The notes under the pieces are model-generated. The model did not search any database. It was not told the DNA's origin and saw only the letters and a list, made by a program, of their open reading frames with translations. From positions 76,155 to 140,154 of the forward strand of contig DDWR01000020.1 in the NCBI GenBank assembly GCA_002347655.1: 64,000 nucleotides of DNA. Direction: 5' to 3'. How positions within the stretch are numbered: the stretch's first letter is position 1; every line of letters starts with the position of its first letter. This document shows, one piece after another, positions 1 through 64,000 of the stretch. The translations under genes and the position numbers were made by a program. The stretch is from Verrucomicrobia bacterium UBA2281. GTDB taxonomy: Bacteria > Verrucomicrobiota > Kiritimatiellia > CAIQIC01 > Lenti-01.

Positions 1-1
1 C

Positions 2-382
2 CCGGACGGATTCGGCGAGCTGGCGGACATCTCGTGCGGGGACGCCTGGCACGTCCGCGCCGGGCGGCCGGACTTCGCGGAACGGCCCGGGCGCAGTTTG
101 GCGTTTGTCCGCAGCGCGCGGGGCCGGGAACTGTTCGCCGCGGCGCGCGCGGCCGGCTACCTGGTGGCGGAGCCTTTTCCCGCGGAGGATTTGCCGGCCA
201 TCCAGCGTTCCCAGGTCCAGCGCAAGATCTACGCCGGCGTGCGGCTGGCCGCCTTGAAGCTGCTGGGCGACCGCTTGCTGGATTTTTCCGGATTCTGCCT
301 GCTGGCCAACCTCCGTCAGGCCCGGTTCAGCGACGCCATCCGGAATTTCTGGGGCACCCTCCGGCGGAGGAGCGCGGCATGA
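2..382 (+). CDS. 5'-truncated CDS; C-terminal part of a coenzyme F420 hydrogenase/dehydrogenase beta-subunit-like protein of the kind usually partnered with polysaccharide pyruvyl transferases
   Basis: Frame-2 ORF running in from the window edge (..[33 protein letters not shown]..). It ends with TGA at 380-382, overlapping the next ATG (ATGA). Family assignment by sequence recollection only. Confidence 0.4.
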
Positions 383-1635
383 GCTCCGCCACGTCCAAGA
401 CGAACCGCCGCCAGCTCGTGCTGCTGTCCGGCCCGCTCTACTCCTCCAACATGGGGTGCAACGCGCTGACCTACGGCGCGCTGGCCGTTCTGGACGACGT
501 GGCCCGGCGGCTGGGTTTGGTCTTCGGCTACAGCCTGCTGGACAATCCCGTGGACGGGGCGGTGCCGCCGGAATTGGCGGACCGTTCCATCGCGCTGGTC
601 GACCAGGTGCCGGATTTCGGCCCGAAGAGCCTGCTGCGGACGTTCGTCCGCCGCGACGGGGCGGCGCTGCGACGCCGGCATCGCGCGCTGCGGTCGGCCG
701 ACCTGTTTCTGGACAACGGCTGGGGCGACAGTTTCAGCGACATCTACGGGCGGTCCCGCTTCGAATCGGTTTTCCGCCATGGCCGCTATGCGCGCTCGCT
801 CGGCAAGCCCTTGATTCTCCTGCCGCAGACGATTGGCCCGTTCCGGGCTCCGGCGGTTCGATCGCGGGCCCGCGATATGCTCGCCTATGCCTGCGCGGTC
901 TATGCCCGCGATCCGCTGAGCGCGGCGTGCGCGCGGGAACTCGTGCCGGGATTGGACGTCCGCGAATCCGTCGATCTGGCGCTGTTCATGCCCTACGCGC
1001 CGGCGCCGCCGTCCGGCGGCGGGCCCCTGCGGATCGGCGTGAATCCGTCGGGACTGCTCTGGCACGGCGGCTATTCGAAGAACAACCAGTTCGGCCTGAA
1101 GGAAGATTACCGGGACGTTTTGCGCGGCGTCCTCCGGCATTTGCTGGCGCAACCGGGCATCCAGGTGGAGTTGATCGGCCACGACGTCCGCGGGCCCAGC
1201 GCGGGAAACAGTTTCGAGGACTACCACGTGTGCAAGCTGCTGCAGCGGGAATTTCCGGCCTGCCGCGTGGGCCCGTTCTTCTATGGCCCGCTGGAAGCGA
1301 AGTCCCATATTTCCGGGCTGGACGTTTTCATCGGTTCGCGGATGCACGCCTGCATTGCCGCCTATTCCGCCGGCGTTCCGACGTTTCCGCTGGGCTACAG
1401 CCGGAAATTCGCGGGATTGTTCGCGGAGAAGCTGGGGTATGGCCGCGGCGCCGATCTGGCGGCGCACGGCTTGGCGGAAGTCCAGGAACGCCTCGCCGCC
1501 TGCTTGGCCGAACTGCCGGCGATCCGGGCGGAATTTCCGGAGCGGCGGCGGCGGATCGAAAGCGAACGGGCCGCGCTGGTCGCCGATCTGGCGGACCGCT
1601 TGGCCGGGCCACTGAACGCAAGGAGCGGCGCATGA
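379..1635 (+). CDS. polysaccharide pyruvyl transferase (CsaB/WcaK-like)
   Basis: ATG at 379 ([34 protein letters not shown]..), glycine-rich N-terminus and the typical PS_pyruv_trans length. It lies downstream of an F420H2-DH-like gene. The upstream part of track ORF 34..1635 is treated as non-coding read-through. Confidence 0.75.
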
Positions 1636-2270
1636 TGGGCGAGTGGAAAAAACGCTGGCGGCTGCAAGCGTTCCGCCGGCGCTGGCGGCGGCTGAATCCC
1701 CACAACCGCACCGAAGCCGGCACCGTCTTCGATCCGGCCAAGGTCGCGGTCGGCAACTTCACCTACGGGCGGCTCAACGTCGTGGATTCGCACTACGCGA
1801 ACGAACGGCTGGAAATCGGCCATTTCTGCTCGATCGCGGGGGACGTCCGGTTTTTCCTGGCCGGCAACCATTTCGTCGAGCGGCCGACGACGTTTCCGGT
1901 GCGCGGCTGGCTCACCGGCCAGCGGGGCGGGGATGGCTATTCGAAGGGGCCGATCGTCGTGGGTTCCGACGTATGGATCGGCCATGGCGCGCTGATCCTG
2001 TCGGGCGTGACGATCGGCCAGGGGGCGGTCGTCGGCGCGGGCAGCGTCGTGGCCAAGGACGTGCCCCCCTATGCGATCGTGGCGGGCAACCGCGCCGAGA
2101 TCGTCAAATTCCGCTTTCCGGATGAACTGGTGGCGGAATTGCTGAAGCTGGACTTTTCCCGATGGACGCGGGCGACGTGCGCCCGCGACGTGGACCTGCT
2201 GACGCGGCCCTGCGACCCGGAGAGCCTGCGGAAGCTGCGCGCGGCGACGAACCCGACGGCGGCGGAGTGA
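1632..2270 (+). CDS. hexapeptide-repeat (LbH) O-acetyltransferase, Vat/LacA/NodL-like
   Basis: ATG 1632 overlaps the upstream stop (ATGA). Left-handed beta-helix hexapeptide repeats ([14 protein letters not shown].., [49 protein letters not shown]). Confidence 0.7.
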
Positions 2271-2271
2271 G

Positions 2272-3639
2272 ATGGGCGACGGACTCGAATCCTTACCCGA
2301 CGGACCGGACAATCCGGTGCTGGAAACGGAGCCCGCGGCGGAACCGACGCCCGCCGCGCCGCCGCCGCGCCGCAAGCGTTCGCTGGTCGCACTCGTGAGC
2401 CACCTCGTGGGGGGCAACATGGCCTCCATGGTCCTGCGCATGGTTGCCGGAGTGCTCCAGGGGCGGTTGGTGGCACCGGCCACGCTGGGGCTGTTCACCG
2501 GCATCGGCTTGTCGTTGCGCTATGCGCCGTTTCTGCAATTGGGGATTCTGGATGGCCTGTACCGCGAATTGCCGTACCACATCGGGCGGGGCGACCGGCC
2601 GCGGGCGGAAGCGCTCGCGTCGGCCGCGCAGGCCTGGGCGCTGGCCATCGGCGGCATCTACGCCTTGGTGCTGGTGGCGATCGGGGCGTGGAGCTTGGCG
2701 CGCGGCCAGACCTGGATGGCGGCGGGATGGTTCACCAACGCCGTGCTGGCGGTGGTGTTCTACTATAAAACCTACTATCTCCAGTTGACCTATCGGACGG
2801 CGCACGACTTTTCCCGGCTGGCGCTGGTGAACGTGGCCGAGAGCGTCGGCAGCCTGCTGCTGCTGGCTTTGGTGGCTTGGCTGAACTTCTACGGCCTCTG
2901 CCTGCGGGCCGTGCTGGCCGGGGCGGTGGGAACCGCGTTGCTGTTCGCGTGGCGGCCGCTCCGCGTGCGCCCGGCCTGGAATTTCGCCCACTTGAAGCAT
3001 CTGCTGAAAATCGGTTTGCCGATTTTCAGCGTGGGCCAGCTGTACGCGTGGTGGTCCGTGCTGAATTCCACCTTGGTCCTGAAATTCGCCGGCGTGGAAG
3101 GCATGGGACTCTATGCGATGGTCATGATGGCGAACACGGCCATCGAATTCATTCCGTCCGCGGTCAACCAGGTGGTCCATCCCCGCATGGCCGAGCGCTA
3201 CGGCCAAGCGCATCGCGTGGGCGATCTGCTGCGGATTTCCTGGAAACCGATGCTGCTGACGGCGGTGGGGCTGGTGCCCGTCGTCGCGGTGGCGTGGTGG
3301 CTCGTGCCGCCCGTCGTCCGCTTCCTCATTCCCGCCTACGCGGCGGCGATCCCCGCCATGCGCTGGGGCTTGCTGCTGCCTTTGGCCAACAGCTTTTATC
3401 CCATGGCGGGCATTTTCCAGATCGTGCGGCGGCAGGATCTCTACGGGATCGCGCTGGGCCTTTCGATGGCCGTCTACGTGGCCGTCCAGCTGTGGCTGAT
3501 CCGGGACGGCGTGACGTTGTCGGCGTTCCCGCAGGCCATGCTGGTGGGCCGCGCCTGGTTTGCCGTCCTGTGCACCCTGTTCGCGCTGGCGCTGCGCCGC
3601 CGGGAAGGCGCGGCGGCCGCGCCGGGAGGCGCCGCATGA
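2272..3639 (+). CDS. polysaccharide flippase, MOP superfamily (Wzx/RfbX-like)
   Basis: 455-aa protein, highly hydrophobic with about 12 predicted TM segments, in the typical position within a polysaccharide locus. Confidence 0.75.
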   Translation: MGDGLESLPDGPDNPVLETEPAAEPTPAAPPPRRKRSLVALVSHLVGGNMASMVLRMVAGVLQGRLVAPATLGLFTGIGLSLRYAPFLQLGILDGLYRELPYHIGRGDRPRAEALASAAQAWALAIGGIYALVLVAIGAWSLARGQTWMAAGWFTNAVLAVVFYYKTYYLQLTYRTAHDFSRLALVNVAESVGSLLLLALVAWLNFYGLCLRAVLAGAVGTALLFAWRPLRVRPAWNFAHLKHLLKIGLPIFSVGQLYAWWSVLNSTLVLKFAGVEGMGLYAMVMMANTAIEFIPSAVNQVVHPRMAERYGQAHRVGDLLRISWKPMLLTAVGLVPVVAVAWWLVPPVVRFLIPAYAAAIPAMRWGLLLPLANSFYPMAGIFQIVRRQDLYGIALGLSMAVYVAVQLWLIRDGVTLSAFPQAMLVGRAWFAVLCTLFALALRRREGAAAAPGGAA

Positions 3640-4595
3640 CCGGCGCCGCGACAGAATCTTTCCCGCGGGTGGGGATCGTGGTCCTGAACTACCGGAACTG
3701 GGCGGACACCGCGGCTTGCCTGCGGTCGTTGGCGGCGGCGACGTACCCCCGGACCTTCGTCGTGGTGGTCGACAACGATTCGGGGAACGATTCGCTGGCG
3801 CGGATCCGGGCGGACGTGGAAGCACGCGGCGTTGCCTGCGCGGCCGTGGCGGAGTCCGACCTCGGAAACGCCGGCGCCTTTCCGGAACCGGTCCTGCTGG
3901 TCCAGGCGGCCGCCAACCGCGGTTATGCCGCCGGCAACAACCTGGGGATCCGCGCCGCGCTGGCGCGGAACTGCGAGTACGTGCTTGTTCTCAACAACGA
4001 CACCGAGGTCGAGCCGGGATTTCTCGAGCCGCTCGTGGCCTATGCCGAAGCGCATCCGCACCTCGGGGCGGTGGGGCCGAAAGTCGTGGATCCGAAGGGC
4101 CGGGTCGAACCGACCTGCGCGCGTCGCCGGCCCGAGCTCCTCTATTATTTCTTTGGCGACGGGGTGCTGCGGCGGTGGTTTCCCCGCAATCGCTGGCGGC
4201 GCCGCCATTTCTACGAAGGCGAATACGCCTACGACGCGCCCCGGCAGGTGGACGTCTTGTCCGGCTCCTGCATGCTGGTCAAGAAGGCGGTGTTCGCCCA
4301 GGTCGGCCTGCTGGACGAGAACACGTTTCTCTATCTGGAAGAATTCATCTTGCACGAGAAGATGCGGGCGGCGGGATGGGGGCAGGCCATCGTGCCGGCC
4401 AGCGTCGTCGTCCACAAAGGGGGGCGATCGGCGGGGCAAGCCGTGCCCGAACGCATCCGGCAGGCCAAACGGGAGAGCCGGCGGTATTATTTGACGCGCT
4501 ACCGGCGCTACGGAAAATTCCTCGTTTGGGTCATCGAACTGGCCCGGAACCGTCCGCCTGCGTTCGGGCGGCGTGCGCGGAAGGCGGGGCCATGA
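3636..4595 (+). CDS. glycosyltransferase family 2
   Basis: ATGA overlap at 3636. GT-A signature (VVLNYRNWADTAACLRSL..VVVDNDSGNDS..RGYAAGNN..). Confidence 0.75.
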   Translation: MTGAATESFPRVGIVVLNYRNWADTAACLRSLAAATYPRTFVVVVDNDSGNDSLARIRADVEARGVACAAVAESDLGNAGAFPEPVLLVQAAANRGYAAGNNLGIRAALARNCEYVLVLNNDTEVEPGFLEPLVAYAEAHPHLGAVGPKVVDPKGRVEPTCARRRPELLYYFFGDGVLRRWFPRNRWRRRHFYEGEYAYDAPRQVDVLSGSCMLVKKAVFAQVGLLDENTFLYLEEFILHEKMRAAGWGQAIVPASVVVHKGGRSAGQAVPERIRQAKRESRRYYLTRYRRYGKFLVWVIELARNRPPAFGRRARKAGP

Positions 4596-5890
4596 GATCG
4601 CGCCTGAACCGGAGCGAGCCGGCCCGGCTGGAGCGGAAATGGACCCGCCTGGCGGTCGTATGGGCGTTGTACTATTTCCTGGCTTGGACGCTGGGACAGG
4701 ATCCCCGGTTCACGCGGCAAATCATTTGGTTCGGGGCGGGGCTGGTGGGCGTGTTTACCGTGCCGCTTTTCGCCCGGCACGTCCGATTTCGCGATCTGCC
4801 CCGGGAAGGCGTTTTGCTGGGCTTGTTCGTGCTGTGGGGGCTGACGGGGCTCTTCGTGGCCACGGATCTGACGCTGTTCAGCCGCTGTCTGAAGTTGACG
4901 GCCGAACTGGCCCTGATCGTGATCGCGGTATCGATCATCCTGAAAAATTCCGGCGCAGGCCACTGGTTCTTCCTGGCCTATCTGGGGGTGGCCGCGGTGC
5001 GCGTTTTCTATGGGGCGGAGCCGGTCAGCATGGAGCGGATCACCGACACGGAAATCGTGTCGCGCATCGACAATGCGAATACGATCGGCTTCCTGTGCGC
5101 GCTCGGCGTGCTGGGGGTCTTTGCGCTGTGGGGGGAAAAAAGCGCGCTCTGGTGGCGGGCCGGACTGGTTGCCGGCGGCGGATTGGCGCTGTACGGAGTG
5201 GTGCTGTCGGCGTCGCGCGGCGCGTTTGCCACGCTGATCGCCATCGCGCTGCTCTGGCCCGCCATGTGCCTGGTGGGGGCGTCGAAGTTCAAGCTCAAGG
5301 CCTTGATTGCGGCGCTCGCGACGTTGGTTGTGGCCTTCTACGTCTATCGGTTCGTCGTGCAGGAAACCTACATGGGGGTGCGCTTTATCAGTGGCACGCA
5401 ACTGGAGGACGGCAGCAGCCAGACGCGGCTACAGCTCTTTCTCATCGGCCTGAAGCTGTTCGCCGAAAATCCGCTGTTCGGGTGTGGGCTGGGGCAGTTC
5501 GGGGTCGCCTCGGGCACGGGATTCTATGCGCACAACGAGGTGGCGGAAATCGCCAGCACGACCGGGCTGCCCGGCCTGCTGCTGTATTATTCCGTGTACT
5601 GGGGCGCTTGGCGGCGGCTGAGCTGGAGCCTGCGGTATCTGCCGGATCCGCTGACGCGCTACCGCATCAACGTCGCGCGGATGGCCTTACTGGTCCTGCT
5701 GATTTCCGGGGCGTTGACCCGGCCCAATTTCTTCGCCCAAAACACGATGTTTCTGCTGGGTATTTCCGTGGGCATGGCGCATTGGGCCGAGCGCTTGGCC
5801 AAGCAAGCCCGTCGGTCTGCGGTCTGGCCGCCTGCCGGTGTGGCCGGTTTCGCCGGTTTTCCTCCCTCACCCCATGGTGCGTTCCCATGA
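4592..5890 (+). CDS. O-antigen ligase/polymerase-like membrane protein (Wzy-type)
   Basis: ATGA overlap at 4592. Multi-TM protein with a large periplasmic loop (..GAFATLIAIALLW.. ..HNEVAEIASTTGLPGLLLY..), characteristic of the Wzy_C/O-antigen ligase family. Confidence 0.65.
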   Translation: MRSRLNRSEPARLERKWTRLAVVWALYYFLAWTLGQDPRFTRQIIWFGAGLVGVFTVPLFARHVRFRDLPREGVLLGLFVLWGLTGLFVATDLTLFSRCLKLTAELALIVIAVSIILKNSGAGHWFFLAYLGVAAVRVFYGAEPVSMERITDTEIVSRIDNANTIGFLCALGVLGVFALWGEKSALWWRAGLVAGGGLALYGVVLSASRGAFATLIAIALLWPAMCLVGASKFKLKALIAALATLVVAFYVYRFVVQETYMGVRFISGTQLEDGSSQTRLQLFLIGLKLFAENPLFGCGLGQFGVASGTGFYAHNEVAEIASTTGLPGLLLYYSVYWGAWRRLSWSLRYLPDPLTRYRINVARMALLVLLISGALTRPNFFAQNTMFLLGISVGMAHWAERLAKQARRSAVWPPAGVAGFAGFPPSPHGAFP

Positions 5891-7938
5891 AACCATCCAC
5901 CCGAACCTTCGTGAAAATCGCCAGAAACCTGGTCCCGGCGGATGCGCGCGTGGCGGGGCGCCGCTGGCTGGCGGCGCGCGCTCAGCACGCCCGGCAGGCG
6001 GCCGCCCGTCGCCAGTTGGCCCAGGCGGCCCGCGCGGTGTCGGCGGAATGTCTGGCGGACGTCCGCACGGCGGAAGACTGGCACCGGCGGCGGTCGGATA
6101 TCCGCCGCCAGTTGCGGACCATGCTGGGCCTCGAGCCGTTGCCCGACCGGACTCCGTTGGCGCCCGAAGCCCGGGGCGCGCTGGATCGTCCCGGGTACCG
6201 CATCGAAAAATGGGTGCTCCAGCCCATGCCCGGCATGCATGCCACCGCCAATTTTTATCTTCCGGTCGCCGCGCGCGGCCCGGTGCCCTGCATTCTCTAT
6301 TTGTGCGGCCATCGCGCGCACCCCTGCGGCGCAAAGACGCAGTATCAGGACCGTTTCCTCTGGTATCCGGCCCATGGCTTCGCCTGTTTGGTCTTGGATT
6401 CGCTGAACTGCGGCGAAGTCCCCGGGTTGCACCACGGAACGCAAAACCTGAACCGCCCGGATTGGCTGTCGCTTGGCTATACCCCGGCGGGCGTGGAGGT
6501 TTGGAGCGCCATGCGGGCGCTGGACTACTTGGAAACCCGGCCGGAAGTGGATGGCCGCCGGATCGGCGCCACCGGAATTTCGGGCGGCGGCGTGATGACG
6601 ACGTTCCTGGCGGCGCTCGACGAGCGCATCCAGGCGGCGGCGCCGTCCTGCTCGGCCTATACCGTCGGCGACCAGGCGACGCACGCCCGGTTCGCCTGGC
6701 AATGCGATTGCACGTTCTACCCCAACTGGCATCGCTTGGATTATCCGGCCGTGGCCGCGCTGGTCGCGCCGCGCCCGCTGCTGCTCACCAACGGCCGCAA
6801 GGATCGCATTTTTCCGCCGGCGGGCGCCCGCGAAGTCGGGCGCCGGGCCCGGTGGATCTACGAGTTGCTCGGCGCCGGCGATCGCATCCGCTCCGTCGAA
6901 TCCAACGCGGGCCACGATGATCCGCCGCTGTTCCTTCGGGAGTCGCGCCGGTGGATGTGCCGCTGGCTTCATCCGGAGCCGGCGACGCTTCTTTCCGCCG
7001 TGGCGGACGCGGTTCCGGCCCCCGCGCCGGCGGGTACGCTGGCTTGTTTCAGTTCGCCGCCGCGCACGTCGGCGAATTACGACGTCCACGAGCGGTTCAT
7101 CCCGGCGGCGAAGCCGGCCGCGCCCGCGTCTGCCGGCGATGTCGGTCGTCTGGCCGATGAATTGCGCCGGCGCTTGCGGGACTCCGTCTTTTCTTGGTTC
7201 CCGCACCGGCCGGCCGCCGTACCGGCCCGCCGGGTCGGTGGTTCCACCGGCCGCGCCGACCATTTTGCGTCTGCCGGCGAATGGCTGCTGGAAACCGAGC
7301 CCGGGATCCAGGTCCGCGCGTTCCGCTACGATCCAACGGGACCGGCCAGCGCGCCGCCGCTGGTCGTCGTCCGGCGCCTCGGCGACCGCCTTGGCGTGCT
7401 CGACGACGAATGGCTGCCGCTGTTGGGAACCCGGACGGTCATCGCGGTCCATCCGCGGTTTTCCGAATGCCTGCCCTCGGCCACCGCCGCGATGGAATTG
7501 GAACGCCTGGCCGCATTGAGCGGTCGGACGCTGGCCGCGCTCCAGATCTGGGACGTGTTGCGCACCGTGGAGTGGCTGGGGACGGGCGGGGCGGCGCCGG
7601 ATTCGATCGTTCTCCATGGCTGCGGCGCGGCGGGCGTCGTCGCGCTGTATGCCGCCCTGTTTTCGCCGGCGGTGGGCGAACTCGTCCTGCGCGATCCGCC
7701 GGCGTCGCATCGTTCCGGCCCGGCCTTGCTGGGCGTGTTGCGGACGGCGGACGTTCCCGACGTGGCGGCGGCCTTGGCGCCGCGGACGCTCACGTGGCTG
7801 TCCGATCCGCCGCCCGCGTTTGACGGAACCCGGCAAGCCTATCGCCGGTGCGGCGCGGAGGGCCGGTTCCGCCGCGCGTCTTCGCTGGCCGGGGCCCTGC
7901 TGGATCCGGCCCCGGCCGTTTCGGGAGATCGACGATGA
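5887..7938 (+). CDS. two-domain alpha/beta-hydrolase; N-terminal acetyl-xylan-esterase (AXE1)-like domain with GxSxG (GISGGG), plus a second alpha/beta-fold domain
   Basis: ATGA overlap at 5887 (MKPSTRTF..). AXE1-like motifs (YLCGHRAHPCG.., GATGISGGGVMT). The second half contains ..VLHGCGAAGVV.. (GxCxG). Confidence 0.6.
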   Translation: MKPSTRTFVKIARNLVPADARVAGRRWLAARAQHARQAAARRQLAQAARAVSAECLADVRTAEDWHRRRSDIRRQLRTMLGLEPLPDRTPLAPEARGALDRPGYRIEKWVLQPMPGMHATANFYLPVAARGPVPCILYLCGHRAHPCGAKTQYQDRFLWYPAHGFACLVLDSLNCGEVPGLHHGTQNLNRPDWLSLGYTPAGVEVWSAMRALDYLETRPEVDGRRIGATGISGGGVMTTFLAALDERIQAAAPSCSAYTVGDQATHARFAWQCDCTFYPNWHRLDYPAVAALVAPRPLLLTNGRKDRIFPPAGAREVGRRARWIYELLGAGDRIRSVESNAGHDDPPLFLRESRRWMCRWLHPEPATLLSAVADAVPAPAPAGTLACFSSPPRTSANYDVHERFIPAAKPAAPASAGDVGRLADELRRRLRDSVFSWFPHRPAAVPARRVGGSTGRADHFASAGEWLLETEPGIQVRAFRYDPTGPASAPPLVVVRRLGDRLGVLDDEWLPLLGTRTVIAVHPRFSECLPSATAAMELERLAALSGRTLAALQIWDVLRTVEWLGTGGAAPDSIVLHGCGAAGVVALYAALFSPAVGELVLRDPPASHRSGPALLGVLRTADVPDVAAALAPRTLTWLSDPPPAFDGTRQAYRRCGAEGRFRRASSLAGALLDPAPAVSGDRR

Positions 7939-8831
7939 GCCGGGCGCTGACCGAACGGGAATACGTCGAGCAGAACCCGCAGCTGTTCCGGCGCCTGCAT
8001 TTCCACGACGGCGTCTGGTGGGACCAGGTTTATCCCGGCTACGCCCGTCCGGCCTTCAAGTTCCGGACTTTGGTCCCGGGGGCTGCCCGCCCCGCGCGTG
8101 CGCAGGCCCTCTTCGGCTACAGCCACTTCGTGCCGGAAACGGGCATGGGCAATGCCGCGGTTTCCTACATGGTTCTCGAAGGCGACGATCTGCGCGATTT
8201 CGGGATGCCGCGCTTGGATTCCAAGAAACGGAACCAGGTTCGGAAGGGGCAGAAGTGCTGCGAAGTGCGGACCATTTCGGATTTGGAAGGGTGCCTGGAA
8301 GATGCGCGGGAGGTCTGCGTCAGCCATTCGTTGCGCGGGGCCTCGTCCCGGAAAGCCTACCACGTATCCCACACCTTCTTCATCGATCAGGCGGACACGT
8401 GGCGCGCGCAGATGCGCCGCGATTTCGCCGGCGGCGGCCGCCAATGGTTCGGGGCGTGGCATGCGGGACGCCTGATCGCCTATCTGGTCACGCTCCAGGT
8501 GGAAAGCGTCCTGTTGGTCGAAAAGATGAAGCTGCACTCGGATTACCTGTCGCTTTGCCCCTCCGACGCGCTCTATTTCCACGTGCTTTCGCAGTTCGCG
8601 CAGGATCCTTCCTGTCTTCGGATCTTCAACTCCTCGCCCCAACGTCCCGGACTGGACCGGTTCAAGGAGCAATTCCTGTTCAAGGCGACGCCGGTTCCCC
8701 TTTACGTGTCGAATCCCGTCTCGTATCGGTTCGCCCTGCGGGCCCTGGCGCTGCGGAACAAATGGGTGGAAATCCGCCGGTCCCGGCGGGAGCGGGGCGC
8801 GGATGCGGACCGGGGGGAGGCCGAATCGTGA
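7935..8831 (+). CDS. FemAB/BioF2-like GNAT-fold acyl/aminoacyl-transferase (paralogue 1)
   Basis: ATGA overlap at 7935. Clear paralogy to CDS 14986..15864 (WFGAWHAGRLIAYLV..KMKLHSDYL..SDALYFHV vs HWAVYCEGRMVGFAQ..LIKLHPDFL..SYALFYRM). Family call from recollection. Confidence 0.4.
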   Translation: MSRALTEREYVEQNPQLFRRLHFHDGVWWDQVYPGYARPAFKFRTLVPGAARPARAQALFGYSHFVPETGMGNAAVSYMVLEGDDLRDFGMPRLDSKKRNQVRKGQKCCEVRTISDLEGCLEDAREVCVSHSLRGASSRKAYHVSHTFFIDQADTWRAQMRRDFAGGGRQWFGAWHAGRLIAYLVTLQVESVLLVEKMKLHSDYLSLCPSDALYFHVLSQFAQDPSCLRIFNSSPQRPGLDRFKEQFLFKATPVPLYVSNPVSYRFALRALALRNKWVEIRRSRRERGADADRGEAES

Positions 8832-9979
8832 ACGGCGCAGTGAACAGCGGCGCGACGGCGGTGGTGTGCGGCAACCATATCAACGCCCACACGCTCGTCC
8901 GCAACCTGGAGCGGATCGGGTGGGACGGGCGCATCGTCCTGCTGCGGCACGAGTCGGAAGGGGCGGGGCTGGCCGTCTGCCTGAACCCGCAAGTGGAGCA
9001 TTGGGCCCTCGCCGTCGCGCGGTTGGACGACGTGCCGGCGCTGATCGCGGAGCGCTACGGCGCCGCCGGCGAGGTCGCGGTCCTGTTCACCGACGAGCGC
9101 TACCATCCGGCCTTCGCTGCCTGGAAACGAGCGCATCCGGTGTCGCCGCTGCGGTTCCAGCTGGGGGCCGAAAAACATCTGGACGCCGTGCTGGACCGCT
9201 ACGAGTTCTGCCGATTCGTCCGCGACCGCGGCCTGGCCTCCGCGCCCCGCACGCTGCGCGGCGACGAAGATCCGTTCGCGGCGTTCGGCGCCGCGTTCAT
9301 CGTGCGGCCGCGCCTGTCCTGGTTCGGGGTCGCGCAGCGCGAACGGGTGCGCCTCGTCCGCGGGCGGGAGGAATTCCGGGCGGCGCTGGCGTCCTACGCC
9401 GCGCGCGGCCTGGCGCCGGCGGATTTGAGCTTCCAGGAACTGCTGAGCATCCGCAACCGCGACAACGTGTCCATCAGCGGTTGGTACGGGCCGTCCGCGC
9501 GGCATCTCTATTGCTCCCGCAAGGTGCTGCAATATCCGCCGAAGACGGGCGGGGGCGACGTCGTCGAGCTGCTGGCGCCGCCGCCGGGCATCCAAGAGCA
9601 GGCGGAAGGCCTGCTGGCCGCGTTGGAATACGAAGGCCCGTTCGAGATGGAGTTCGTCTACGACGAGACGGCCGCCGAGTTCAAGGTTACCGAAATCAAT
9701 CCGCGCTTTTGGCTGCAGCAAGGCCTGATCGAAGCGGTTTCGGGCCGCGCGCTGCTGAACGCCTGCCTGGGCCGGCCGCCGTTGCCGACGACGGCGGCAG
9801 AGCGCAACCTGCGCTACTGGGTCAATCCGCTGTACGTGGCGTTTCGGGCATTCCGCGGCGATCCCCGCGGCCTGTTCTACTGGAGTTCGTCGCGCGCCTG
9901 GGTGCCGTTTACGATGCGCGAAGCCGCCCGCTATGCGGGCCGGCGGGCGCGCGGGCAAATCCGGGCCGCGCAAGGATAG
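8828..9979 (+). CDS. ATP-grasp domain protein (carboxylate-amine ligase type)
   Basis: GTG at 8828 overlaps the upstream TGA. ATP-grasp C-terminal motifs (..EYEGPFEMEFVYDETAAEFKVTEINPRFW..). Confidence 0.65.
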   Translation: MNGAVNSGATAVVCGNHINAHTLVRNLERIGWDGRIVLLRHESEGAGLAVCLNPQVEHWALAVARLDDVPALIAERYGAAGEVAVLFTDERYHPAFAAWKRAHPVSPLRFQLGAEKHLDAVLDRYEFCRFVRDRGLASAPRTLRGDEDPFAAFGAAFIVRPRLSWFGVAQRERVRLVRGREEFRAALASYAARGLAPADLSFQELLSIRNRDNVSISGWYGPSARHLYCSRKVLQYPPKTGGGDVVELLAPPPGIQEQAEGLLAALEYEGPFEMEFVYDETAAEFKVTEINPRFWLQQGLIEAVSGRALLNACLGRPPLPTTAAERNLRYWVNPLYVAFRAFRGDPRGLFYWSSSRAWVPFTMREAARYAGRRARGQIRAAQG

Positions 9980-9989
9980 GCGGACAACG

Positions 9990-12206
9990 ATGGCGACGGA
10001 AACGCACAGAATGGAAATCCGCGAGCGGTTGTGCGGGGACCGCGTCGCCCGCGGTGCCGCGGAAGCGGCGCTGACCGCGCTCGGTTGGCTCCGGCCGGGC
10101 GGTGAGGTCCGCGCCGAGATCCGCCGGCGCATCGCGCAGGACGTCTACGGTTGCCGGGCAGACGAGGTGTTTCTCTACAAGAGCGGACGCGCGGCGTTGC
10201 GCGGTCTCCTGGAAGGTCTCCAGTCCGCGGACCCTGCGCGGCGCACGGCCTTCGTGCCGGACTACGTGTGCAACGTGGTCGGAGCCGCCTGCCGGGCCGC
10301 GGGCTTCGCCGTGGCGGAATATGCCACCGACGAACGATGCCTTCCGGATTGGCGGGCGCTGGAGGAACGCGTTCAGGGAGAAACGGCTCCGGTCGTGGTG
10401 CTGTGTTCCTTGTTCGGTTCCGTGCCGGCGGCGGCGCCGGAAGCCGAGGCGCTGGAACGGACGAATCCCCGCATGTTCTTCGTTGCCGACGAATGCCAGA
10501 ACCTCGTCAACGCTTCCCCGGTCAAACCCCGGGCCAACCGGGCCGTGGTGTTCAGCTTCAACGACAAGACCTGCCCGGGCGTCATGGGGGGCGGGGTGGT
10601 TTGCTTGAGCGATTCCGGCGAGGCGCCGGTTTTCGCGCGCGCCCCGTTCAAGCGCCGGGCGATTGGCTCCGTCGCGCTGGCGTACCGCTGGATGTCCGGC
10701 GGCCTGCGCGCCGTTGGCCATGGCCTCCGCTTGGCGCTGGGCCGCTCGGGCGCCTATGCCGCGGCGGAAGCGCCGGAATTTTCGACCTGTCTTGCGCCGC
10801 ATTACGATCTGGTGCCGGAGCCGATCTATCGGCTGTCGGCCGCCCGCGCGTGGATCAGCTTGCGCCATCTGGACGAATACCGCCGGCTGCGGCTCGAAAA
10901 CGCGCAGGCGCTGCAAGCCGGCCTCGCGGTGGAGGCGGCCGTGGCGCAAGCCGGAGCGCCTTATCTGCCCGTGGCGGCCGCGCCGGTGGCTGGGCGCTAT
11001 CCCGCGCCCGTCAAGGCCGCCTACGGCCGCACGGCGCATGCCGCGATTCCCGGCCGGCCGCCGGCCGTGAAAGTCAACGTGCCGCACGTGCGCTATGAAG
11101 TCCGCCCGGCGGCGATCGCCCAGTTGACCAGCCGGCACGCGATCACGGACAACCGCATCCTGCACTGCATGGCCCGCACGGCCGCGGCGCACGGCTACCG
11201 CAGCCTGATCCTCGGTCCCGCCGATCGAGACGGCGCGGTCGGGACGGTCGCGCTGAAGGCGTGTCCCGTTCTGGAAGGCGGGCGGCGCCCGCCGCATCCG
11301 CGGGTTCTGGCCAGCCTGTTCGCCGGCGCGCTCCGCAGCGGCGTGCGCACCTTCCACGTCCACGATCCCGATTTTCTGCCCGTGGCGCTGTTGCTGAAGC
11401 TCTGCGGCCGCCGCATCGTCTACGACGTGCACGACGACTACCAGGCCAGTTTCCAGGATCGCTTCCGGAAGCGGCCGTGGGTCGGGCGCTGGTTCCCGGC
11501 GCTCTGGTGGGCGTTCGAAAAGGGCGCGGCGCGCGCGTTCGACGGCGTCGTGACCGCCGACCAGCACCTGGCGCGCAAATTCGACGGTTGCCGCCCCGTG
11601 ATCCTGCGGAATTATCCGCGGCTGGACTTTACGCCGCCGGCCTCGGCGGAGGGCGAGGAAACGATCAATCTCGTCTACGTCGGGGGCGTGAGCCGCGAAC
11701 GCGGCATCGGCATGGCCCTGGAAGCCCTGCGGCGGGTGCCGCGGCCCGAACTGCGCCTGCACGTGGTCGGCACGGGCCGGGAACCGGACCTGCTGGCGGA
11801 CTTGCAGGCGGAGCCGCGGGTCGTGCTTCACGGCCGCGTGGCCTGGACCGATCTGCGCCGGATCTACGTCAAGAGCCACGTCGGGCTCGCGCTCTACCAA
11901 CCCCGGGCCGGATTCGTGACGATCGACCACTCGGTCAAGATCGTGGAATACATGGCCGCCGGCCTGCCGATCCTGTGCGCCGATTTCCCGGGGCTGAAGA
12001 AGTTCGTCGAAGAATCCGGCTGCGGCTGGACGGTGGCGCCCGACGATCCGGACGCCATTGCCGCCAAGCTGCGGGAGTTGATCGACCATCCGGAAATCCG
12101 TCGTCGCATGGGCGCGACCGGCCGGCGTCTGTTTGAAACGGACTTCAATTGGGAACTTCACGAGCGGGAGCTTGTGGATCTGTATGAAAGGGTTTGCGGC
12201 GCATGA
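9990..12206 (+). CDS. fusion protein: N-terminal DegT/DnrJ/EryC1-like (PLP aminotransferase fold, putative Lys in FSFNDKT) plus C-terminal GT4 glycosyltransferase
   Basis: 738-aa ORF (MATETHRMEIRE..). N-terminal half resembles sugar aminotransferases (..FVPDYVCNVVGAACRAAGF.., ..FFVADECQNL.., ..VFSFNDKTCPGVMGGGVV..). C-terminal 330 aa is GT4 (..INLVYVGGVSRERGI.., ..EYMAAGLPILCADFPGLKKFVEE..). Confidence 0.6.
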   Translation: MATETHRMEIRERLCGDRVARGAAEAALTALGWLRPGGEVRAEIRRRIAQDVYGCRADEVFLYKSGRAALRGLLEGLQSADPARRTAFVPDYVCNVVGAACRAAGFAVAEYATDERCLPDWRALEERVQGETAPVVVLCSLFGSVPAAAPEAEALERTNPRMFFVADECQNLVNASPVKPRANRAVVFSFNDKTCPGVMGGGVVCLSDSGEAPVFARAPFKRRAIGSVALAYRWMSGGLRAVGHGLRLALGRSGAYAAAEAPEFSTCLAPHYDLVPEPIYRLSAARAWISLRHLDEYRRLRLENAQALQAGLAVEAAVAQAGAPYLPVAAAPVAGRYPAPVKAAYGRTAHAAIPGRPPAVKVNVPHVRYEVRPAAIAQLTSRHAITDNRILHCMARTAAAHGYRSLILGPADRDGAVGTVALKACPVLEGGRRPPHPRVLASLFAGALRSGVRTFHVHDPDFLPVALLLKLCGRRIVYDVHDDYQASFQDRFRKRPWVGRWFPALWWAFEKGAARAFDGVVTADQHLARKFDGCRPVILRNYPRLDFTPPASAEGEETINLVYVGGVSRERGIGMALEALRRVPRPELRLHVVGTGREPDLLADLQAEPRVVLHGRVAWTDLRRIYVKSHVGLALYQPRAGFVTIDHSVKIVEYMAAGLPILCADFPGLKKFVEESGCGWTVAPDDPDAIAAKLRELIDHPEIRRRMGATGRRLFETDFNWELHERELVDLYERVCGA

Positions 12207-13396
12207 GCGACGGCGCATTTTCCCGGATTTCCCATTTGGCGGTGGTCGCCGGCAACTATCCGTCGCCCGCGCGGCCGCTGCACGGGACGTTCGTGCGGGA
12301 ATTCGCCCATGCCGTGGCGCGCCAAGGCGTCCGCTGCACGGTGATCCAGCCCATCGCCATCCATCATGCCTGGAGCGAGGAAGGCCATGACTTCCGGAGC
12401 GGCGAAGAGGCCGGTGGAGGCCAGACGGTCGAGGTGTTCCGACCGCGGTTCCTCTCGCTCTCCGCGCGGGAGGCATTTGCTCGCCTGGGGCCGTTGAGTC
12501 CCTCGCGGTTTACGCTGGGACGCTTCCGCGCGGCGGTTGAACGGGTCCTGCGCGAACAGGACCTGCGTCCGGATGCGTTGTACGGGCATTTTCTTTATCT
12601 GGCTGGCGCGGGCGCCGTGCTGGCCGGCGGTCGGTTAGACATCCCGGCGTTCCCGTGCGTAGGCGAAGGGGAGTTGTGGACCGTGCGCCAGTTCGGTCGG
12701 GACCACGCGCGCCGCACGTTGGCGGCGGCCACCGGTTTTCTGGCCAATTCCTCCGCGCTCCGGCGGACGTTGGTCCAGGACTTGGGCATTCCGCCGGAAA
12801 ACATCGGCGTTTTTCCCAACGGCACCAATCTGGCCGCTTTCCGGCCGCAGGACCGGATGGCTGCCCGCGCGCGGTTTGGCCTCCCGAAAGATCGCTTTCT
12901 CGTGGCGGCGGCCGGGAATTTCCTCTGGAAAAAGGGCATTGTCCGGGTGGGGCAAGCCATCGCGGGCCTCGCAGGGGTTTCCGGAGTGTTCGCGGGCGCG
13001 GGCCCGGTGCCTCCGGACTCGTCCAACGTGGCGTTGTGCCGCCGCGTGCCCCACGACGAGATGCCCGCGCTGCTGTCCGCTTGCGACGTCTTCGTGTTGC
13101 CGACCTTGATCGAAGGTTCCTGCAACGCCTTGGTCGAGGCCATGGCCTGTGGATTGCCGATCGTCAGTTCCGTCGGCGAGTTCAACGACGACGTGCTGGA
13201 CGAAGAAATGTCCATCCGCGTCGATCCGCTGGACGTGGCGGCCATCCGGGCGGCCATCGTCCGCCTGCGCGACGACGCGGCGCTGCGTGACCGCATGGCC
13301 GCGGCCGCGCTCCGGCGTTCGGCGTCTTTCGACGCCGACGAACGGGCCCGGCGCATGCTGGCGTTCATGGCGGCTCGGATCGGGGAACGCACATGA
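12203..13396 (+). CDS. glycosyltransferase family 4
   Basis: ATG overlapping the upstream TGA (ATGA at 12203-12206). The track's TTG at 12194 is an alternative start. GT4 E-x7-E region (..CDVFVLPTLIEGSCNALVEAMACGLPIVSS..). The displayed sequence line 12181 appears shifted by one base relative to the ORF track, so I followed the track frames. Confidence 0.75.
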   Translation: MSDGAFSRISHLAVVAGNYPSPARPLHGTFVREFAHAVARQGVRCTVIQPIAIHHAWSEEGHDFRSGEEAGGGQTVEVFRPRFLSLSAREAFARLGPLSPSRFTLGRFRAAVERVLREQDLRPDALYGHFLYLAGAGAVLAGGRLDIPAFPCVGEGELWTVRQFGRDHARRTLAAATGFLANSSALRRTLVQDLGIPPENIGVFPNGTNLAAFRPQDRMAARARFGLPKDRFLVAAAGNFLWKKGIVRVGQAIAGLAGVSGVFAGAGPVPPDSSNVALCRRVPHDEMPALLSACDVFVLPTLIEGSCNALVEAMACGLPIVSSVGEFNDDVLDEEMSIRVDPLDVAAIRAAIVRLRDDAALRDRMAAAALRRSASFDADERARRMLAFMAARIGERT

Positions 13397-14427
13397 GGAA
13401 TCCGGCCTCCATCTCGACCCAGGAACTGCTGGACTCCAACTCGCTGGCGCGAGGCTTGGCGATGCTGGCCGTGGTGGTCTGCCATCTGCCGTTTGCGCAT
13501 GCGTTCTGGAAGCCGCTGGCGACGTTCGCCAGCGCGGGCAAGCTGGCGGTCTCCGTATTTCTTTTTTCCTCGGGACTCGTGCTGCAATGGCAAGCCAACC
13601 GCGCCGCCGCTCCCGTGCCGCTCGGGATCTGGGCGAAAAAGCGGTTCTGGCGGATCTATCCCGTTTATTGGTTCGGATTGGCGCTGGCGCTGCTGGGCGC
13701 GTGGGCCTTCCGCGGCAAGACCTACGACGCGGCGACGCTGGCCGCCAACGGGCTGGGCATTCCGCTGCTGCTGGGCCGGAAGGTCGTTTCCGCGGGCTAC
13801 ACGGTGCCGTTTTGGTTCATTTCCATATTGTTGTTCTGCTATCTGCTGTTTCCGGCCGTGCGCCGCGTCCAACGCAAGAGCTGGCTGGTCTTGGGCGCGT
13901 TCGGGGTATCGGCCGTGCTGTTGCGCACGGGTGCCGTCATGGAGGCGGCGGCGCTGGCGTTGCCGTCCTTTTTCCTGGGACAGGCGTGCGCGGATCGCTG
14001 GTCGCGCCGGGCGGAGCAGCCTTGCCGGGTGGGGTTCCACGCGGCGCTGTTCGTGCCGTTGCTGCTGGGGTTGGCCGCCGTCTTCAAGGGACCGCGCTTT
14101 TTCCACGTCGATCCGCGTTGGGCCTACTGGCTCGACCTGGCCGGTTGCGCGGGCCTGACGTTCGCGTCTTGGCCGGCGCTGGTGTTGGTGGCGGGTCTGC
14201 AAAAGGCCTTGGCGGCGGCGGCTCCGCGGATCCTGGCCGGCCTGCGGTGGTTTGCCGGTTTGTCCTTCGCCGTGTACGTCGTGCATGAACCGCTGCTGGT
14301 CGTGCTCGAACGGACCTCCGCGGCGGGCCGGCCCTGGTTCGGCTTGGCGGCCTACGCGGCGGTGGTATTGGCCGCGGCGCGGGGCGTGGATGCGTTGGAC
14401 CGGGCGTTACGCGGGAGGGCGGCATGA
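13393..14427 (+). CDS. acyltransferase family 3 (membrane O-acyltransferase, OatA/WecH-like)
   Basis: ATGA overlap at 13393. About 10 TM segments and an N-terminal conserved His region (..AVVVCHLPFAHAF..), typical of Acyl_transf_3. Confidence 0.7.
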   Translation: MRNPASISTQELLDSNSLARGLAMLAVVVCHLPFAHAFWKPLATFASAGKLAVSVFLFSSGLVLQWQANRAAAPVPLGIWAKKRFWRIYPVYWFGLALALLGAWAFRGKTYDAATLAANGLGIPLLLGRKVVSAGYTVPFWFISILLFCYLLFPAVRRVQRKSWLVLGAFGVSAVLLRTGAVMEAAALALPSFFLGQACADRWSRRAEQPCRVGFHAALFVPLLLGLAAVFKGPRFFHVDPRWAYWLDLAGCAGLTFASWPALVLVAGLQKALAAAAPRILAGLRWFAGLSFAVYVVHEPLLVVLERTSAAGRPWFGLAAYAAVVLAAARGVDALDRALRGRAA

Positions 14428-14975
14428 GCCGATGGGGATCGCTGCTCCGCCGCGGCTGGCACGAACGCCGGCGGCTGTGTTTCTACGGGCGCGAGCCCGT
14501 TCCCGAAACGGCGCCGGACGACCGGATCGCGGTTTATCGGAGCTGGGCGGACGTGCCCGCCGCGTTTCGGCGCGTCGTCGCGCCGGCACCGTTGCTGAGC
14601 GCGCCGGTTTGGCGCTTGCGGCGCGGCCGGGCCCAGTTGCTGTGCCTGTCCGTGGATGGGCGCACGCTGGCCGCTTACGGATGGCTTCAGGATTGGCGGT
14701 CGTTCCGCCGCCGGTTCGGCGCGCTGGCGCCGGATGGAACCATGCTGGGACCCTATTGGACGGCTCCGGCGGAGCGCGGCCGGGGACTGTATGGTCGGTT
14801 GCTGGCGCGCAGCCTCGCGTTGTGCCCCCCGAACCGGCCCGCGCTGATCTATGCCGCGCCCGAAAACGCCGCCTCGCGGCGCGGCATCGTCAAAGCCGGC
14901 TTCCGCCCGCTGGGCGAATGGGAATGGCATTGCTGGCTGGGCGTTTTCAGCCGATTCCGGCGGATTCCGGCCTGA
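14424..14975 (+). CDS. GNAT-family N-acetyltransferase (putative)
   Basis: ATGA overlap at 14424. C-terminal GNAT-like motif (..ERGRGLYGRLLARSLAL..IYAAPENAASRRGIVKAGFRPLGEW). Confidence 0.45.
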   Translation: MSRWGSLLRRGWHERRRLCFYGREPVPETAPDDRIAVYRSWADVPAAFRRVVAPAPLLSAPVWRLRRGRAQLLCLSVDGRTLAAYGWLQDWRSFRRRFGALAPDGTMLGPYWTAPAERGRGLYGRLLARSLALCPPNRPALIYAAPENAASRRGIVKAGFRPLGEWEWHCWLGVFSRFRRIPA

Positions 14976-14985
14976 GGTCGAACCG

Positions 14986-15864
14986 ATGAGCTACGTCGAG
15001 CGATATGCGGAGATGTTCCGCGCGAAGAAGCGCCCGTTCGCGGAAGCGGGCGGGCAGCTGTTCGTGCGCAAGGCACGCTGGATCGCGCCGGCCGGCCCCG
15101 CCGCGCAGGCGTACCGGCTGGAAGCGGCGGAGTGCCGCGAACTGCTGCGCCGCTTGGGCGGATGGTGGGTCATGTGGACGGACGGGTTCGGACCGCACGC
15201 GGCGGATTCGGAGTGGCATGCCGTGATCTGCCGCCGGCACGTGCCCGTGGAAGAAGTGGCGTCCGGCAACGTGCGCAGCAAGCTGCGCCGCGGCCTGAAA
15301 AACTGCGAAGCGCGGCGCGTCGATGCGCGGGAAATCGCCCGAAACGGCCACGAAACCTATTGCGCCGCGTTCGGCGAATACGGCCGGGCCGCGGCGGACT
15401 TGCCGTCGCAGGAGGCGTTTGCGCAACGCGTCCTGACCGACGAGCCCTTCGGCGACGTCCGCCACCACTGGGCGGTCTATTGCGAGGGCCGGATGGTGGG
15501 CTTCGCCCAGAATCTCCTGTACGGCAAGCAGGAGGTCGACTACACGCTGATCAAATTGCATCCGGACTTCCTCAATCGCTATTCCTCCTATGCGTTGTTC
15601 TACCGCATGAACGAGTTCTATCTCGCCCAGGAAGGATTCCAGTACGTGAACGACGGATTCCGGTCGATTTCGCACGCCACGGGCATCCAGGATTTCCTCG
15701 TGAAGGAATTCGGCTTCGAGCGGGAACCGACGGGCCTGCACGTGCATTATCGGCCGCCGTTGGGGGCGGCGCTGGGGCTCTCGCGTCCGTTCGGCGCACT
15801 GGCGCGGCGGGCATGTCCGCCCCTTGCGCCGTTGTTCGAACTGGAGCGCTTGCGCCGGAAGTGA
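14986..15864 (+). CDS. FemAB/BioF2-like GNAT-fold acyl/aminoacyl-transferase (paralogue 2)
   Basis: ATG 14986 (MSYVERYAEMF..). Paralogous to 7935..8831 (alignment given there). Confidence 0.4.
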   Translation: MSYVERYAEMFRAKKRPFAEAGGQLFVRKARWIAPAGPAAQAYRLEAAECRELLRRLGGWWVMWTDGFGPHAADSEWHAVICRRHVPVEEVASGNVRSKLRRGLKNCEARRVDAREIARNGHETYCAAFGEYGRAAADLPSQEAFAQRVLTDEPFGDVRHHWAVYCEGRMVGFAQNLLYGKQEVDYTLIKLHPDFLNRYSSYALFYRMNEFYLAQEGFQYVNDGFRSISHATGIQDFLVKEFGFEREPTGLHVHYRPPLGAALGLSRPFGALARRACPPLAPLFELERLRRK

Positions 15865-15867
15865 TGC

Positions 15868-16800
15868 ATGGCCACCTCCGTCCAGCAGTGGCCTGAAGGC
15901 CGCCCGTTCGCGCTGTTCCTGTCGCACGACGTGGACCAGATCCACGACCGCGAGCTGTTCCGCGTGCTGGCCGATCTCAACCACGTTCGCCGCATCTGGA
16001 CGCAGGGGGAGAAGGGAAACGCCGCGCTGGCGCTGCGCCGCGTGGCGCGCGCGCTCATCGCGCCCAAGCCGGCGGAAAAGGATTTCGGCACGATTCTGGA
16101 AATCGAAGCCCGGCACGGTTTCCGCTCCACCTTTTTCGTCCTGCACGATCCCTATTGGAGTCGGCATGGGCCGCGGTATCGGTTGTCCTGTCCGGAAATC
16201 CGGCGCATCGCGGATCTGGTCCGCGGCGCCGGCGGCGAGATCGGCCTGCATGGCGGCTACCTGCGCTTCAACCAGGCGGATGGCTACCGGGAAAGCCGCG
16301 CGGCCTTGCGCGACGCGCTGGGCGTGGACGCCGTCGGCATCCGGAACCATTTCCTGCGCTTTTCGGGCGCGGACACCTGGGCGGCGCAGGAAGCCGCCGG
16401 GTTCCGCTACGACACCACCTTTGGATTCGCCGACCGCCTCGGGCCGCGAGATGACCGTCTCGCGCCGTTCGTACCGGAAGGGCGGACGATTCTCGAACTG
16501 CCCTTGACCGTCATGGACGTGACCTTGTTCCGGAATCTCGGCATGGCGGGCGAGGCGGCCTTGGAGGCCGCCTGGCGGGCGATCGAACCAGTGGCGCAGG
16601 CCGGCGGCCTGGTGACGCTGCTTTGGCACAACAACTACTTCAACGAGCCCGAATATCGCGATTGGCAATGGACCTACGAACAATTGCTGGAACGCTTGGC
16701 TGCCTTGAACCCCTGGTGCGCGACCGGTGCGGAAATCGAACGCCATTGGCGCGCAAACGCCAAAAATAGCGCTTTGGCGGGGCCGGAGACGGCGGTATGA
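15868..16800 (+). CDS. polysaccharide deacetylase, CE4/NodB-homology family
   Basis: ..FALFLSHDVDQIHD.. (Asp-Asp metal motif region), ..FRSTFFVLHD.., ..IGLHGGY.. (His motifs), about 310 aa. Confidence 0.7.
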   Translation: MATSVQQWPEGRPFALFLSHDVDQIHDRELFRVLADLNHVRRIWTQGEKGNAALALRRVARALIAPKPAEKDFGTILEIEARHGFRSTFFVLHDPYWSRHGPRYRLSCPEIRRIADLVRGAGGEIGLHGGYLRFNQADGYRESRAALRDALGVDAVGIRNHFLRFSGADTWAAQEAAGFRYDTTFGFADRLGPRDDRLAPFVPEGRTILELPLTVMDVTLFRNLGMAGEAALEAAWRAIEPVAQAGGLVTLLWHNNYFNEPEYRDWQWTYEQLLERLAALNPWCATGAEIERHWRANAKNSALAGPETAV

Positions 16801-18641
16801 TGCACCCCATGGGCAACTGGATCGCCGCCATCTTGTTGGGAAGCGCTGCCGGCATTTTCCTGCTGAGCAAGTGCCTGTTTCTTGCGGCCTTTCGGCTTGG
16901 GTTTGCGATGGTGCTGGCCAATCTCGTCTATGAGGTGGCCGAACGCAAGGCGAGGCTCGGGCGCACGACGCTGGATGCCATCGCCTGGGTCGCGCTGGTC
17001 GCCGGGTTCGGCCTGTGGGGCGGGGGCTGGGCGGCGGCGGCCGCCGCCGTGTTGCTGGGCCTGGCTTGGATCGGCTATCTGTTCGTGGATGCGGAATGGA
17101 AGGCCGCCCGTCTGGCGCGGCAAAGCACGGAAACGGCTGGGCGCGTGCCGCTGCCCATTCCGCGCCTGGTCGTTTGCATTCGCGGGCCGGTGTTGGAGCG
17201 CGGCCGCGCGGAAGACGATCTCGGCGACTGGCCGGAACGGTGGGAGGATCGGTTTGAAATCGTCGTCCTGAATCCCAGTCCGATGCCGGCCCAATTGCCG
17301 GTCGAAGTCCACGTCGTTTCTTCCACCGTGCAACTGGAGGTGTCGGGAACGGTAGGGGGCGAATTGCCGCCGCCGGCATCCGGCGAAATCGTATCCATGA
17401 AGTTCGGCCTGCGCGCGGCCGGCAGCGGGCCGGGCGGCGAAGTCCGCGTGCACGTCCAGCACGGCGATTTCCATTATCGTCGGACCCTGCGCGTGCGCTC
17501 GATCGTGCCGCGCAGCCAGATCGCCGTGAAGCGGGCGGACGTCCGCCGCTGGAAGGGCGGTGCGCGCGGGGCGTTCGTCTGGCGCGGCGATCAGGATCTC
17601 TACGATCCGGCCACGTTCCAGTCGGCGGACGGCCTGCGCCACGTCTTGGGCCTGGCCCGGCGGTTCCGCATGCCCAACAGCCTGATGCTGTCCGCGCGCC
17701 TGAGCCTGGTGCCGGAAGAACACAAGGCGTTTTGCGAACGCTTTGGCTGGGACCGCAAAACGGGCGAAATCCAGGCCTTCATCCGGTTTCTGCGCGAGGA
17801 AGTGGACAAATCCCCGGAGCAGGAATGGCCGGTCGCGACGGTCAAGCCGTACGCCGCGGAGATTGGCAACCACTTCTATCTGCACTACGGCACGCATGCC
17901 GCGGCCGCCGAGGGCAACGGCTGGAAGAGCCATGCCGGCATCGGGGCCGGTCATTATTCCTGGTTCAGCCGCAATCCGATGGATTCCTTCCTCGAGCAGC
18001 GCGACAACGCCGTGAAAGGCAGCCAGGTTCTGAAGGATGCGCTCGGCGCGGCACCCGCCAGTTTCACGATCCCGAGCGACGTGTTCGACGGCGACACCGC
18101 CCGGGCCATGGAAGCGGCCGGCCTGGAAGTCGGGTCCGAAACCGATACGCCGAAGTGGGAAAAACTGCTGCATTTGGCCCCTCCGCACCATCCCGCCGGC
18201 TGCGAGCGGTTCGTGGAACTGCCGCGCATGCATCCGCGCGATCCCGAGAACGCCGGCCAGGTGGCGATGTTGAAATACTGGGTCGGCGCCGCGCGCCGCT
18301 CGGGACGGGCGCTGGTGTTTTTGGCCCACCACCATTTGATGCGCTACCGGGGCTGCGAAAGCGCGGCGTTGGTCGAAACCTTCCTGCACCACGTGCTGGC
18401 GAACCAGCAGGGCGACCTGTACGTCGGCACGCTGACGGCCGTGGGTCGCTACTGGCGCGACGTGCTCAGCCCGCGCACCCGTTGCGTCAAGGCGACGGCG
18501 ACGGGCAACCGCGTTTCCCTTGCGAACGCCGCTCCGCGCGCGTTCGCGGCCTTGCCGCTGGAAATCGATCTCGGCGGCGGCAAACGCCACCTGCGGCTGG
18601 TGGACGTCGGCGCCAAGGCAACTGTGGATCTAGACGTATAA
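16797..18641 (+). CDS. membrane-anchored deacetylase-like protein (two N-terminal TM helices, beta-rich middle domain, C-terminal NodB/glycoside-hydrolase-deacetylase-like domain); paralogue A
   Basis: ATGA overlap at 16797. 614 aa. His-rich motifs (..GNHFYLHYGTH.., ..LAHHHLMRYRG..). About 35-40% identity by eye to CDS 21549..23330 over the full length. Confidence 0.5.
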   Translation: MMHPMGNWIAAILLGSAAGIFLLSKCLFLAAFRLGFAMVLANLVYEVAERKARLGRTTLDAIAWVALVAGFGLWGGGWAAAAAAVLLGLAWIGYLFVDAEWKAARLARQSTETAGRVPLPIPRLVVCIRGPVLERGRAEDDLGDWPERWEDRFEIVVLNPSPMPAQLPVEVHVVSSTVQLEVSGTVGGELPPPASGEIVSMKFGLRAAGSGPGGEVRVHVQHGDFHYRRTLRVRSIVPRSQIAVKRADVRRWKGGARGAFVWRGDQDLYDPATFQSADGLRHVLGLARRFRMPNSLMLSARLSLVPEEHKAFCERFGWDRKTGEIQAFIRFLREEVDKSPEQEWPVATVKPYAAEIGNHFYLHYGTHAAAAEGNGWKSHAGIGAGHYSWFSRNPMDSFLEQRDNAVKGSQVLKDALGAAPASFTIPSDVFDGDTARAMEAAGLEVGSETDTPKWEKLLHLAPPHHPAGCERFVELPRMHPRDPENAGQVAMLKYWVGAARRSGRALVFLAHHHLMRYRGCESAALVETFLHHVLANQQGDLYVGTLTAVGRYWRDVLSPRTRCVKATATGNRVSLANAAPRAFAALPLEIDLGGGKRHLRLVDVGAKATVDLDV

Positions 18642-18678
18642 TGTCGAATGTCGAACTCCGAATATTGAATGTCGAAGG
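18640..18678. repeat. upstream arm of an inverted repeat: AATGTCGAA x2 plus a TGTCGAA partial, AT-rich
   Basis: taATGTCGAAtgtcgaactccgaatattgAATGTCGAAgg, read directly. Its reverse complement TTCGACATT recurs twice downstream of the enclosed gene (19073-19102). Confidence 0.7.
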
Positions 18679-18692
18679 CAGGACGACGTAGG

Positions 18693-19061
18693 ATGCCGGC
18701 GCAAAAATATGATTTAGAAGATCGGCTGGTGGATTACGCTTCTTTGGTCGTTGAACTGACGGAGGCGTTGCCCAGCACGCGCGCCGGCAATCATTTTGCC
18801 GGGCAATTGTTGCGGTCCGGCACGGCGGCGGCGCCGAATTACGGCGAGGCGCAGGCGGCGGAATCCAGGCGCGACTTTGTCCACAAACTGGGCATCTGCT
18901 TGAAAGAATTGCGCGAATCGCGGATTTGGTTGCGTATCGTTCAGCGGCGGACACTGCTCAAGGCCTCCGTCGTGGAACCCGTTTCGCGAGAAACCGAGGA
19001 GCTGATTCGAATCTTCAAGACCAGCATCGCCACCGCCAAACGCAACGAGGCCAAACATTGA
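18693..19061 (+). CDS. four-helix-bundle protein (TIGR02436 / 23S-rRNA-intervening-sequence-protein family)
   Basis: 122-aa protein (MPAQKYDLEDRLVDYASLVVELTEALPS..AGQLLRSGTAAAPNYGEAQAAESRRDFVHKLGICLKELRESRIWLRI..), matching the canonical family pattern. AGGA about 10 nt upstream of the start. Confidence 0.7.
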   Translation: MPAQKYDLEDRLVDYASLVVELTEALPSTRAGNHFAGQLLRSGTAAAPNYGEAQAAESRRDFVHKLGICLKELRESRIWLRIVQRRTLLKASVVEPVSRETEELIRIFKTSIATAKRNEAKH

Positions 19062-19069
19062 GGCCGGAT

Positions 19070-19102
19070 CCCTTCGACATTCGATGTTCATAATTCGACA
19101 TT
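19070..19102. repeat. downstream arm of the inverted repeat: TTCGACATT x2 plus CGATGTT
   Basis: cccTTCGACATTcgatgttcataaTTCGACATTaag, read directly. It ends 4 nt before the next gene's ATG (19107). Confidence 0.7.
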
Positions 19103-19106
19103 AAGT

Positions 19107-20297
19107 ATGAAAACCGAAAATCATCCTCCTGTTTTGCTGCTCGGCGCGGACGAAAACGAAAGCCTGCCGATCTTGGCGAATTTGCATCGGCATGGCGTGC
19201 CGATCGCGGCGGCCGCGCCCCGGCGGCTCAGCATGGGCCTCTTTTCGCGCTATCCGTCCCGCAAACTGATTTCGCCCGACCCCAACGCCGCGCCGGAGAA
19301 GTTCGTCGACTGGGTGGAGCAAACCGTGAAGGGCGGGGAATACCCCGTGACGATGGTGTGCGGCGAAACCGCGACTTGGCTGATGGCGCAGGCGCGCGAG
19401 CGGCTGGCGCCGCACACGCGGCTGCCGCTGGTGGACGTGTCCAAGTTCTATCTGTGCCGCGACAAGTCGAAGACGATGAAAGAGGCGGCGCGGCTGGGGA
19501 TTCCCACGCCGAAGACCTGGTATCCAGACGACGTGGGCATCGCGGCGGTGGCGGCGGAAATCCCGGCCTATCCCGTGGTGCTCAAGCCGTGCATCAGCAA
19601 CGGCGCGCGGGGCATCCGCTATCCGAAGGACGCGGAAGAGCTGAAAACCATGTATGCCGCGACGCGCGCGGAATACCAAGCGTGCATCGTGCAGGAATTC
19701 GTGCCGCATTCGGGCATGCAGTACAAAGCGGAGGTCATCCTCGACGCGTCCGGGAAGTCGGTCTGCGGCGGCGTCTACGACAAGCCGCGGTTCTATCCGC
19801 CCACCGGCGGCTCCAGCACGCTCAATTCGACGGTGGACCGGCCGGACATCCTCGACTATGCCACCCGGTTCCTGCAGGGCATCGGCTGGTACGGGATGGG
19901 GGATTGCGATTTCATCGAGGACCCGCGCGACAACGTGCCGAAGCTGATGGAAGTGAATCCGCGCTTCACGCGCAGCATCAAGATCCTGGTCGAGGCCGGA
20001 TTGGAATATCCGTATCTGCTCTATCGGCTGGCGCTGGGGTTGCCCATCGAGCCGCAGTTCGCCTACAAGAAGGGCCTGTACCTGCGCTATTTCCTGAGCG
20101 ATTGCGTGTGGTTCCTGCGTTCCAAGAACCGCTTCAAGGCCAAACCGAGCTTCTTCTGGTTCTTCGGGCGGAACCTGCGCGACGAGATTTTCTCGTGGGC
20201 GGATCCGCTGCCGACCGTCGCGTTCGTCGTCGTGTTCTTCTCGCGGTTGCTGAACGCGAAGTCCCGCCAGGCCATGCTGCGGACCAAGACCAAGTGA
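19107..20297 (+). CDS. ATP-grasp domain protein (second copy; carboxylate-amine ligase type)
   Basis: ..YPVVLKPCISNGARGIRY.., ..EVILDASGKSVCGGVYDKPRFYPPTGGSSTLNS.., ..LMEVNPRFTRSIKI.. (ATP-grasp signature regions). Confidence 0.65.
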   Translation: MKTENHPPVLLLGADENESLPILANLHRHGVPIAAAAPRRLSMGLFSRYPSRKLISPDPNAAPEKFVDWVEQTVKGGEYPVTMVCGETATWLMAQARERLAPHTRLPLVDVSKFYLCRDKSKTMKEAARLGIPTPKTWYPDDVGIAAVAAEIPAYPVVLKPCISNGARGIRYPKDAEELKTMYAATRAEYQACIVQEFVPHSGMQYKAEVILDASGKSVCGGVYDKPRFYPPTGGSSTLNSTVDRPDILDYATRFLQGIGWYGMGDCDFIEDPRDNVPKLMEVNPRFTRSIKILVEAGLEYPYLLYRLALGLPIEPQFAYKKGLYLRYFLSDCVWFLRSKNRFKAKPSFFWFFGRNLRDEIFSWADPLPTVAFVVVFFSRLLNAKSRQAMLRTKTK

Positions 20298-20301
20298 CGG
20301 A

Positions 20302-21552
20302 ATGCGCATCCTCTACGTCCATCAGTTTTTCGCGGGGCCCGATGCGCCGGGACCGGCCCAACCGCGGGCGCTGGTCCGGCGGCTGGCCGAGCGCGGCCAT
20401 GCGGTGGACGTGGTGGCGTGCGACCTCAACGCCTACAACGAGCAGGCCGAGCCCGCAGAGGCCTATGAAGTTCCCGGCGGTGGTTCGGTGCGCGTGCATC
20501 GCCTGCCGGTGCCGCGCGGCCTGCGCGCCAGCCTGGCAAACCGCCTGAAGACCTATGGGCGCTTCGCCTGGGCGGCCTATCGCTTCGGGAAACGCCTGCC
20601 GAAACCCGACGCCGTCATGGCCAGCATCCAGCCGCTGTTCGGCGGGTTCGCCGCCTATCGGCTCGCGCGGCGCTGGCAGCGGCCGTTCCTGTTGGAGATC
20701 CGCGACCTGTGGCCGGATGCGCTCGTGGTGAAGAAGGCCATCGCCCAGTGGCAGGCCGCGCCGCTGGAAGCGTTGGCCCGCGCGATGTATTTCGGCGCGG
20801 ACCGCGTGGTGTGCCTGACGCCCGGCCTCAAGCAGGAAATCCTGCGCAAAGGCGTGCCGGCCGTCCGCGTGGATCTGTTCCCGAACGGCTTCGAGGAATC
20901 GTTCTTCCGGCTGGAGCCCGGCACGCGCGAAAAGATGCGCGCGGAACTGGGGTGGGGCGCGGCCTTCGTGGCGGTCTACACGGGCACGCACACGGAAGTG
21001 ACCGCCGTCGAAACGATCGTGCGCGCGGCGGAAACGCTGAAGGCGCGGCGCGATATCCGCCTCGATCTGTTCGGCACGGGCCAGACCAAGCCCAAGGCGA
21101 TCGCGCTGGCCAGGGAACTCGGCCTGGACAACGTTCATTTCCACGATCCGGTACCGAAATCGAAAGTGCCCGCCATCCTGGCGGCGGCGGATGCCGGGCT
21201 GATGACGCTGTTCCGCAGCCCGCTGATCCACATCTATTTCGAAAACAAGTTCATCGACTACATGGGTTCGCGGCTGCCGATCCTGGCCGCGATGGAAGGC
21301 GTCCAGGCCGATTTGATCCGGCGTTGCGGCGCGGGCCAGGTCGTGCCCGCCTTCGACCACGAGGGCCTCGCGCGGGCGATCGCGGACGCGGCGGATCATC
21401 CCGAAAAACGCCGGGAGATGGGTGAAGCCGGCCAGCGGTTCGTCGCGGCCCAACTCGCGCAGCGCACGATCCTGGACCGCTATGCCGAGACGCTCGAAGC
21501 GCTGGCGCGCGGCGAAGTCGACGGTCTGCCGACGTGGAATCCATTCCTATGA
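20302..21552 (+). CDS. glycosyltransferase family 4
   Basis: MRILYVHQFFAGPDAPGP.. N-terminus, typical of GT4. C-terminal ..FENKFIDYMGSRLPILAAMEG.. region. Confidence 0.75.
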   Translation: MRILYVHQFFAGPDAPGPAQPRALVRRLAERGHAVDVVACDLNAYNEQAEPAEAYEVPGGGSVRVHRLPVPRGLRASLANRLKTYGRFAWAAYRFGKRLPKPDAVMASIQPLFGGFAAYRLARRWQRPFLLEIRDLWPDALVVKKAIAQWQAAPLEALARAMYFGADRVVCLTPGLKQEILRKGVPAVRVDLFPNGFEESFFRLEPGTREKMRAELGWGAAFVAVYTGTHTEVTAVETIVRAAETLKARRDIRLDLFGTGQTKPKAIALARELGLDNVHFHDPVPKSKVPAILAAADAGLMTLFRSPLIHIYFENKFIDYMGSRLPILAAMEGVQADLIRRCGAGQVVPAFDHEGLARAIADAADHPEKRREMGEAGQRFVAAQLAQRTILDRYAETLEALARGEVDGLPTWNPFL

Positions 21553-23330
21553 ATCAGGGACTGGTGGCGGTGGGCGGGACGTTGGCGGCGGCGGTGGCGG
21601 TGCCGCGTTTGCTGTTTCTGGCGCCGTTCCGCGTGGGCTGGGCGATGTATTTGGCCAACGTGGCGTGGGAATTGCTCCCTAAAAAACTGGGTGTGGGGCG
21701 TTTCCGGCTGGAAGCCGTCGCGGGGGCGGCGGGACTGGCCTTGCTGGCCATCGGCGGGGCGCCGTGGAGCGTCGTGGCGCTGGTCGGCGGACTGCTGCTC
21801 GCGCTGGAAATCGGCAATCACCGCTGGGAGAAAAGGCTGGTTGCCGGTCCGGTTCCCACCGGCGCGATCCTGGCGCTGGAAGCGCCGTTCGTGGCGCGCC
21901 GGCCTGAATATTCGCTGGGCGTGCGCTGGACGGGCGTGCCGTTCGACTTGGAGTTGGTCGCCGTCAATCCGGGGCCGGCAACCGCGACGTTGCGCGTGCG
22001 CCTGGACGCGCCGGCGGAATGGCTGGGCGGTTCCACTTCGGAGCAGACGCTCCGGATCGATCCGGCGGGAGGCGTGGCGCGCGCGACATGGACCTTGCGG
22101 CCGCAGTCGCGCCAAGGCGGCGGAGCGCTGGAAATCGTCGCGGAAGAAAACGGCCGGGCTCGGCGCATTCGCATCGAGCACGACGGGTGTGTGCCGGCGG
22201 CGGAAGCCCGGCCGGTGCGGGCCGAGATTTCGCGCTATCCGGGCGGCCGGCGCAGCGCGTTCGTCTGGCGCGGCGACATGGATCTCTACGATCGGCGCAC
22301 GTTCCAGTCGATCGCCGGGCTGGAAACGACGCTGGGCTTGTCGGCGCGGTATGCGTTTCCGCAGACGATGTGCCTGTCCACGCGGCTGTCGTTCGACGAG
22401 GCCGCGGCGCGCGAGTGGGCGGAGCACGTGGGAGCGGAACCCGGCGCGGCCGAAATTCCTCGGTTCATCCAATGGCTGCGCGAAAAGGTGGAGCTGCGCC
22501 ATGCCGCCGCCTTTCCGGCGAAGGGGACGGGCAAGCCGTTTCTGTTGGAACTGGGCAACCACGGCCATCTGCACTACGACACCGCCGCGGCGGCGGCGCC
22601 CGAGAACGGCTGGAAATCCCATGCCAAGATGGGGGCGGGGCGGTATCCGTGGATGGGCGCCGACGCCTCGTCGTTCGGCGAGCAGCGCGACAATATCCTG
22701 GAGGCGGCGCGGTGGTTCCTCAAACTGCTGGGATACGTTCCGCGGTCGTGGGCCAAACCGGGCCGTTGCAACGACGCGGACACGGCGCGCGCGGCGGCGG
22801 CGGCCGGGTGCGACGTGCTCAGCGGTTCCGACATCCGCGCGCGCGACAACGTCTTGTTCCAGCCGCCGCCGCACCATCCGGGCGGAACGGACGCGGTGGA
22901 ACTAACCTCGCGTTATCCGCCCGATCCCCAGCACGTGCACCATTTCGCGATGCTGCGGTTCTGGTTGCATCGCTCCTGTCGTTTGGGGCGGCCGATGGTC
23001 TTCATGTGCCATCAGCACATGCGCCAGTGGGAAGGGCCGGCCTGCGGGCGTTTTACGGAGCACCTGCTGCGGCGCGCACTGGCGGATTGCCACGGCGAAT
23101 TTGCCATCGACACGCTGTTCGGGGTCGGCAAGTATTGGCGCGAGGTGTTGAGCCCGCAAACGCGCCGCGTGGCGGTCGCGCTGGACGGCGCGCGCCTCCG
23201 GATCGAAAACCGCAGCGACGCGGATTTCGCGCAGGTGCCGGTGGATCTGGACCTGGCGGACGGCGGCCGGACCACGGTGCTGGTTTCGGTGGGCGCCGGG
23301 CGAACGGTCGAGTTGAAGTTGCAGGAGTAG
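21549..23330 (+). CDS. membrane-anchored deacetylase-like protein; paralogue B of 16797..18641
   Basis: ATG 21549 overlaps the upstream TGA (ATGA); the track ORF starts at 21534. Shared blocks with paralogue A (..RRSAFVWRGDMDLYD.., ..GNHGHLHYDT.., ..GWKSHAKMGAG.., ..PPHHPGG.., ..GKYWREVLSPQTRRV..). Confidence 0.5.
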   Translation: MNQGLVAVGGTLAAAVAVPRLLFLAPFRVGWAMYLANVAWELLPKKLGVGRFRLEAVAGAAGLALLAIGGAPWSVVALVGGLLLALEIGNHRWEKRLVAGPVPTGAILALEAPFVARRPEYSLGVRWTGVPFDLELVAVNPGPATATLRVRLDAPAEWLGGSTSEQTLRIDPAGGVARATWTLRPQSRQGGGALEIVAEENGRARRIRIEHDGCVPAAEARPVRAEISRYPGGRRSAFVWRGDMDLYDRRTFQSIAGLETTLGLSARYAFPQTMCLSTRLSFDEAAAREWAEHVGAEPGAAEIPRFIQWLREKVELRHAAAFPAKGTGKPFLLELGNHGHLHYDTAAAAAPENGWKSHAKMGAGRYPWMGADASSFGEQRDNILEAARWFLKLLGYVPRSWAKPGRCNDADTARAAAAAGCDVLSGSDIRARDNVLFQPPPHHPGGTDAVELTSRYPPDPQHVHHFAMLRFWLHRSCRLGRPMVFMCHQHMRQWEGPACGRFTEHLLRRALADCHGEFAIDTLFGVGKYWREVLSPQTRRVAVALDGARLRIENRSDADFAQVPVDLDLADGGRTTVLVSVGAGRTVELKLQE

Positions 23331-23334
23331 GCCG

Positions 23335-24180
23335 ATGCCGTTGGTTTGCACAGTGGACGTCGAGGACTGGGCGCAGTCCACCCTCGACACGGAAATGCCG
23401 ATTTCGGATCGCGCGGGCCCCAACATGGAACGCGTGCTCGACGTGCTGGCCGAGGAAAACGTCAAAGCCACCTGTTTCGTGCTGGGCAAGTTCGCGGAGA
23501 AATTCCCGGCTTGCGTGCGGCGGATCGCGGCGGAAGGCCACGAGGTGGCTTCGCACGGCTACGGGCACGTGGACGTGTTCCGACTGACGCCGACGCAGTT
23601 CCGGGAAGACCTGCGGCGCTCCAAACAGCAGCTGGAAAACCTGACGGGCGCGGCGGTGAAGGGTTATCGCGCGCCGGACTTTTCGATCGTGAAGGAATCG
23701 CTGTGGGCGTTCGACGTGCTGGCGGAGGAGGGGTTCGCCTACGACGCGAGCATCAATCCGGCGGTGCTGGCGCGGTTCGGCGTGTCTGATTTTCCTGCCC
23801 AGCCCGTGCGGTTGGCGCTGGCGGGCGGCCTGAGCCTGATGGAATTGCCGGTGGCGACGCTGCCGGTGCTGGGACGGAAATTCCCCGTGGCGGGCGGGGG
23901 CTACCATCGGTTGCTGCCGTTCCCGGCCATCCGCTGGGTGGTTGAGCGGGCGGTGCTGGCGGGCGAGGTCTTCATGGCCTACTGCCATCCGTACGAATTC
24001 GATCCGGACGAGTTCGCCCATCTGGGCTATCCGTTGCCGCTGAAAACCCGCTTGCACCAGGGATTGGGACGGCGCGGATTCGAAGGCAAGTTCCGGCGGA
24101 TGCTGCGGGAATTCGAAACCCAGATGGCAATCCAGATCGCGGAACGGCCGGATTGGCCGGCGCACGCGATGGGGGGCTGA
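23335..24180 (+). CDS. polysaccharide deacetylase (CE4), of the subfamily usually found in exosortase/PEP-CTERM-type EPS loci
   Basis: MPLVCTVDVEDWAQS.., ..TCFVLGKFAEKFP..IAAEGHEVASHGYGH.. (NodB motifs). Subfamily assignment is recollection-based inference. Confidence 0.7.
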   Translation: MPLVCTVDVEDWAQSTLDTEMPISDRAGPNMERVLDVLAEENVKATCFVLGKFAEKFPACVRRIAAEGHEVASHGYGHVDVFRLTPTQFREDLRRSKQQLENLTGAAVKGYRAPDFSIVKESLWAFDVLAEEGFAYDASINPAVLARFGVSDFPAQPVRLALAGGLSLMELPVATLPVLGRKFPVAGGGYHRLLPFPAIRWVVERAVLAGEVFMAYCHPYEFDPDEFAHLGYPLPLKTRLHQGLGRRGFEGKFRRMLREFETQMAIQIAERPDWPAHAMGG

Positions 24181-24187
24181 GCGGACC

Positions 24188-24874
24188 ATGCGGAGCAGCT
24201 GGGCCATCCCGAAACGACTGTTCGATTTTGCCGCCGCGCTGGCGGGATTGGTCGTGCTGTCGCCGCTCATGCTGGTCTTGGCGGTTCTGGTGCGGGCGAC
24301 GTCGCCCGGTCCGGCGCTGTTCATCCAGGAACGGGTGGGGCGGCATGGCCGGGGCTTCCGCTGCGCGAAATTCCGGACCATGGGCACGGGGGCGCAGGCG
24401 CAAGGCACCGTCACGACGGCGGCGGACGCGCGGGTGACGCCGCTGGGCCGCTGGCTGCGCCGGTGGAAGCTGGACGAGCTGCCGCAGCTCGGGAACGTGC
24501 TGGCCGGCCGGATGTCGTTCGTGGGGCCGCGGCCCGACGTGCCGGGCTACGCGGACCGGTTGCAGGGCGACGACCGCCGGATTCTCGAACTGCGTCCCGG
24601 CATCACGGGGCCGGCCACGCTGCTGTTCCGCGACGAAGAGCGCCTGCTGGCCTTGGCGAAAAATCCGCAGGCTTTCAACGACGCGGTGGTCTATCCCGAA
24701 AAGGTGCGCCTGAACCGCGAGTATCTGGAGACCGGCAGTTTCTGGCGCGACCTGGGCTACGTCTTCGCGACGGTCTGGCCCGGGCTGACGCGGCGGCTGG
24801 GTTGGGATTTGCGGCTGGGGCTGCGCTACGGCGAATTTTCCGCTCGCATGGAACGGGAAGCCGTGCGCTACTAG
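24188..24874 (+). CDS. undecaprenyl-phosphate sugar phosphotransferase (small monotopic PGT, PglC/WecP-like 'bacterial sugar transferase')
   Basis: 228 aa with a single N-terminal TM (..FAAALAGLVVLSPLMLVLAVLV..). ..RFRCAKFRTM.. and ..DELPQLGNVLAGRMSFVGPRP.. are hallmark PF02397 motifs. Confidence 0.75.
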   Translation: MRSSWAIPKRLFDFAAALAGLVVLSPLMLVLAVLVRATSPGPALFIQERVGRHGRGFRCAKFRTMGTGAQAQGTVTTAADARVTPLGRWLRRWKLDELPQLGNVLAGRMSFVGPRPDVPGYADRLQGDDRRILELRPGITGPATLLFRDEERLLALAKNPQAFNDAVVYPEKVRLNREYLETGSFWRDLGYVFATVWPGLTRRLGWDLRLGLRYGEFSARMEREAVRY

Positions 24875-24895
24875 AAGGCGTCAGAAGGATATTCC

Positions 24896-26038
24896 ATGAG
24901 TCCGAACCCGAGATTGTTCCTGTCGCCGCCGCACATGGGCGGGCGCGAGCCCGAATTCGTGCAACAAGCCTTCGCGTCGAACTACATCGCGCCGTTGGGG
25001 CCGATGGTGGACGCTTTCGAGCGGGAATTCGGGGCCTACGTCGGCCTTCCGCATTGCCTGGCGCTGGCCAGCGGCACGGCGGCGACGCATCTGGCGCTGC
25101 GGCATCTCGGCGTGAAGCCCGGCGACGTGATCTTGGCCTCGACCCTGACGTTCATCGGCAGCGTGACGCCCGCGACGTTCGAGCGCGCGAACTTGGCCTT
25201 CATCGACTGCGACGAAGCGAGCTGGAACATGGATCCGGCCTTGCTGGAGCAGGCACTGGAAGACGGCGCAAAGCGCGGCCAGTTGCCCAAGGCGGTGATT
25301 CCGACCGATTTGTACGGCCTGCCGTGCGATCTGCCCCGGATCAAGGCCATTTGCGATGGCCACGGCGTGCCGGTGATCTGCGATTCCGCGGAATCCGTCG
25401 GCGCGCGCTACGGCGACCGCCATGCCGGGGCCGATGCGTGGGCAGCGACCTATTCGTTCAACGGCAACAAGATCATCACGACGTCGGGCGGGGGCATGCT
25501 GGCTTCGCGCGACAAGGACTTGATCGACCACGCCCGCAAGCTGTCGCAACAGGCGCGCGAGGCGACGCCGTGGTACGAGCACGTGGAGATCGGGTTCAAC
25601 TACCGGATGAGCAACGTGCTGGCCGGCATCGGACGCGGCCAGCTCGAGGTGCTGGACGACCGCGTGCGCCGCCGCCGGGAGATTTTTGAGGGCTATCGGG
25701 CGCGGCTGGGCGATGTGCCGGGGATTTCCTTCATGCCCGAGCCGGCCGGCTGGCGGAGCAACCGCTGGTTGACGGTGATCCAGATCGATCCGGCGGCATT
25801 CGGGACCGATACCCGCGCGGTGCGGGAAGCGCTGGAAGCCGAAAACGTCGAAGCCCGCCCGGTCTGGAAGCCGATGCATCTGCAACCGGTGTTCCAAGGG
25901 GCCCAGTTGTGGAAAACGGGGCCCGCCGCGGTCAGCGAACGCCTGTTCGCGCGCGGACTCTGCCTGCCTTCGGGCACGGCCATGACGGAGGGCGATCTGG
26001 ACCGCGTTTGCGGGATCGTTCGGCGACTCCATGCCTGA
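24896..26038 (+). CDS. DegT/DnrJ/EryC1/StrS-family sugar aminotransferase (PglE-like, PLP-dependent)
   Basis: ..LSPPHMGGREPEFVQQAF.., ..LALASGTAATHLAL.., ..DSAESVGARY.., ..ATYSFNGNKIITTSGGGML.. (PLP-Lys region), 380 aa. Confidence 0.8.
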   Translation: MSPNPRLFLSPPHMGGREPEFVQQAFASNYIAPLGPMVDAFEREFGAYVGLPHCLALASGTAATHLALRHLGVKPGDVILASTLTFIGSVTPATFERANLAFIDCDEASWNMDPALLEQALEDGAKRGQLPKAVIPTDLYGLPCDLPRIKAICDGHGVPVICDSAESVGARYGDRHAGADAWAATYSFNGNKIITTSGGGMLASRDKDLIDHARKLSQQAREATPWYEHVEIGFNYRMSNVLAGIGRGQLEVLDDRVRRRREIFEGYRARLGDVPGISFMPEPAGWRSNRWLTVIQIDPAAFGTDTRAVREALEAENVEARPVWKPMHLQPVFQGAQLWKTGPAAVSERLFARGLCLPSGTAMTEGDLDRVCGIVRRLHA

Positions 26039-26100
26039 ATCGACAGCCGGATTGACGGCTGCCGGACAAGCGGGTAGCTTGTTGCCGGACAGATACGGAC

Positions 26101-26391
26101 ATGCAGACGCGCGAAAACATCTTGGCGGCATTGCGGGAGCTCAAACCCGCGCTGGCGATGCGCTACAAGCTGCGCTCCATGGCTTTGTTCGGCTCGTATG
26201 CCCGCGGCGACCAGACGCCGGACAGCGACGTGGACGTTCTGGTCGATTTTGATCCTGCCATCGGCCTCGATTTCGTCGATTTGGCGGAGGCCATCGAGCG
26301 TCGGCTGGGGGTCAAAACGGACGTGGTTCCGGCGGATGGAGTCAAACCGCGTTACCGAGCCGTCATCCAAAAAGATCTGGTACATGTCTGA
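26101..26391 (+). CDS. mntA: nucleotidyltransferase-fold antitoxin MntA (of the HepT/MntA pair)
   Basis: 96 aa with a GS-x9-DxD motif (..LFGSYARGDQTPDSDVDVLVDF..). It overlaps the downstream HepT-like gene by 8 nt. Confidence 0.7.
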   Translation: MQTRENILAALRELKPALAMRYKLRSMALFGSYARGDQTPDSDVDVLVDFDPAIGLDFVDLAEAIERRLGVKTDVVPADGVKPRYRAVIQKDLVHV

Positions 26392-26713
26392 GCGCTCGGC
26401 TGAAATTCTGTTGGACGATATCCGCGAGGCGCTCGCGAAAATCGCCACCTATGTGCAAGGTTTGGATGAGGCTGCCTTTGCTGGCAATGGCATGGTCGTG
26501 GATGCCGTCTTGCGCAACATCTCCGTGATTGGGGAGGCCGCATCCAAGTTGCCGGACGAATTCACTCGCGCCCATCCCGAGATCGAGTGGCGCAAGATCG
26601 TCGGAATGCGCAATCGCCTGATCCACGGCTATTTTGGCGTTAGCCTGCCGTTGGTTTGGCAAACCATCCACGGTCACTTGCCCGAATTTAGGGACAAGCT
26701 GGACAAGCTGTGA
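26384..26713 (+). CDS. hepT: HepT-like toxin (DUF86, RNase of a type II/VII toxin-antitoxin pair)
   Basis: R-x4-HxY motif (..GMRNRLIHGYFGV..), 109 aa, directly coupled to mntA. Confidence 0.75.
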   Translation: MSERSAEILLDDIREALAKIATYVQGLDEAAFAGNGMVVDAVLRNISVIGEAASKLPDEFTRAHPEIEWRKIVGMRNRLIHGYFGVSLPLVWQTIHGHLPEFRDKLDKL

Positions 26714-27108
26714 TCCGGTTGACTTCGGTTTCCCTTGTTGTTCGGCGCTGGATTTGCGCAATCCATCTGGCCCTGATCGCCGTTCTCTCGTTGGCGCCGG
26801 CGTGGTTGTTTCCACCGTCGCCGCCCGGGCTGCCGGGCATCGACAAGGCCGTGCACGTGGGGCTGTACGGGATTCTGGGCGCGTTGTTGCGATGGGCGGC
26901 CGGACCGTGGGCCGCGACGCGCGCGGCGCTGGCGTTGCCGGCAGCGGGGGCGTTGTATGGGCTTCTGTTGGAACTGCTGCAGCCTTGGCTCGGTGGAGCG
27001 GGGCGGGCATTCAGCTGGGCGGATGCGGCGGCAAATCTGGCCGGGATCGTCCTGTTCTGGGTGGTTGCCGGCCGATTTCTGGGGCGGGAAAATTCATCTT
27101 TTCGATGA
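26710..27108 (+). CDS. VanZ-family membrane protein
   Basis: GTG 26710 overlaps the hepT TGA. Four predicted TM segments (..WICAIHLALIAVLSLAP.., ..DKAVHVGLYGILGALL.., ..AGIVLFWVVAG..). Confidence 0.55.
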   Translation: MIRLTSVSLVVRRWICAIHLALIAVLSLAPAWLFPPSPPGLPGIDKAVHVGLYGILGALLRWAAGPWAATRAALALPAAGALYGLLLELLQPWLGGAGRAFSWADAAANLAGIVLFWVVAGRFLGRENSSFR

Positions 27109-27184
27109 TTTTCTGCGTTCCTTTCGGTCGCGTTGGCGATATACTCCATTGAAATGGCCTTTACAGCGTAAAGGGCCGGATGCC

Positions 27185-29086
27185 ATGATCCATCAATTCA
27201 AGAACCGGAATTTCTACGTCATCCTGGCCGGGGACCTGCTGCTGTTCGCCGCCTCGTTGATCTTGGCCTACGGTCTGCGGTTCTCCCTGGACATTCCGGA
27301 AAAGGACTGGAGCCGCATCCTGTTCCTGTTGCCGTTTTTGCTGCCGGTGAAGACCGTTGTTTTCATGTTGATGGGCGTCTACCGGGGGATGTGGCGCTAT
27401 ACCAGCGTCCCGGACGCCCTCCGACTGGTCAAGGCGTCGGTGCTGGCCACCTTGACCGTGATGACGGCCCTGACGCTGACGCAGCAATTCTACGGCTATT
27501 CCCGCTCCGTGTTCGTGGCGGATTGCATTTTCACGATCTTTTTCTGCGGCGGGTTCCGCTTGGCCATCCGGATCCTGGGCACGAACAAGCGGGCCATGCT
27601 CAAGTTCTGGGACCGGGAGCCGGAGGACAGCCTGCCGGTCCGGCACGTGCGGCTGCTGATCATCGGCGCGGGGGATGCGGCGGCCAGCATCATCCGGGAA
27701 ATCCAGGGCAATCCGCGTTCGTCCTACGACGTGGTGGCCTGCATCGACGACGACCACCACAAGTACGGCCAAACCCTGCTCGAAGTGCCGGTGCGCGGGC
27801 CGATCGACAAGCTGTTGTATTTCGTGAACCGCTTCCAGGCCGACGAAATCCTGATCGCGATGCCGTCGGTGGTGGGCGAGGAAATGCGCCGGATCGTCGG
27901 CGCCTGCAAGGCGGCCGGTTTGCCGTTCAAGACCTTGCCGTCGCTGGGGGCGCTGGTGGACGGCAAAGTGACGGTAAACGACGTCCGCGAAGTGAAGTAC
28001 GAGGACATCCTTGGCCGCCCGCCGGTCCAGATGGACTACGCCGGCATCGGCCAGTATCTCACGGGCAAAACCGTGGCCGTGACCGGGGCCGGCGGCTCCA
28101 TCGGTTCGGAACTGTGCCGGCAGATCCTGCGCTTCAAGCCGGCGGCGCTGGTGCTGATCGAGGCCAACGAATTCAACCTCTACCGGATCGAGCGGGAATT
28201 GCTGGCCGACCGCCACGCAGGCGTGCTGCGCGTCGTGATGGGCCGGGTGCAGGACCGCGCGCTGATGGCGAACGTCTTCGACAAGTACCGGCCGCACGCC
28301 GTGTTCCACGCCGCCGCCTGCAAGCACGTGCCGATGGTGGAAACCAATCCCTGGGAGGGCATCCTCAACAACACGGTCGGCAGCCAGACGCTGATGGACG
28401 TGGCGGAGGAGTACGGCGTCGAGCGGTTCGTGCTGGTGTCGACGGACAAGGCGGTGCGGCCGACGAACGTGATGGGCGCGAGCAAGCGCGCGGCCGAGAT
28501 CGCGCTGCAGGCCCGCGCGCCGGGCAAAACCCGTTTCATGGCGGTGCGGTTCGGCAACGTGCTGGGGTCTTCGGGTTCGGTGATTCCGCTGTTCCGGAAG
28601 CAGATCCAGGCCGGCGGGCCGGTGACGGTGACGCATCCGGAGATGACCCGCTACTTCATGATGATTCCCGAGGCCTGCCAATTGATCCTGCAGGCGGGCG
28701 CAATGGGCGCCGGCGGCGAAATCTTCATTTTGGAGATGGGCACGCCGGTCAAGATCGCCGACATGGCCCGCGACATGATCCGGCTGTCCGGCAAGGTGCC
28801 CGACCAGGACGTCCAGATCGTCTACACGGGCCTGCGTCCGGGCGAAAAGCTCTACGAAGAGTTGATCACGCAGGGCGAAGGCATCGTGGCGACCGCGCAC
28901 GAGAAGATCATGGTGCTCAAGCGGGACGGCCAAGGTGCCGTTGCCGCCGATGCGGACCGGAACGTCCGCGCGCAGATCGACCGTTTGGCGGCGGCGGCGG
29001 CCACCTTCGAGCCGGAACGGATCAAGGCCGCGCTCAAGGAAATCGCGCCCGAATACGCGCCGGCCAATCATTCCGCGCCGGCATGA
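27185..29086 (+). CDS. membrane-bound UDP-N-acetylglucosamine 4,6-dehydratase (PglF/CapD/WbpM-like polysaccharide biosynthesis protein)
   Basis: N-terminal 4 TM segments, then Rossmann GxGxxG (..LLIIGAGDAAAS.. and ..VAVTGAGGSIGSEL..), ..VFHAAACKHVPMVE.., ..VSTDKAVRPTNVMGASKRAAE... 633 aa from ATG 27185. The track ORF extends upstream in-frame to 26957, but that extension overlaps vanZ. Confidence 0.8.
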   Translation: MIHQFKNRNFYVILAGDLLLFAASLILAYGLRFSLDIPEKDWSRILFLLPFLLPVKTVVFMLMGVYRGMWRYTSVPDALRLVKASVLATLTVMTALTLTQQFYGYSRSVFVADCIFTIFFCGGFRLAIRILGTNKRAMLKFWDREPEDSLPVRHVRLLIIGAGDAAASIIREIQGNPRSSYDVVACIDDDHHKYGQTLLEVPVRGPIDKLLYFVNRFQADEILIAMPSVVGEEMRRIVGACKAAGLPFKTLPSLGALVDGKVTVNDVREVKYEDILGRPPVQMDYAGIGQYLTGKTVAVTGAGGSIGSELCRQILRFKPAALVLIEANEFNLYRIERELLADRHAGVLRVVMGRVQDRALMANVFDKYRPHAVFHAAACKHVPMVETNPWEGILNNTVGSQTLMDVAEEYGVERFVLVSTDKAVRPTNVMGASKRAAEIALQARAPGKTRFMAVRFGNVLGSSGSVIPLFRKQIQAGGPVTVTHPEMTRYFMMIPEACQLILQAGAMGAGGEIFILEMGTPVKIADMARDMIRLSGKVPDQDVQIVYTGLRPGEKLYEELITQGEGIVATAHEKIMVLKRDGQGAVAADADRNVRAQIDRLAAAAATFEPERIKAALKEIAPEYAPANHSAPA

Positions 29087-30507
29087 CGCCCGGGAGTTCC
29101 ACGCCGGTTTTCTGGTGCCGGAAGGCGTCGGTATCCGCCTGTCGCGAGGGCGACAACCTCATCCTGTTCGATCCCGACCGCGCCCGCGAAAAAGTCGTCA
29201 ACCGCGCCGGCACCGCCGTCTGGGAAGCCATGGACGGTGCAGCGCGGACGGAGGATCTCGCGGCGGCGCTGGCTCGGCGCTATGAAACCGCGCCGGCGGA
29301 CGATGTCCGCGCCGACGCCCGCGCGTTCGCGGAAGAACTGCTCCGCGACGGATTCGCCGCGGCCGCGCCCGCGCCGCGGCCGGTGCCGCTGCCGGCGGAG
29401 GACTATTCCTGGCTGCGCGAGGCGCCGCGCGCGCTGGATCTCTCCTTGACCGGCCGCTGCAACCTGCGGTGCGCCTATTGCTTCTATGCGGACGAAATGG
29501 TCGGGCGGCGGGATCTGCCGGCGAAACGCTGGCTGGATTTCTTCGCGGAATTGAAACGCCTTGCGGTGCGCAGCCTGACGCTGAGCGGCGGCGAGCTTTT
29601 CATGCGGCCGGATTTGTGGGAACTGCTCGACGGAATCGTCGCGGCGCGCATGCGCTTTTCGATCCTGACCAACGGGACGCTGCTGACGGAAGACGTTCTC
29701 GCGCAACTGGGGCAGGCGCACCGGCGGCGGCGGCTGGACGTGGTCCAGGTGTCGATCGACGGCTCGCGGGCGGAGATCCACGATGCGTCGCGCGGCCAGG
29801 GCAGTTTCGAGAAGGCGCTCCGCGGGCTGCGGCTTTTGAAGGCGGCGGGCATTCCGGCGACGGCCCGCGTGACGGTCAACCGGCACAACGCCGGCGATCT
29901 GGAGAATACGGCGCGGTTGCTGCTGGACGAGATCGGCCTGGCGCGGGTCGGCACGAACGACGCGATGCCGATGGGCACCGGCTGCGCGCGGCGGGAAGAC
30001 ATCGTGCTGTTGCCTGCGCAGCGCCCCGAAGCAATGCGCACGCTGGTCCGGCTCGAGAAACAATATCCCGGCCGCATCACGGCCACGGCCGGTTCGCTGG
30101 CGCTGTGGCACATGTTCCGCGAGATGGAGGAGGCGCGGGCCACGGGACAGAAGACCCGGCGCTGGAGAATGGGTTGCCTGTCGTCCTGCGGGTGCATGTT
30201 CGCGAAGCTGGCGGTGCACCACGACGGCATGATCGTGCCGTGCAACATGCTGGCGGCAGCTGCGCTGGGCTCCATCGGCGAGACGCCGATCCGCTCCATC
30301 TGGCAGGACCATCCGCTGCTGAAGGAAATGCGCGGGCGGGGGCAGATCCCGATGGCCCGGGTGCCGGGCTGCGCGGATTGCGAATGGGCGCCGTATTGCA
30401 GCGGGGGGTGCCCGGCGGCGGAATACACCCGGACGGGCGAAATGAACGTGGCGAATCCGGAGTGCTGCTACCGGCGGTTCCTTGAAGAGTGTGGGGAATT
30501 GCCGTGA
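29083..30507 (+). CDS. radical SAM/SPASM-domain peptide-modifying enzyme with fused N-terminal PqqD-like RRE (RiPP recognition element)
   Basis: ATGA overlap at 29083. N-terminal 90 aa is PqqD-like (..LILFDPDRAREKVVNRAGTAVWEAMDGAARTEDLAAAL..). CxxxCxxC (LTGRCNLRCAYCF). C-terminal SPASM Cys cluster (..CLSSCGCMF..C..CADCEWAPYCSGGC..). Confidence 0.8.
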   Translation: MTPGSSTPVFWCRKASVSACREGDNLILFDPDRAREKVVNRAGTAVWEAMDGAARTEDLAAALARRYETAPADDVRADARAFAEELLRDGFAAAAPAPRPVPLPAEDYSWLREAPRALDLSLTGRCNLRCAYCFYADEMVGRRDLPAKRWLDFFAELKRLAVRSLTLSGGELFMRPDLWELLDGIVAARMRFSILTNGTLLTEDVLAQLGQAHRRRRLDVVQVSIDGSRAEIHDASRGQGSFEKALRGLRLLKAAGIPATARVTVNRHNAGDLENTARLLLDEIGLARVGTNDAMPMGTGCARREDIVLLPAQRPEAMRTLVRLEKQYPGRITATAGSLALWHMFREMEEARATGQKTRRWRMGCLSSCGCMFAKLAVHHDGMIVPCNMLAAAALGSIGETPIRSIWQDHPLLKEMRGRGQIPMARVPGCADCEWAPYCSGGCPAAEYTRTGEMNVANPECCYRRFLEECGELP

Positions 30508-30523
30508 GAGGGAGGGGGGGCAT

Positions 30524-30561
30524 CGAGGTCCGAGGTCGGAGGTCCGAGGTCGGAGGTCCGG
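30524..30561. repeat. tandem heptanucleotide array (SGAGGTC) x5 copies; upstream inverted partner of the array at 31001-31084
   Basis: cgaggtc cgaggtc ggaggtc cgaggtc ggaggtc cgg, read directly. It is the reverse complement of the GACCTCS units downstream of the enclosed gene. Confidence 0.8.
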
Positions 30562-30618
30562 AAGGCAGGGACAAGAGATGCGAGATCCGAAGCCCGCGGG
30601 CAATGAAAAGGAGCGCAA

Positions 30619-31002
30619 GTGAAAATATTTTCGGCGAAGGATTTGGATGCCTATCGGCTGGCGTATTCGCTGGCGATGGAAATTTTCCGGCTGAGCAAAA
30701 AGTGGCCGGCCGAGGAAAAATATTCGCTGACAGATCAAGTGCGCCGCAGTTCGCGTTCGGTGTGTGCCAACATGAGAGAGGCGTGGGCCAAACGAAGATA
30801 TGAAGCCCATTTCATGAGCAAACTGACGGATTGCGACGGCGAAAACAGCGAAACGGACACTTGGCTGGATTTCGCCCGCGATGGCGGATATTTGCCGTCC
30901 GCCGATCATAAACGCCTGACAGCCGACTGCAAACGGGTCGGGGCAATGCTGGGAGGCATGTTGAGAAACCCGGCCCCGTTTTTGAAGGGTGACCCTCCGT
31001 GA
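30619..31002 (+). CDS. four-helix-bundle protein (TIGR02436 / 23S-rRNA-IVS-protein family), second copy
   Basis: GTG start preceded by AAAAGGAG. MKIFSAKDLDAYRLAYSLAMEIFRLSKKWPAEEKYSLTDQVRRSSRSVCANMREAWAKRRYEAHFMSKL.. is a textbook match to the family consensus. Confidence 0.75.
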   Translation: MKIFSAKDLDAYRLAYSLAMEIFRLSKKWPAEEKYSLTDQVRRSSRSVCANMREAWAKRRYEAHFMSKLTDCDGENSETDTWLDFARDGGYLPSADHKRLTADCKRVGAMLGGMLRNPAPFLKGDPP

Positions 31003-31631
31003 CCTCGGACCTCCGACCTCGGACCTCGGACCTCCGACCTCGGACCTCGGACCTCCGACCTCGGACCTCGGACCTCGGACTTCGTTTCGCGCTCCGCGCG
31101 GACGTCGCCATCGAAGATTTCGGCGAGCGGGCGCTGGTGCTGCGATGCGACGCGCTGGAGCTGCGCGAAGTCAACGCCGGCGGCCGGAAGATCCTGGAAC
31201 GGGTTGACGGCAACCGGACGGTGAAGGATATTGCCGGCGATGCGGGAATGGCGGTCGACGTCGTCCGCGACGCGTTGCTGGAGATGGAACGCCAGGGGTT
31301 GGTCCGGCGCGTCGTGGAATTGAGAAAGGAAAGGTTCGGAAATATGAGCGAGGCCCAATATCTGGCCGACCCCGACGTGTCCTTCCGTCCGGAAGACGAC
31401 GACGGAGGCATTCTCTACAACGCGGAAACCGACGTGCTGGAAGTGATCAATCCGACGGCCGCCGAGATCTGGAAGTTCCTCGCGGCGCCGCGCACGCCGG
31501 CCGACGTGGTCGCGCATCTGCTCGGCGTCTGCGACGGCGCGTCCCGGGACCAGGTCGAGCGGGACGTGGAGGCGTTTCTGGAGTCCATGCGGAGCAAGGG
31601 CTTCGTCGGCGTGGTCGCGGAGCCGGCATGA
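30999..31631 (+). CDS. tandem PqqD-like (RRE) domain protein; N-terminal 28 aa encoded by the heptanucleotide repeat. May alternatively be expressed as a separate PqqD unit from the internal ATG at 31344.
   Basis: Single ORF with no in-frame stop. GTG 30999 overlaps the upstream TGA (GTGA). Two PqqD-like halves (..ALVLRCDALELREVNAGGRKILERVDGNRTVKDIAGDAGMAVDVVRDALLEMERQGLV.. and MSEAQYL..GGILYNAETDVLEVINPTAAEIWKFLAAPRTPADVVAHLL..RDVEAFLESMRSKGFV). AGGAAAGG lies 9 nt before the internal ATG 31344. Start choice uncertain. Confidence 0.5.
   Translation: MTSDLRPRTSDLRPRTSDLRPRTSDLGLRFALRADVAIEDFGERALVLRCDALELREVNAGGRKILERVDGNRTVKDIAGDAGMAVDVVRDALLEMERQGLVRRVVELRKERFGNMSEAQYLADPDVSFRPEDDDGGILYNAETDVLEVINPTAAEIWKFLAAPRTPADVVAHLLGVCDGASRDQVERDVEAFLESMRSKGFVGVVAEPA
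31001..31084. repeat. tandem heptanucleotide array (GACCTCS) x12 copies (84 nt), inverted relative to 30524-30561
   Basis: gacctcg gacctcc gacctcg gacctcg gacctcc ... gacttcg, read directly. It is in frame with the ORF 30999..31631 and encodes (TSDLRPR)x4. Confidence 0.85.
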
Positions 31632-32827
31632 CGGATCCGCGCGACTCCTGCGACGGACTGGCCGACCGGCCCGCGGCCGGGCCGGTGGTCGCCATGTCGC
31701 CGGACGTCCCGGCCTTGCGGACGTTCTATCTCTACCTGTCCGCCGGCTGCAACCTGCATTGCCGGCATTGCTGGATCACGCCGACGTTCGTGCATGGGAA
31801 ACCGGTCCCGGCCGAATGCCTGGATTTCGGCTTGTTGAGAAGCGCGGTGGCGGAAGCCAAGCCGCTGGGACTGGCGGCCGCCAAATTGACGGGCGGCGAG
31901 CCGACCCTGCATCCGGAATTCCGGCAGATCGTCGATTTCCTGACGGCGGAGGGCCTGGAACTGTCCATGGAAACCAACGCCACGCTGATCGACCGCGAGT
32001 TGGCGGTGCATCTGGTTTCCAAGACGAACCTGAGGCGGGTCGCCGTGAGTTTGGACAGTTCCGTTCCGGAAGCGCACGACCGTTTCCGGGGGGTAAAGGG
32101 GGCCTTTGCCGCCGCGGTGGCGGGCATCGGGCATTTCGTGGCGGCCGGAATGCGCCCGCAGCTCATCATGTCGGTTTATCGCGGCAATCTGGACCAGATC
32201 GAAGGCTTGATCGAACTGGCGATCCGGCTGGGCGCGGGCGCGGTGAAGTTCAATCCGGTGACGCAGTCGGGCCGCGGCGCGGACCTGCACCGGCAAGGGC
32301 AGGGGCTGGATTTCGACGAGTGGCTGGCGCTGATCCATCGCATCAAAGGGCCGCTTCAAGACCGCTATCCCGCGATGCATCTGGGGGCGATGGTGCCGCC
32401 GGCGATGTCGAGCGCAAAAGAACTCCTGCGCTACGGCGCGGAGGGCGCGGGCTGCCACGTGCGCCACATTCTCGGGATCCTCGGCACGGGCGAAATGGCC
32501 TTGTGCGGCATCGGGCGGAATATTCCCGAGCTTTGCTTCGGCCAATTGGGGAAAGACTCCCTGCGGGAAGTCTGGCTGAACCATCCGACGCTGGTGCAGA
32601 TGCGCAAGGACCTGGAAGGACCTTATCCGGGTATCTGCGGCGATTGCCTGCATGCGGGCCGTTGCATGACCCATTGCCTGGCCCAGAATTTCGAGGCCAA
32701 CGGCAAGCTGGTCTCGCCGTCGCCGCTGTGCGCGGAGGCGGTGCGGCGCGGGGTGTTTCCGCAGAGCCGAAGAAAAACGTGGACAGGGATCAGGGAACAG
32801 GGGACAGGGGACAGCAGAAGACAATGA
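31628..32827 (+). CDS. radical SAM/SPASM-domain protein (second peptide-maturase-type enzyme)
   Basis: ATGA overlap at 31628. CxxxCxxC (..LSAGCNLHCRHCWI..). SPASM-type Cys cluster (..CHVRHIL..LCGIGRN..CGDCLHAGRCMTHC..). 399 aa. Confidence 0.8.
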   Translation: MTDPRDSCDGLADRPAAGPVVAMSPDVPALRTFYLYLSAGCNLHCRHCWITPTFVHGKPVPAECLDFGLLRSAVAEAKPLGLAAAKLTGGEPTLHPEFRQIVDFLTAEGLELSMETNATLIDRELAVHLVSKTNLRRVAVSLDSSVPEAHDRFRGVKGAFAAAVAGIGHFVAAGMRPQLIMSVYRGNLDQIEGLIELAIRLGAGAVKFNPVTQSGRGADLHRQGQGLDFDEWLALIHRIKGPLQDRYPAMHLGAMVPPAMSSAKELLRYGAEGAGCHVRHILGILGTGEMALCGIGRNIPELCFGQLGKDSLREVWLNHPTLVQMRKDLEGPYPGICGDCLHAGRCMTHCLAQNFEANGKLVSPSPLCAEAVRRGVFPQSRRKTWTGIREQGTGDSRRQ

Positions 32828-32857
32828 CACTATTTCCGACAATCTCGGGGCTTTAAA

Positions 32858-33460
32858 GTGTCACCGGTTTCCTGTCACCTGTCTCCTGGGCTCGGTCTTT
32901 TCCTCCACGCTTCCGCAGTGGCGTTGCCGGAGGGGGCGGTGCTGTTTCTCGGCCATTCCACGGCCGGAAAAAGCACGCTGGCGCGGAAAATGGGCGAACA
33001 GGTGCCGGTGCTGGCCGACGATTCCGTGTATGCCGCGCGGGATGCGGAGGGGCTCTGGCGGGTGGTCGACGGGGGCTTTCGCTTTGACCAGGGCTGGGGC
33101 ATGGCCGAATGGATGACCGATGTCCGGCGGCACTTCCAGGAGGGGCGCGGGGTCCCTGTGCGGAAGTGCTTTCGCATCCATCAAGCGCCCGCGGTGCGGA
33201 TCGAGCCGATGCCGCCGGTGCAACTGGGGAAGCACCTGATGGACGCCGCGATGGAAATCGACGTGCAACGGAAATTCGGCAGAATAGCCGCGGATCGACC
33301 GTCGGAACGCAATGTCTGGCAGGAAGTTGTGCAACAAAGGCGGCTTTGGTTCCGGCTGACCGCGGAATTGGCCCGCAGCTGCCCGGGAGGGCACCTTTGG
33401 TTCGCCAAAGAGACGCCGGCAAGTGAAGTGTTGGCGGCGGTCGCCCAGACGCAAGGTTGA
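32858..33460 (+). CDS. HprK-related P-loop kinase (HPr kinase C-terminal-domain-like)
   Basis: Walker A GHSTAGKST (..AVLFLGHSTAGKSTLARKMGE..), about 200 aa, which is the size of the HprK C-domain. GTG start 31 nt after the rSAM stop. Confidence 0.55.
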   Translation: MSPVSCHLSPGLGLFLHASAVALPEGAVLFLGHSTAGKSTLARKMGEQVPVLADDSVYAARDAEGLWRVVDGGFRFDQGWGMAEWMTDVRRHFQEGRGVPVRKCFRIHQAPAVRIEPMPPVQLGKHLMDAAMEIDVQRKFGRIAADRPSERNVWQEVVQQRRLWFRLTAELARSCPGGHLWFAKETPASEVLAAVAQTQG

Positions 33461-33816
33461 GGCGGTTTTTCCAAAAAATCGCAACAAATGACCTGTTCGG
33501 GGCTGAAAACGGCTCCATTCGGCTCTGAAAAGCTCTCCAACGGCGGAAATTTCATCGAAAACGGATCAATTTTCGTTCTGCGCGCCCAAAATTAGCGGAA
33601 AGAGCCCTCTTGCGCGCCTCTGTTAAGCTGAAATTGCAGAAAACTCCTTAAAAATCGCCCTAAAACGGCCCAAAGGGCCCGAAGTCTTAATCAAAACCAC
33701 ACACGAATATAATCTATATTTAATTGTGCATGATTTGCGCACATTCCTGTGGGAGAATATGATGTCGTTATCAATTGAAGAGAGTTTCGCCGTCTGCAAC
33801 AGGTTGCGCGGAAAGA
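33461..33816 (+). promoter_or_regulatory. unusually AT-rich 350-bp intergenic region; putative promoter/regulatory region of the giant gene
   Basis: Abrupt drop in GC (ttccaaaaaatcgcaacaaatg.., ..aatataatctatatttaattgtgcatgatttgcgcaca..). Contains direct repeats gctgaaaacggctcc / ctctgaaaagctctcc and an imperfect palindrome tgtgcatgatttgcgcaca just upstream of the start. Confidence 0.3.
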
Positions 33817-36800
33817 ATGAGAAAACGGTCCACATTTCGGATTGGGCGGTGTTCGTGGTGTGCGATGGCCGCGGCACTGGTTCTGGCTGGACCCGTGTGG
33901 GGTGGGAACCCGGACGGGGATCTGCGCGTCGAGATCATCACGGCCTACAATCTGGTGGTGGATTCCAACGCGGAGTCGCCCTCGACCTACGCGCCGAAAT
34001 CGGCCTACATCGGGGCGAAGTTCTGCAACGACGGCGCCAACGCGCTGACGAACGTCTGGGCGTACATCGGCGATCTGGACGCCGGGACGCCGGGGACCTA
34101 TCCGAGCCGGGCGCACCCGCCGCTGGTCGGTCCGCTGCCGGGCGGGGAATTCGCGCTGGTCCACGAGGGCGGCACGATGGGGGCGAACGACGCGACGCGC
34201 TACGTCGGCACCATCGAGCCGGGCGAATGCGTCACGGTCTATTGGCTCGTCAGCTATCCGCAGCTGGATGAAAACGGCGACGCGGTCTGGGGGCCCAGCA
34301 TCAAGCCCGACGACGACCTGTGGCTGGAGTACGACGTCTGGGCCACGGCCCGGGACGGCGGCGCCTATCTGCAGGCCGACGACTCGCGCACGCTGACCTG
34401 CCGCAACGAAATTTCCGCCATGGCCAACAAGATCTGGCCCAACGGCGCCAACAAGGTGCCCCAGGAATACAAGGATTTGCTGCAGCAGTACGCGCCGCTC
34501 TGGACGAACACGTCGGCCGTCGCCGAACCCGGCGCGATCCTGCGCACGGAAGGCATCTGGTACGATCTGGGCAACGTTGGCGACGGGTTCGACAACGACG
34601 GCGACCTGGTGCCGGACCGCAACGCGTGGCTCCAGCCCGTCGGCGATCCGGATCTGTTTGATCCGTCCTGCTTCCGGCTGGTGCGCACCTACGCGATGGT
34701 GATCGTGAAGCTCAACGACGGGACCGAGCAGGTCATCGTCGTGGAGGACCAGCTCTACTTCACCCAGATCCCCGCGAACAACCGCGGGGCGGTGGGCTAC
34801 GTGATGTACGAGTTCATTGCCATCGGGTCGGGCTGCGTCAGCACCCTGACGCCGTACCAGGAAGTGGCCTCGGGCTTCGACAACGAGAAGTTCAACGGCG
34901 ACTACGGCGCGCCGGGGCAGACCCTGACCGGCGGCACGTCGCTGCTGGCCATCGCGAAAACGGCGGACCCGACCCTGACGCGGCCGGGAAGCAACGTCGC
35001 CTATACGGTCACCTATACGAATTCGGGCCCGGATCCCTCCGGCCGGCCGGACATCGGCTTGCCGGTGGTGATCCAGGATGCCATCCCCACGGGCACGGTC
35101 TACGTGGCGGGCAGCGCGACGGCCGCCAACGTCCTGCCACAAGGCGTAGGCAGCTACACGGTCTATTTCTCGACGAACCACGGCCTGACCTGGTCCCTGA
35201 CGGAGCCGGCGATCGCCACCAACGTGACGGACGTGCAGTGGTGGCTGAGCGATCCGTTGCCGCCCGGCGGAACCGGCACCGTGAAGTTCTCCGTCACGGT
35301 CAAGAATCCCTGGCCTTACCCGAGCCCGGTCGTGCCGAACACCTCGGGACTGAGCTTCGGCAACACGACGCCGTTCCTGTGGGCGCACGCGCAGACGCTG
35401 CTGCTGGGCAACAACGCGCTGGGCGACACGGTCTGGCGCGACGACGGCGAAGGCGGCGGTCTGCTCGGCAACCAGCTTCAGGACGGCGGTGAAACCGGCA
35501 TCACCGGCGTGACGGTGCGCCTGTATTACGATCTGGACGGCGACGGCGGAGCCGACTATCTGTTCGCGACCACGAACACCGGCGCGAGCGGTTACTACAC
35601 CTTCACCAACCTGCCCGACGGCCATTTCGTCGTGGTCGTGGACGCCGCGGATCCGGACGTGCCGTTCGGCTACACGCCGACCACGCCGACGGCCTTTCCC
35701 ATTGCGCTCGATCCCGCGCGCACCAACGTCAATCCCGTCGTGGACTGGACCTCCGACTTCGGCTTCGCGCCGGCCCTGACGCTGGTGAAGACGTGGACCA
35801 GCACCAACGCCGTCCGCGAAGGCCAGTTGATCGGCTACAATCTGACGGTCTCCAACAGCCTGCCGGGCGACGGCACCGGTTCAGGTTCGCCGGCGACTTA
35901 TTTCGCCTGGGCGTCCACCGGTGGCGCCAACTATAAAAACACCGAATGGGTGGACTACTGGAACGCCTACACTCCCCCGGGGCCGGACGGCGTGTACTGT
36001 TCCAACCAGTTCGCGGGCCCGACGACGGTGCTCTCGCTCACCAACTTTACCGTCGGCGCGCAATTGGGGGAGGCGACCACCGTCTCGCTCGTGATTCCGA
36101 TCTTGATGGTTCCGCCCATCGGCGGCGACGACACGGTGACCATCGACGTCCGAACCAAGTCGCCCTCCGAGTCGCGCTTCACCGAGACGTATCTGGCGAC
36201 CAACCTCGTCAACGGCGTCTGGACGATTCCCATGACGGGCATTTACGATTGGGCCTGGGCGGACTTCGACACGAACGCCGTGGTGACGCTGACGGCCAAG
36301 AAGAACGCCGGCGGCACGGCCGGCGGCTGGATCCTGGTGGACGCGGTCGGGTTCAAGATCGAAAGCGACCAGACCGTCGGCGTGGCCGGCGGCACCACGA
36401 CGCTGGATCCGGTGCCCCTCGTGGACCGCTACGATCCGGCCCGCCTGCAGTTCGTGAGCGCCCAGCCGCCGGAGTCGCGCGTGGTCTCCAACGGCACCGG
36501 CACGATCTACTGGGACAACGTGGGGCCGATCTATCCCGGCGGCACCTCGACGGTGGCGGTGACGTTCAAGCTGCTCGAGCCGCCCAACAACACCAACGCC
36601 GTCGTCACGAATACCACCTGGGTCACCAACGCCTACTTCCAGGGCGGCGCGCAAGCCAACAACGCCACGAGCAGCGTGGTCGTCACGCAGTTTCCGGCCG
36701 CGACCGTCGGCGACTACGTCTGGCGCGACCTGGACGGCGACGGCATCCAGGACGCGGGCGAACCGGGCGTGCCCAACGTGGCCGTGTCCATCACGCCGCC

Positions 36801-39800
36801 GGCCGGCATCGACCTGGGGAACGGCCTTGGCGCGGCCATCACCAACTGGACGGACGAAAACGGCTACTACCTGTTCGAGTCGATCCCGACGACCGGGATC
36901 TACACGGTGCGGGTGGTGACGGCGACCCTGCCGGGCGGGACGGGCGTCAATACCTTCGACGAGGACGGCGTGCTGAACAGCCAGACCGCCGTCTACCTGG
37001 ACATCTACGCCAACGGCACGAACAACCTGCATCTGACGACCGATTTCGGCTACACCCTGCCCAGCACGATCGAAGGCACCATCTGGCACGATTATGATCG
37101 GGGGCAGGAAGCCTATCGCGAAGCCGGCGAGGACTGGATGACCAACGTGACGGTCTATCTGTGCGCCAGCCCGTCGCCCTGCGGCCCGGACGCGTCCATC
37201 GCCACCAACGTCACGACCACCAACGGCTATTTCCAGTTCACCGGCAACTTCATCGGCACCTACACCGTCTACGTTGCGACCAATTCCGGCATGCTCAGCA
37301 ACGGCTCGTGGAAGATCTCGTTCGACACGGACGGCACCAACACGCCGAATGTTGCCGCGGTGACGGTTCCGCTCGGCGGGACGGGGCGGGCGGACTTCAG
37401 CTACTTCCGCACCGGACCCTACCGGATCGGCGACACGGTGTTCTACGACTGGAACAGCGACGGCGTGCAGAACGTCGAATCCGAGGGCGGCATCTCCAAC
37501 GTCACGGTCTATCTCTACGAAGACGCCAACGGCAACGGCGTGGTGGACGCGGCGACCGACGCCTTCGTCGCCTCGACGGTCACCGCCACCAACGGCTACT
37601 ACCTGTTCACCAACCTGTTCGCGACGAACACCTACCTGGTGATCGTCGATCGGCAGGACCCCGACCTGCCGGCGAACTACATCGTGACCGCGGACCCCGA
37701 CGCCGTGAAGGACGCGCGCAGCGTCGTGACGATCGTCAACGCCGACGATTTCGACCAGGATTTCGGGTTCTGGCCCTACGGAAACGGCGCGATCGGCGAC
37801 ACGGTGTGGAAGGACGTGAACGCCGACGGGATCCAGCTGGGCTATCAGGAGCCGGGCATCGCCGGCGTGCGGGTCACGCTCTACTACGAAGCCAACGGAA
37901 CCTGGTGGCCGCTGCGGAGCATGGACACCGACGCCAACGGCATGTATCTCTTCGACTCCCTGCCGGACGGAAACTACCGGGTGGCGGTGGACGATGCGGA
38001 CGCCGACCTGCCGGTCGATGCCTTGGGCAACGCCTATTATCCGAGCACCCCCGTCTTCCACGACGCGACGATCAGCGGCGGCAACGTCTACCTGGACGCC
38101 GATTTCGGCTTCGCGCCCTACGGCGCGATCGGCGACACGGTCTTCTGGGACCTCAACCGCAACGGCGACCAGGACTTCAACGACCCCGGCGTGGCCGGCG
38201 TGGACGTTTACCTGTATGCCGACGCCAACGGCAACGGCATCTACGATGCGGGCGAAACGCTGGTGGCCACCGAAACCACCGACGCGACCGGGTTCTACGT
38301 GTTCTCCGGCCTGCTGCCGGACCGCTACGTCGTCGTGGTCGAAACGGCCAGCGGCCCGCTGGCCGGCACGGACCCGACCGCCGATCCGCAGTCGGACGGC
38401 CTGGCCTGCGACGATCCGCTCAACGTCGTGCCCTGCGACGACCAGTGCGGCTGGACGCTCGCGCCCGCGCAGATCTTCATGGGCGCGGACTTCGGCTATG
38501 CGCCGCGGGGCGTCATCGGCGACACGCTCTGGATCGATACCAACGGCAACGGCGTGCGCGACGAAAACGAACTCGGTATTCCGTACGTCGACGTGATCCT
38601 GTATTCCAACGGGGTGGCGATCGCCACAAACGCGACGGATGCCGACGGCTACTATGGCTTCAGCGGCCTGGTGGACTTCGCCAACTACGGCGTGCGGGTA
38701 GCGACCAACGACGTCGATTTCCCGGCCGGCCTGACGAACACCTGGACGGCGGACGGCACCTTCGACAACTACGCGACCAACATCGTGATGTCCGGCGGCG
38801 CCGTGACCTCGATCGGCGGCTATCCTTGCACGGACTGCGACCTGAACGTCGATTTCGGCTACCGCTACGCCGGCAACAACAGCCTGAGCGGCACGATCGG
38901 CCTCGACGCGCCGCCCTACGACGGCCTGATGAACGGCCTGAATCCGTCCGGTCCCGGCGCGGGCGAATCGCCCTATGCCGGCGTGCCGGTGACGCTCTAT
39001 CTCTGGAACGACGACGGCGACGGCATCCTCGAGGCCGGCGAAACCGTGCAGATCGGCACGAAGACCACCGATGCCAACGGGGATTACGCTTTCACGGGAT
39101 TGCCGAACGGCGACGGCAACGACAAGTACGTCGTGGCCAGCCCCGCGCCGGAAAGCTATCTGACGCTCACCACCACCAACGGCTCCATCGCCGGCGTGGC
39201 GGTGTTTTCGACGACCAATCTCCAGGGGTACGCCGTTTCCGCCCGGCTGGCGGTCGACGTCGCGGCGAACGTCACGAACATGGACTTTGCCTACGCCTCC
39301 CAGAAGGCCTACGACTACGGGGACCTGCCGGAGAGCTACAAGACGTTGCTGTCCGATGGCGCTCGGCACGTCGTGCCGCCGACGCCGAATCTCTATCTGG
39401 GCGCCGGCGTGGATACCGAACAGAACGGCGCACCTTCCACGGGCGCCGATGGCGACGATCTGGCCGGGACGGACGACGAGGACGGCGTGGTCCAGATCGT
39501 TTCGTCCACGTGGCGGACCGGCACGGCCGGCGGTTCCGTCGAAGTGACGGTGGGCGCGGGCAGCGGCTGGTTGCTGGGCTATATCGATTTCAACGGCGAC
39601 GGCGATTTCGTGGACGCCGGCGAAATGGTCTGCAACTTGGCGGTTTCGAACGCCGGCGGCAACGGGGTAGGAGTCTACACCAACGCGTTCACCGTGCCCG
39701 CCGGCACGTTCTCCGCGACCAGTTCCACGCCGCTCTACGCGCGCTTCCGGATTGTTCCGTCCCGGCCGCTGTTCCCCGAACTGGCCTATGCCGGCACGGC

Positions 39801-42800
39801 CGAAAACGGCGAAGTGGAGGATTATCTCTGGCATCTGGCCGGCCTGGGCGACTACGTCTGGTACGACGTGGACGGCGACGGCGTGCAGGACGCCGGCGAG
39901 CCGCCGATCGTCGGCGTGCGCGTGTTTGCCGACCTCAACGACGACGGCGTCTGGCAGACCACCGAACCTTCGGCGACAACCGATTCCAACGGGCTGTACG
40001 GCATCGGCGGACTGGTGCCGGGAACCTATTCCGTGCGGGTGGACACGAGCACGCTGCCGGCGGGCGTCACGCCGACCTACGACCTCGACGGCATCGGCAC
40101 GCCCCACCAAGCTTCGGCCGAAATCACGGCGCTCGACCAGTTCGTTGCCACCGTCGATTTCGGCTATGCTCCGCCGGTGAACATCGGCGATCGGGTGTGG
40201 TTCGACGCCAACCGCGACGGCATCCAGAACGCCAGCGAAACCAACGGGCTTTACGAAATCCCCGTCGCGTTGCTGGACACCAACGGGAACGTCGTGGCCG
40301 AAACGGCCACCGATTCTGAGGGCAACTACCTGTTCGCGAACATGCCGACCGGCACCTATCTGGTCCGGTTCGACCTGTCCGTCTTCACCACGAACGAAAT
40401 GCTCAGCCCGTCCAAGGTCGGCAGCGACGACGCCATCGACAACGATTGGGTTTCCGGCAACGCCAGCGACTACGCCTGGACGGCGCCGTTCTCCGTTTCG
40501 GGGGGCGAGGACTACCTGGACGTGGATCTCGGCGTGGCCACTCGTTCGCCGACGCGCGCCGAACTGGCCGAGGTCTGGGGCGAATGGGTGGAAAATGAAG
40601 GACGCGTGGTTTGGCGCACCGATGCGGAATACAGCACGGCCGGATTCTTCGTCTATCGCGTCGATCCGGAAACCGGCGCGGAATCGCGGTTGAACGAGCG
40701 ATTGGCGCTTTCCGCGTTCAACGAAGGCGGCGCGACCTACGCGCTGGCCGATCCCGCGGCGCGCGCCGGCGAGGAACGGACCTATCGCCTGGAAGAAGTC
40801 GAATTGTCCGGCGAACGCCGCGACCTGGGCACGCGCGAAATTCGTTTTGCAGAACCGGCTGAACCCACCGCGGTTTCCCGCTCGGCGCTGGCGGCGCCAC
40901 CCGCGAAAAAATCCGTTCGCCCCAAGGGCCTGGCGGGTCCGTCCGCGGTGCTGAAGGTTCACGTGGGCCGGGAGGGCCTCTATGGCTTGGGTTGGTCGGC
41001 CATCGCGGACGGCATGGGACTCGCGCCGGCGGACGTGCAGGCGCTGGCCGAAGCGGGTTCGCTGAAGATCGCGCGCCAAGGCGAACCCGTGCCGACGCTC
41101 GTCGATGCGGCGCGCGAACGGCTGCTCTTCCATGCGCGGCCACCGGTGCGCACCTGGTACGCGCACGACGACGTCTATCTGGTATCGGTCGGTGACGGGC
41201 TGCCGATGGTGCGGCGCGATCCAGGCGCGGTGGCCGGAACGACGGCCTTTCCGACGACGCTCCGCTTCGAAGAAAACAGATTCCTGTTCAGCATGAACCG
41301 CATGCCCGCCGATTTCTACTTCTGGATTCCGGTCATGAGCGGCTACGGGGAGCTGTCGGTGACCAACGTGCCGCTGGATCTGGGCGGCTATGCGGGCGGC
41401 GACGTGGCGCTGACCGTGCGCCTGATGGGCTGGTCCAGCTCGACCAATCATCCCGACCATCTGGCGCGGTTCGCCTTCAACGGCGTCGAACTGGGCGAGA
41501 TGTCCTTCGACGGGCAGGAGGTGGCCGAGGCCCATTTGGCGGTGCCGGCGTCCATCGTGTCGAACGGCGTCAATACCTTTGCGATCGAAGGGGTGCTGCA
41601 AGCCGGCCGCAGCGACAGCTTCTTCGTGGTGGATTGGGTGGATGCCTCGTTTGTCCGGACGCTGGCGCCCGAAACGATTCCCGCCGCGTTCGGCGCGAAC
41701 GGAGCCGCCGCGGTTTCCGCGCAGGCCTTCGCCGAACCGATCGCCGTGGCCGTGGACGAGATGGGCAACCCGACCTGGATTGCCGCCGAAAACGGGGAAT
41801 TGCCGACCAAAGCGTGGGCCGTCGCCTCGCCGACCGAACGGTATGCGGTCGTCGCGGCCGACGCGCTGCCGATGCTGGCGCCCGAGCCGGCCGCGGCGGA
41901 CGCCTGGTTCCTCTCGGCCGAAAACCAAATCGATTACCTGGTGATTGCCTCCCGCGACTTGGCCGCGGCGGCGCAGGAACTCGTGGATTATCGCGCGGGG
42001 CAGGGGCTGCGCGCCGGCTTGGCGACGTTCGAAGACGCCTGCGATTTGCTGACGGGCGGCGTGCGGACGCCGGAGGCCGTTCCGGCTCTGCTGAAGCGTG
42101 CCGCGGCGACCTGGGCGGTCGCGCCGCGGATGGTCGTGCTGGCCGGCAGCGGGCACTACGACTACCTGGGCATCAACTATGCCGAACCCAACCATCTGCC
42201 GCCGCTGCTGGTCCAGATGCCGGCCGGCGTGTGCGCTTCGGACGGCTTGCTGGCCGATACGGGCGGCGACGAACTGCCGGATCTCGCGATCGGGCGGTTG
42301 CCCGCGCTGACCGCCGCGGAACTGACCGCCATGATTGCGAAGATCAAGGCCTACGAAGCGGGCTTCGGCTCCGCATGGCAGAACCAACTCGTGCTGGCGG
42401 CGGACAACGCCGACGCGGCGGGTCCGTTCCTGGCGGCGAACCAGCGGTTGGCGGATTTGGTGGAAACGCCCTATGCGGTGGCCGAACGGATCGAACTGGA
42501 TTCGATGGCATTCGGCTTGGCGCGCACGAATCTCTTGCGCTGGTTCAACGTCGGCGCGGGCTTCATCAACTACGTCGGCCATGGCGACATCAAGAATCTC
42601 GCGTCGGAAAAGTGGCTGAAGGATACCGACGTGGCGGCGATGGTGAACACCTCCCGGCCGCCGGTGGTGGCCACGCTGACCTGCCTGGCGGCGCGGTACG
42701 AAGTGCCCGCCGTGCATAGCCTCGGCGAGCGCCTGCTGCGGCAAGCCGGCGGCGGCGCCGTCGCGGTGCTGGGTCCCTCCGGCCTTTCGCAGAACGCCCC

Positions 42801-44436
42801 GGCGACGGAACTGGGCGAGGCTTTCTACCGGGCGGTCCTGCAGGACGGCGCGGGCGAGCTGGGGCCGGCGTTCCTGAAAGCCCGCCGTTCCCTGCCGGCC
42901 ACGCTGTTCACGAAGGACACGATCGCGGTCTACAATCTGCTCGGCGATCCGGCGCTGAAGATCGCGGGCAACGACCCGGCGGACGAACCCGTTGCGCCGG
43001 CGCAGGTCATCCTCGCGGGGCTTGCGCAGACCTTCGACGGCACGCCGCGCGCCGCCGCCGCGACCACGGTTCCGGCGGGCCTCGCCGTCCGCATTTCCTA
43101 CGCCGGACAGTTGTCGGCGCCGACCGCGGCCGGCACCTATGCCGTGTGCGCGGCCGTGGCCACCGTGGGCTACGAAGGCTTCGCCACCGGCACCCTGACG
43201 GTGGCCCGGGCGCCGGCCGCCGTGACGCTCTCCGGACTGGAACAGGTTTACGACGGTACGCCGCGCGCCGCCGCCGCGACCACGGTGCCGGCCGGATTGG
43301 GGCTTGAATGGACCTATGCCGGCGATCCGAAGCCGCCGGTCGCGGCCGGAACGCATGAAGTCGTCGCGACGGTGGCGGACGCCAACTACTCCGGCGCGGC
43401 AACCGGCACGCTGGTGGTGGCCCAGGCGCCGGCCGCGGTGACGCTCGCGGACTTGGAACAGGTCTACGACGGTACGCCGCGCGCCGCCGCCGCGACCACG
43501 GTTCCGGCCGGCCTAACGGTCGCGTGGACCTATGACGGCGATCCGGAACCGCCGGTCGCGGCCGGCACCTATGAAGTCGTCGCGACCGTGGCCGAGGCCA
43601 ACTATTCCGGCGCGGTCACGGGACTCCTGACGCTGGCCCGGAAACCGGCCGGCATCGTGCTGGGCAACTTGCAGCAAACCTGCGACGGCACGCCGCGGCA
43701 CGCGACCGCGACTACCGACCCGGCCCACTTGGCCGTGGACTTCACCTACGACGGTCGGCCGCTGGCCCCGACGACAGCCGGCAGCTATGCCGTCGTTGCC
43801 GCGATCGGCGATGCGAACCATGCCGGCGGCGCCACGGGCACGCTCGTGGTTGCGCGCGGCGTCGCGGAAGTCGCGCTCCGCGACCTCGCGCACGTGTACG
43901 ACGGGGCGCCCAAATGCGCGGCGGCGACGACTCGGCCGGCCGGCCTGCCGGTGCGGGTGACCTACGATGGATGGGACGCTCCGCCGTCGGCCGCCGGCAC
44001 CTACGAAGTCGTCGCCACCGTCGTGGATGAAAATTTCACGGGTTCCGCCACGGGCACGCTGGCCATCTTGGAGATCGTCGATCCGTTCGAGCGCTGGCTG
44101 GAAACCCAAAGCCTGGATCCGCTGGACGTCCGCATGGCCTGGGACGAGGATGGCGACGGCGATGGGCAAACCACCTGGGAAGAATATTTGGCCGATACCG
44201 ATCCGGCGGATTCCGAAGTTCTCTTCGCGGTCGAGGGGTACTATGCCGAAGACACCAAGGCGATCCACCTGACGTTCCCGGCCAGTCCAAACCGCTACTA
44301 CCAACTCGAGTATTCGACCAACCTGTTTGCCCCCACCCGGGTCCTCGATCTGGGGTGGGGCACCACCGGCTATTTTGCCACGAACGCTCCCGGCCAATGG
44401 TTTGGAACGATCCGGGTCCGGATGGATCCACCTTAG
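33817..44436 (+). CDS. giant secreted multidomain surface protein (about 3,540 aa): signal peptide, DUF11 domain, about 20 SdrD-B-like Ca-binding beta-sandwich repeats, GEVED domain, peptidase-C25 (gingipain)-like domain, six MBG repeats, conserved C-terminal module
   Basis: ATG 33817 (MRKRSTFRIGRCSWCAMAAALVLAGPVWG, signal-like); the track starts at TTG 33775. Repeated GDTVW(R/K)D.N.(N/D)G.QD..E.G..GV.V.LY....G......T.TD..G.Y.F..L..G.Y.V units. ENGEVEDY. HG/Cys motifs of C25 (..INYVGHGDIKNL.., ..ATLTCLAARYE..). (YDGTPR..AAGTYEVVATV..NY.G.ATGTL)x6. Confidence 0.8.
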   Translation: MRKRSTFRIGRCSWCAMAAALVLAGPVWGGNPDGDLRVEIITAYNLVVDSNAESPSTYAPKSAYIGAKFCNDGANALTNVWAYIGDLDAGTPGTYPSRAHPPLVGPLPGGEFALVHEGGTMGANDATRYVGTIEPGECVTVYWLVSYPQLDENGDAVWGPSIKPDDDLWLEYDVWATARDGGAYLQADDSRTLTCRNEISAMANKIWPNGANKVPQEYKDLLQQYAPLWTNTSAVAEPGAILRTEGIWYDLGNVGDGFDNDGDLVPDRNAWLQPVGDPDLFDPSCFRLVRTYAMVIVKLNDGTEQVIVVEDQLYFTQIPANNRGAVGYVMYEFIAIGSGCVSTLTPYQEVASGFDNEKFNGDYGAPGQTLTGGTSLLAIAKTADPTLTRPGSNVAYTVTYTNSGPDPSGRPDIGLPVVIQDAIPTGTVYVAGSATAANVLPQGVGSYTVYFSTNHGLTWSLTEPAIATNVTDVQWWLSDPLPPGGTGTVKFSVTVKNPWPYPSPVVPNTSGLSFGNTTPFLWAHAQTLLLGNNALGDTVWRDDGEGGGLLGNQLQDGGETGITGVTVRLYYDLDGDGGADYLFATTNTGASGYYTFTNLPDGHFVVVVDAADPDVPFGYTPTTPTAFPIALDPARTNVNPVVDWTSDFGFAPALTLVKTWTSTNAVREGQLIGYNLTVSNSLPGDGTGSGSPATYFAWASTGGANYKNTEWVDYWNAYTPPGPDGVYCSNQFAGPTTVLSLTNFTVGAQLGEATTVSLVIPILMVPPIGGDDTVTIDVRTKSPSESRFTETYLATNLVNGVWTIPMTGIYDWAWADFDTNAVVTLTAKKNAGGTAGGWILVDAVGFKIESDQTVGVAGGTTTLDPVPLVDRYDPARLQFVSAQPPESRVVSNGTGTIYWDNVGPIYPGGTSTVAVTFKLLEPPNNTNAVVTNTTWVTNAYFQGGAQANNATSSVVVTQFPAATVGDYVWRDLDGDGIQDAGEPGVPNVAVSITPPAGIDLGNGLGAAITNWTDENGYYLFESIPTTGIYTVRVVTATLPGGTGVNTFDEDGVLNSQTAVYLDIYANGTNNLHLTTDFGYTLPSTIEGTIWHDYDRGQEAYREAGEDWMTNVTVYLCASPSPCGPDASIATNVTTTNGYFQFTGNFIGTYTVYVATNSGMLSNGSWKISFDTDGTNTPNVAAVTVPLGGTGRADFSYFRTGPYRIGDTVFYDWNSDGVQNVESEGGISNVTVYLYEDANGNGVVDAATDAFVASTVTATNGYYLFTNLFATNTYLVIVDRQDPDLPANYIVTADPDAVKDARSVVTIVNADDFDQDFGFWPYGNGAIGDTVWKDVNADGIQLGYQEPGIAGVRVTLYYEANGTWWPLRSMDTDANGMYLFDSLPDGNYRVAVDDADADLPVDALGNAYYPSTPVFHDATISGGNVYLDADFGFAPYGAIGDTVFWDLNRNGDQDFNDPGVAGVDVYLYADANGNGIYDAGETLVATETTDATGFYVFSGLLPDRYVVVVETASGPLAGTDPTADPQSDGLACDDPLNVVPCDDQCGWTLAPAQIFMGADFGYAPRGVIGDTLWIDTNGNGVRDENELGIPYVDVILYSNGVAIATNATDADGYYGFSGLVDFANYGVRVATNDVDFPAGLTNTWTADGTFDNYATNIVMSGGAVTSIGGYPCTDCDLNVDFGYRYAGNNSLSGTIGLDAPPYDGLMNGLNPSGPGAGESPYAGVPVTLYLWNDDGDGILEAGETVQIGTKTTDANGDYAFTGLPNGDGNDKYVVASPAPESYLTLTTTNGSIAGVAVFSTTNLQGYAVSARLAVDVAANVTNMDFAYASQKAYDYGDLPESYKTLLSDGARHVVPPTPNLYLGAGVDTEQNGAPSTGADGDDLAGTDDEDGVVQIVSSTWRTGTAGGSVEVTVGAGSGWLLGYIDFNGDGDFVDAGEMVCNLAVSNAGGNGVGVYTNAFTVPAGTFSATSSTPLYARFRIVPSRPLFPELAYAGTAENGEVEDYLWHLAGLGDYVWYDVDGDGVQDAGEPPIVGVRVFADLNDDGVWQTTEPSATTDSNGLYGIGGLVPGTYSVRVDTSTLPAGVTPTYDLDGIGTPHQASAEITALDQFVATVDFGYAPPVNIGDRVWFDANRDGIQNASETNGLYEIPVALLDTNGNVVAETATDSEGNYLFANMPTGTYLVRFDLSVFTTNEMLSPSKVGSDDAIDNDWVSGNASDYAWTAPFSVSGGEDYLDVDLGVATRSPTRAELAEVWGEWVENEGRVVWRTDAEYSTAGFFVYRVDPETGAESRLNERLALSAFNEGGATYALADPAARAGEERTYRLEEVELSGERRDLGTREIRFAEPAEPTAVSRSALAAPPAKKSVRPKGLAGPSAVLKVHVGREGLYGLGWSAIADGMGLAPADVQALAEAGSLKIARQGEPVPTLVDAARERLLFHARPPVRTWYAHDDVYLVSVGDGLPMVRRDPGAVAGTTAFPTTLRFEENRFLFSMNRMPADFYFWIPVMSGYGELSVTNVPLDLGGYAGGDVALTVRLMGWSSSTNHPDHLARFAFNGVELGEMSFDGQEVAEAHLAVPASIVSNGVNTFAIEGVLQAGRSDSFFVVDWVDASFVRTLAPETIPAAFGANGAAAVSAQAFAEPIAVAVDEMGNPTWIAAENGELPTKAWAVASPTERYAVVAADALPMLAPEPAAADAWFLSAENQIDYLVIASRDLAAAAQELVDYRAGQGLRAGLATFEDACDLLTGGVRTPEAVPALLKRAAATWAVAPRMVVLAGSGHYDYLGINYAEPNHLPPLLVQMPAGVCASDGLLADTGGDELPDLAIGRLPALTAAELTAMIAKIKAYEAGFGSAWQNQLVLAADNADAAGPFLAANQRLADLVETPYAVAERIELDSMAFGLARTNLLRWFNVGAGFINYVGHGDIKNLASEKWLKDTDVAAMVNTSRPPVVATLTCLAARYEVPAVHSLGERLLRQAGGGAVAVLGPSGLSQNAPATELGEAFYRAVLQDGAGELGPAFLKARRSLPATLFTKDTIAVYNLLGDPALKIAGNDPADEPVAPAQVILAGLAQTFDGTPRAAAATTVPAGLAVRISYAGQLSAPTAAGTYAVCAAVATVGYEGFATGTLTVARAPAAVTLSGLEQVYDGTPRAAAATTVPAGLGLEWTYAGDPKPPVAAGTHEVVATVADANYSGAATGTLVVAQAPAAVTLADLEQVYDGTPRAAAATTVPAGLTVAWTYDGDPEPPVAAGTYEVVATVAEANYSGAVTGLLTLARKPAGIVLGNLQQTCDGTPRHATATTDPAHLAVDFTYDGRPLAPTTAGSYAVVAAIGDANHAGGATGTLVVARGVAEVALRDLAHVYDGAPKCAAATTRPAGLPVRVTYDGWDAPPSAAGTYEVVATVVDENFTGSATGTLAILEIVDPFERWLETQSLDPLDVRMAWDEDGDGDGQTTWEEYLADTDPADSEVLFAVEGYYAEDTKAIHLTFPASPNRYYQLEYSTNLFAPTRVLDLGWGTTGYFATNAPGQWFGTIRVRMDPP

Positions 44437-44491
44437 GATTGCGCCGGCGAGGGAACCTGCTAGGATAACGCCAGAACCGAAGGAGTTTCCG

Positions 44492-44899
44492 ATGTCCGAA
44501 AACAAGCGGCTGAAATACGAAAAACCGATGAGCATCGACTTGGGCCGGGTGGCGCCGATCTTGGGCGACACCTGCAGCGTCGGCAACGGCGCCGCGGATT
44601 GTCCCGCCGGCATGAACAACGCGACGGTGGCGGTGTGCGATCCTTCGGGGTCCGGCGCCGACAACGATTGCCGCACCGGATCGAACGCCGGTACGTTCTG
44701 CTGGCCGACCGGTTCCGGGGCCGTGGTGTATTGTTTGGCGGGTTCCGGGTTCGGGGCGAGTTCGCGGAGCATGCCCGAGCCGACTTCCTCCGGCTATGAT
44801 TCGCCCGACAGCGGCGGGAGCGACCCCTATTCTACGACGTTGCCCGGCAGCGAACCTTCCTCGCCGGACAGCGGTGGAGATCGCTCTTCGGGGCTGTAG
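44492..44899 (+). CDS. candidate RiPP precursor: small Cys-rich peptide with a leader-like N-terminus (KYEKPMSIDLG) and a Ser/Pro/Gly-rich C-terminal tail
   Basis: AAGGAG 7 nt upstream of ATG 44492. 135 aa with no Sec-type hydrophobic signal. Six Cys at about 10-12-residue spacing, each in a Gly/Ser-rich context (CSVGNGAADCPAGMNNATVAVCDPSGSGADNDCRTGSNAGTFCWPTGSGAVVYC). Tail is ..SSGYDSPDSGGSDPYSTTLPGSEPSSPDSGG.. Confidence 0.5.
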   Translation: MSENKRLKYEKPMSIDLGRVAPILGDTCSVGNGAADCPAGMNNATVAVCDPSGSGADNDCRTGSNAGTFCWPTGSGAVVYCLAGSGFGASSRSMPEPTSSGYDSPDSGGSDPYSTTLPGSEPSSPDSGGDRSSGL

Positions 44900-44954
44900 G
44901 CATTTGCGCCGGCGCGCGAGCGATGGGCGCTGGACCAGGATCGGGAGCGCGGCC

Positions 44955-45575
44955 ATGGATCCGAAACGGAATCCACCGGATGAGCCCCTCCGCCGTCGCC
45001 TGTCCCGAATCTCGGCCCCTTGCCGCGGCCACAGCATGCGCGGAACCTTGGCGGAAGGGGACGGCGTGCAGATCGCTTCCGTTCCCTATGATTTGCTCCG
45101 CCGGGGCGACGTGGTGGCCTACCGTTCCGGCGATCAGTTGGTCTTGCATCGGATCGTCGGTCGCCGGGGCGGGTATTGGCGTACGCAAGGCGACGGCAAC
45201 TGGCGGCAGGACGCCGCTCCGCTTGCGCCGGAACGGTTCATCGGAGTCGTGACCGCGCGCGAACGGAACGGTACGACGTCGGTCGTGACGGGCGGCGCCG
45301 CCGGCGCCCGGCGGGCGGCCGGGCTGCATGTCTGGGCCTTCGTGCGCTGGTCGGCATTGACGACGTTCGCGCCGCTGTATCGCCTGCTCCGCGCCAGCCG
45401 AGCGGTTGCGCTGGTCTGGCGACCCCGAATTTTGGCCGTGCGTTTCGCCGCGCCCGGGGGGGCGGTCACCAAGTTCGTCCATCGCGGGCGCTCCGTGGCC
45501 CAATGGGTTCCGCAGGCCGATCGCTGGACGTGCCGGAAGCCCTACGATCTGTTGCTGTCGCGGCCGGGCCGATGA
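44955..45575 (+). CDS. S24/S26-family serine peptidase (signal-peptidase-I-like; possible leader peptidase)
   Basis: ..CRGHSMRGTLAEGDGV.. (Ser nucleophile box), ..RRGDVVAY.., ..LHRIVGRRGG.., ..TQGDGNW.. No obvious N-terminal TM anchor. Start choice (ATG 44955) uncertain; the in-frame ORF opens at 44796. Confidence 0.5.
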   Translation: MDPKRNPPDEPLRRRLSRISAPCRGHSMRGTLAEGDGVQIASVPYDLLRRGDVVAYRSGDQLVLHRIVGRRGGYWRTQGDGNWRQDAAPLAPERFIGVVTARERNGTTSVVTGGAAGARRAAGLHVWAFVRWSALTTFAPLYRLLRASRAVALVWRPRILAVRFAAPGGAVTKFVHRGRSVAQWVPQADRWTCRKPYDLLLSRPGR

Positions 45576-46810
45576 GCCCGGCCCTTCCGCCCGCCGGGCC
45601 GTCCGGCGCTGAAATGAACCTGCTGTGCGCCTGCGCGAGTCCGGCCTATGCCGCGCAAACGGCGGAGTTCTTTGACCGCGGCGGCTCGGTTTCCTGGCCC
45701 CGGTTCGTGGCCTTGGCGACCAACCACCACTTGCTGCCGCTGGTCCACCGCGCGCTCAAAGCCGTTCCGGAACGCGTGCCGGCCCAGTGGTTGGCCCGGT
45801 TGCGGGAATCGCAGACCGCCATCGCGGCCCATAACCTCCGGGCGTGCGCCACGTTGCGGCGGCTGCAGAAACGGTTGGAAGCGGATGGAAACCGGCTGGT
45901 CCCCGTCAAGGGGCCGGCCTTGGCGCTGCTGGCCTTTGGCGACGTCGCGCTGCGCCAGTTCGAGGATCTGGATCTGATCGTGCGCCGGGCCGAGCTGCTG
46001 CGGGTCGTCGCCATCCTCGAACAGGAAGGTTTCCGTCTGCGGGAACTGGCCGCCGGCGTCGATCGCGCCCGCTATCTGGAAACGCTGCAAAACTGGTCGC
46101 TGGAAAAGCCGGGCTTTCCCCCGCTCGATCTCAAGCCGGTGCTCATTTCCCATGCGCTGTGCGGGCCGGCTTCCGCCGATTTCATGGCGGCCGCTTGCCG
46201 CCAAATTCCAAACGCCGCGTTTCCTGGCCTGTCGGCTCCCGGTCCGGCCGAGATGCTGCTGGCGGTCTGCCTCGATGGGGCCAACGAAATGTGGATCAAG
46301 CTTTCGGCGGTGGCCGACGTCGGGGCGTTGATCGCGAAGCATGCGGACGTGGACTGGGCGCGGTATTTGGCCGAAGCCAAACGCCTAGGGCACCGGCGCA
46401 GCCTGCTGGTCGGGGCGGCCCTTGCCGAAGACCTGCTGGGCGCGGTTCTGCCGGCGGCCTTTCGTGAAGGCCTTCGCAACGACCCGGCGGCCCGGCGATT
46501 GGCGGAGCAGGTGGCCGCCCGCCTGCGGTCCGCGGCGCCCCGGCAGAACCTTGCTTTTCGCCAGAGCGTGTTTGCGCTTCGGACGCGGGAACGGTTCCGC
46601 GATCGGTGGCGGTTCCTCCGGCGGCTGCTGTTCGTGCCGGGCGCCTATGAATTCACCCGTTGGCCTTGGCCGCGCGCGCTGCAGCCGCTGTATTCGCTGG
46701 TCCGGCCGCTTCGATTGGCCTGGACCGTCGCGGTGCGCGGGGGCCGGGCCGATCGATTGACGGTTTTGCCGGCGCATGCGAAATTGGCGCCCGGCGGAAG
46801 CAACCCATGA
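45572..46810 (+). CDS. nucleotidyltransferase-family protein (NTP_transf_5 / PF14907-like, the kind associated with lasso-peptide and HprK-related peptide-modification loci)
   Basis: ATGA overlap at 45572. ..LVPVKGPALALLAFGDVALRQFEDLDLIV.. (nucleotidyltransferase core). 412 aa. Confidence 0.55.
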   Translation: MSPALPPAGPSGAEMNLLCACASPAYAAQTAEFFDRGGSVSWPRFVALATNHHLLPLVHRALKAVPERVPAQWLARLRESQTAIAAHNLRACATLRRLQKRLEADGNRLVPVKGPALALLAFGDVALRQFEDLDLIVRRAELLRVVAILEQEGFRLRELAAGVDRARYLETLQNWSLEKPGFPPLDLKPVLISHALCGPASADFMAAACRQIPNAAFPGLSAPGPAEMLLAVCLDGANEMWIKLSAVADVGALIAKHADVDWARYLAEAKRLGHRRSLLVGAALAEDLLGAVLPAAFREGLRNDPAARRLAEQVAARLRSAAPRQNLAFRQSVFALRTRERFRDRWRFLRRLLFVPGAYEFTRWPWPRALQPLYSLVRPLRLAWTVAVRGGRADRLTVLPAHAKLAPGGSNP

Positions 46811-48606
46811 ATACGGCGAAGAAACGATGGCACCATCTGGCCCAGGCAACCGGACTGGTCTGGCGCAGCGCGCGCCCGTGGACGCTCTTGCAAGGAGGGG
46901 TGGTCGTGGCGCAGGGCTTGTTGCCCGTGGCCTCGCTCTATTTGATCCGCCAGGTCGTCGATGCCGTTGGCCGGTTTCTCGCCCAGGCGCCCGGCGACAA
47001 GGATCCCGGGCCGTTGCTGGCGTTGTTGCCGTGGGTGGGCGGGGTGGTGGTGGTCGGCTGGATCCTGCGGGCCGGTTCGGGGATCGTCGCCGAAGCGCAG
47101 GCCGAAGCCGTCGCCGACCACGTGCAGGGTGCCCTGCAGAAGAAATCCGCCGAAATCGATCTGGCCTACCACGAAACGGCGGCCTGGCACGACCAGATGC
47201 GCTTGGCGCAGTCCGAAGCCATGACGCGCCCCGTCGGCATCGTGCGCAATCTGACGCAACTGGGCAGCGGGGTGCTGGTTTTGGGATCGGTCGTCGGCGT
47301 TTTGGGGCTGTCGCAGGGATTCCTGCTGCCGGTGCTCTTGGCGGCAGCGCTGCCGGGCGCCGGGGCCCGGATCTGGAATTCGCGCCGTTGGCATGCCTGG
47401 CGGGTGGCGCATAGCCCGGCGGAACGGCAAGCCGGCTATCTGCACTTGCTGCTGACGTCGTTTCCGTTCGCGAAAGAGATCCGCCTGCTGGGAACCGCCG
47501 GCGAATGGCGTCGCCGGTTCGGCGCGGTCCGCGCCGAACTCCGCCGGAGCCGCCTGGCTTTCGGCCGCCGCCGCGCGGCCATCGAGATCGCCGCGGACGG
47601 GGTCTCGGCGGTCGCCATCTTGGGCGGTTTGGGACTGATCTATCTGCGGATTTCGGGGAATGCGATGACCTTGGGCGATCTGGCGATGCTGTACGGCGGG
47701 TTCCAGAAAGGCAAATCCGCCTTCGCGGGCGTGCTGGGCAGCCTGGCGGCGTTGTATGAGGACGCCTTGTTCATCGGCCACTTCTACGATTTCCTGAACT
47801 TGCCGCATCAGGTCCGTTCACCGGCCGAGCCAAAACCCGTGCCCCGCCGGATCGTGCAAGGTTTCCGGCTGGAGCACGTTTCGTTCCGGTATCCGGGGTG
47901 CGATCGCGATGCGCTGCAAGACGTCACGGCCGAGATCCGCGTGGGCGAACAAGTGGCGCTGGTGGGGGAAAACGGTTCGGGCAAAACGACGCTGGTGAAA
48001 CTGCTGTGCCGCCTGTACGACCCGACCGCGGGCCGGATCCTGCTGGACGGCGTGGATCTGCGCGAGTTCGCGCTGGAGGATTTGCGCACCGCGTTCAGCG
48101 TTCTGTTCCAGGATTTCGGCCGCTACCAGATGACGGCCGAGGAAAACGTGCGCTGGGGGGACGTCGCGGTGCCGGCGGGCGATCCGCGGATCGCGGAGGC
48201 CGTGCGCCGGGGCGGCGCCGAGGCGGTCGTCGCGCAGCTGCCCCAAGGCCTGCAAACCCAGCTGGGGCGTTTGTTCAAGGGCGGCCTGGAGCTCAGCGAG
48301 GGCCAATGGCAGCGGCTGGCCCTGGCCCGCGCATTCCTCCGCGCCGCGCCGATCCTGATGTTGGACGAACCGACCAGTTCCCTCGACGCCAAGGCGGAGC
48401 GGGAATTGCTGGCAACGGTGCTGGCCGGCAGCCAGGGCAAGACCACGGTCATCGTGAGCCATCGGCTCTCGACCGTCCAAGCGGCCAGCCGGATCCTGGT
48501 CTTGGCCGACGGGCGCCTGGCGGAGACCGGTACCCATGCGGAACTGTTGCGGGCCGGCGGGGCCTATCCGGCGCTGTTTGCCCTGCACGCGCCGGATTCG
48601 GCCTAG
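46807..48606 (+). CDS. ABC exporter, fused permease plus ATPase (type I exporter, RiPP/lipid-exporter-like)
   Basis: ATGA overlap at 46807. 6-TM N-terminal domain, Walker A (GENGSGKTT), signature (LSEGQWQRLALARA), Walker B (ILMLDEPTSSLD), H-loop (VIVSHRL). Confidence 0.8.
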   Translation: MNTAKKRWHHLAQATGLVWRSARPWTLLQGGVVVAQGLLPVASLYLIRQVVDAVGRFLAQAPGDKDPGPLLALLPWVGGVVVVGWILRAGSGIVAEAQAEAVADHVQGALQKKSAEIDLAYHETAAWHDQMRLAQSEAMTRPVGIVRNLTQLGSGVLVLGSVVGVLGLSQGFLLPVLLAAALPGAGARIWNSRRWHAWRVAHSPAERQAGYLHLLLTSFPFAKEIRLLGTAGEWRRRFGAVRAELRRSRLAFGRRRAAIEIAADGVSAVAILGGLGLIYLRISGNAMTLGDLAMLYGGFQKGKSAFAGVLGSLAALYEDALFIGHFYDFLNLPHQVRSPAEPKPVPRRIVQGFRLEHVSFRYPGCDRDALQDVTAEIRVGEQVALVGENGSGKTTLVKLLCRLYDPTAGRILLDGVDLREFALEDLRTAFSVLFQDFGRYQMTAEENVRWGDVAVPAGDPRIAEAVRRGGAEAVVAQLPQGLQTQLGRLFKGGLELSEGQWQRLALARAFLRAAPILMLDEPTSSLDAKAERELLATVLAGSQGKTTVIVSHRLSTVQAASRILVLADGRLAETGTHAELLRAGGAYPALFALHAPDSA

Positions 48607-48678
48607 TTGCCTGCACGTAATTCCATTTTAACAGGAGCATCGTTGACATTTAAGCCGGACAGATGTCAGATAACCCAT

Positions 48679-50010
48679 ATGCGCAATTGGATCCAGACCC
48701 TGCGCTTCCGGGGGGCGTTTTGTGCCGGTTGCTTGGCGGTTTCGGCCTGGGCCGGCCCAGGCAACGGCATCAACGTCGCGTCCTGGGTGTTGAGTCCTTA
48801 TTTGGAATTGAATCTGACCGACGATTCGAACGTCTACAAGGACGGCACGAACGTGATCTCCGACGTGTTCTTCGAGCCGGAGCTGGGCTTGCGCTTCAGC
48901 TCCTCCTCGGAAACCAATACCTTCCTGATCAAGGGCAACCTGTTTTTGTCGGACCGGACCTACGACACCGAAAGCAACCGCGATTTCATGACTTATGGGG
49001 ATCACTTGACCCTGCAACTGGGCAACGGCCGCAAATCCCTGCTCGAAGTGATCCAGAGCTACCGCTTTTTGGACGACAACGACCGGCATGCGTCGGACAT
49101 CGAATCGTCGCGCCTCTCCGGCGAGATGGTGGAAGACAGCAACGCGCTGGATCTGGAGCGCGAACTGCACCAGTTGGGCGGTCTCCTGTCGCGGCGCATG
49201 TCCGACAAGCTGCAGCTGGCGTTGTCCTATCGCTATTCCGGCGTCCATTATCCGAACGAAACCCACGACCGCCTGCGCCGCAAGCAGGAAGAATACGTGC
49301 CGGAAGGCCTGGATCTGGACGGGCACATCTGGCAGTTGGAGGGCGCGCTGGGGCTGACGGACAAGACCGACGCCCTGCTGACGCTGCGCCAAGGCTTGCA
49401 ATACCAGGAGAAAACGGACGATCCGGCCGAGCTGACGACGATCCGGCTGGGCTTGCAGACGCAAGGGGCCCAGAAGCTGGTCTATCACGTCGGCGCGGGA
49501 TTGGAATACTATGCCCGGCCCTCCCAGACGCGGTTCGCCGATGCGGACGTCGACGAAAACGACGTCCAGATCGACGAAGAAGGCGTGCAGAGCGACAACG
49601 ACCAGATCTACTTCAGTTTCAATGCCGCGGCGGATTGGTTCATCACGGAAAAGCTGACCTTCCGCATCGGCGGCTACAACGGCACGGAGTTCTCGTCGTT
49701 CTACTCGCGCAACGGCATGGAATACGTCAGCGCCTGGGCCGGCCTGGGGTACCGCTGGAAACCGAGCTGGATTTTCTCCATGCGCGGGATCTATCGCCAC
49801 GACGACTATCTGGATCCGGTCACGCACGAAGGGGTGACGAAGGACCGCAAAGACGTGCGCGTCGAAGGTCACGGGCGCATCGATTACATCGCGCCGGGCA
49901 ACTTCCTGCGGGTCTATTTCGAGGCGGTCTACGACGAGGTGGATTCCAACTTCGATTTCGTGGACTACGTCGATCGGCGCCTCATCCTGGGCGCCATCAT
50001 CCAGTACTAG
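48679..50010 (+). CDS. outer-membrane beta-barrel protein (putative porin/export channel)
   Basis: Signal-peptide-like N-terminus (MRNWIQTLRFRGAFCAGCLAVSAWA). Alternating amphipathic beta-strands. C-terminal aromatic residue (..LILGAIIQY), typical of OMP barrels. Confidence 0.5.
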   Translation: MRNWIQTLRFRGAFCAGCLAVSAWAGPGNGINVASWVLSPYLELNLTDDSNVYKDGTNVISDVFFEPELGLRFSSSSETNTFLIKGNLFLSDRTYDTESNRDFMTYGDHLTLQLGNGRKSLLEVIQSYRFLDDNDRHASDIESSRLSGEMVEDSNALDLERELHQLGGLLSRRMSDKLQLALSYRYSGVHYPNETHDRLRRKQEEYVPEGLDLDGHIWQLEGALGLTDKTDALLTLRQGLQYQEKTDDPAELTTIRLGLQTQGAQKLVYHVGAGLEYYARPSQTRFADADVDENDVQIDEEGVQSDNDQIYFSFNAAADWFITEKLTFRIGGYNGTEFSSFYSRNGMEYVSAWAGLGYRWKPSWIFSMRGIYRHDDYLDPVTHEGVTKDRKDVRVEGHGRIDYIAPGNFLRVYFEAVYDEVDSNFDFVDYVDRRLILGAIIQY

Positions 50011-50023
50011 GAGGGCGGGCGGC

Positions 50024-50584
50024 ATGAGCGCGAAATTCGTTAAATGGGTGGCGCTGGCGGTGTGCGCGGCGGGTCTGGATGCGCAGGCGGCGTTCGATCC
50101 GCCCACGCGGGCGGAACTCAAGGCCGCGGCCGAAGACCTCTCGAAAGTGGTCGAACTGCTGCAAGACGCCTCGATCGACCAGGCGGCGGAAGTCGCCCGG
50201 GACGTCGTGATCGAGATCGTCAAGTTGGGCCTCGATCAAGCCGAACGCGACAGCCGGGCATCGTCCCTCGTCGGCTATCTGTTCATGACCTTTCCGGAAA
50301 GCGACTGGACGGACCTGGCGATCGTGTTCGGCCGCATGGTGGCGGCCAGTCCGACGGCCAGCATGGATCCCTCGTTGTTGTCGGCGCTCCAGCGGGCGAT
50401 CATCGAAGTGTGCGGGGTGGGGGTCGCCAGCGAGTTCGGCAACGCCTACAATCTGGCCATGCTGACCGTGGCCGGTGCGCCCGGCGGCGGCAAGAACGTG
50501 CCGCCCCAGCCGCCGCCGCCGCCGGTGGCGTTGCCGTTGCGGCCGCCCATCGCCACCCCTTACGAAGCCCAGCGCCTGCGCTGA
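50024..50584 (+). CDS. hypothetical secreted protein with Pro-rich C-terminus
   Basis: Signal peptide (MSAKFVKWVALAVCAAGLDAQAA) and ..PPQPPPPPVALPLRPP.. I recognise no family. Confidence 0.4.
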   Translation: MSAKFVKWVALAVCAAGLDAQAAFDPPTRAELKAAAEDLSKVVELLQDASIDQAAEVARDVVIEIVKLGLDQAERDSRASSLVGYLFMTFPESDWTDLAIVFGRMVAASPTASMDPSLLSALQRAIIEVCGVGVASEFGNAYNLAMLTVAGAPGGGKNVPPQPPPPPVALPLRPPIATPYEAQRLR

Positions 50585-50663
50585 GGATCGGGGCCGGCTG
50601 GGCCGGGGGAGGGGGGCCGGAGGGGGCGTTGTGGACGGGCGGTGCCGTCTTCGGAGAGGGTGG

Positions 50664-50736
50664 TGGCGGGAACCGGGGTCGAACCGGTGACCTAAGGCTT
50701 ATGAGTCCTCCGCTCTGCCAACTGAGCTATCCCGCC
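50664..50736 (-). tRNA. tRNA-Met (anticodon CAU; elongator type, though tRNA-Ile2/lysidine cannot be excluded)
   Basis: The reverse complement reads GGCGGGATAGCTCAGTTGGCAGAGCGGAGGACTCATAAGCCTTTAGGTCACCGGTTCGACCCCGGTTCCCGCCA. Canonical D-loop (AGCTCAGTTGG), T-loop (GGTTCGA), 7-bp acceptor stem, CCA end. Confidence 0.8.
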
Positions 50737-50817
50737 AATTTCAAATCGCGCGGGGAATCTACGGAAAGGCGGGGGGCTTGTCAAACCCGATGATGGGCAA
50801 CCCGCCGCCAGCGCGCA

Positions 50818-52233
50818 TCAATTGATCGGAGCGGCCCGGGGGGCGTTGGGTTCGGCCAACTGGATGGAGGTGCCGTCCGCGCCGATGGCCTGCCATACGA
50901 TTTTTTCGCCGGCCGTCTGGGGGAACGAATCCTCGAATTCGTTGTTGGTGAGTTGCACGGCGATATTGTCGCTCAGGTCGAACGCCATGATTTCGGCGTC
51001 CCAATTGTCCACGTAGCTCATCCAGGTGATCAGGCCGTCGCGGATCTGGGGAGCCATGTCGTCCCACGTGTTGCTGGTCAGCTTGATGGCGCGGCGACCG
51101 TTGAAATAGTAGATTTCCAGATCGGTGTCGTCGTACCCTTGCCAGACCACTTTGTCGTTCCAGATGGCGGGGGCGGCGTTGTCCTGGGTGCCTTCGCTGA
51201 TCTTGCGGATGGCGCCGTCGACCAGATAGAAAATCTCGGCGTTGACGGTCGGATGGGCGACCCAGGCCACGCGACCGTTCCAGACGACGGGGGCGATGTC
51301 GTCGAACTGGTTGTTGGTGATCTGTTCGAGCTGGTCGAGGTCGAACCGGTAGCGGAAGATTTCGTAGTCGTTTCCGTCCCAGCCTTGGAAAACCAATTCG
51401 TTGCCGTGGATGTTGGGATTGAGGGCGTAGTAATAATTGGTGGTGATCTGGATGAGGTTGGTGGTGCCGGGGCGCCAGACCAGCATTTCATATCCATACG
51501 GCCAGCCGCGGGCGCATTGGAACGCGATGCCGGCGCTGGACATGGCGGGGGCGCAGAAATGGCGGGTGCCGGGCGTGATGCGTTCGATCCCGTTGCCGGG
51601 ACGATAGATGGCGATGTCGCCGGCCTTGCCGGAGCCCCGCCAGGTTTGGTACGGGGCGAATTCCTGCGTCTCGGCGGTTGCGGCCGTCGGGGCGGATTCA
51701 GGGGGCGGCCCGTTGGTGTCGGCCGCTTCCACGGCGGAGATCGGCGCCGGCAGGGGCGGATCGAACAGCGTCGGGTAGTCGGCCTCCATTTGCCGCATTT
51801 CCTCGGTCTTGGGGGGGAGGCTCAGCGTGAAGGGGTAGCCGCCGGCCGCCGATTCCTTGTACCAAGCGAGGAACAAGACGGCATCGCCGGAGGCAATGGG
51901 CTGCTGGCTGCGCCCGGCGATGTCGGGCTGGTCTTTGGTCACGTTGCGGACCTGTCCGTTTTGCCAGACGAAGATATCCGAGCGGCTGGTGTTCGGCGGG
52001 CTTCTCAGAACGTCGGGCCGGGTGGCCAAGGAAGATTCCCCTTCATGCAGGGAATAGCCTTGCCAGGCGATCAAGCCGGTTTCGCTGAGGGTCGGCGTGC
52101 GGACGTTGCTTTTCGGTTCGGAAAGCTGCTGGACGGTGAACTCGCGCGCGCCGGCGGCGGCGGCGAACAGCATCAGGCCCAGCCAGGCAACAGCGGTTGG
52201 GCGGCAAGCGGTGGACAGGCGGAGAAACGTCAT
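50818..52233 (-). CDS. secreted beta-propeller repeat protein (TolB/PD40-like repeats, putative)
   Basis: Start at the reverse-complemented ATG at 52233 (MTFLRLSTACRPTAVAWLGLMLFAAAAGA, signal peptide). About six repeats of the pattern ..W.G..I.W......D.EI.. (e.g. ITNNQFDDIAPVVWNGRVAWVAH, KLTSNTWDDMAPQIRDGLITWMSY). The track ORF extends further upstream in-frame (to 53493), but that extension is non-coding-looking. Confidence 0.45.
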   Translation of the reverse strand: MTFLRLSTACRPTAVAWLGLMLFAAAAGAREFTVQQLSEPKSNVRTPTLSETGLIAWQGYSLHEGESSLATRPDVLRSPPNTSRSDIFVWQNGQVRNVTKDQPDIAGRSQQPIASGDAVLFLAWYKESAAGGYPFTLSLPPKTEEMRQMEADYPTLFDPPLPAPISAVEAADTNGPPPESAPTAATAETQEFAPYQTWRGSGKAGDIAIYRPGNGIERITPGTRHFCAPAMSSAGIAFQCARGWPYGYEMLVWRPGTTNLIQITTNYYYALNPNIHGNELVFQGWDGNDYEIFRYRFDLDQLEQITNNQFDDIAPVVWNGRVAWVAHPTVNAEIFYLVDGAIRKISEGTQDNAAPAIWNDKVVWQGYDDTDLEIYYFNGRRAIKLTSNTWDDMAPQIRDGLITWMSYVDNWDAEIMAFDLSDNIAVQLTNNEFEDSFPQTAGEKIVWQAIGADGTSIQLAEPNAPRAAPIN

Positions 52234-52238
52234 GCAGG

Positions 52239-53525
52239 TCAAATGCTTTGCGGAGAGGTGGCGGCGGGCGCGGGAGCGGTCGAGTCGAGGCGGGCTTTTT
52301 CGGCGTCGGCTTTGGCGGCGGCCAAGGCCGCGGCTTTTTCGGCGCGGAGGCGTTCCCGCTCGGCGGCGGCGGCCAGGGAGCCCGGCGTGGGAATGCCATC
52401 GTCGCCCAAGGGCCATTCCGGTCCCCAGCGATGTTCCGGACTCCAGTAGCCGCCGGTGGGATTGTCCTTTTCGCGGTAGGCGAATTCCCACGGCAGGTCG
52501 CCGGAGAGCAGAAAAGCCTTTTGCGCGGCCAGATCGCGGCCGGCGCGTTCGACGGTCTTGAGGATCGCGTTGTTCTTGACCCGGTCGTAGTCGGTGCGGG
52601 CGACGACCAGCACCTGGTCCTGAAGCAGTTGGAGCCGGTTGATCAACTCGCCGTATTCCACGGCCCACCAGACGTCGTTCATCGGTCCCCAGGGCATCTG
52701 CTTGACGTAGCCCGAGAACTTGTCGTGCAAGGTGATCGTGGCCAAGGTGCGCATGTCCTTGACGAGGGTGTGGACCTGGTAGGCGGACGAAACGGAGGGG
52801 CTGACGAGCATCAGTTCGGTCTTGCCGTTGTCGCCGGACATTTCGCCTTTGAGAATGACGGTCTGGAGGCTGTTGCGGACGTTGGGGGGGGCGAGATCCT
52901 TGGGGTCGGGGAAGACGATCGCGTAATGGAGGGGGGCTTCGACGATGCGCTGGGCCAAGGGCAGGATGCGCCCGTTGAGCAGATCGTACAGCAAGGCCAT
53001 GTGGGCCTCCGCCTTGTCCTGTTCGCAGAAGACGATGATGTCGCGTCCGAACAGGTTCATGATGGAGTTGCCCGTCATCCAGAGGTCTTTGTCGAGCTCT
53101 TGGCGGAAATAGCCCGTGGAGTGGAACCCGAGGCGTTTGCTTTTGGGGTCCGGGAAGCCGCCGATGGCGTAGATGGCGGCGTCCATGACCGTGTTGGCTT
53201 CGTCTTTGCGGTAGGTCACGACCATGACCGACACGTTGCCGAGCTTGAGGTTGGCGTCGGTGGCCATGCCGAGATCGACGACGGTTTTGAGGCGTTCGAC
53301 CAGCTCGGGGTTGTCGCCGAAGAGGGAGAGGAGGTAGTTGTCGGACAAAACGTCGTCGGCGGGAACGCCTTCGATCGTTTCCCCGGATTCGAGCAGATAG
53401 CGCAGATGCTGGAAGCCGCCAAAGGCGGTTTGATAGACGCCCCACGCCCGCCAAGCCAGCACGGCGCCCACGCCCAAGGCGCCGACGAGGCAAAACGCTA
53501 AACTTCGCAAGATTATTTTCCGCAT
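52239..53525 (-). CDS. hypothetical membrane-anchored protein (N-terminal TM/signal anchor), co-operonic with the propeller protein
   Basis: ATG (reverse complement) at 53525 (MRKIILRSLAFCLVGALGVGAVLAW..). 5-nt spacing to the downstream gene. No family recognised. Confidence 0.4.
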   Translation of the reverse strand: MRKIILRSLAFCLVGALGVGAVLAWRAWGVYQTAFGGFQHLRYLLESGETIEGVPADDVLSDNYLLSLFGDNPELVERLKTVVDLGMATDANLKLGNVSVMVVTYRKDEANTVMDAAIYAIGGFPDPKSKRLGFHSTGYFRQELDKDLWMTGNSIMNLFGRDIIVFCEQDKAEAHMALLYDLLNGRILPLAQRIVEAPLHYAIVFPDPKDLAPPNVRNSLQTVILKGEMSGDNGKTELMLVSPSVSSAYQVHTLVKDMRTLATITLHDKFSGYVKQMPWGPMNDVWWAVEYGELINRLQLLQDQVLVVARTDYDRVKNNAILKTVERAGRDLAAQKAFLLSGDLPWEFAYREKDNPTGGYWSPEHRWGPEWPLGDDGIPTPGSLAAAAERERLRAEKAAALAAAKADAEKARLDSTAPAPAATSPQSI

Positions 53526-53766
53526 GGCGAACCCATCCTTTCCGGATGTTCCCAAATCAATATAGGCGACCGGCGGGTTTCGCACAAGGCAAAAGATCGG
53601 GATCGCGCTCGGCGAACCGCCCAAAAAAATCGGCCCGGTGAAGCGTTTTTGCGTTGAGCTTTCATTCCGTTGCCGTTACCTTGTTAACAGAATTGGCCAG
53701 TGCTTTGTGGTCTGGCGGTTGGCTTGGGAATCGGCGAGGCGGAAAATCCGCTCCGGGAGTGCGCAA

Positions 53767-56700
53767 ATGAAGTCTGGGAATGTCGTGCGGCGGGGATGTC
53801 AACGGGTGCTGGTCGGACTGTGTCTGGCGGGGTGGCTCGTGCCGGGCTCCGTGCGGGGCGAAGCGATGTTGCAGTTCTTCAACGCGAGTTGGAACGAAAT
53901 CGCCGACAAGGTGCCCGAACTGGCGGAAGCGGGCTATTCGTCGCTCTGGCTGCCGCCGCCGGCCAAGGCCAACGGCGGCTATTCGGTGGGCTACGACCTG
54001 TTCGATCCGTTCGACCTGGGCAACAAGAACCAGCGCGGCACGATCGCCACGCGTTACGGCACCAAGGCGGATCTGCACAACCTGATCGAGCTGTGCCACC
54101 GCTTCGGCATCCGGATCTACTTCGACAACATCATGAACCACCGCGCCTACGACGTGCCGGGCTACAACGAAACCACGCCGATCGACGTCTTCCCCGGGAT
54201 GGTGGCCGAGGATTTCCACCTGCGCACCACCTCCGACGGCTTCTACCGCAAATGGGACAACACCCGCGACTGGCAGGACGCCTGGCAGGTGATGCATCTG
54301 GGGCTGTCGGACCTGCTGGACATCGCCCACGAGACGCCCAACCAGAATTTCGGCCCCACCGAAGGCAGTTGGCACGAGAAACCCTCCATCGTGCGCCATC
54401 CGCAGAACCCGGAATACTACGATTGGCACCCCACGCTGGGCTGGGTCGGCTTCAACAGCACGTCGATCACCGAATCGGTCATCGCCGCGAATCCCGATTT
54501 CTTCAAGGAAGACGTCGGCGCCTACCTGTGCCGCAACGCGCGCTGGATGCTGGAGACCACGAAAGCCGACGGGTTCCGCCTCGACGCCGTCAAGCACGTG
54601 CCGGACTACTTCTTCGGGGCGTTCGGGGACGACGCCAGCGACGCCGGCTATCTGGGCCAGATCCAGTGGCAGTTCAACATGACCCATGGCTACAGCGATT
54701 GGAGCAACCACCGCGACAGCAACTTCAGCACGGAAATCCCGCGCGACGACGCGCTGCTCTTCGGCGAACATCTCGGCCAGCCGCCCGGCTACGGCGGCTA
54801 TATCTCCGCCGGGATGCGGCTGGTGGACAACGATCTGCGCAACCAGCTCAACTGGCGCTTCAGCGCGGGCGATCTGTGGGGCTACGACAACGCCGGCGCG
54901 GGCGGCTTCGATTCCGCCGTGGGCGTGATGCATGCCCAGAGCCACGACAACGACTACGTGGACCGCAAGGAACTCCAGCACGCCTACTACTTCCTGCGCG
55001 GCGGGCTTGGCCTGCTCTACACCGACGGCAACCGCCACGCGGAAACCCTCTCCGGCAGCGGCGGCGCTTTCCCGCGCTGGGCCAGCACCGCGTTCCTCGG
55101 CCAGTGGGGCCAGCCCCAAATCCCCGAACTCCTGAAGATCCACGAGAACGGCGCGCGCTACACCCATCACGGCATGGGCACGCACTGGGACGGCGCGGTC
55201 ATCGCCTGGGAGCGCGGCGGGACCTTCCCCTGGAACACCTTCCTGACGGTGTTCAATTCGAAGTGGGCGGATTGGCGCTCCATTCCGACCCAGGGCACGT
55301 TCCCGGACGGCGCCTACCTCTACAACTACGTCCGCGCCTACCAGTGCTACTATACCGGCAGCGGGCCGGCCGCCGACTACGTCTACGCCAGCGATCTGTA
55401 CAACGTCAACCAGCCCCCCAACAGCTATTCGGTCTGGGGCTACAAGAATCCCGACCCGAGCGGCCTCTGGTCCGGCGACGCGATTTCGATCACCGACGAC
55501 GGCCAGCTGGCCGAAACCATCTCCGTGGACCGCCGGGACGGGCCCGACGGCGACGCGGAGTTCAACCCCTACAACTATTCCAACCGCGGCTTTCCCGACG
55601 GCGCCACGCCGACGCCCTACAGCTATCGCCAGTCCATCCCGCGCATTACCAAGGGCACCAACGTCGTCTTCACGGCCCGCGTGGACGGCTCGGCCGACAA
55701 CGTCCTGATGCGCCTCGACGGCGGCATGGACCTGAACGGGGCCACCCACGCGCTGGGCGACCTGCGCGACAACCCGCCGGCGCTGAGCCACGACATGTAT
55801 TTAGGCTTCGAAGGCGTCGATTTCGTCCAGCGCATCTGGCCGGAAAAATTCGCGGCGACGGATTCCGCGCGCGCCAAGATCGCCTCGCCGGGCGCGGAGA
55901 CCTACGTCGCCACGCTCAACACCGCCTTCACCACGAACCTCTCGACGGGCAGCAACGACTGGGACGGCACCTACACGGTGTCCTGGATCTGGCACGATCC
56001 CAACGGCACCCAGGACGGCGATCGCGCGGGCAACGCGCAGTTCTGGCCGCCGGTCACCAATGCGGGCGGCTCCACGATCTACGTCGGCGTCAAGACCCCG
56101 AAGGTCGCCGGCAACCGCGTCCACCTCTATTACACCACCAACGGCACGGCTTGGCCCGAGGGCGCCGGCGGCAAGGGCGCCAATGCCGATACCCGCGTGG
56201 TCGAAGGGGCCTGGGTGGGCGACGGCAGCGATTCGTCCGATTGGTGGGAACTCCAAGTCCCCGCCATGCCCGCCGGGACGGTCTTCCGCTACAAGATCGG
56301 TTCGGCGCGCCAACAGGGCTACGACGGCAACGGGTGGGACGTCGTCTGGCCGGGCAGCGCCGCCGAGGTCGCCCGGAAGGTCCAGATGCTGGGCGAGTGG
56401 GAAACGGACGCCCAGAACCTGAAGACCAAATCCTACCACCGGCACAACAACTACAACAGCTGGACGACCAACGGGCTTCCGGACGGCTTCCACCTGCTGA
56501 CGGCGCGGGCGTTCCTGGACCGCGACGATGGCGCCCCGGTCTTCAACACCTTCCGCCAGACGTTCTACCTGGACACGGAAACCCCGCAGGGCTACGTGCA
56601 GTATCCGGCGGCCGACGGCGAGACCTACTACGGCAGCGAGTACGGCTTCATCGTGCGCACCGATCCGACCGCGCGCGAGGTGTGGTATCATATCGACGAC

Positions 56701-59700
56701 AGCAACGCCGACAACGATGGCCCCGGCAACGGCATGGTGTCCGGCAAGGTCGTCTGGGCGCAGGCCTCGACCGTGGGGGCGTGGACCGAGGACATGGCCG
56801 AGGATACGGCCTTCCCGAAGATCTGGCGCTTCAACTACGACCGCATCCCGGCCACGGGCACCGCCACGATCCGCGTCCGCCTGCGCGAATGGTCCAGTTC
56901 CGCCACCAACGCCTGGTCGGCCACCAACCCGACGAACGACAACGCTGCGGCCGGCCACTTCACGCAACTGGAGCGCACCCTGATCACCCGCGGCCCGGCG
57001 GAAGAATTTTTCTACGACTGGCCCGAGACGGACGGCGCGATGGTGGAGGCCGGCTGGCAACTGCGCATCCACTACACCGCCAGCATGGCCGCCGGCCTTT
57101 CGGACCAGGAAATCTACGACCGCATCAAGGTCTACGTGAACGCGTCCGCCAACGGCTCGACCAACCGCGGCGAACTGGTGGATGCCGCCGGGTTGAACTT
57201 CACGCACCAGTGGAACTGGGGCGCGGCCGGCGAAGGCCTCAACGTCCTGGGCTTCGACATGCCCAACGTCTACAACGGCCAGGACGGGTGGCTCTACGGC
57301 GTGCGCGTCGAGTTCACCAACAGCAACGGCTACGGCGTTTTCGACAAGGCCGCCGTGCGCCTCGTGCAGCACCGCGGGCCCCTGCTGCCCACGCTGATCA
57401 TCACCACGCCGCCCGAAACCGACAGCGACGGCGCGAAATACGTCATCCGGATGGAAGACGTGCCGGCCAGCGTGCTGGCCACCAATCCGGCCCTGCGGCA
57501 AACGCCCATCGTGGTGCTGACCGACGCCAACGCCACCAATCTGGCCATCCAGTTCAACAGCCCGACGGACTACGTGGGCGCGGTGGTCCTCGACAACGTC
57601 GTCACCAACGGGGACAGCCTGACCTGGACCCACGTCTGGACCGTCACCAACGCCGGCGCCTACCGCTTCACGGCCACCGTCTGGGCCGATACCAACGGCA
57701 CCGAACTGAGTTCCGCCGTCAACTCGGCCACGCGCAACGCCACCGTCCAGTTCCGCGAACTCGTCGCCACGACCAACGCGGCCGATGCGGATTGGGACGA
57801 CGACGGCATCCTCAACACCAACGAGGTTTCCGCCTGCCCGCTGCCGGACAGCGCCGCCGAATACTGGACGCAGACCGAAGTCTTCAACTACTTCGCCCGC
57901 GGCAAGTCCATGGAGAACAGCCCCGACACCGACGGCGACGGCCTGCCCGACGGCCTCGAACTGGGTTACCGTGGGCCCGCCGCCGGCACCGACGAGGCCA
58001 CCGACACCGACGGCGACGGCTACCCGAACTTCCGGCCCGACCTCGATCCGCCGTTCTACAACACCTTGGACAATCTCGGCACCGTGAAGGGCATCGACGG
58101 CGCCGGCACCGGCGCCAGCCGCACCAAGCTCGCGCAAGGCACGACCACCGATCCGACGAATCCCGACACCGACTACGACGGGCTGCCCGACGGCGTCGAG
58201 GACGCCAACCGCAACGGGTGGGTCGACGGCGACGGCGCCAGCCTGCCGACCAATTGGAGCCCGTTCCTCGAGCGCAACTGGCCCGACGGCCTCATCAACA
58301 GCGGCGAGACCTGGCTGGAAACCTCCCCGAACCTCGCCGACAGCGACCGCGACGGCCTCAGCGACGGCTACGGCGAGGACAAGGACTTCAACGGCCGCAT
58401 CGCCGGCGACGTCAACGACAACCGGATCTGGGACGCCGGCGAAACCTGGACGGAAACCGATCCGCTGAATCCCGATACCGACGGCGACGGCCTGCCCGAC
58501 GGCTGGGAAGTCCGCTACGGCCTCGACCCCCTCGACGCCACGGGCCTCAACGGGGCCGACGGCAACCCCGACGGCGACACCTATCTCGACGTGGAAAGCG
58601 TCGAACAGCCCTACGTCAACCTGCTCGAATACCAGAACGGCACCAACCCCCGCGAAGCGGACTCCCTCGAGAATCCCGGCGGCGAAGGCTCCATCGTCGT
58701 CGGCCAGGGCGCGATTCTCGGCACGGTCAACGACGTCGACTACTACCGCGAATTCATGGATTGGACCTTGGCCGACCTGCTCGCGCTGGACAACTACAAC
58801 CAGGGCGGCAATTCCGCCGACATCTACCGCCGCGGCGACGGATTCGACAGCTCCCGCGACATGGTGGCGTTCTATTTCCGCGACGGCGGCGCGACCGGCG
58901 CCGGCGGCGACGGCAAGCTCTACTTCCGCGTGGACTTCGACGACCTGAAGGCCAATGCCGAGCAAAGCGCGCTCAACGTCTACGTCGCCATCAACTTCGG
59001 CACCTACGGGGAAGGCGGCGAGGTCAACCTGCCCGACCAGGTCAACGCCGGCAGCCTGATGCAGTGGAACGCCTGCGTCGGCGTGTACGACGGCGGCAGC
59101 GGCGTGCTCTACGTGGACGGCAACAAGAACAACAACACGACCGACATCGGCGGCGATCTCGCCGCCGCCGGCGTGGCCGCCGTCCCGGGCGGGATCGTGG
59201 GCACCTATTTCGACTCCACCCTCGACGCCGTGGCGTGGAGCATCGACCGCGCCGCCCTGGTGGCCGCGGGGTGGGGCGGCGATCCGGACACCCTCCTGTT
59301 CCAGGTCTACACCACCAGCGACTTCACCGGCGACGACGGCGGCAGCGGCGACAAGGGCGGCCTCAACGACTTCACCGACACCATCGGCGACGACTGGCTG
59401 TGCTCCGACTACTACCAGGACTACAACTACGTCGCCGCCAACGGCTACTACCGGTACTGCATCGGCCGCACCGCCGGCGGCTACGTGTTCAACAACGTCG
59501 GCCAGCACGCCAAGGTGGCCTTGCTCGCGCACGGCAACCAGGCCGTCGAGCCCGGCGCGACCATCCAGAACATCGTGGACAACGGCAGCGGCGCGGGCTA
59601 CCAGCGCCCCGTCAAGATCCACAACATCTATTCCAACGCGGCGCTCAACCTGCACATCACGCCGACGCTGGCCATGTCCCTGGAATGGGCCAAGGTCGGC

Positions 59701-62226
59701 ACCTCCAACACGTGGTATTCCGGGCCGGGGCTCAACGAGCAGATCCGCGCCGGCGTGGCGGCGGGCACCTTCCGCCTGCTCGGCAGCACCTTCTCCGACC
59801 ATATCCTCCCGTACTTCGACGCGGCCTACAACCGCGCCAACGTGGAACTCGCCGCCGACGTCCTCAACGACGTCTACGGCGGGTCGCCCGCCAGCGGCGT
59901 GGTCTCCACCAACGTGTTCTGGATTCCCGAGCGCGTCGCCGACGTCGAGACCCTCAAGCAGGTCAAGACCAACCTGGGCTTCCGCGCCACCATCCTCGAC
60001 CAGACGCCCCATCTGCTGGAGTGGTACGGCCGCGAGGAAGCCCTCGGCAACAACGCCTACAAGATCAACCGCCTGTGGCTCGAGCATGCCGGCGGCCCTT
60101 GGCCGTCCGTCGATGCCTTCGTCATCGCCACCGCCGCCAACAACTACCGCTACGTGAACACCGACGGCGGCTTGCCGACGGAACTGCGCCAGCTCTTCAA
60201 CCGGCGCGCGCGCTCCGGCGCCGACCAGATCTCCACCATCTTCTACATGTGGGAAGACCTCTCCGCCAACGCCAACGCCGACGCCTACGACGCCAACCTG
60301 CGCTGGATGGCCAACCATCCCTGGATCCAGGTCGTCGCCCTCGACGATGCCCTCGACGGCGAAACCGTCGAACGCAACCTGACCGCCGCCGCCGGCCCGC
60401 AGGCCCAGGACTGGGTGCACCACGCTTCCAACCAGGACTACGACAACTGGTTCTTCGGCTCCGGCCGCCACGAAGGCCTCGCGCCGAAGCTGTTCGAGGT
60501 GCGCCTCGGCACCAATCTGCCCTCCGGCACGCCGTACGGCTCCATGACCAACGGCATCCTCTCCAACGCGTGGAAGACCGTGCGCGGGCTCACCAACGCG
60601 ACCGTCCGGCGTCTCGCCCAGCAGGCGCTCTTCGCCTCCACGTTCGAAACCGCCTTCCACAACGAGAGCAACGGCGACCTGACCCGCTGGAGCTTCGGCG
60701 AATACGCCGCGCCCGCCACGGACTGGCAAGGCCTGCAGGGCTTCGCCTGGAAGGCGCAGGGCCAGACCCGCATGGCCGCGCTCTACGGCGCCGTGGACGA
60801 CTGGGCCAACCGCACGCTTTCTTCCGTCGAGGTGGTTTCCGCCGACGTCGATCTCGACGGCGAGAACGAATATGTCCTGCGCAACGACGCGGTCATGGCT
60901 CTCTTCGAACGCAGCGGCGGCCGGATGGTCGGCGCCTGGCACAAGAACGGCACCAACGTCGTCCAGATGATCGGCAACTTCGTCTCCATGCCCGATTCCG
61001 GCACCGAAGACGAAGGCACCGACAACGTCAGCGGCGGCGGGACGGGGGCCTACCGCACCTCCGCCCTCAAGGATTGGTGGAACGGCTCCGCCAACCGCGT
61101 CAACGATCTCTACGCCTTCTCCGCCGGCGCCAACTCCGTCACCTTCTCCAACGCGGGCATCGTCAAGACCGTCGCGCTGGCCAATGCCGCCACCAACGTC
61201 TTCGCGGTGAACTACGCCATGCCCGGCCAGACGCTCTACGTCCGCAACGGCCTCTCGCCCGATCTCGACGCCCTGCTGCGCACCGGCCAGCGCAACCTGG
61301 CCGAGGAAGCCACCGGCTCTTCCGCGCTGGCGGTGTCCGCCATCCGGCCCGCCGACGGCCTCGCCAGCACCGTCAAGCTCGCCGTCGCCACCGGCGCCAT
61401 CAATACGGCCGCCACGGACATGTCCAACACCTGGAACACCGTCAACCTGCGCAACCAGGCCCAGACCCGGCAGGTGGAACTCGTCGGCACCAACGCGCTG
61501 GCCTTCACTCTCGAACTGGCGTCTTCCGCGACCGGCGCCGACGAACCGCCGGTCCTCGAGTTCACGCCGTCCGGCCCGTACGTGATGCCCGTGGGCGCGA
61601 CCTCGTCCTTCACCGTCGCGGCCATCGACTACGACAGCCCCGCCACCACGCTGACGGCTTCCAATCTGCCGGTCGGCGGCTCCAAGCTGGCCGCGTTCGA
61701 CGCCAACACCGGCGCGTTCTCCTGGCACGTGACCGCCCTCGGCCAGGGCGGCCGCACCAACGACCAGGTCTACACCAACACGGTCTTCACCGCCTTCGAC
61801 GGCACCAGTTCCACCGCCGCCACGGTCGTCATCACGGTTCCGTGGGACGCCGACGCCGACGGCATGCCCGACGACTGGGAACTGCTCAAGTTCGGCACCG
61901 TCACCAATGCCGCCGCCGGCGATTGGGACGGCGACGGCTTCCCCAACTACAGCGAATGGGTCGCCAACACCGATCCCGACGCTCCCGGCAGCTACGTCGG
62001 CTGGGAAAACCGGATGGTGCTTTCGCCCAACTCCGTCGCGCTGACCTTCCAGTCCATCGTCGGCCGCACCTACAAGATCGAAGGCCTCGACGAACTGTTG
62101 CCCGGCACCAACTGGCAGCAATTGGACATCGTCGTCAGCACCAACGACCCGATGACCTGGGTGGACACCAACGCCTGGCCGGACGTCCGCAACTACCGCA
62201 TCAAGATCCCGCTGGCCCAGCCCTGA
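53767..62226 (+). CDS. giant secreted protein (about 2,820 aa): signal peptide, N-terminal GH13 alpha-amylase-family catalytic domain, long beta-rich region, thrombospondin-type-3-like Ca-binding repeats, and the same C-terminal module as the first giant protein
   Basis: ATG 53767 (MKSGNVVRRGCQRVLVGLCLAGWLVPGSVRG). GH13 regions (GYSSLWLPPP, FDPFDLG, GTKADLHNLIELCHRFGIRIYFDNIMNHR, GFRLDAVKH). Repeated DTDGDGLPDG / NPDTDYDGLPDG / DSDRDGLSDG motifs. C-terminal module is alignable with 44080-44436. Confidence 0.8.
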   Translation: MKSGNVVRRGCQRVLVGLCLAGWLVPGSVRGEAMLQFFNASWNEIADKVPELAEAGYSSLWLPPPAKANGGYSVGYDLFDPFDLGNKNQRGTIATRYGTKADLHNLIELCHRFGIRIYFDNIMNHRAYDVPGYNETTPIDVFPGMVAEDFHLRTTSDGFYRKWDNTRDWQDAWQVMHLGLSDLLDIAHETPNQNFGPTEGSWHEKPSIVRHPQNPEYYDWHPTLGWVGFNSTSITESVIAANPDFFKEDVGAYLCRNARWMLETTKADGFRLDAVKHVPDYFFGAFGDDASDAGYLGQIQWQFNMTHGYSDWSNHRDSNFSTEIPRDDALLFGEHLGQPPGYGGYISAGMRLVDNDLRNQLNWRFSAGDLWGYDNAGAGGFDSAVGVMHAQSHDNDYVDRKELQHAYYFLRGGLGLLYTDGNRHAETLSGSGGAFPRWASTAFLGQWGQPQIPELLKIHENGARYTHHGMGTHWDGAVIAWERGGTFPWNTFLTVFNSKWADWRSIPTQGTFPDGAYLYNYVRAYQCYYTGSGPAADYVYASDLYNVNQPPNSYSVWGYKNPDPSGLWSGDAISITDDGQLAETISVDRRDGPDGDAEFNPYNYSNRGFPDGATPTPYSYRQSIPRITKGTNVVFTARVDGSADNVLMRLDGGMDLNGATHALGDLRDNPPALSHDMYLGFEGVDFVQRIWPEKFAATDSARAKIASPGAETYVATLNTAFTTNLSTGSNDWDGTYTVSWIWHDPNGTQDGDRAGNAQFWPPVTNAGGSTIYVGVKTPKVAGNRVHLYYTTNGTAWPEGAGGKGANADTRVVEGAWVGDGSDSSDWWELQVPAMPAGTVFRYKIGSARQQGYDGNGWDVVWPGSAAEVARKVQMLGEWETDAQNLKTKSYHRHNNYNSWTTNGLPDGFHLLTARAFLDRDDGAPVFNTFRQTFYLDTETPQGYVQYPAADGETYYGSEYGFIVRTDPTAREVWYHIDDSNADNDGPGNGMVSGKVVWAQASTVGAWTEDMAEDTAFPKIWRFNYDRIPATGTATIRVRLREWSSSATNAWSATNPTNDNAAAGHFTQLERTLITRGPAEEFFYDWPETDGAMVEAGWQLRIHYTASMAAGLSDQEIYDRIKVYVNASANGSTNRGELVDAAGLNFTHQWNWGAAGEGLNVLGFDMPNVYNGQDGWLYGVRVEFTNSNGYGVFDKAAVRLVQHRGPLLPTLIITTPPETDSDGAKYVIRMEDVPASVLATNPALRQTPIVVLTDANATNLAIQFNSPTDYVGAVVLDNVVTNGDSLTWTHVWTVTNAGAYRFTATVWADTNGTELSSAVNSATRNATVQFRELVATTNAADADWDDDGILNTNEVSACPLPDSAAEYWTQTEVFNYFARGKSMENSPDTDGDGLPDGLELGYRGPAAGTDEATDTDGDGYPNFRPDLDPPFYNTLDNLGTVKGIDGAGTGASRTKLAQGTTTDPTNPDTDYDGLPDGVEDANRNGWVDGDGASLPTNWSPFLERNWPDGLINSGETWLETSPNLADSDRDGLSDGYGEDKDFNGRIAGDVNDNRIWDAGETWTETDPLNPDTDGDGLPDGWEVRYGLDPLDATGLNGADGNPDGDTYLDVESVEQPYVNLLEYQNGTNPREADSLENPGGEGSIVVGQGAILGTVNDVDYYREFMDWTLADLLALDNYNQGGNSADIYRRGDGFDSSRDMVAFYFRDGGATGAGGDGKLYFRVDFDDLKANAEQSALNVYVAINFGTYGEGGEVNLPDQVNAGSLMQWNACVGVYDGGSGVLYVDGNKNNNTTDIGGDLAAAGVAAVPGGIVGTYFDSTLDAVAWSIDRAALVAAGWGGDPDTLLFQVYTTSDFTGDDGGSGDKGGLNDFTDTIGDDWLCSDYYQDYNYVAANGYYRYCIGRTAGGYVFNNVGQHAKVALLAHGNQAVEPGATIQNIVDNGSGAGYQRPVKIHNIYSNAALNLHITPTLAMSLEWAKVGTSNTWYSGPGLNEQIRAGVAAGTFRLLGSTFSDHILPYFDAAYNRANVELAADVLNDVYGGSPASGVVSTNVFWIPERVADVETLKQVKTNLGFRATILDQTPHLLEWYGREEALGNNAYKINRLWLEHAGGPWPSVDAFVIATAANNYRYVNTDGGLPTELRQLFNRRARSGADQISTIFYMWEDLSANANADAYDANLRWMANHPWIQVVALDDALDGETVERNLTAAAGPQAQDWVHHASNQDYDNWFFGSGRHEGLAPKLFEVRLGTNLPSGTPYGSMTNGILSNAWKTVRGLTNATVRRLAQQALFASTFETAFHNESNGDLTRWSFGEYAAPATDWQGLQGFAWKAQGQTRMAALYGAVDDWANRTLSSVEVVSADVDLDGENEYVLRNDAVMALFERSGGRMVGAWHKNGTNVVQMIGNFVSMPDSGTEDEGTDNVSGGGTGAYRTSALKDWWNGSANRVNDLYAFSAGANSVTFSNAGIVKTVALANAATNVFAVNYAMPGQTLYVRNGLSPDLDALLRTGQRNLAEEATGSSALAVSAIRPADGLASTVKLAVATGAINTAATDMSNTWNTVNLRNQAQTRQVELVGTNALAFTLELASSATGADEPPVLEFTPSGPYVMPVGATSSFTVAAIDYDSPATTLTASNLPVGGSKLAAFDANTGAFSWHVTALGQGGRTNDQVYTNTVFTAFDGTSSTAATVVITVPWDADADGMPDDWELLKFGTVTNAAAGDWDGDGFPNYSEWVANTDPDAPGSYVGWENRMVLSPNSVALTFQSIVGRTYKIEGLDELLPGTNWQQLDIVVSTNDPMTWVDTNAWPDVRNYRIKIPLAQP

Positions 62227-62299
62227 TCCGGTCCGCGCCCGCCGGCGGCCGGGGCCCGGCTGCCCGGCCTGCCGCTCCGCCCATGGACGGGCGCGCTGG

Positions 62300-62335
62300 C
62301 CCGGCGCGCCGGGATTCCGTTTCATTCCGCTCTTG
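62300..62335 (+). terminator. possible intrinsic terminator after the giant gene: GC palindrome CCCGGCGCGCCGGG followed by a T-rich stretch (attccgtttcattcc)
   Basis: Perfect 14-nt GC palindrome read directly. The T-tract is interrupted, so the call is weak. Confidence 0.25.
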
Positions 62336-62364
62336 CGCCGGGCAGGGGCGGGGCGTATGTTGGT

Positions 62365-62376
62365 GAACGGAAGTTC
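62365..62376 (+). promoter_or_regulatory. putative LexA operator (SOS box of the GAAC-N4-GTTC type) immediately upstream of umuD
   Basis: ggtGAACggaaGTTCagtcATG; perfect dyad 4 nt before the umuD start codon. Confidence 0.4.
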
Positions 62377-62380
62377 AGTC

Positions 62381-62833
62381 ATGCCCCGCGCCGCTCCATG
62401 CCGTTTGCCCGCCGGAAGCGTCCGTCCCGTGGCCGTCGGGTCGCCGCCGCTCTTGCTGCGCCGCTATGCCTCGCGCATCGCGGCGGGCTTCCCGTCGCCG
62501 GCGGACGACCATCTGGAAAGCCCTCTGGACCTGAACGCGCATCTGGTGGCGCATCCCGCCGCGACGTTCGTGGTCAAGGTGCAGGGCGACTCGATGTCCG
62601 GCGCGGGCATCCGCGACGGCGACCTGCTGGTGGTCGATCGCGCGCGCGAGGCGAAGTCCGGCGCCATCGTCGTGGCCGTGGTGGACGGCGCGCTGACGGT
62701 CAAGCGCCTGCGCGTCGGCCGCGACGGCGTGCGGCTGGAGCCGGAGAATCCGGCCTACCGGCCCATCCGGGTGCGCGAAGGCGAAGAACTGGTGATCTGG
62801 GGCGTCGTGGCGCATGCCATCCGCTCCTATTGA
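62381..62833 (+). CDS. umuD: translesion DNA polymerase V accessory subunit UmuD (S24 LexA-like autopeptidase)
   Basis: ..[65 protein letters not shown].. aligns with the E. coli UmuD Ser/Lys dyad region. The track ORF starts at 62333; I chose ATG 62381 after the LexA-like box. Confidence 0.75.
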
Positions 62834-62849
62834 AACGGGGCGGAGCGCC

Positions 62850-64000
62850 ATGTTCGCGCTGGTGGATTGCAACAACTTCTACGCCTCGTGCGAGCGCGTG
62901 TTCCGGCCCGCGCTGGAAGGCCGGCCCATCGTCGTGCTGTCGAACAACGACGGTTGCGTCGTCGCCCGCAGCGCCGAAGCCAAGGCGCAGGGCATTCCGA
63001 TGGCCAAGCCGTGGTTCCAGCTCGAGCGCGGCCTGCGCGGTCCGCCCGTCGCCGTCTTTTCCTCCAACTACGCGCTCTACGGCGACCTGTCCCGGCGCGT
63101 CATGCAGGTCCTCGCGGACTTCTGCCCGCGGCTGGAAATCTATTCCATCGACGAGTGCTTTCTGGATTTGTCCGGCGTGGCCGGCGACCGCACGGCGCTG
63201 GGGCTGGACATGGCGCGCCGCGTGAAGCGCTGGACGGGCATTCCGGTTTCCGTGGGCATCGCCCCCACGAAGACGCTGGCGAAGGTCGCGAACCGCCTGG
63301 CCAAGCGCGGCCAGAGCCCGGCGGGACCGGTGCTGGATTGGGCGCGCCTGCCGGATCCGCGCGCGACGCTGGCCGCGCTGGCGCCGGAAGACGTCTGGGG
63401 CATCTCTTCGCGCCTGGGCGAGCGGGTGCGGCGCCTGGGCCTCGCCAGCGCGCTCGCGCTGGCCGAAGCCGATCCCCGCGTCCTGCGGCGGGCGGGCGGG
63501 GTGGTGCTGGAGCGCCTCGGCCGCGAACTGGGCGGCACCGCCTGTCTCGCGCTGGAAGACGTGGCGCCGCCGCGGAAGCAAATCATGGTCTCGCGCACGT
63601 TCGGCGCGCGCCTCGCGCGCGCGGAAGACGTGCAAGCCGCCGTCGCGGCGTTCGCCGCGCGCGCCGGCGAAAAACTCCGCCGCCAGCACCGGCGCACGGC
63701 GGCCGTGACGACGTTCCTGCAGACCGATCCCTTCGATCGCGAAGGCCCGCGCTACTTCAACGGGGCGACGGTCGCGATGGAACGCCCCACGGCCGATTCC
63801 GGCAAACTCGTGCGCGCCGCGCAGCAGGGGCTCGCGCGCATCTTCCGGCCGGGCCTGGCCTACCGCAAGGCGGGCGTGCTGCTGCCGGATCTCGAACCCG
63901 CCGGCATCGAACAGGGCCTGCTGTTTTCGGCGGAGCCCGCCGACGACGCGCGCACCGCGCGGCGGATGGCATGCCTCGACCGCCTCAACCAGGCGCCCGC
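62850..64000 (+). CDS. umuC: 3'-truncated CDS; Y-family DNA polymerase UmuC (Pol V catalytic subunit)
   Basis: Translating from ATG 62850 gives [51 protein letters not shown].., the canonical UmuC/DinB N-terminus. It runs off the window end, so it is not in the ORF track. Confidence 0.8.

Follow-up and report, generated by a model that had tools for sequence, protein, structure and literature searches.

A 135-residue open reading frame in the window, by which we mean the whole 64,000-nucleotide stretch of DNA analysed here, very probably encodes the ribosomally synthesised precursor (effectively an 'ScmA') for a peptide-maturation cassette that resembles the SynChlorMet (SCM) cassette. This cassette is uncharacterised and occurs in several bacterial phyla; its genes encode an exporter and a protease akin to signal peptidases, in addition to a kinase-like protein and a pair of radical-SAM enzymes. 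The peptide is unannotated, having no Pfam or NCBIfam model, and is not covered in the literature that was searched.

Gene and homologue family

The gene is read on the forward strand from an ATG at position 44492 to a stop codon at 44897-44899, giving an ORF of 135 aa (44492-44899). The good ribosome-binding site ascribed to it in the original prediction was read from the sequence as AAGGAG (44480..44485, +), with a 6-nt spacer to the ATG. The in-frame GC3 was 0.80, and the frame plot changed to the peptide frame at about 44450. Nucleotide comparison with 12 related loci gave differences of 152:68:427 at codon positions 1:2:3. Judged by these coding signals, the ORF is a real coding gene under purifying selection. 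A 190-aa version initiated at a TTG (from 44327) was rejected, as it runs into the end of the neighbouring giant gene and every homologue begins at the Met before KYEKP. The promoter and terminator scan flanking the gene performed no better than shuffled sequence, and the RNA fold of the 3' intergenic region gave z = 0.26; these results therefore give no indication that the gene has a promoter or attenuator of its own.

The search for relatives retrieved 105 close homologues of 78-170 aa (58-100% identity), and a profile search added approximately 58 more distant ones, likewise small (66-118 aa), in which the leader and the spacing of the Cys recur. Family-wide, 237 of 247 Cys-Cys intervals measured 9-12 residues. 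Residues 1-88 were 81-87% identical, compared to 45-70% for the neighbouring proteins, and the peptide is the best-conserved protein of the locus. A core conserved to this degree is atypical of antimicrobial RiPPs.

Leader and core

The leader comprises residues 1-25 (MSENKRLKYEKPMSIDLGRVAPILG; 44492..44566, +) and carries a recognition-type motif of the form YxKP...G. The leader-like character proposed for the N-terminus was upheld by an alignment of 49 diverse sequences, in which Y9 and P12 were invariant and K11, G18 and G25 nearly so. The family motif reads YEKPxS(I/L/V)DxGxVAPxxG, and the first Cys came 19 residues after the Tyr in 43 of the 49 sequences. At P+2 the leader has a small residue, and in this it differs from the motif [Y/W]xxPx[LVIFA] of lasso peptides and linear polyphosphorylated peptides (LPPs). 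The boundary between leader and core would fall after G25. Inspection of the sequence and the alignments by eye agreed with the expected lack of a Sec signal: KRLKYEKP gives the N-terminus a charged character, no hydrophobic stretch exceeds VAPILG, and no signal peptide with a hydrophobic core was seen in the peptide or in the family alignments.

The core (residues 26-88; 44567..44755, +) holds six Cys in CxxGxxAxxxC-type repeats, as defined by the alignments and the family-wide Cys spacing. These Cys are located at residues 28, 37, 49, 60, 70 and 81, and the gaps of 9, 12, 11, 10 and 11 confirm the predicted spacing of 9-12 residues. Residues 1-88 are near-invariant. The AlphaFold (AF2) model of the peptide had a pLDDT of 50 and was devoid of secondary structure, while the leader alone reached a pLDDT of 73-80. 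The model suggests a peptide with no autonomous fold, which we take as a sign of a disordered substrate. The peptide, its residues 1-90 and its leader matched nothing in Pfam (at E up to 10) or in NCBIfam.

Cassette genes in the window

Four Scm-like genes are co-located on one strand at 29083-33460, with a gene for a 127-aa IVS protein as the sole interruption. The ScmE-like protein (29083..30507, +) is a radical SAM/SPASM enzyme that carries a fused PqqD domain at its N-terminus (Pfam PqqD, Radical_SAM and SPASM). Its score of 404.3 bits against TIGR04250 exceeded the cut-off of 400, and the ScmE proteins of peptide-linked cassettes elsewhere scored 379-383 bits. CxxxCxxC occurs at residue 126, and there is a cluster of Cys near the C-terminus. 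The ScmD-like PqqD/RRE protein (30999..31631, +; PqqD E=1e-16; start uncertain) scored 42.9 bits against TIGR04248, below the cut-off of 100, and matched the lasso RREs TfuB1 and TbiB1. At the 5' end of its gene there is a tandem repeat of 12 copies of a 7-bp unit. The ScmF-like radical SAM/SPASM enzyme (31628..32827, +; CxxxCxxC at residue 41) scored 331.2 bits against TIGR04251, which is below the cut-off of 400 but still by far the best-matching family. Both radical-SAM enzymes retain CxxxCxxC and SPASM-type Cys clusters.

The ScmC-like gene (32858..33460, +) encodes a small P-loop protein with an HprK-like fold, a putative peptide Ser kinase. It has the P-loop GHSTAGKST and an invariant DD pair. 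By sequence, the ScmC profile gave only generic P-loop matches among solved structures; the HprK/P likeness emerged from the fold search, in which the AF2 model (pLDDT 88.8) had HprK/P structures as its best Foldseek matches. The HprK-like identity that had been assigned to this 200-aa neighbour thus holds at the level of the fold. The protein scored 24.3 bits against TIGR04249, below the cut-off of 125, and its close homologues are annotated as PF27840 'ScmC' in precomputed annotation.

A giant surface-type protein of 3553 aa is encoded between ScmC and the peptide (33775..44436, +; Pfam SdrD_B x10, MBG_3 x5, Peptidase_C25 and GEVED). Its position is conserved in Kiritimatiellia and it is missing from the cassette in other phyla; it probably stands outside the pathway. 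The peptidase gene that was predicted just 3' of the peptide encodes an S26 signal-peptidase-like protein of the Sec11/archaeal type (S26B; 44955..45575, +), in an ORF that opens at 44796 and has its probable start at 44955. This protein matched TIGR02228 at E=1e-8, under the cut-off, and its profile matched SEC11C at E=2e-12. The Ser/His/Asp motifs GxSM, HR(I/V) and GDxNxxxD are conserved, and it is a plausible candidate for the leader peptidase. Further downstream are an NTP_transf_5 nucleotidyltransferase (45569..46810, +; PF14907, 144 bits), whose location 3' of the peptide is conserved in synteny, and an MsbA-like ABC exporter with fused permease and ATPase (46807..48606, +), identified by domain matches and synteny. 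A BBP2_2-type outer-membrane beta-barrel (48679..50010, +) follows and is conserved downstream in Kiritimatiellia only. The starts of these three genes are predicted. The peptide locus as a whole is embedded in an exopolysaccharide (EPS) locus.

Conservation of gene order

The original prediction called for homologous small ORFs next to PqqD, radical-SAM and HprK-like genes in other genomes, and these were found in all 13 informative loci outside Kiritimatiellia (L010-L013, L020, L030-L032 and L034-L038), which come from Aminicenantes, Clostridia, Desulfobacterales and unclassified genomes. In each, the peptide gene lies directly 5' of the S26 peptidase gene within an operon of the type ScmE-ScmD-ScmF-ScmC-peptide-S26 peptidase (-NTP transferase-ABC), and a PqqD gene occurs less than 4 kb away. 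In L034 and L037, the peptide gene is flanked by ScmF and ScmD. A conserved leader and co-location with an RRE across genomes, which together mark an RRE-recognised RiPP precursor, were thus both observed. This synteny supports the proposal of a leader-bearing precursor for PqqD-guided radical-SAM/SPASM enzymes, to which the conserved leader and the lack of an AF2 fold also point. The syntenic conservation, and the absence of a signal peptide from the alignments as read by eye, are the opposite of the unconserved ORF or signal-peptide-bearing homologues that had been named as outcomes contrary to the prediction.

In the window itself, the peptide gene is located 11 kb from the radical-SAM genes, beyond the unrelated giant gene of 10.7 kb. 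The same order, ScmE-IVS-ScmD-ScmF-ScmC-giant-peptide-S26-NTP-ABC, is repeated in L043 and L004 on one contig, and in L040 ScmC lies immediately 5' of the giant gene. Eleven peptide-bearing contigs are identical in size to ScmC-bearing contigs, a match that links the two genes to shared contigs. In the L007/L016 lineage, the genes 5' of the giant gene are unrelated (NAD synthase, thioesterase, DTW and GNAT), and no Scm genes occur within 10 kb; ScmC was assigned to the same 56,979-bp contig solely by matching contig size.

Relation to known systems

Haft's SCM cassette (TIGR04248-TIGR04251) and the window have in common an operon that pairs the PqqE-like radical SAM/SPASM enzyme ScmE with another radical-SAM enzyme, ScmF, and also encodes the small protein ScmC and the PqqD-like ScmD. 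However, ScmE alone reaches its model cut-off in the window, with ScmF, ScmD and ScmC below theirs. Unlike canonical SCM, the window's ScmE carries the fused N-terminal PqqD domain; its ScmD is about 200 aa, and its ScmC is about 200 aa compared to 292 aa in the model. The sub-cut-off scores, the fused PqqD domain and the differing sizes point to a sister clade rather than a canonical SCM cassette. A canonical cassette was found in L031/L032 (ScmE 508, ScmF 407 and ScmD 100.4 bits), and its ScmF is directly followed by a short ORF that is rich in Cys and whose leader reads YESPELHDLG. The L031 peptides had no match in NCBIfam, and a homologue search with the small ORF retrieved its own cluster only, so that generalising to canonical SCM cassettes rests on one lineage. 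To our knowledge, the TIGRFAMs text identifies no SCM precursor, and the literature searched on SynChlorMet, Scm proteins, the leader motif, and RiPPs combining radical SAM with HprK yielded nothing relevant.

LPPs are YxxP-leader peptides processed by an SpI-like peptidase (LppS), an RRE (LppB), an HprK kinase (LppK), an NTP transferase (LppN) and an MsbA-like pump (PMC13381572). They are encoded in capsule loci, and Popov et al. (2026, PMC13381572) reported their clusters to be confined to Bacillota. Every member of this gene set, the discrete RRE included, is matched in the window; both systems lie in polysaccharide loci, and both have precursors with a YxxP leader and a variable C-terminus. 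The LPP leader consensus YxxPxVLxHQxIxFETxxS, in contrast, is not followed by the window peptide, with which YxxP alone is common. LPP clusters are without radical-SAM enzymes, LPPs being defined by polyphosphorylation of Ser as their main modification and by the lack of a cyclising or cross-linking enzyme, whereas the window cassette has two radical SAM/SPASM genes in its operon and a periodic Cys core. Furthermore, the window-type cassette occurs in Gram-negative and other anaerobic phyla. The comparison of genes and sequences indicates that the cassette is an SCM sister clade fused to LPP-type machinery.

In the phosphorylated lasso peptides paeninodin and pseudomycoidin, an HprK-type kinase phosphorylates a Ser and an NTP_transf-like enzyme places a hexose on the phosphate (PMC6993621). 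PsmK and PsmN of pseudomycoidin act like the LPP kinase and NTP transferase (PMC6993621). These systems share a PqqD-type RRE and an ABC exporter with the window, which differs in having no lasso cyclase or B2 protease, the S26 peptidase as the candidate leader remover, and radical-SAM enzymes. The ranthipeptides and sactipeptides (matured by PapB, CteB and the SCIFF maturases, and by AlbA and StsB) resemble the window system in their Cys-rich precursors and RRE-guided radical SAM/SPASM cross-linking. By score, ScmE falls outside these families, with 87.9 bits against PapB (NF047865; cut-off 340), 113 bits against StsB (cut-off 625) and 64.5 bits against AlbA (cut-off 850), and SCIFF (TIGR03974) was absent among the top NCBIfam matches of the window's radical-SAM enzymes. 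Both of these enzymes lie far under the PapB and SCIFF family cut-offs. The window peptide is also much longer than their precursors, and the systems known to us normally have one maturase and no kinase, NTP transferase or S26 peptidase. The ranthipeptide likeness would therefore hold only as a general analogy; the class itself is defined by a non-alpha thioether, in which Cys sulfur is joined to a beta or gamma carbon. In quinohemoprotein amine dehydrogenase, QhpC is a small leader-bearing Cys protein that is cross-linked by the radical SAM/SPASM enzyme QhpD, with a dedicated peptidase and ABC export. A small Cys protein with a leader is likewise accompanied by radical SAM/SPASM, peptidase and ABC genes in the window; unlike in Qhp, there are no dehydrogenase subunits nearby.

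Alternative explanations

One alternative is that the peptide serves only an LPP-like module (S26 peptidase, ScmC, NTP transferase and ABC transporter), giving a linear phosphorylated or glycosylated product while the radical-SAM enzymes act elsewhere. The LPP system functions without such enzymes (PMC13381572), the S26 peptidase is the tightest and most universal neighbour of the peptide, and in Kiritimatiellia the radical-SAM genes are parted from it by at least one large gene. We nevertheless consider this improbable: both radical-SAM genes share the peptide's operon in 13 of the 13 loci outside Kiritimatiellia, in two of which ScmF and ScmD lie on either side of the peptide gene, and ScmE has a fused PqqD/RRE domain of its own. 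SPASM enzymes are, moreover, known to act on periodic Cys-rich cores of this kind. The described LPP precursors, with the leader consensus given above and variable C-termini, show no Cys-repeat core (PMC13381572).

The modified peptide could also be a cross-linked structural or cofactor-like subunit, comparable to QhpC, working with the EPS machinery or the giant surface protein. Its length (88-135 aa), its very high within-clade conservation, its constant adjacency to the giant SdrD_B/Peptidase_C25 protein in Kiritimatiellia, and its place in an EPS locus, as with LPPs in capsule loci, are in keeping with such a role. We give it little credence, as other phyla are without the giant gene in the cassette, ScmE scored only 77 bits against the QhpD model (cut-off 453) and no partner enzyme is evident; this view bears on what the product does and can stand alongside the precursor reading. 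It is barely credible that the ORF encodes a normal small secreted protein rich in disulfides, or that it arose by chance in DNA of high GC content. Many spurious ORFs overlap the region (67% GC) and the six Cys could pair as three disulfides, yet the coding-type substitution pattern, at least 160 homologues, the lack of a fold in AF2, the lack of a visible signal peptide, and an operon shared with RRE and radical-SAM genes across phyla all argue otherwise, and the synteny and conservation data already contradict it.

Proposed pathway and its implications

For the preferred reading, a precursor of the SCM-like cassette, the data establish that the gene is real, that its family is conserved, that it belongs to the operon and which domains the neighbouring proteins have. 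From these we infer the biochemical steps, including where the leader is cut and how the core is cross-linked, as follows. The leader (approximately residues 1-25) would be bound by the PqqD/RRE domains, both the stand-alone ScmD-like protein and the PqqD portion of ScmE. The unstructured CxxGxxAxxxC-repeat core would then be modified by both radical SAM/SPASM enzymes, with Cys-derived thioether cross-links as the likeliest chemistry. The HprK-like P-loop protein ScmC may place a phosphate on a Ser, which the NTP_transf_5 enzyme may in turn extend; both steps follow the documented precedent of the phosphorylated lasso peptides and LPPs. The leader would be taken off by the Sec11-type S26 peptidase, and the product exported by the MsbA-like ABC transporter; in Kiritimatiellia, the BBP2_2 barrel may carry it through the outer membrane.

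More tentatively, the pathway may be a hybrid, in which SCM-type radical-SAM cross-linking of the repeat core precedes LPP-type (poly)phosphorylation and perhaps glycosylation, with signal-peptidase-type leader removal before export. The family would in that case be the missing SynChlorMet substrate, and the tailed Kiritimatiellia product might serve the EPS or cell surface rather than act as an antibiotic.

We know of no precursor for the SCM-type radical-SAM cassette, and the peptide is a concrete candidate substrate for this orphan cassette with NCBIfam (TIGR) models. The results also link two fields, placing the LPP-type module in Kiritimatiellia, Aminicenantes, Desulfobacterales and Clostridia and coupling it to radical-SAM enzymes. 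The recurrence inside polysaccharide loci hints at an envelope or biofilm role. The precursor sequence, leader motif and enzyme set make heterologous reconstitution and mass spectrometry easy to design.

The C-terminal tail

Residues 89-135 and the stop codon (44756..44899, +) form an acidic Ser/Thr/Pro/Gly-rich tail that is lineage-specific and hypervariable. The Ser/Pro-rich tail is present as originally described; its sequence and length vary, from 0 to 77 aa among homologues, and only its composition is conserved. The tail is confined to Kiritimatiellia/Verrucomicrobiota members and absent from P0093-type and all distant members. Its description as an obvious target of the HprK-like kinase and the nucleotidyltransferase was not sustained, given this hypervariability and restricted distribution. 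The tail is best explained as a disordered accessory extension peculiar to Kiritimatiellia. Across the family no Ser is invariant, and a Ser after the first Cys was present in just 27 of the 49 sequences.

The tail was also considered as a conserved modification site and rejected. P0093-type members without a tail retain NTP_transf_5, and all of the tailless distant members retain ScmC, which both count against the tail as the target of the kinase and the nucleotidyltransferase. As a separate observation, ScmC is present in at least the L016 lineage, which is related to the tailless P0093-type members.

Conservation of the peptide gene

The candidate precursor is a 135-aa product encoded at 44492-44899 (+), with its ATG located 6 bases downstream of AAGGAG. 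The region is 67% GC and contains many spurious ORFs; the frame plot changes to the peptide frame, in which GC3 is 0.80, exactly at the ORF. The Cys are residues 28, 37, 49, 60, 70 and 81 (intervals of 9, 12, 11, 10 and 11), and the N-terminus, MSENKRLKYEKPMSIDLGRVAPILG, is charged and by eye has no signal-peptide-like hydrophobic core. The original prediction of an ORF with a good ribosome-binding site, six Cys at 9-12 spacing and no Sec signal was borne out on these points.

A search of ~5.8 billion proteins retrieved 105 homologues (78-170 aa, 58-100% identity), the few named members being from Kiritimatiellia, Kiritimatiellae or Opitutae metagenome-assembled genomes. Alignment of the homologues showed that residues 1-88 (leader and Cys core) were nearly invariant, whereas the tail varied freely in sequence and length. 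Against 12 related loci, codon positions 1:2:3 of the ORF carried 152:68:427 nucleotide differences. Identity over residues 1-88 was 81-87% in related loci, compared with 45-70% for the flanking proteins, making the peptide the best-conserved product at the locus. Judged from the sequence comparisons, the ORF is a real and strongly constrained gene. No Pfam or NCBIfam model matched the peptide, and the cassette and leader motif were absent from the papers searched. The AF2 model, built from a 49-sequence alignment, had a pLDDT of 50 and no secondary structure, with the leader alone reaching 73-80, which is compatible with an unstructured substrate.

Genes surrounding the peptide

An exopolysaccharide locus (ATP-grasp, GT4, DUF3473 deacetylase, Bac_transf, DegT and Polysacc_synt_2) is located upstream in the window. 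The ScmE-like PqqD-radical SAM-SPASM fusion (29083-30507) scored 404 with the NCBIfam ScmE model, reaching the cut-off of 400. It is followed by a ScmD-like PqqD protein (30999-31631), a second radical SAM/SPASM enzyme whose best match was ScmF (31628-32827; 331 against a cut-off of 400), and a P-loop protein of 200 aa whose ScmC and HprK-related matches were weak (32858-33460). The giant gene at 33775-44436 (3553 aa) carries ten SdrD_B and five MBG_3 domains, a gingipain-type Peptidase_C25 and GEVED. Then come the peptide, the peptidase expected just downstream, which is of S26 type, NTP_transf_5, an MsbA-like ABC exporter, a BBP2_2 barrel and a 186-aa protein.

Both radical-SAM enzymes retained the CxxxCxxC and C-terminal Cys clusters, and ScmD weakly matched the lasso RREs (PqqD-type leader-binding domains) TfuB1 and TbiB1. 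The ScmC alignment kept GHSTAGKST and an invariant DD pair, the same arrangement as in HprK/P, where a P-loop is followed by an Asp-Asp pair. The best Foldseek PDB matches of the ScmC model (pLDDT 88.8) were HprK/P structures (probability 1.0, TM only 0.41-0.48), then PEP carboxykinase. Given these motif and fold matches, the name HprK-like is reasonable for the modelled protein, though it is divergent. Two adjacent Asp, D158 and D159, form the predicted metal-binding site of PsmK in the pseudomycoidin system (PMC6993621). The S26 protein conserved GxSM, HR(I/V) and GDxNxxxD, and its profile matched human SEC11C and SEC11A (E = 2e-12 to 1e-10); on the basis of these motifs and matches, it is assigned to the archaeal/eukaryal (S26B) type.

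Several further features were observed. Twelve tandem copies of the heptanucleotide GACCTCG (90% matches; window 31001-31084), encoding TSDLRPR repeats, lie at the 5' end of the ScmD-like ORF; the repeat is degenerate in L041 and not found in L043, both loci from other genomes. As the unit is 7 bases, one copy more or less would shift the ScmD frame, and the repeat may be a slipped-strand on/off switch of the RRE gene. A 127-aa 23S-rRNA-IVS (bAvd-like) protein, of four-helix-bundle type, is encoded at a conserved place between ScmE and ScmD in cassettes from Kiritimatiellia (window 30619-31002, L041 3204-3587, L042 1872-2255, L043 7842-8222), with a weak relative downstream of the cassette in the Clostridia locus L035. 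The BBP2_2-type outer-membrane barrel and a 177-199-aa protein without a family match directly follow the exporter (window 48679-50584; equivalents in L001, L004, L006 and L014-L029), among the loci compared only in those of Kiritimatiellia. At 53638-62226, a second giant ORF of 2862 aa encodes an alpha-amylase catalytic domain at its N-terminus (PF00128, E=3e-12); by eye, its C-terminal region is similar to the corresponding part of the giant protein described above, with DxDxDG-type repeats.

Association with radical-SAM genes in other genomes

Loci outside Kiritimatiellia were gathered by two look-ups and a GTDB species-genome scan and mapped by tblastn, which gave 13 informative loci: Aminicenantes (L012, L013, L020), Clostridia (L030, L035), Desulfobacterales/'delta' (L034, L036, L037, L038) and unclassified (L010, L011, L031, L032). 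The peptide gene was within the cassette, among PqqD/rSAM/HprK-like genes, in all 13. The commonest order was ScmE-ScmD-ScmF-ScmC-peptide-S26(-NTP_transf_5-ABC), with NTP-ScmE-ScmF-peptide-ScmD-ScmC-S26-ABC in L034 and L037. Comparative genomics thus upheld the reading of a leader-bearing precursor, and a role as substrate of PqqD-guided radical-SAM/SPASM enzymes is well supported at the sequence level. The label 'ranthipeptide' is not supported.

Within Kiritimatiellia, L043 and L004 overlap on contig SABN01000001.1 and together present the full order of the window, including the IVS-protein gene, while L040 contains the end of ScmC just ahead of the giant gene. ScmC and peptide homologues had identical longest-contig sizes in 11 cases (587179, 177816, 110045, 108585, 94008, 85788, 56979, 54782, 24874, 23785 and 13761). 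In the L007/L016 lineage, NAD synthase, thioesterase, DTW and GNAT genes lie upstream of a shorter giant gene, and no Scm genes were found within 10 kb. This cassette seems to be split rather than lost, since the ScmC homologue P0229 is recorded with a 56,979-bp contig, the same size as that of L016, and on related contigs another giant gene comes after ScmC.

The giant gene was always directly upstream of the peptide in Kiritimatiellia/Verrucomicrobiota loci, and the cassettes of other phyla lack it. One Kiritimatiellia lineage has a PDDEXK_3 nuclease-family gene between ScmF and ScmC (L041 5454-5852, L042 4122-4520), a further sign that the cassettes tolerate gene insertions.

The wider family and the tail

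Searching 1.84 billion representative proteins with a profile of tail-less members brought up ~58 further small proteins (66-118 aa). These share the leader (K/R)YEKPxS(I/L/V)DxGxVAPxxG and carry 4-9 Cys in CxxGxxAxxxC repeats. Among 49 diverse members, the Tyr-to-first-Cys distance was 19 in 43, Cys-Cys intervals were 9-12 residues in 237 of 247 cases, and the C-terminus mostly lay 6-10 residues past the last Cys.

The tail is acidic, rich in Ser/Thr/Pro/Gly, nearly free of Lys and Arg, and 0-77 aa long; the homologue P0093 has none. It had been proposed as the target of the HprK-like kinase and the nucleotidyltransferase. This was not supported: NTP_transf_5 is retained in Kiritimatiellia members that have no tail, as is ScmC in the distant members, likewise without one, so the tail cannot serve as the conserved target of the two enzymes. 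No Ser was invariant across the 49 diverse members. A Ser follows the first Cys in 27 of the 49 and, by analogy with Ser+3 of the linear polyphosphorylated peptides (LPPs), is a weak candidate for the ScmC target.

Relation to known systems and proposed pathway

Without its radical-SAM half, the window locus matches the LPP clusters of Popov et al. 2026 (PMC13381572). There, the RRE LppB presents the substrate to the leader peptidase LppS, an archaeal-type signal peptidase; the HprK kinase LppK polyphosphorylates core Ser+3; and the clusters, which sit in capsule loci, also carry the NTP transferase LppN and an MsbA-like pump (PMC13381572). The leader of LPP precursors is of YxxP type and their C-termini vary; the family has no radical-SAM enzymes and a reported range of Bacillota only (PMC13381572). 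In pseudomycoidin, the C-terminal Ser is phosphorylated by an HprK homologue, and hexose addition requires the NTP-transferase-like PsmN (PMC6993621).

The peptide system is predicted to be of radical-SAM RiPP type, combining SynChlorMet (SCM)-type and LPP-type machineries. It is notable for supplying an unannotated precursor family and for joining the two machineries in one system. In the best-supported scheme, the leader would dock onto the PqqD domains, and both radical SAM/SPASM enzymes would modify the periodic Cys core, with thioethers as the likeliest product; two such enzymes suggest two chemistries. ScmC would phosphorylate a Ser, and NTP_transf_5 may decorate the phosphate. The S26 peptidase would then remove the leader. 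Signal peptidases prefer small residues at -1 and -3, and ILG|D is proposed as the candidate site because it fits this rule. The product would leave via the ABC pump.

Across all peptide-linked cassettes, ScmE scored 379-404 bits, at or just under the SCM cut-off, while ScmF (331-336), ScmD (43-65) and ScmC were clearly under theirs. The peptide-linked cassettes are a sister clade of the canonical SCM cassette. A canonical cassette occurs on the other strand of L031 and L032 (ScmE 508, ScmF 407, ScmD 100.4 bits). It also includes a further PqqD gene, genes for an HprK-like protein and an ABC exporter, and an S26 peptidase whose 57.7 bits exceed the cut-off of 51.85. Directly after ScmF lies a 72-aa Cys-rich ORF (L031 11716-11931, L032 9190-9405; both -) reading MDPKKMNYESPELHDLGVTEAIGACDGGG...C...C...C, with leader MNYESPELHDLG; as in the peptide family, a YxxPxLxxLG leader precedes Cys repeats. 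A homologue search with the L031 ORF returned nothing beyond its own cluster, so the extension to canonical SCM cassettes covers one lineage.

More small Cys-rich ORFs, with the leaders LYQKPKAVSLSG and QWQKPKLIVLG, were observed in Aminicenantes, at L012 12134-12304 (+) and L020 11203-11370 (+), beside extra radical-SAM, S26-like or ScmC-like genes, which suggests that these genomes each hold several paralogous systems.

What the first reader, a model, noticed from the sequence alone, without database searches (positions are those of the whole stretch)
53767..62226. Second giant protein: N-terminal GH13 alpha-amylase catalytic domain fused to about 2,300 aa of beta-rich and TSP3-like Ca-binding repeats
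The first about 450 aa contain the canonical alpha-amylase regions (GYDLFDPFDLG, GTKADL..LIELCHRFGIRIYFDNIMNHR, GFRLDAVKH). They are followed by a very long extension with thrombospondin-type-3/dockerin-like DxDxDG motifs.

A surface-tethered giant amylase suggests alpha-glucan foraging. Alternatively it could remodel the organism's own alpha-glucan-containing matrix, given the adjacent EPS locus.
Basis: partly seen in the sequence, partly recalled or inferred. Interest (0 to 1): 0.6.

Follow-up and report, generated by a model that had tools for sequence, protein, structure and literature searches.

The report
Giant secreted amylase with second GH57-like module

Summary
The ORF at 53767-62226 (+) is real. 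It encodes 2,819 aa with a signal peptide and an N-terminal GH13 domain.

GH13 module. D273, E334 and D394, plus H125, R271, H277 and H393, are invariant in 118-121 of 121 homologues. The assignment of E334 needed a profile-profile alignment, because a ~32-aa insertion misled simpler alignments.

The extension is not only repeats. In order it holds:
- about 7 beta-sandwich domains;
- a TSP3 calcium-binding stretch;
- a LamG-like domain;
- a ~700-aa GH57-type module. It matches PF03065, and its AlphaFold2 model best matches Thermococcus litoralis 4-alpha-glucanotransferase (Foldseek E 3e-19). It keeps the nucleophile Glu (E2055), but the canonical Asp proton donor position holds M/N/R;
- a C-terminal TSP3 + beta-sandwich module, also found on the neighbouring giant protease.

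Conservation. The GH13...GH57-like fusion is present in 56 of 56 testable species-level genomes, all of them MAGs labelled Kiritimatiellia, Verrucomicrobiota or Lentisphaerae. No neighbouring gene is conserved, so a link to the EPS locus is unsupported.

Most likely function: an extracellular alpha-glucan foraging enzyme whose second module binds the glucan or acts by a non-canonical mechanism. Surface tethering is inferred, not shown. It is a new variant of a known kind; interest is moderate.

The parts
53767..62226 (+). Complete gene: 2,819 codons plus a TGA stop
   Evidence: The identical protein is called on 6 metagenome contigs.
53767..53859 (+). Signal peptide, aa 1-31, with predicted cleavage ...SVRG|EAMLQ (inferred)
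   Evidence: Basic N-region, hydrophobic core, and a conserved A/G-x-G/A|EA(M/I/V)LQ(Y/F)FN junction in homologues. There is no lipobox (read from the sequence).
53866..55116 (+). GH13 catalytic (beta/alpha)8 domain with a long domain B (aa 34-450). Key codons: H125, R271, D273 (54583-54585), H277, E334 (54766-54768), H393, D394 (54946-54948). A ~32-aa insertion lies at aa ~295-326, before beta5.
55117..55461 (+). GH13 domain-C-like beta domain (aa 451-565)
   Evidence: hhalign against BLA runs into the BLA C domain. Beta strands in the AF2 model.
55462..57771 (+). Array of about 7 beta-sandwich (Ig-like) domains (aa 566-1335)
   Evidence: AF2 model with pLDDT 79.9. Foldseek gives only generic tandem Ig, cadherin and macroglobulin-type arrays. 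No Pfam CBM matched. Conserved across the family.
57772..58686 (+). TSP3-type calcium-binding repeat region (aa 1336-1640) with six DxDxDG motifs
   Evidence: Pfam TSP3_bac. NCBIfam CglD and MtsD partial matches. Motif list. 25% of columns are invariant.
58687..59406 (+). LamG/ConA-like beta-sandwich (aa 1641-1880)
   Evidence: Weak Laminin_G_3 match (E 1e-4, below the cut-off). All-beta, high pLDDT in the AF2 model.
59419..60801 (+). GH57-type (beta/alpha)7 barrel plus helical region (aa 1885-2345). HGNQ at aa 1922-1925. W-x-P-E-R-V with E2055 (59929-59931). F-Y-M-W-E-D with M2161 (60247-60249) at the position of the canonical Asp donor and E2163 (60253-60255).
60802..61536 (+). C-terminal beta domain of the GH57-type module (aa 2346-2590). 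DVDLDGENEYVL aligns with TLGT DVDFDGRAEIMV.
61537..61836 (+). Variable Ig-like domain (aa 2591-2690)
   Evidence: Low conservation and occupancy. He_PIG (PF05345) is precomputed in some homologues.
61837..62223 (+). Two TSP3 motifs plus a C-terminal ~85-aa beta-sandwich module (aa 2691-2819)
62296..62313 (+). Terminator-like GC hairpin about 70 nt after the stop codon
   Evidence: 2 overlapping predictions, against 0.2 expected.

Best explanation
The gene encodes a Sec-exported, 2,819-aa multi-modular protein acting on alpha-glucans. It belongs to a family found in uncultured Kiritimatiellia and related PVC bacteria.

What is shown:
- The N-terminal GH13 module has a complete, invariant catalytic apparatus. 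It is closest to the liquefying-type alpha-amylases (BLA, Pyrococcus woesei, H. orenii AmyB).
- A second module has the fold and domain order of a GH57 4-alpha-glucanotransferase. It keeps the nucleophile Glu, but at the canonical Asp proton-donor position it holds M/N/R/A.
- The two modules always occur together.

What is inferred:
- The GH13 head cuts alpha-1,4-glucans (starch or glycogen) outside the cell.
- The ~7 beta-sandwich domains and the calcium-binding TSP3 segment act as a long, calcium-stiffened spacer.
- The LamG + GH57-like unit holds or positions the glucan chain. Less likely, it rearranges the chain with a non-canonical acid such as E2163.
- The C-terminal TSP3 + beta-sandwich module, shared with the neighbouring giant protease, keeps the protein at the cell surface.
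For: Gene and export.
- The frame and the signal peptide are established.

GH13 module.
- It matches PF00128, PRK09441 and solved alpha-amylases.
- D273, E334, D394, H125, R271, H277 and H393 are invariant in 118-121 of 121 homologues.
- A profile-profile alignment to a 61-sequence GH13_5 profile (Prob 99.85%, E 1e-30) puts FGE334H on BLA E261 and RLVDNDL on the FDVPL strand.

GH57-type module.
- 12 of 12 diverse members match PF03065, best E 4e-11.
- The AF2 model has pLDDT 79 and pTM 0.83 and shows seven barrel strands.
- The best Foldseek match is TLGT (1K1W/1K1X), E 3e-19 over ~770 columns. GH38 and other GH57 structures follow.
- hhalign of the family against the TLGT family gives Prob 91% over TLGT residues 3-658.
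- E2055 and E2163 are invariant; the donor position is M71/N18/R13/A5/P5/G2. D214 is invariant in 105 TLGT homologues.

Family and context.
- The fusion is present in 56 of 56 testable loci.
- The whole length is conserved at 43-88% identity.
- The C-terminal module is shared with the C25-protease giant. It also sits at the extreme C-terminus of unrelated proteins of many sizes.
Against: - No enzyme activity, localisation or calcium binding was measured.
- The GH13 acid/base assignment rests on alignment and invariance. Single-sequence and HMM alignments instead placed the reference catalytic Glu on the non-acidic segment GYLGQIQW.
- The register at the GH57 donor position has a posterior of only ~0.6. 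An invariant Glu and a conserved Asp/Glu lie 2-3 residues later, so the module may be active after all.
- Its 71 invariant columns fit an enzyme at least as well as a binding module.
- No recognised starch-binding CBM was detected.
- No known anchoring signal was found.
Confidence: 0.55

Rival explanations
1. It is a true dual enzyme. Both modules are catalytic: GH13 hydrolyses alpha-1,4 bonds, and the GH57-type module is a working retaining transglycosylase, debrancher or amylase. In this reading it uses E2055 as nucleophile and E2163 (or D/E2164) as acid/base in place of the canonical Asp.
For: - The nucleophile motif W-x-P-E-R-V is invariant, and W2162-E2163 are invariant and followed by a conserved acidic residue.
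- The module has many invariant polar residues.
- The alignment posterior at CSR-4 is only ~0.6.
- For one GH57 specificity, the proton donor proposed from sequence does not overlap the template Asp (PMC6037648).
Against: Of eight TLGT residues that are invariant in 105 homologues, four are changed here: H13 to N, E79 to variable, D214 to M/N/R, D354 to variable. M2161 is the last residue of strand beta7 in the model, which is where the donor should sit. GH57 'like' groups lacking catalytic residues are judged probably not to act as typical GH57 enzymes (PMC6037648).
Confidence: 0.3
2. It remodels the organism's own extracellular alpha-glucan or EPS matrix rather than foraging.
For: In this window, EPS-type and export genes lie upstream: NTP_transf_5, an ABC ATPase and a beta-barrel porin. 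4-alpha-glucanotransferase-like folds can build or rearrange glucans (general knowledge).
Against: No neighbouring gene is conserved across 48 related loci. The context of homologue P0061 is unrelated. The gene has a terminator-like hairpin after its stop, and its upstream neighbours are on the opposite strand. No alpha-glucan synthase was seen next to it.
Confidence: 0.1
3. It is mainly an adhesin or structural surface fibre, in which both glycosidase-like modules serve only as lectins.
For: Its size, the Ig-like array, TSP3 repeats like those of the myxobacterial surface proteins CglD and MtsD, and a C-terminal module shared with another giant surface-type protein.
Against: All seven canonical GH13 catalytic and substrate-binding residues are invariant over 43-88% identity. 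A pure lectin would not be expected to keep them.
Confidence: 0.05

Closest known systems
Liquefying-type GH13 alpha-amylases: Bacillus licheniformis BLA (1BLI/1VJS), Pyrococcus woesei (1MWO), Halothermothrix orenii AmyB (3BC9). The subfamily labels GH13_5 and GH13_7 are from my own knowledge of CAZy.
   Same: The GYxxxWLPPxxK...GYDxxDxxDLGxxxQxGTxxTxYGT signature, conserved regions I-IV, the Asp/Glu/Asp triad, and a domain-C-like beta domain.
   Different: Only the first ~90 aa align strongly. Domain B is longer, and a ~32-aa insertion precedes beta5. The enzyme is followed by ~2,250 further residues.
Thermococcus litoralis 4-alpha-glucanotransferase (GH57; PDB 1K1W/1K1X/1K1Y)
   Same: Same fold and domain order: (beta/alpha)7 barrel, helical region, C-terminal beta domain. 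Shared nucleophile motif W-x-x-E-R-V, the Glu of the D-x-E motif, and the H and Q of CSR-1.
   Different: About 12-17% identity, and no hit by sequence profile against PDB. The donor Asp, H13, E79 and D354 are not conserved. It is preceded by a LamG-like domain and embedded in a giant exported protein. TLGT itself is a ~650-aa archaeal enzyme.
GH57 '4-alpha-glucanotransferase-like' proteins (Martinovicova & Janecek 2018, PMC6037648)
   Same: Bacterial GH57 relatives of 4-alpha-glucanotransferases that lack one or both catalytic residues.
   Different: Those average 623 aa in that survey (Table 1).
Multi-catalytic or cell-surface amylases of gut bacteria, such as the two-GH13-domain amylopullulanases of Bifidobacterium and Gardnerella, SusG, and the Ruminococcus bromii amylosome (from my own knowledge; Gardnerella preprint listed)
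   Same: Extracellular, modular starch or glycogen degraders that combine catalytic and binding modules.
   Different: Those combine GH13 with GH13 and recognised CBMs, dockerins, LPXTG motifs or lipid anchors. Here GH13 is combined with a GH57-type module, no recognised CBM or anchor was found, and the protein is 2-3 times larger.
TSP3-repeat surface proteins CglD and MtsD of Myxococcus (NCBIfam NF033765, NF047639)
   Same: Similar runs of DxDxDG calcium-binding repeats (E 5e-17 over aa 1335-1557).
   Different: The match covers only the repeat region and is far below the model cut-offs (61 against 400 bits). It does not indicate a related function.

Membership tests
GH13 (alpha-amylase family) | Catalytic domain homologous to the GH13 (beta/alpha)8 barrel | tested here: met
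   PF00128 scores 43-50 bits against a cut-off of 22. hhalign against a GH13_5 profile gives Prob 99.85%, E 1e-30. Solved alpha-amylases match at E down to 1e-32.
GH13 (alpha-amylase family) | Nucleophile Asp in CSR-II (GxRxDxxKH) and transition-state Asp with His in CSR-IV (xHD) | tested here: met
   DGFRLDAVKH has D273 in 118 of 118 sequences with a residue there. SHD has H393 and D394 in 121 of 121. It aligns to 3bc9 CSR-II and to 1mwo NHDTD.
GH13 (alpha-amylase family) | General acid/base Glu at the end of beta5 (CSR-III) | tested here: met
   F-G-E334-H is invariant and aligns with BLA E261 in the profile-profile alignment. Caveat: single-sequence alignments chose another register, and no 3D model of this domain was made.
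GH13 (alpha-amylase family) | CAZy/dbCAN subfamily assignment | not testable with these tools
   No dbCAN or CAZy library was available. The nearest solved relatives are 3bc9, 1mwo and the BLA group.
GH13 (alpha-amylase family) | Alpha-glucan hydrolysing activity | not testable with these tools
   Needs enzymology.
GH57 | (beta/alpha)7 barrel followed by a helical region (for the TLGT type, also a C-terminal beta domain) | tested here: met
   The AF2 model has seven barrel strands. The best Foldseek hits are 1K1X/1K1W (E 3e-19), followed by 7e1y, 3p0b and 4cmr.
GH57 | Sequence match to the family model PF03065 above its gathering score | tested here: met
   The window protein scores 22.2-22.5 bits against 21.2, which is marginal. 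12 of 12 family members match, best E 4e-11. The match is precomputed in most homologues.
GH57 | Catalytic nucleophile Glu on beta4 (CSR-3) | tested here: met
   W2052-x-P-E2055-R-V aligns with TLGT W120-L-T-E123-R-V. E is present in 121 of 121.
GH57 | Proton-donor Asp on beta7 (CSR-4, position 20) | tested here: not met
   The aligned residue is M2161; across the family it is M71/N18/R13/A5/P5/G2 and never D or E. It is the last residue of beta7 in the model. D214 is invariant in 105 TLGT homologues. The alignment posterior is ~0.6, and E2163 and D/E2164 follow.
GH57 | Five conserved sequence regions | tested here: inconclusive
   CSR-1 reads HGNQA against HNHQP. CSR-3 is conserved. CSR-2 (E79), CSR-4 (D213, D214, K217) and CSR-5 (D354, W357) have diverged.
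Bacterial TSP3 repeat (PF18884) | Repeat match above the family cut-off; DxDxDG calcium-binding motif | tested here: met
   28-35 bits against a cut-off of 25, with up to 4 stretches. Eight TSP3-type motifs are listed. Calcium binding itself was not tested.
Dockerin / cellulosome-type anchoring | Match to a dockerin family | tested here: not met
   No dockerin family appears among the Pfam matches at E up to 0.1 (whole protein) or up to 10 (eight segments).
Known surface-anchoring signals (lipoprotein lipobox, PEP-CTERM, T9SS C-terminal domain) | Recognisable sorting motif at the N- or C-terminus | tested here: not met
   No L-x-[GAS]-C lipobox and no C-terminal hydrophobic helix with a basic tail (read from the sequence). 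No Por_Secre_tail match. Only an uncharacterised C-terminal beta-sandwich is present.

The most novel reading that the evidence does not exclude
The GH57-type module is a working enzyme with non-canonical chemistry: a Glu/Glu pair, or a new specificity that would amount to a new GH57 subfamily. Acting in cis with the GH13 head, it would convert extracellular starch or glycogen into rearranged or cyclic alpha-glucans that only this bacterium can import. T. litoralis 4-alpha-glucanotransferase is known to make cycloamylose (my own knowledge). This would be a 'selfish' starch-capture device built into a single giant polypeptide, and specific to Kiritimatiellia.
Probability: 0.12. Interest if true: 0.75.

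Novelty: new variant of a known kind. Interest (0 to 1): 0.55.

Why it matters
GH13 and GH57 are the two main, structurally unrelated alpha-amylase families. They are normally found on separate, mid-sized proteins.

Here one of each is fused in a ~2,800-aa exported protein. The full architecture is kept at 43-88% identity across the family, and relatives were found at 196 loci in species-representative genomes of a poorly cultured lineage that occurs in rumen, digesters and sediments. Such conservation implies strong selection on the whole assembly.

- If the GH57-like module is a pseudo-enzyme, this is a clear natural case of a glycosidase fold reused as a binding or handling module beside an active partner.
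- If it is active, it extends GH57 chemistry beyond the Glu/Asp pair.

Either way, the family is a concrete marker for alpha-glucan use in Kiritimatiellia and could be tested by expressing the modules. Automated pipelines already flag both domains, so the novelty lies in the architecture and the altered active site, not in a new fold.

Tried and rejected
1. Other frames. The 2,888-aa (+) and 2,193-aa (-) ORFs overlapping the gene are shadow ORFs of a 67% GC genome.
2. Sequence-only detection of GH57 in PDB. A 12-sequence profile of the module and the whole-family profile found no GH57 chain. The link needed Pfam, a fold search and profile-profile alignment.
3. Alternative register for the GH13 acid/base. 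HMMER against 3bc9 and hhalign against the single BLA sequence put the reference Glu on GYLGQIQW, which has no acid.
   - I rejected this because a 61-sequence GH13_5 profile aligns FGE334H with E261 at a much higher score (233 against 159).
   - FGEH is invariant, whereas position 299 is variable.
   - The Pfam match extends to residues 336-338 only when FGEH is included.
4. Conserved operon partners. Clustering the flanking ORFs of 48 loci found nothing shared by more than 11 of them. The largest cluster was antisense shadow ORFs.
5. Specific folds in aa 440-1345. Foldseek gave only generic Ig and beta-sandwich arrays, and no CBM family matched.
6. Dockerin and known anchor signals: none found.
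8. Literature. Six searches found no description of a GH13-GH57 fusion or of this family. The papers I opened did not describe one either.
Full report
**The gene**

The window has about 67% G+C, and three very long ORFs overlap at this position. Only 53638/53767-62226 (+) translates into a protein-like sequence. The +1 frame gives Arg/Pro-rich nonsense, and the real frame shows the expected codon-position GC pattern (GC3 0.91).

The ATG at 53767 gives 2,819 aa and matches the N-termini of homologues. The identical protein is called on six metagenome contigs. A GC-rich terminator-like hairpin lies about 70 nt after the stop. The upstream neighbours are on the opposite strand, and the downstream genes are a Peptidase_S24 / Y-family polymerase pair. 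The gene therefore looks monocistronic.

**The GH13 module**

- Pfam PF00128 matches aa 42-338, E 4e-11.
- The NCBIfam PRK09441 alpha-amylase models match with E down to 5e-36.
- Solved alpha-amylases match, best H. orenii AmyB 3bc9, P. woesei 1mwo and the Bacillus liquefying group.
- I aligned the window protein with the 120 best of 795 homologues. D120, N124, H125, R271, D273, K276, H277, F332, G333, E334 and H335 are present in all 118 sequences that have a residue at those positions. S392, H393 and D394 are present in all 121.

One complication concerns the acid/base Glu. HMMER against 3bc9, and hhalign against the single BLA sequence, aligned the reference catalytic Glu with the segment GYLGQIQW, which has no acid. 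I had checked my copy of the BLA sequence against PDB 1vjs, where it matched over all 483 residues apart from two differences. A ~32-aa insertion sits in this region, and either side of it can mimic the beta5 and beta6 motifs.

Three results favour FGE334H as the true CSR-III:
- With a 61-sequence GH13_5 profile the alignment score rose from 159 to 233. ALLFGEH then aligned with BLA EMFTVAEYW (E334 on E261), and GMRLVDNDL with HSVFDVPL. This places the insertion at aa ~295-326, before beta5.
- The Pfam match extends to residues 336-338 only when FGEH is included.
- FGEH is invariant, whereas position 299 is variable.

I therefore take the triad as D273/E334/D394, intact. A residual doubt remains that only a structure would remove.

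**The rest of the protein is not just repeats**

A Pfam scan in segments found Glyco_hydro_57 (PF03065) at aa ~1986-2095, scoring 22.2 bits against a cut-off of 21.2. All 12 diverse family members tested match PF03065, best E 4e-11. Most database homologues carry the precomputed pair PF00128 + PF03065.

An AlphaFold2 model of aa 1640-2600 (26-sequence alignment; pLDDT 79.4, pTM 0.83) shows three parts: an N-terminal beta-sandwich, a seven-stranded alpha/beta barrel with a helical region, and a large C-terminal beta domain. By Foldseek its best PDB matches are T. litoralis 4-alpha-glucanotransferase 1K1X/1K1W (E 3e-19, ~770 columns). Next come GH38 mannosidases, which Foldseek finds similar in fold, and then the GH57 structures 7e1y, 3p0b and 4cmr. 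By sequence the module is too diverged to hit any GH57 chain in PDB.

**Active site of the GH57-type module**

I confirmed that my copy of the TLGT sequence is 100% identical to 1k1w over residues 1-384. I then collected its homologues and ran hhalign between the two family profiles. The result was Prob 91%, E 1e-6, with 574 columns spanning TLGT residues 3-658 (the shorter alignment agrees).

| TLGT residue | Window protein | State in the giant family |
|---|---|---|
| H11 | H1922 | invariant |
| H13 | N1924 | N in 120/121 |
| Q14 | Q1925 | invariant |
| E79 | R2003 | variable |
| W120...E123-R124 | W2052...E2055-R2056 | invariant |
| D214 (proton donor) | M2161 | M71/N18/R13/A5/P5/G2 |
| E216 | E2163 | 120/121 |
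| K217 | D2164 | D or E |
| D354 | G2303 | variable |

In 105 TLGT homologues H11, H13, Q14, E79, E123, D214, E216 and D354 are all invariant or nearly so. M2161 is the last residue of strand beta7 in the model, which is where GH57 places its donor (PMC6037648).

The module therefore meets the fold, Pfam and nucleophile criteria of GH57 but not the Asp-donor criterion. This resembles the '4-alpha-glucanotransferase-like' groups that Martinovicova and Janecek describe as lacking catalytic residues. Two points keep an active, non-canonical enzyme possible: the alignment posterior at this point is only ~0.6, and an invariant Glu plus a conserved acidic residue follow two and three positions later.

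**Other modules**

- aa 440-1345: the GH13 C-like domain plus about seven beta-sandwich domains (pLDDT 79.9). Only generic Ig, cadherin and macroglobulin-type matches were found, and no CBM family matched.
- aa 1336-1640: six DxDxDG motifs, matching TSP3_bac and, partially, the CglD and MtsD models. 25% of its columns are invariant, as many as in the GH13 domain.
- aa 1641-1880: a LamG/ConA-like sandwich, with a weak Laminin_G_3 match.
- aa 2591-2690: a variable Ig-like domain.
- aa 2691-2819: two more TSP3 motifs and an ~85-aa beta-sandwich.

The last module recurs at the C-terminus of the other giant protein of the window (29% identity, E 3e-4). It was also found in 41 representative proteins of 84-3,400 aa, mostly at their extreme C-terminus and sometimes in tandem. 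No dockerin, lipobox, PEP-CTERM-like tail or T9SS tail was found.

**Family and context**

- The 120 best homologues are 2,650-3,390 aa long, 43-88% identical, and conserved along the whole length.
- They are labelled Kiritimatiellae/Kiritimatiellia, or generically Verrucomicrobia, Opitutae, Lentisphaerae or Spartobacteria. Sources name them 'hypothetical protein' or 'alpha-amylase family glycosyl hydrolase'. One JGI record lists both GH57 and alpha-amylase domains.
- A scan of one genome per species found 196 loci. The 80 kept are all MAGs, from rumen, digesters, biofilms and sediments. Several genomes have 2-3 copies.
- In all 56 loci with enough upstream sequence, a GH13 domain lies 4-9 kb upstream of the GH57-like module on the same strand.
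- No flanking gene is shared by more than 11 of 48 loci, and the context of homologue P0061 is unrelated. The EPS-locus idea therefore has no comparative support.

**Mechanism**

- Shown: export signal, a complete GH13 apparatus, a GH57-type fold with an altered active site, obligatory co-occurrence of the two modules, and whole-length conservation.
- Inferred: extracellular endo-cleavage of starch or glycogen by the GH13 head; the beta-sandwich and TSP3 stretch as a calcium-stiffened spacer; the LamG + GH57-like unit as a glucan-holding module or a non-canonical transglycosylating module; and surface retention through the shared C-terminal module.

I put about 0.55 on this picture. The rivals are a dual-enzyme version (0.3), matrix remodelling (0.1) and a purely adhesive role (0.05).

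**Novelty**

Both domains are known families and pipelines already tag them. I found no paper describing a GH13-GH57 fusion or this family. The conserved giant architecture with a donor-less GH57 module is a new variant of a known kind.

**Limits**

- No 3D model of the GH13 domain was made.
- There was no dbCAN library and there are no experiments.

Noticed in passing
window 33775-44436 (+): The 'first giant protein' (3,553 aa) carries many SdrD_B and CarboxypepD_reg repeats, a GEVED domain, a Peptidase_C25 (gingipain-type) domain and five MBG domains. It ends in the same TSP3 + beta-sandwich C-terminal module as the amylase (29% identity, E 3e-4).
   Followed up: partly
window 61969-62223 (aa 2735-2819): The C-terminal ~85-aa beta-sandwich was found in 41 representative proteins of 84-3,400 aa, mostly at their very C-terminus. 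In a few it occurs as 7-12 tandem copies. It may be a sorting or anchoring module of these bacteria; its function is unknown.
   Followed up: partly
window 54649-54744 (aa ~295-326): A ~32-aa insertion in the GH13 domain, between helix alpha4 and strand beta5. Its sequence (GYxGxAQW ... DSVFNTE) mimics the beta5 and beta6 motifs, so single-sequence alignments place the catalytic Glu wrongly. It could be a partial internal duplication.
   Followed up: partly
L018, L021, L023 (MAG RGIG6903); L019, L020 (RGIG6649); L041, L073; L005, L038; L004, L075: Several genomes carry two or three diverged copies of the giant GH13/GH57-like gene, notably sheep-rumen Kiritimatiellae MAGs.
   Followed up: no
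window 62381-64000 (+): Downstream lie a Peptidase_S24 (UmuD/LexA-like, 150 aa) gene and a Y-family DNA polymerase (IMS, IMS_C) gene, a umuDC-like pair unrelated to the amylase. An Indigoidine_A gene follows in related contigs and also lies near homologue P0061.
   Followed up: no
window 45176-50010 (+): Upstream genes are an NTP_transf_5 family protein, an ABC-transporter ATPase fusion (648 aa) and a BBP2-type beta-barrel porin. ORFs between 50010 and 53624, including the 428/461-aa gene divergent from the amylase, have no Pfam match.
   Followed up: no
window 53700-62366 (+) and 55801-62382 (-): Stop-free ORFs of 2,888 and 2,193 codons overlap the gene in other frames. Antisense shadow ORFs of the same kind formed the largest 'conserved neighbour' cluster in related loci. 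They are a trap for ORF-based annotation of this high-GC lineage.
   Followed up: yes
window 60844-60879 (aa 2360-2371): The DxDxDG-like motif DVDLDGENEYVL is not a TSP3 repeat. It aligns with DVDFDGRAEIMV at the start of the C-terminal beta domain of T. litoralis 4-alpha-glucanotransferase.
   Followed up: yes
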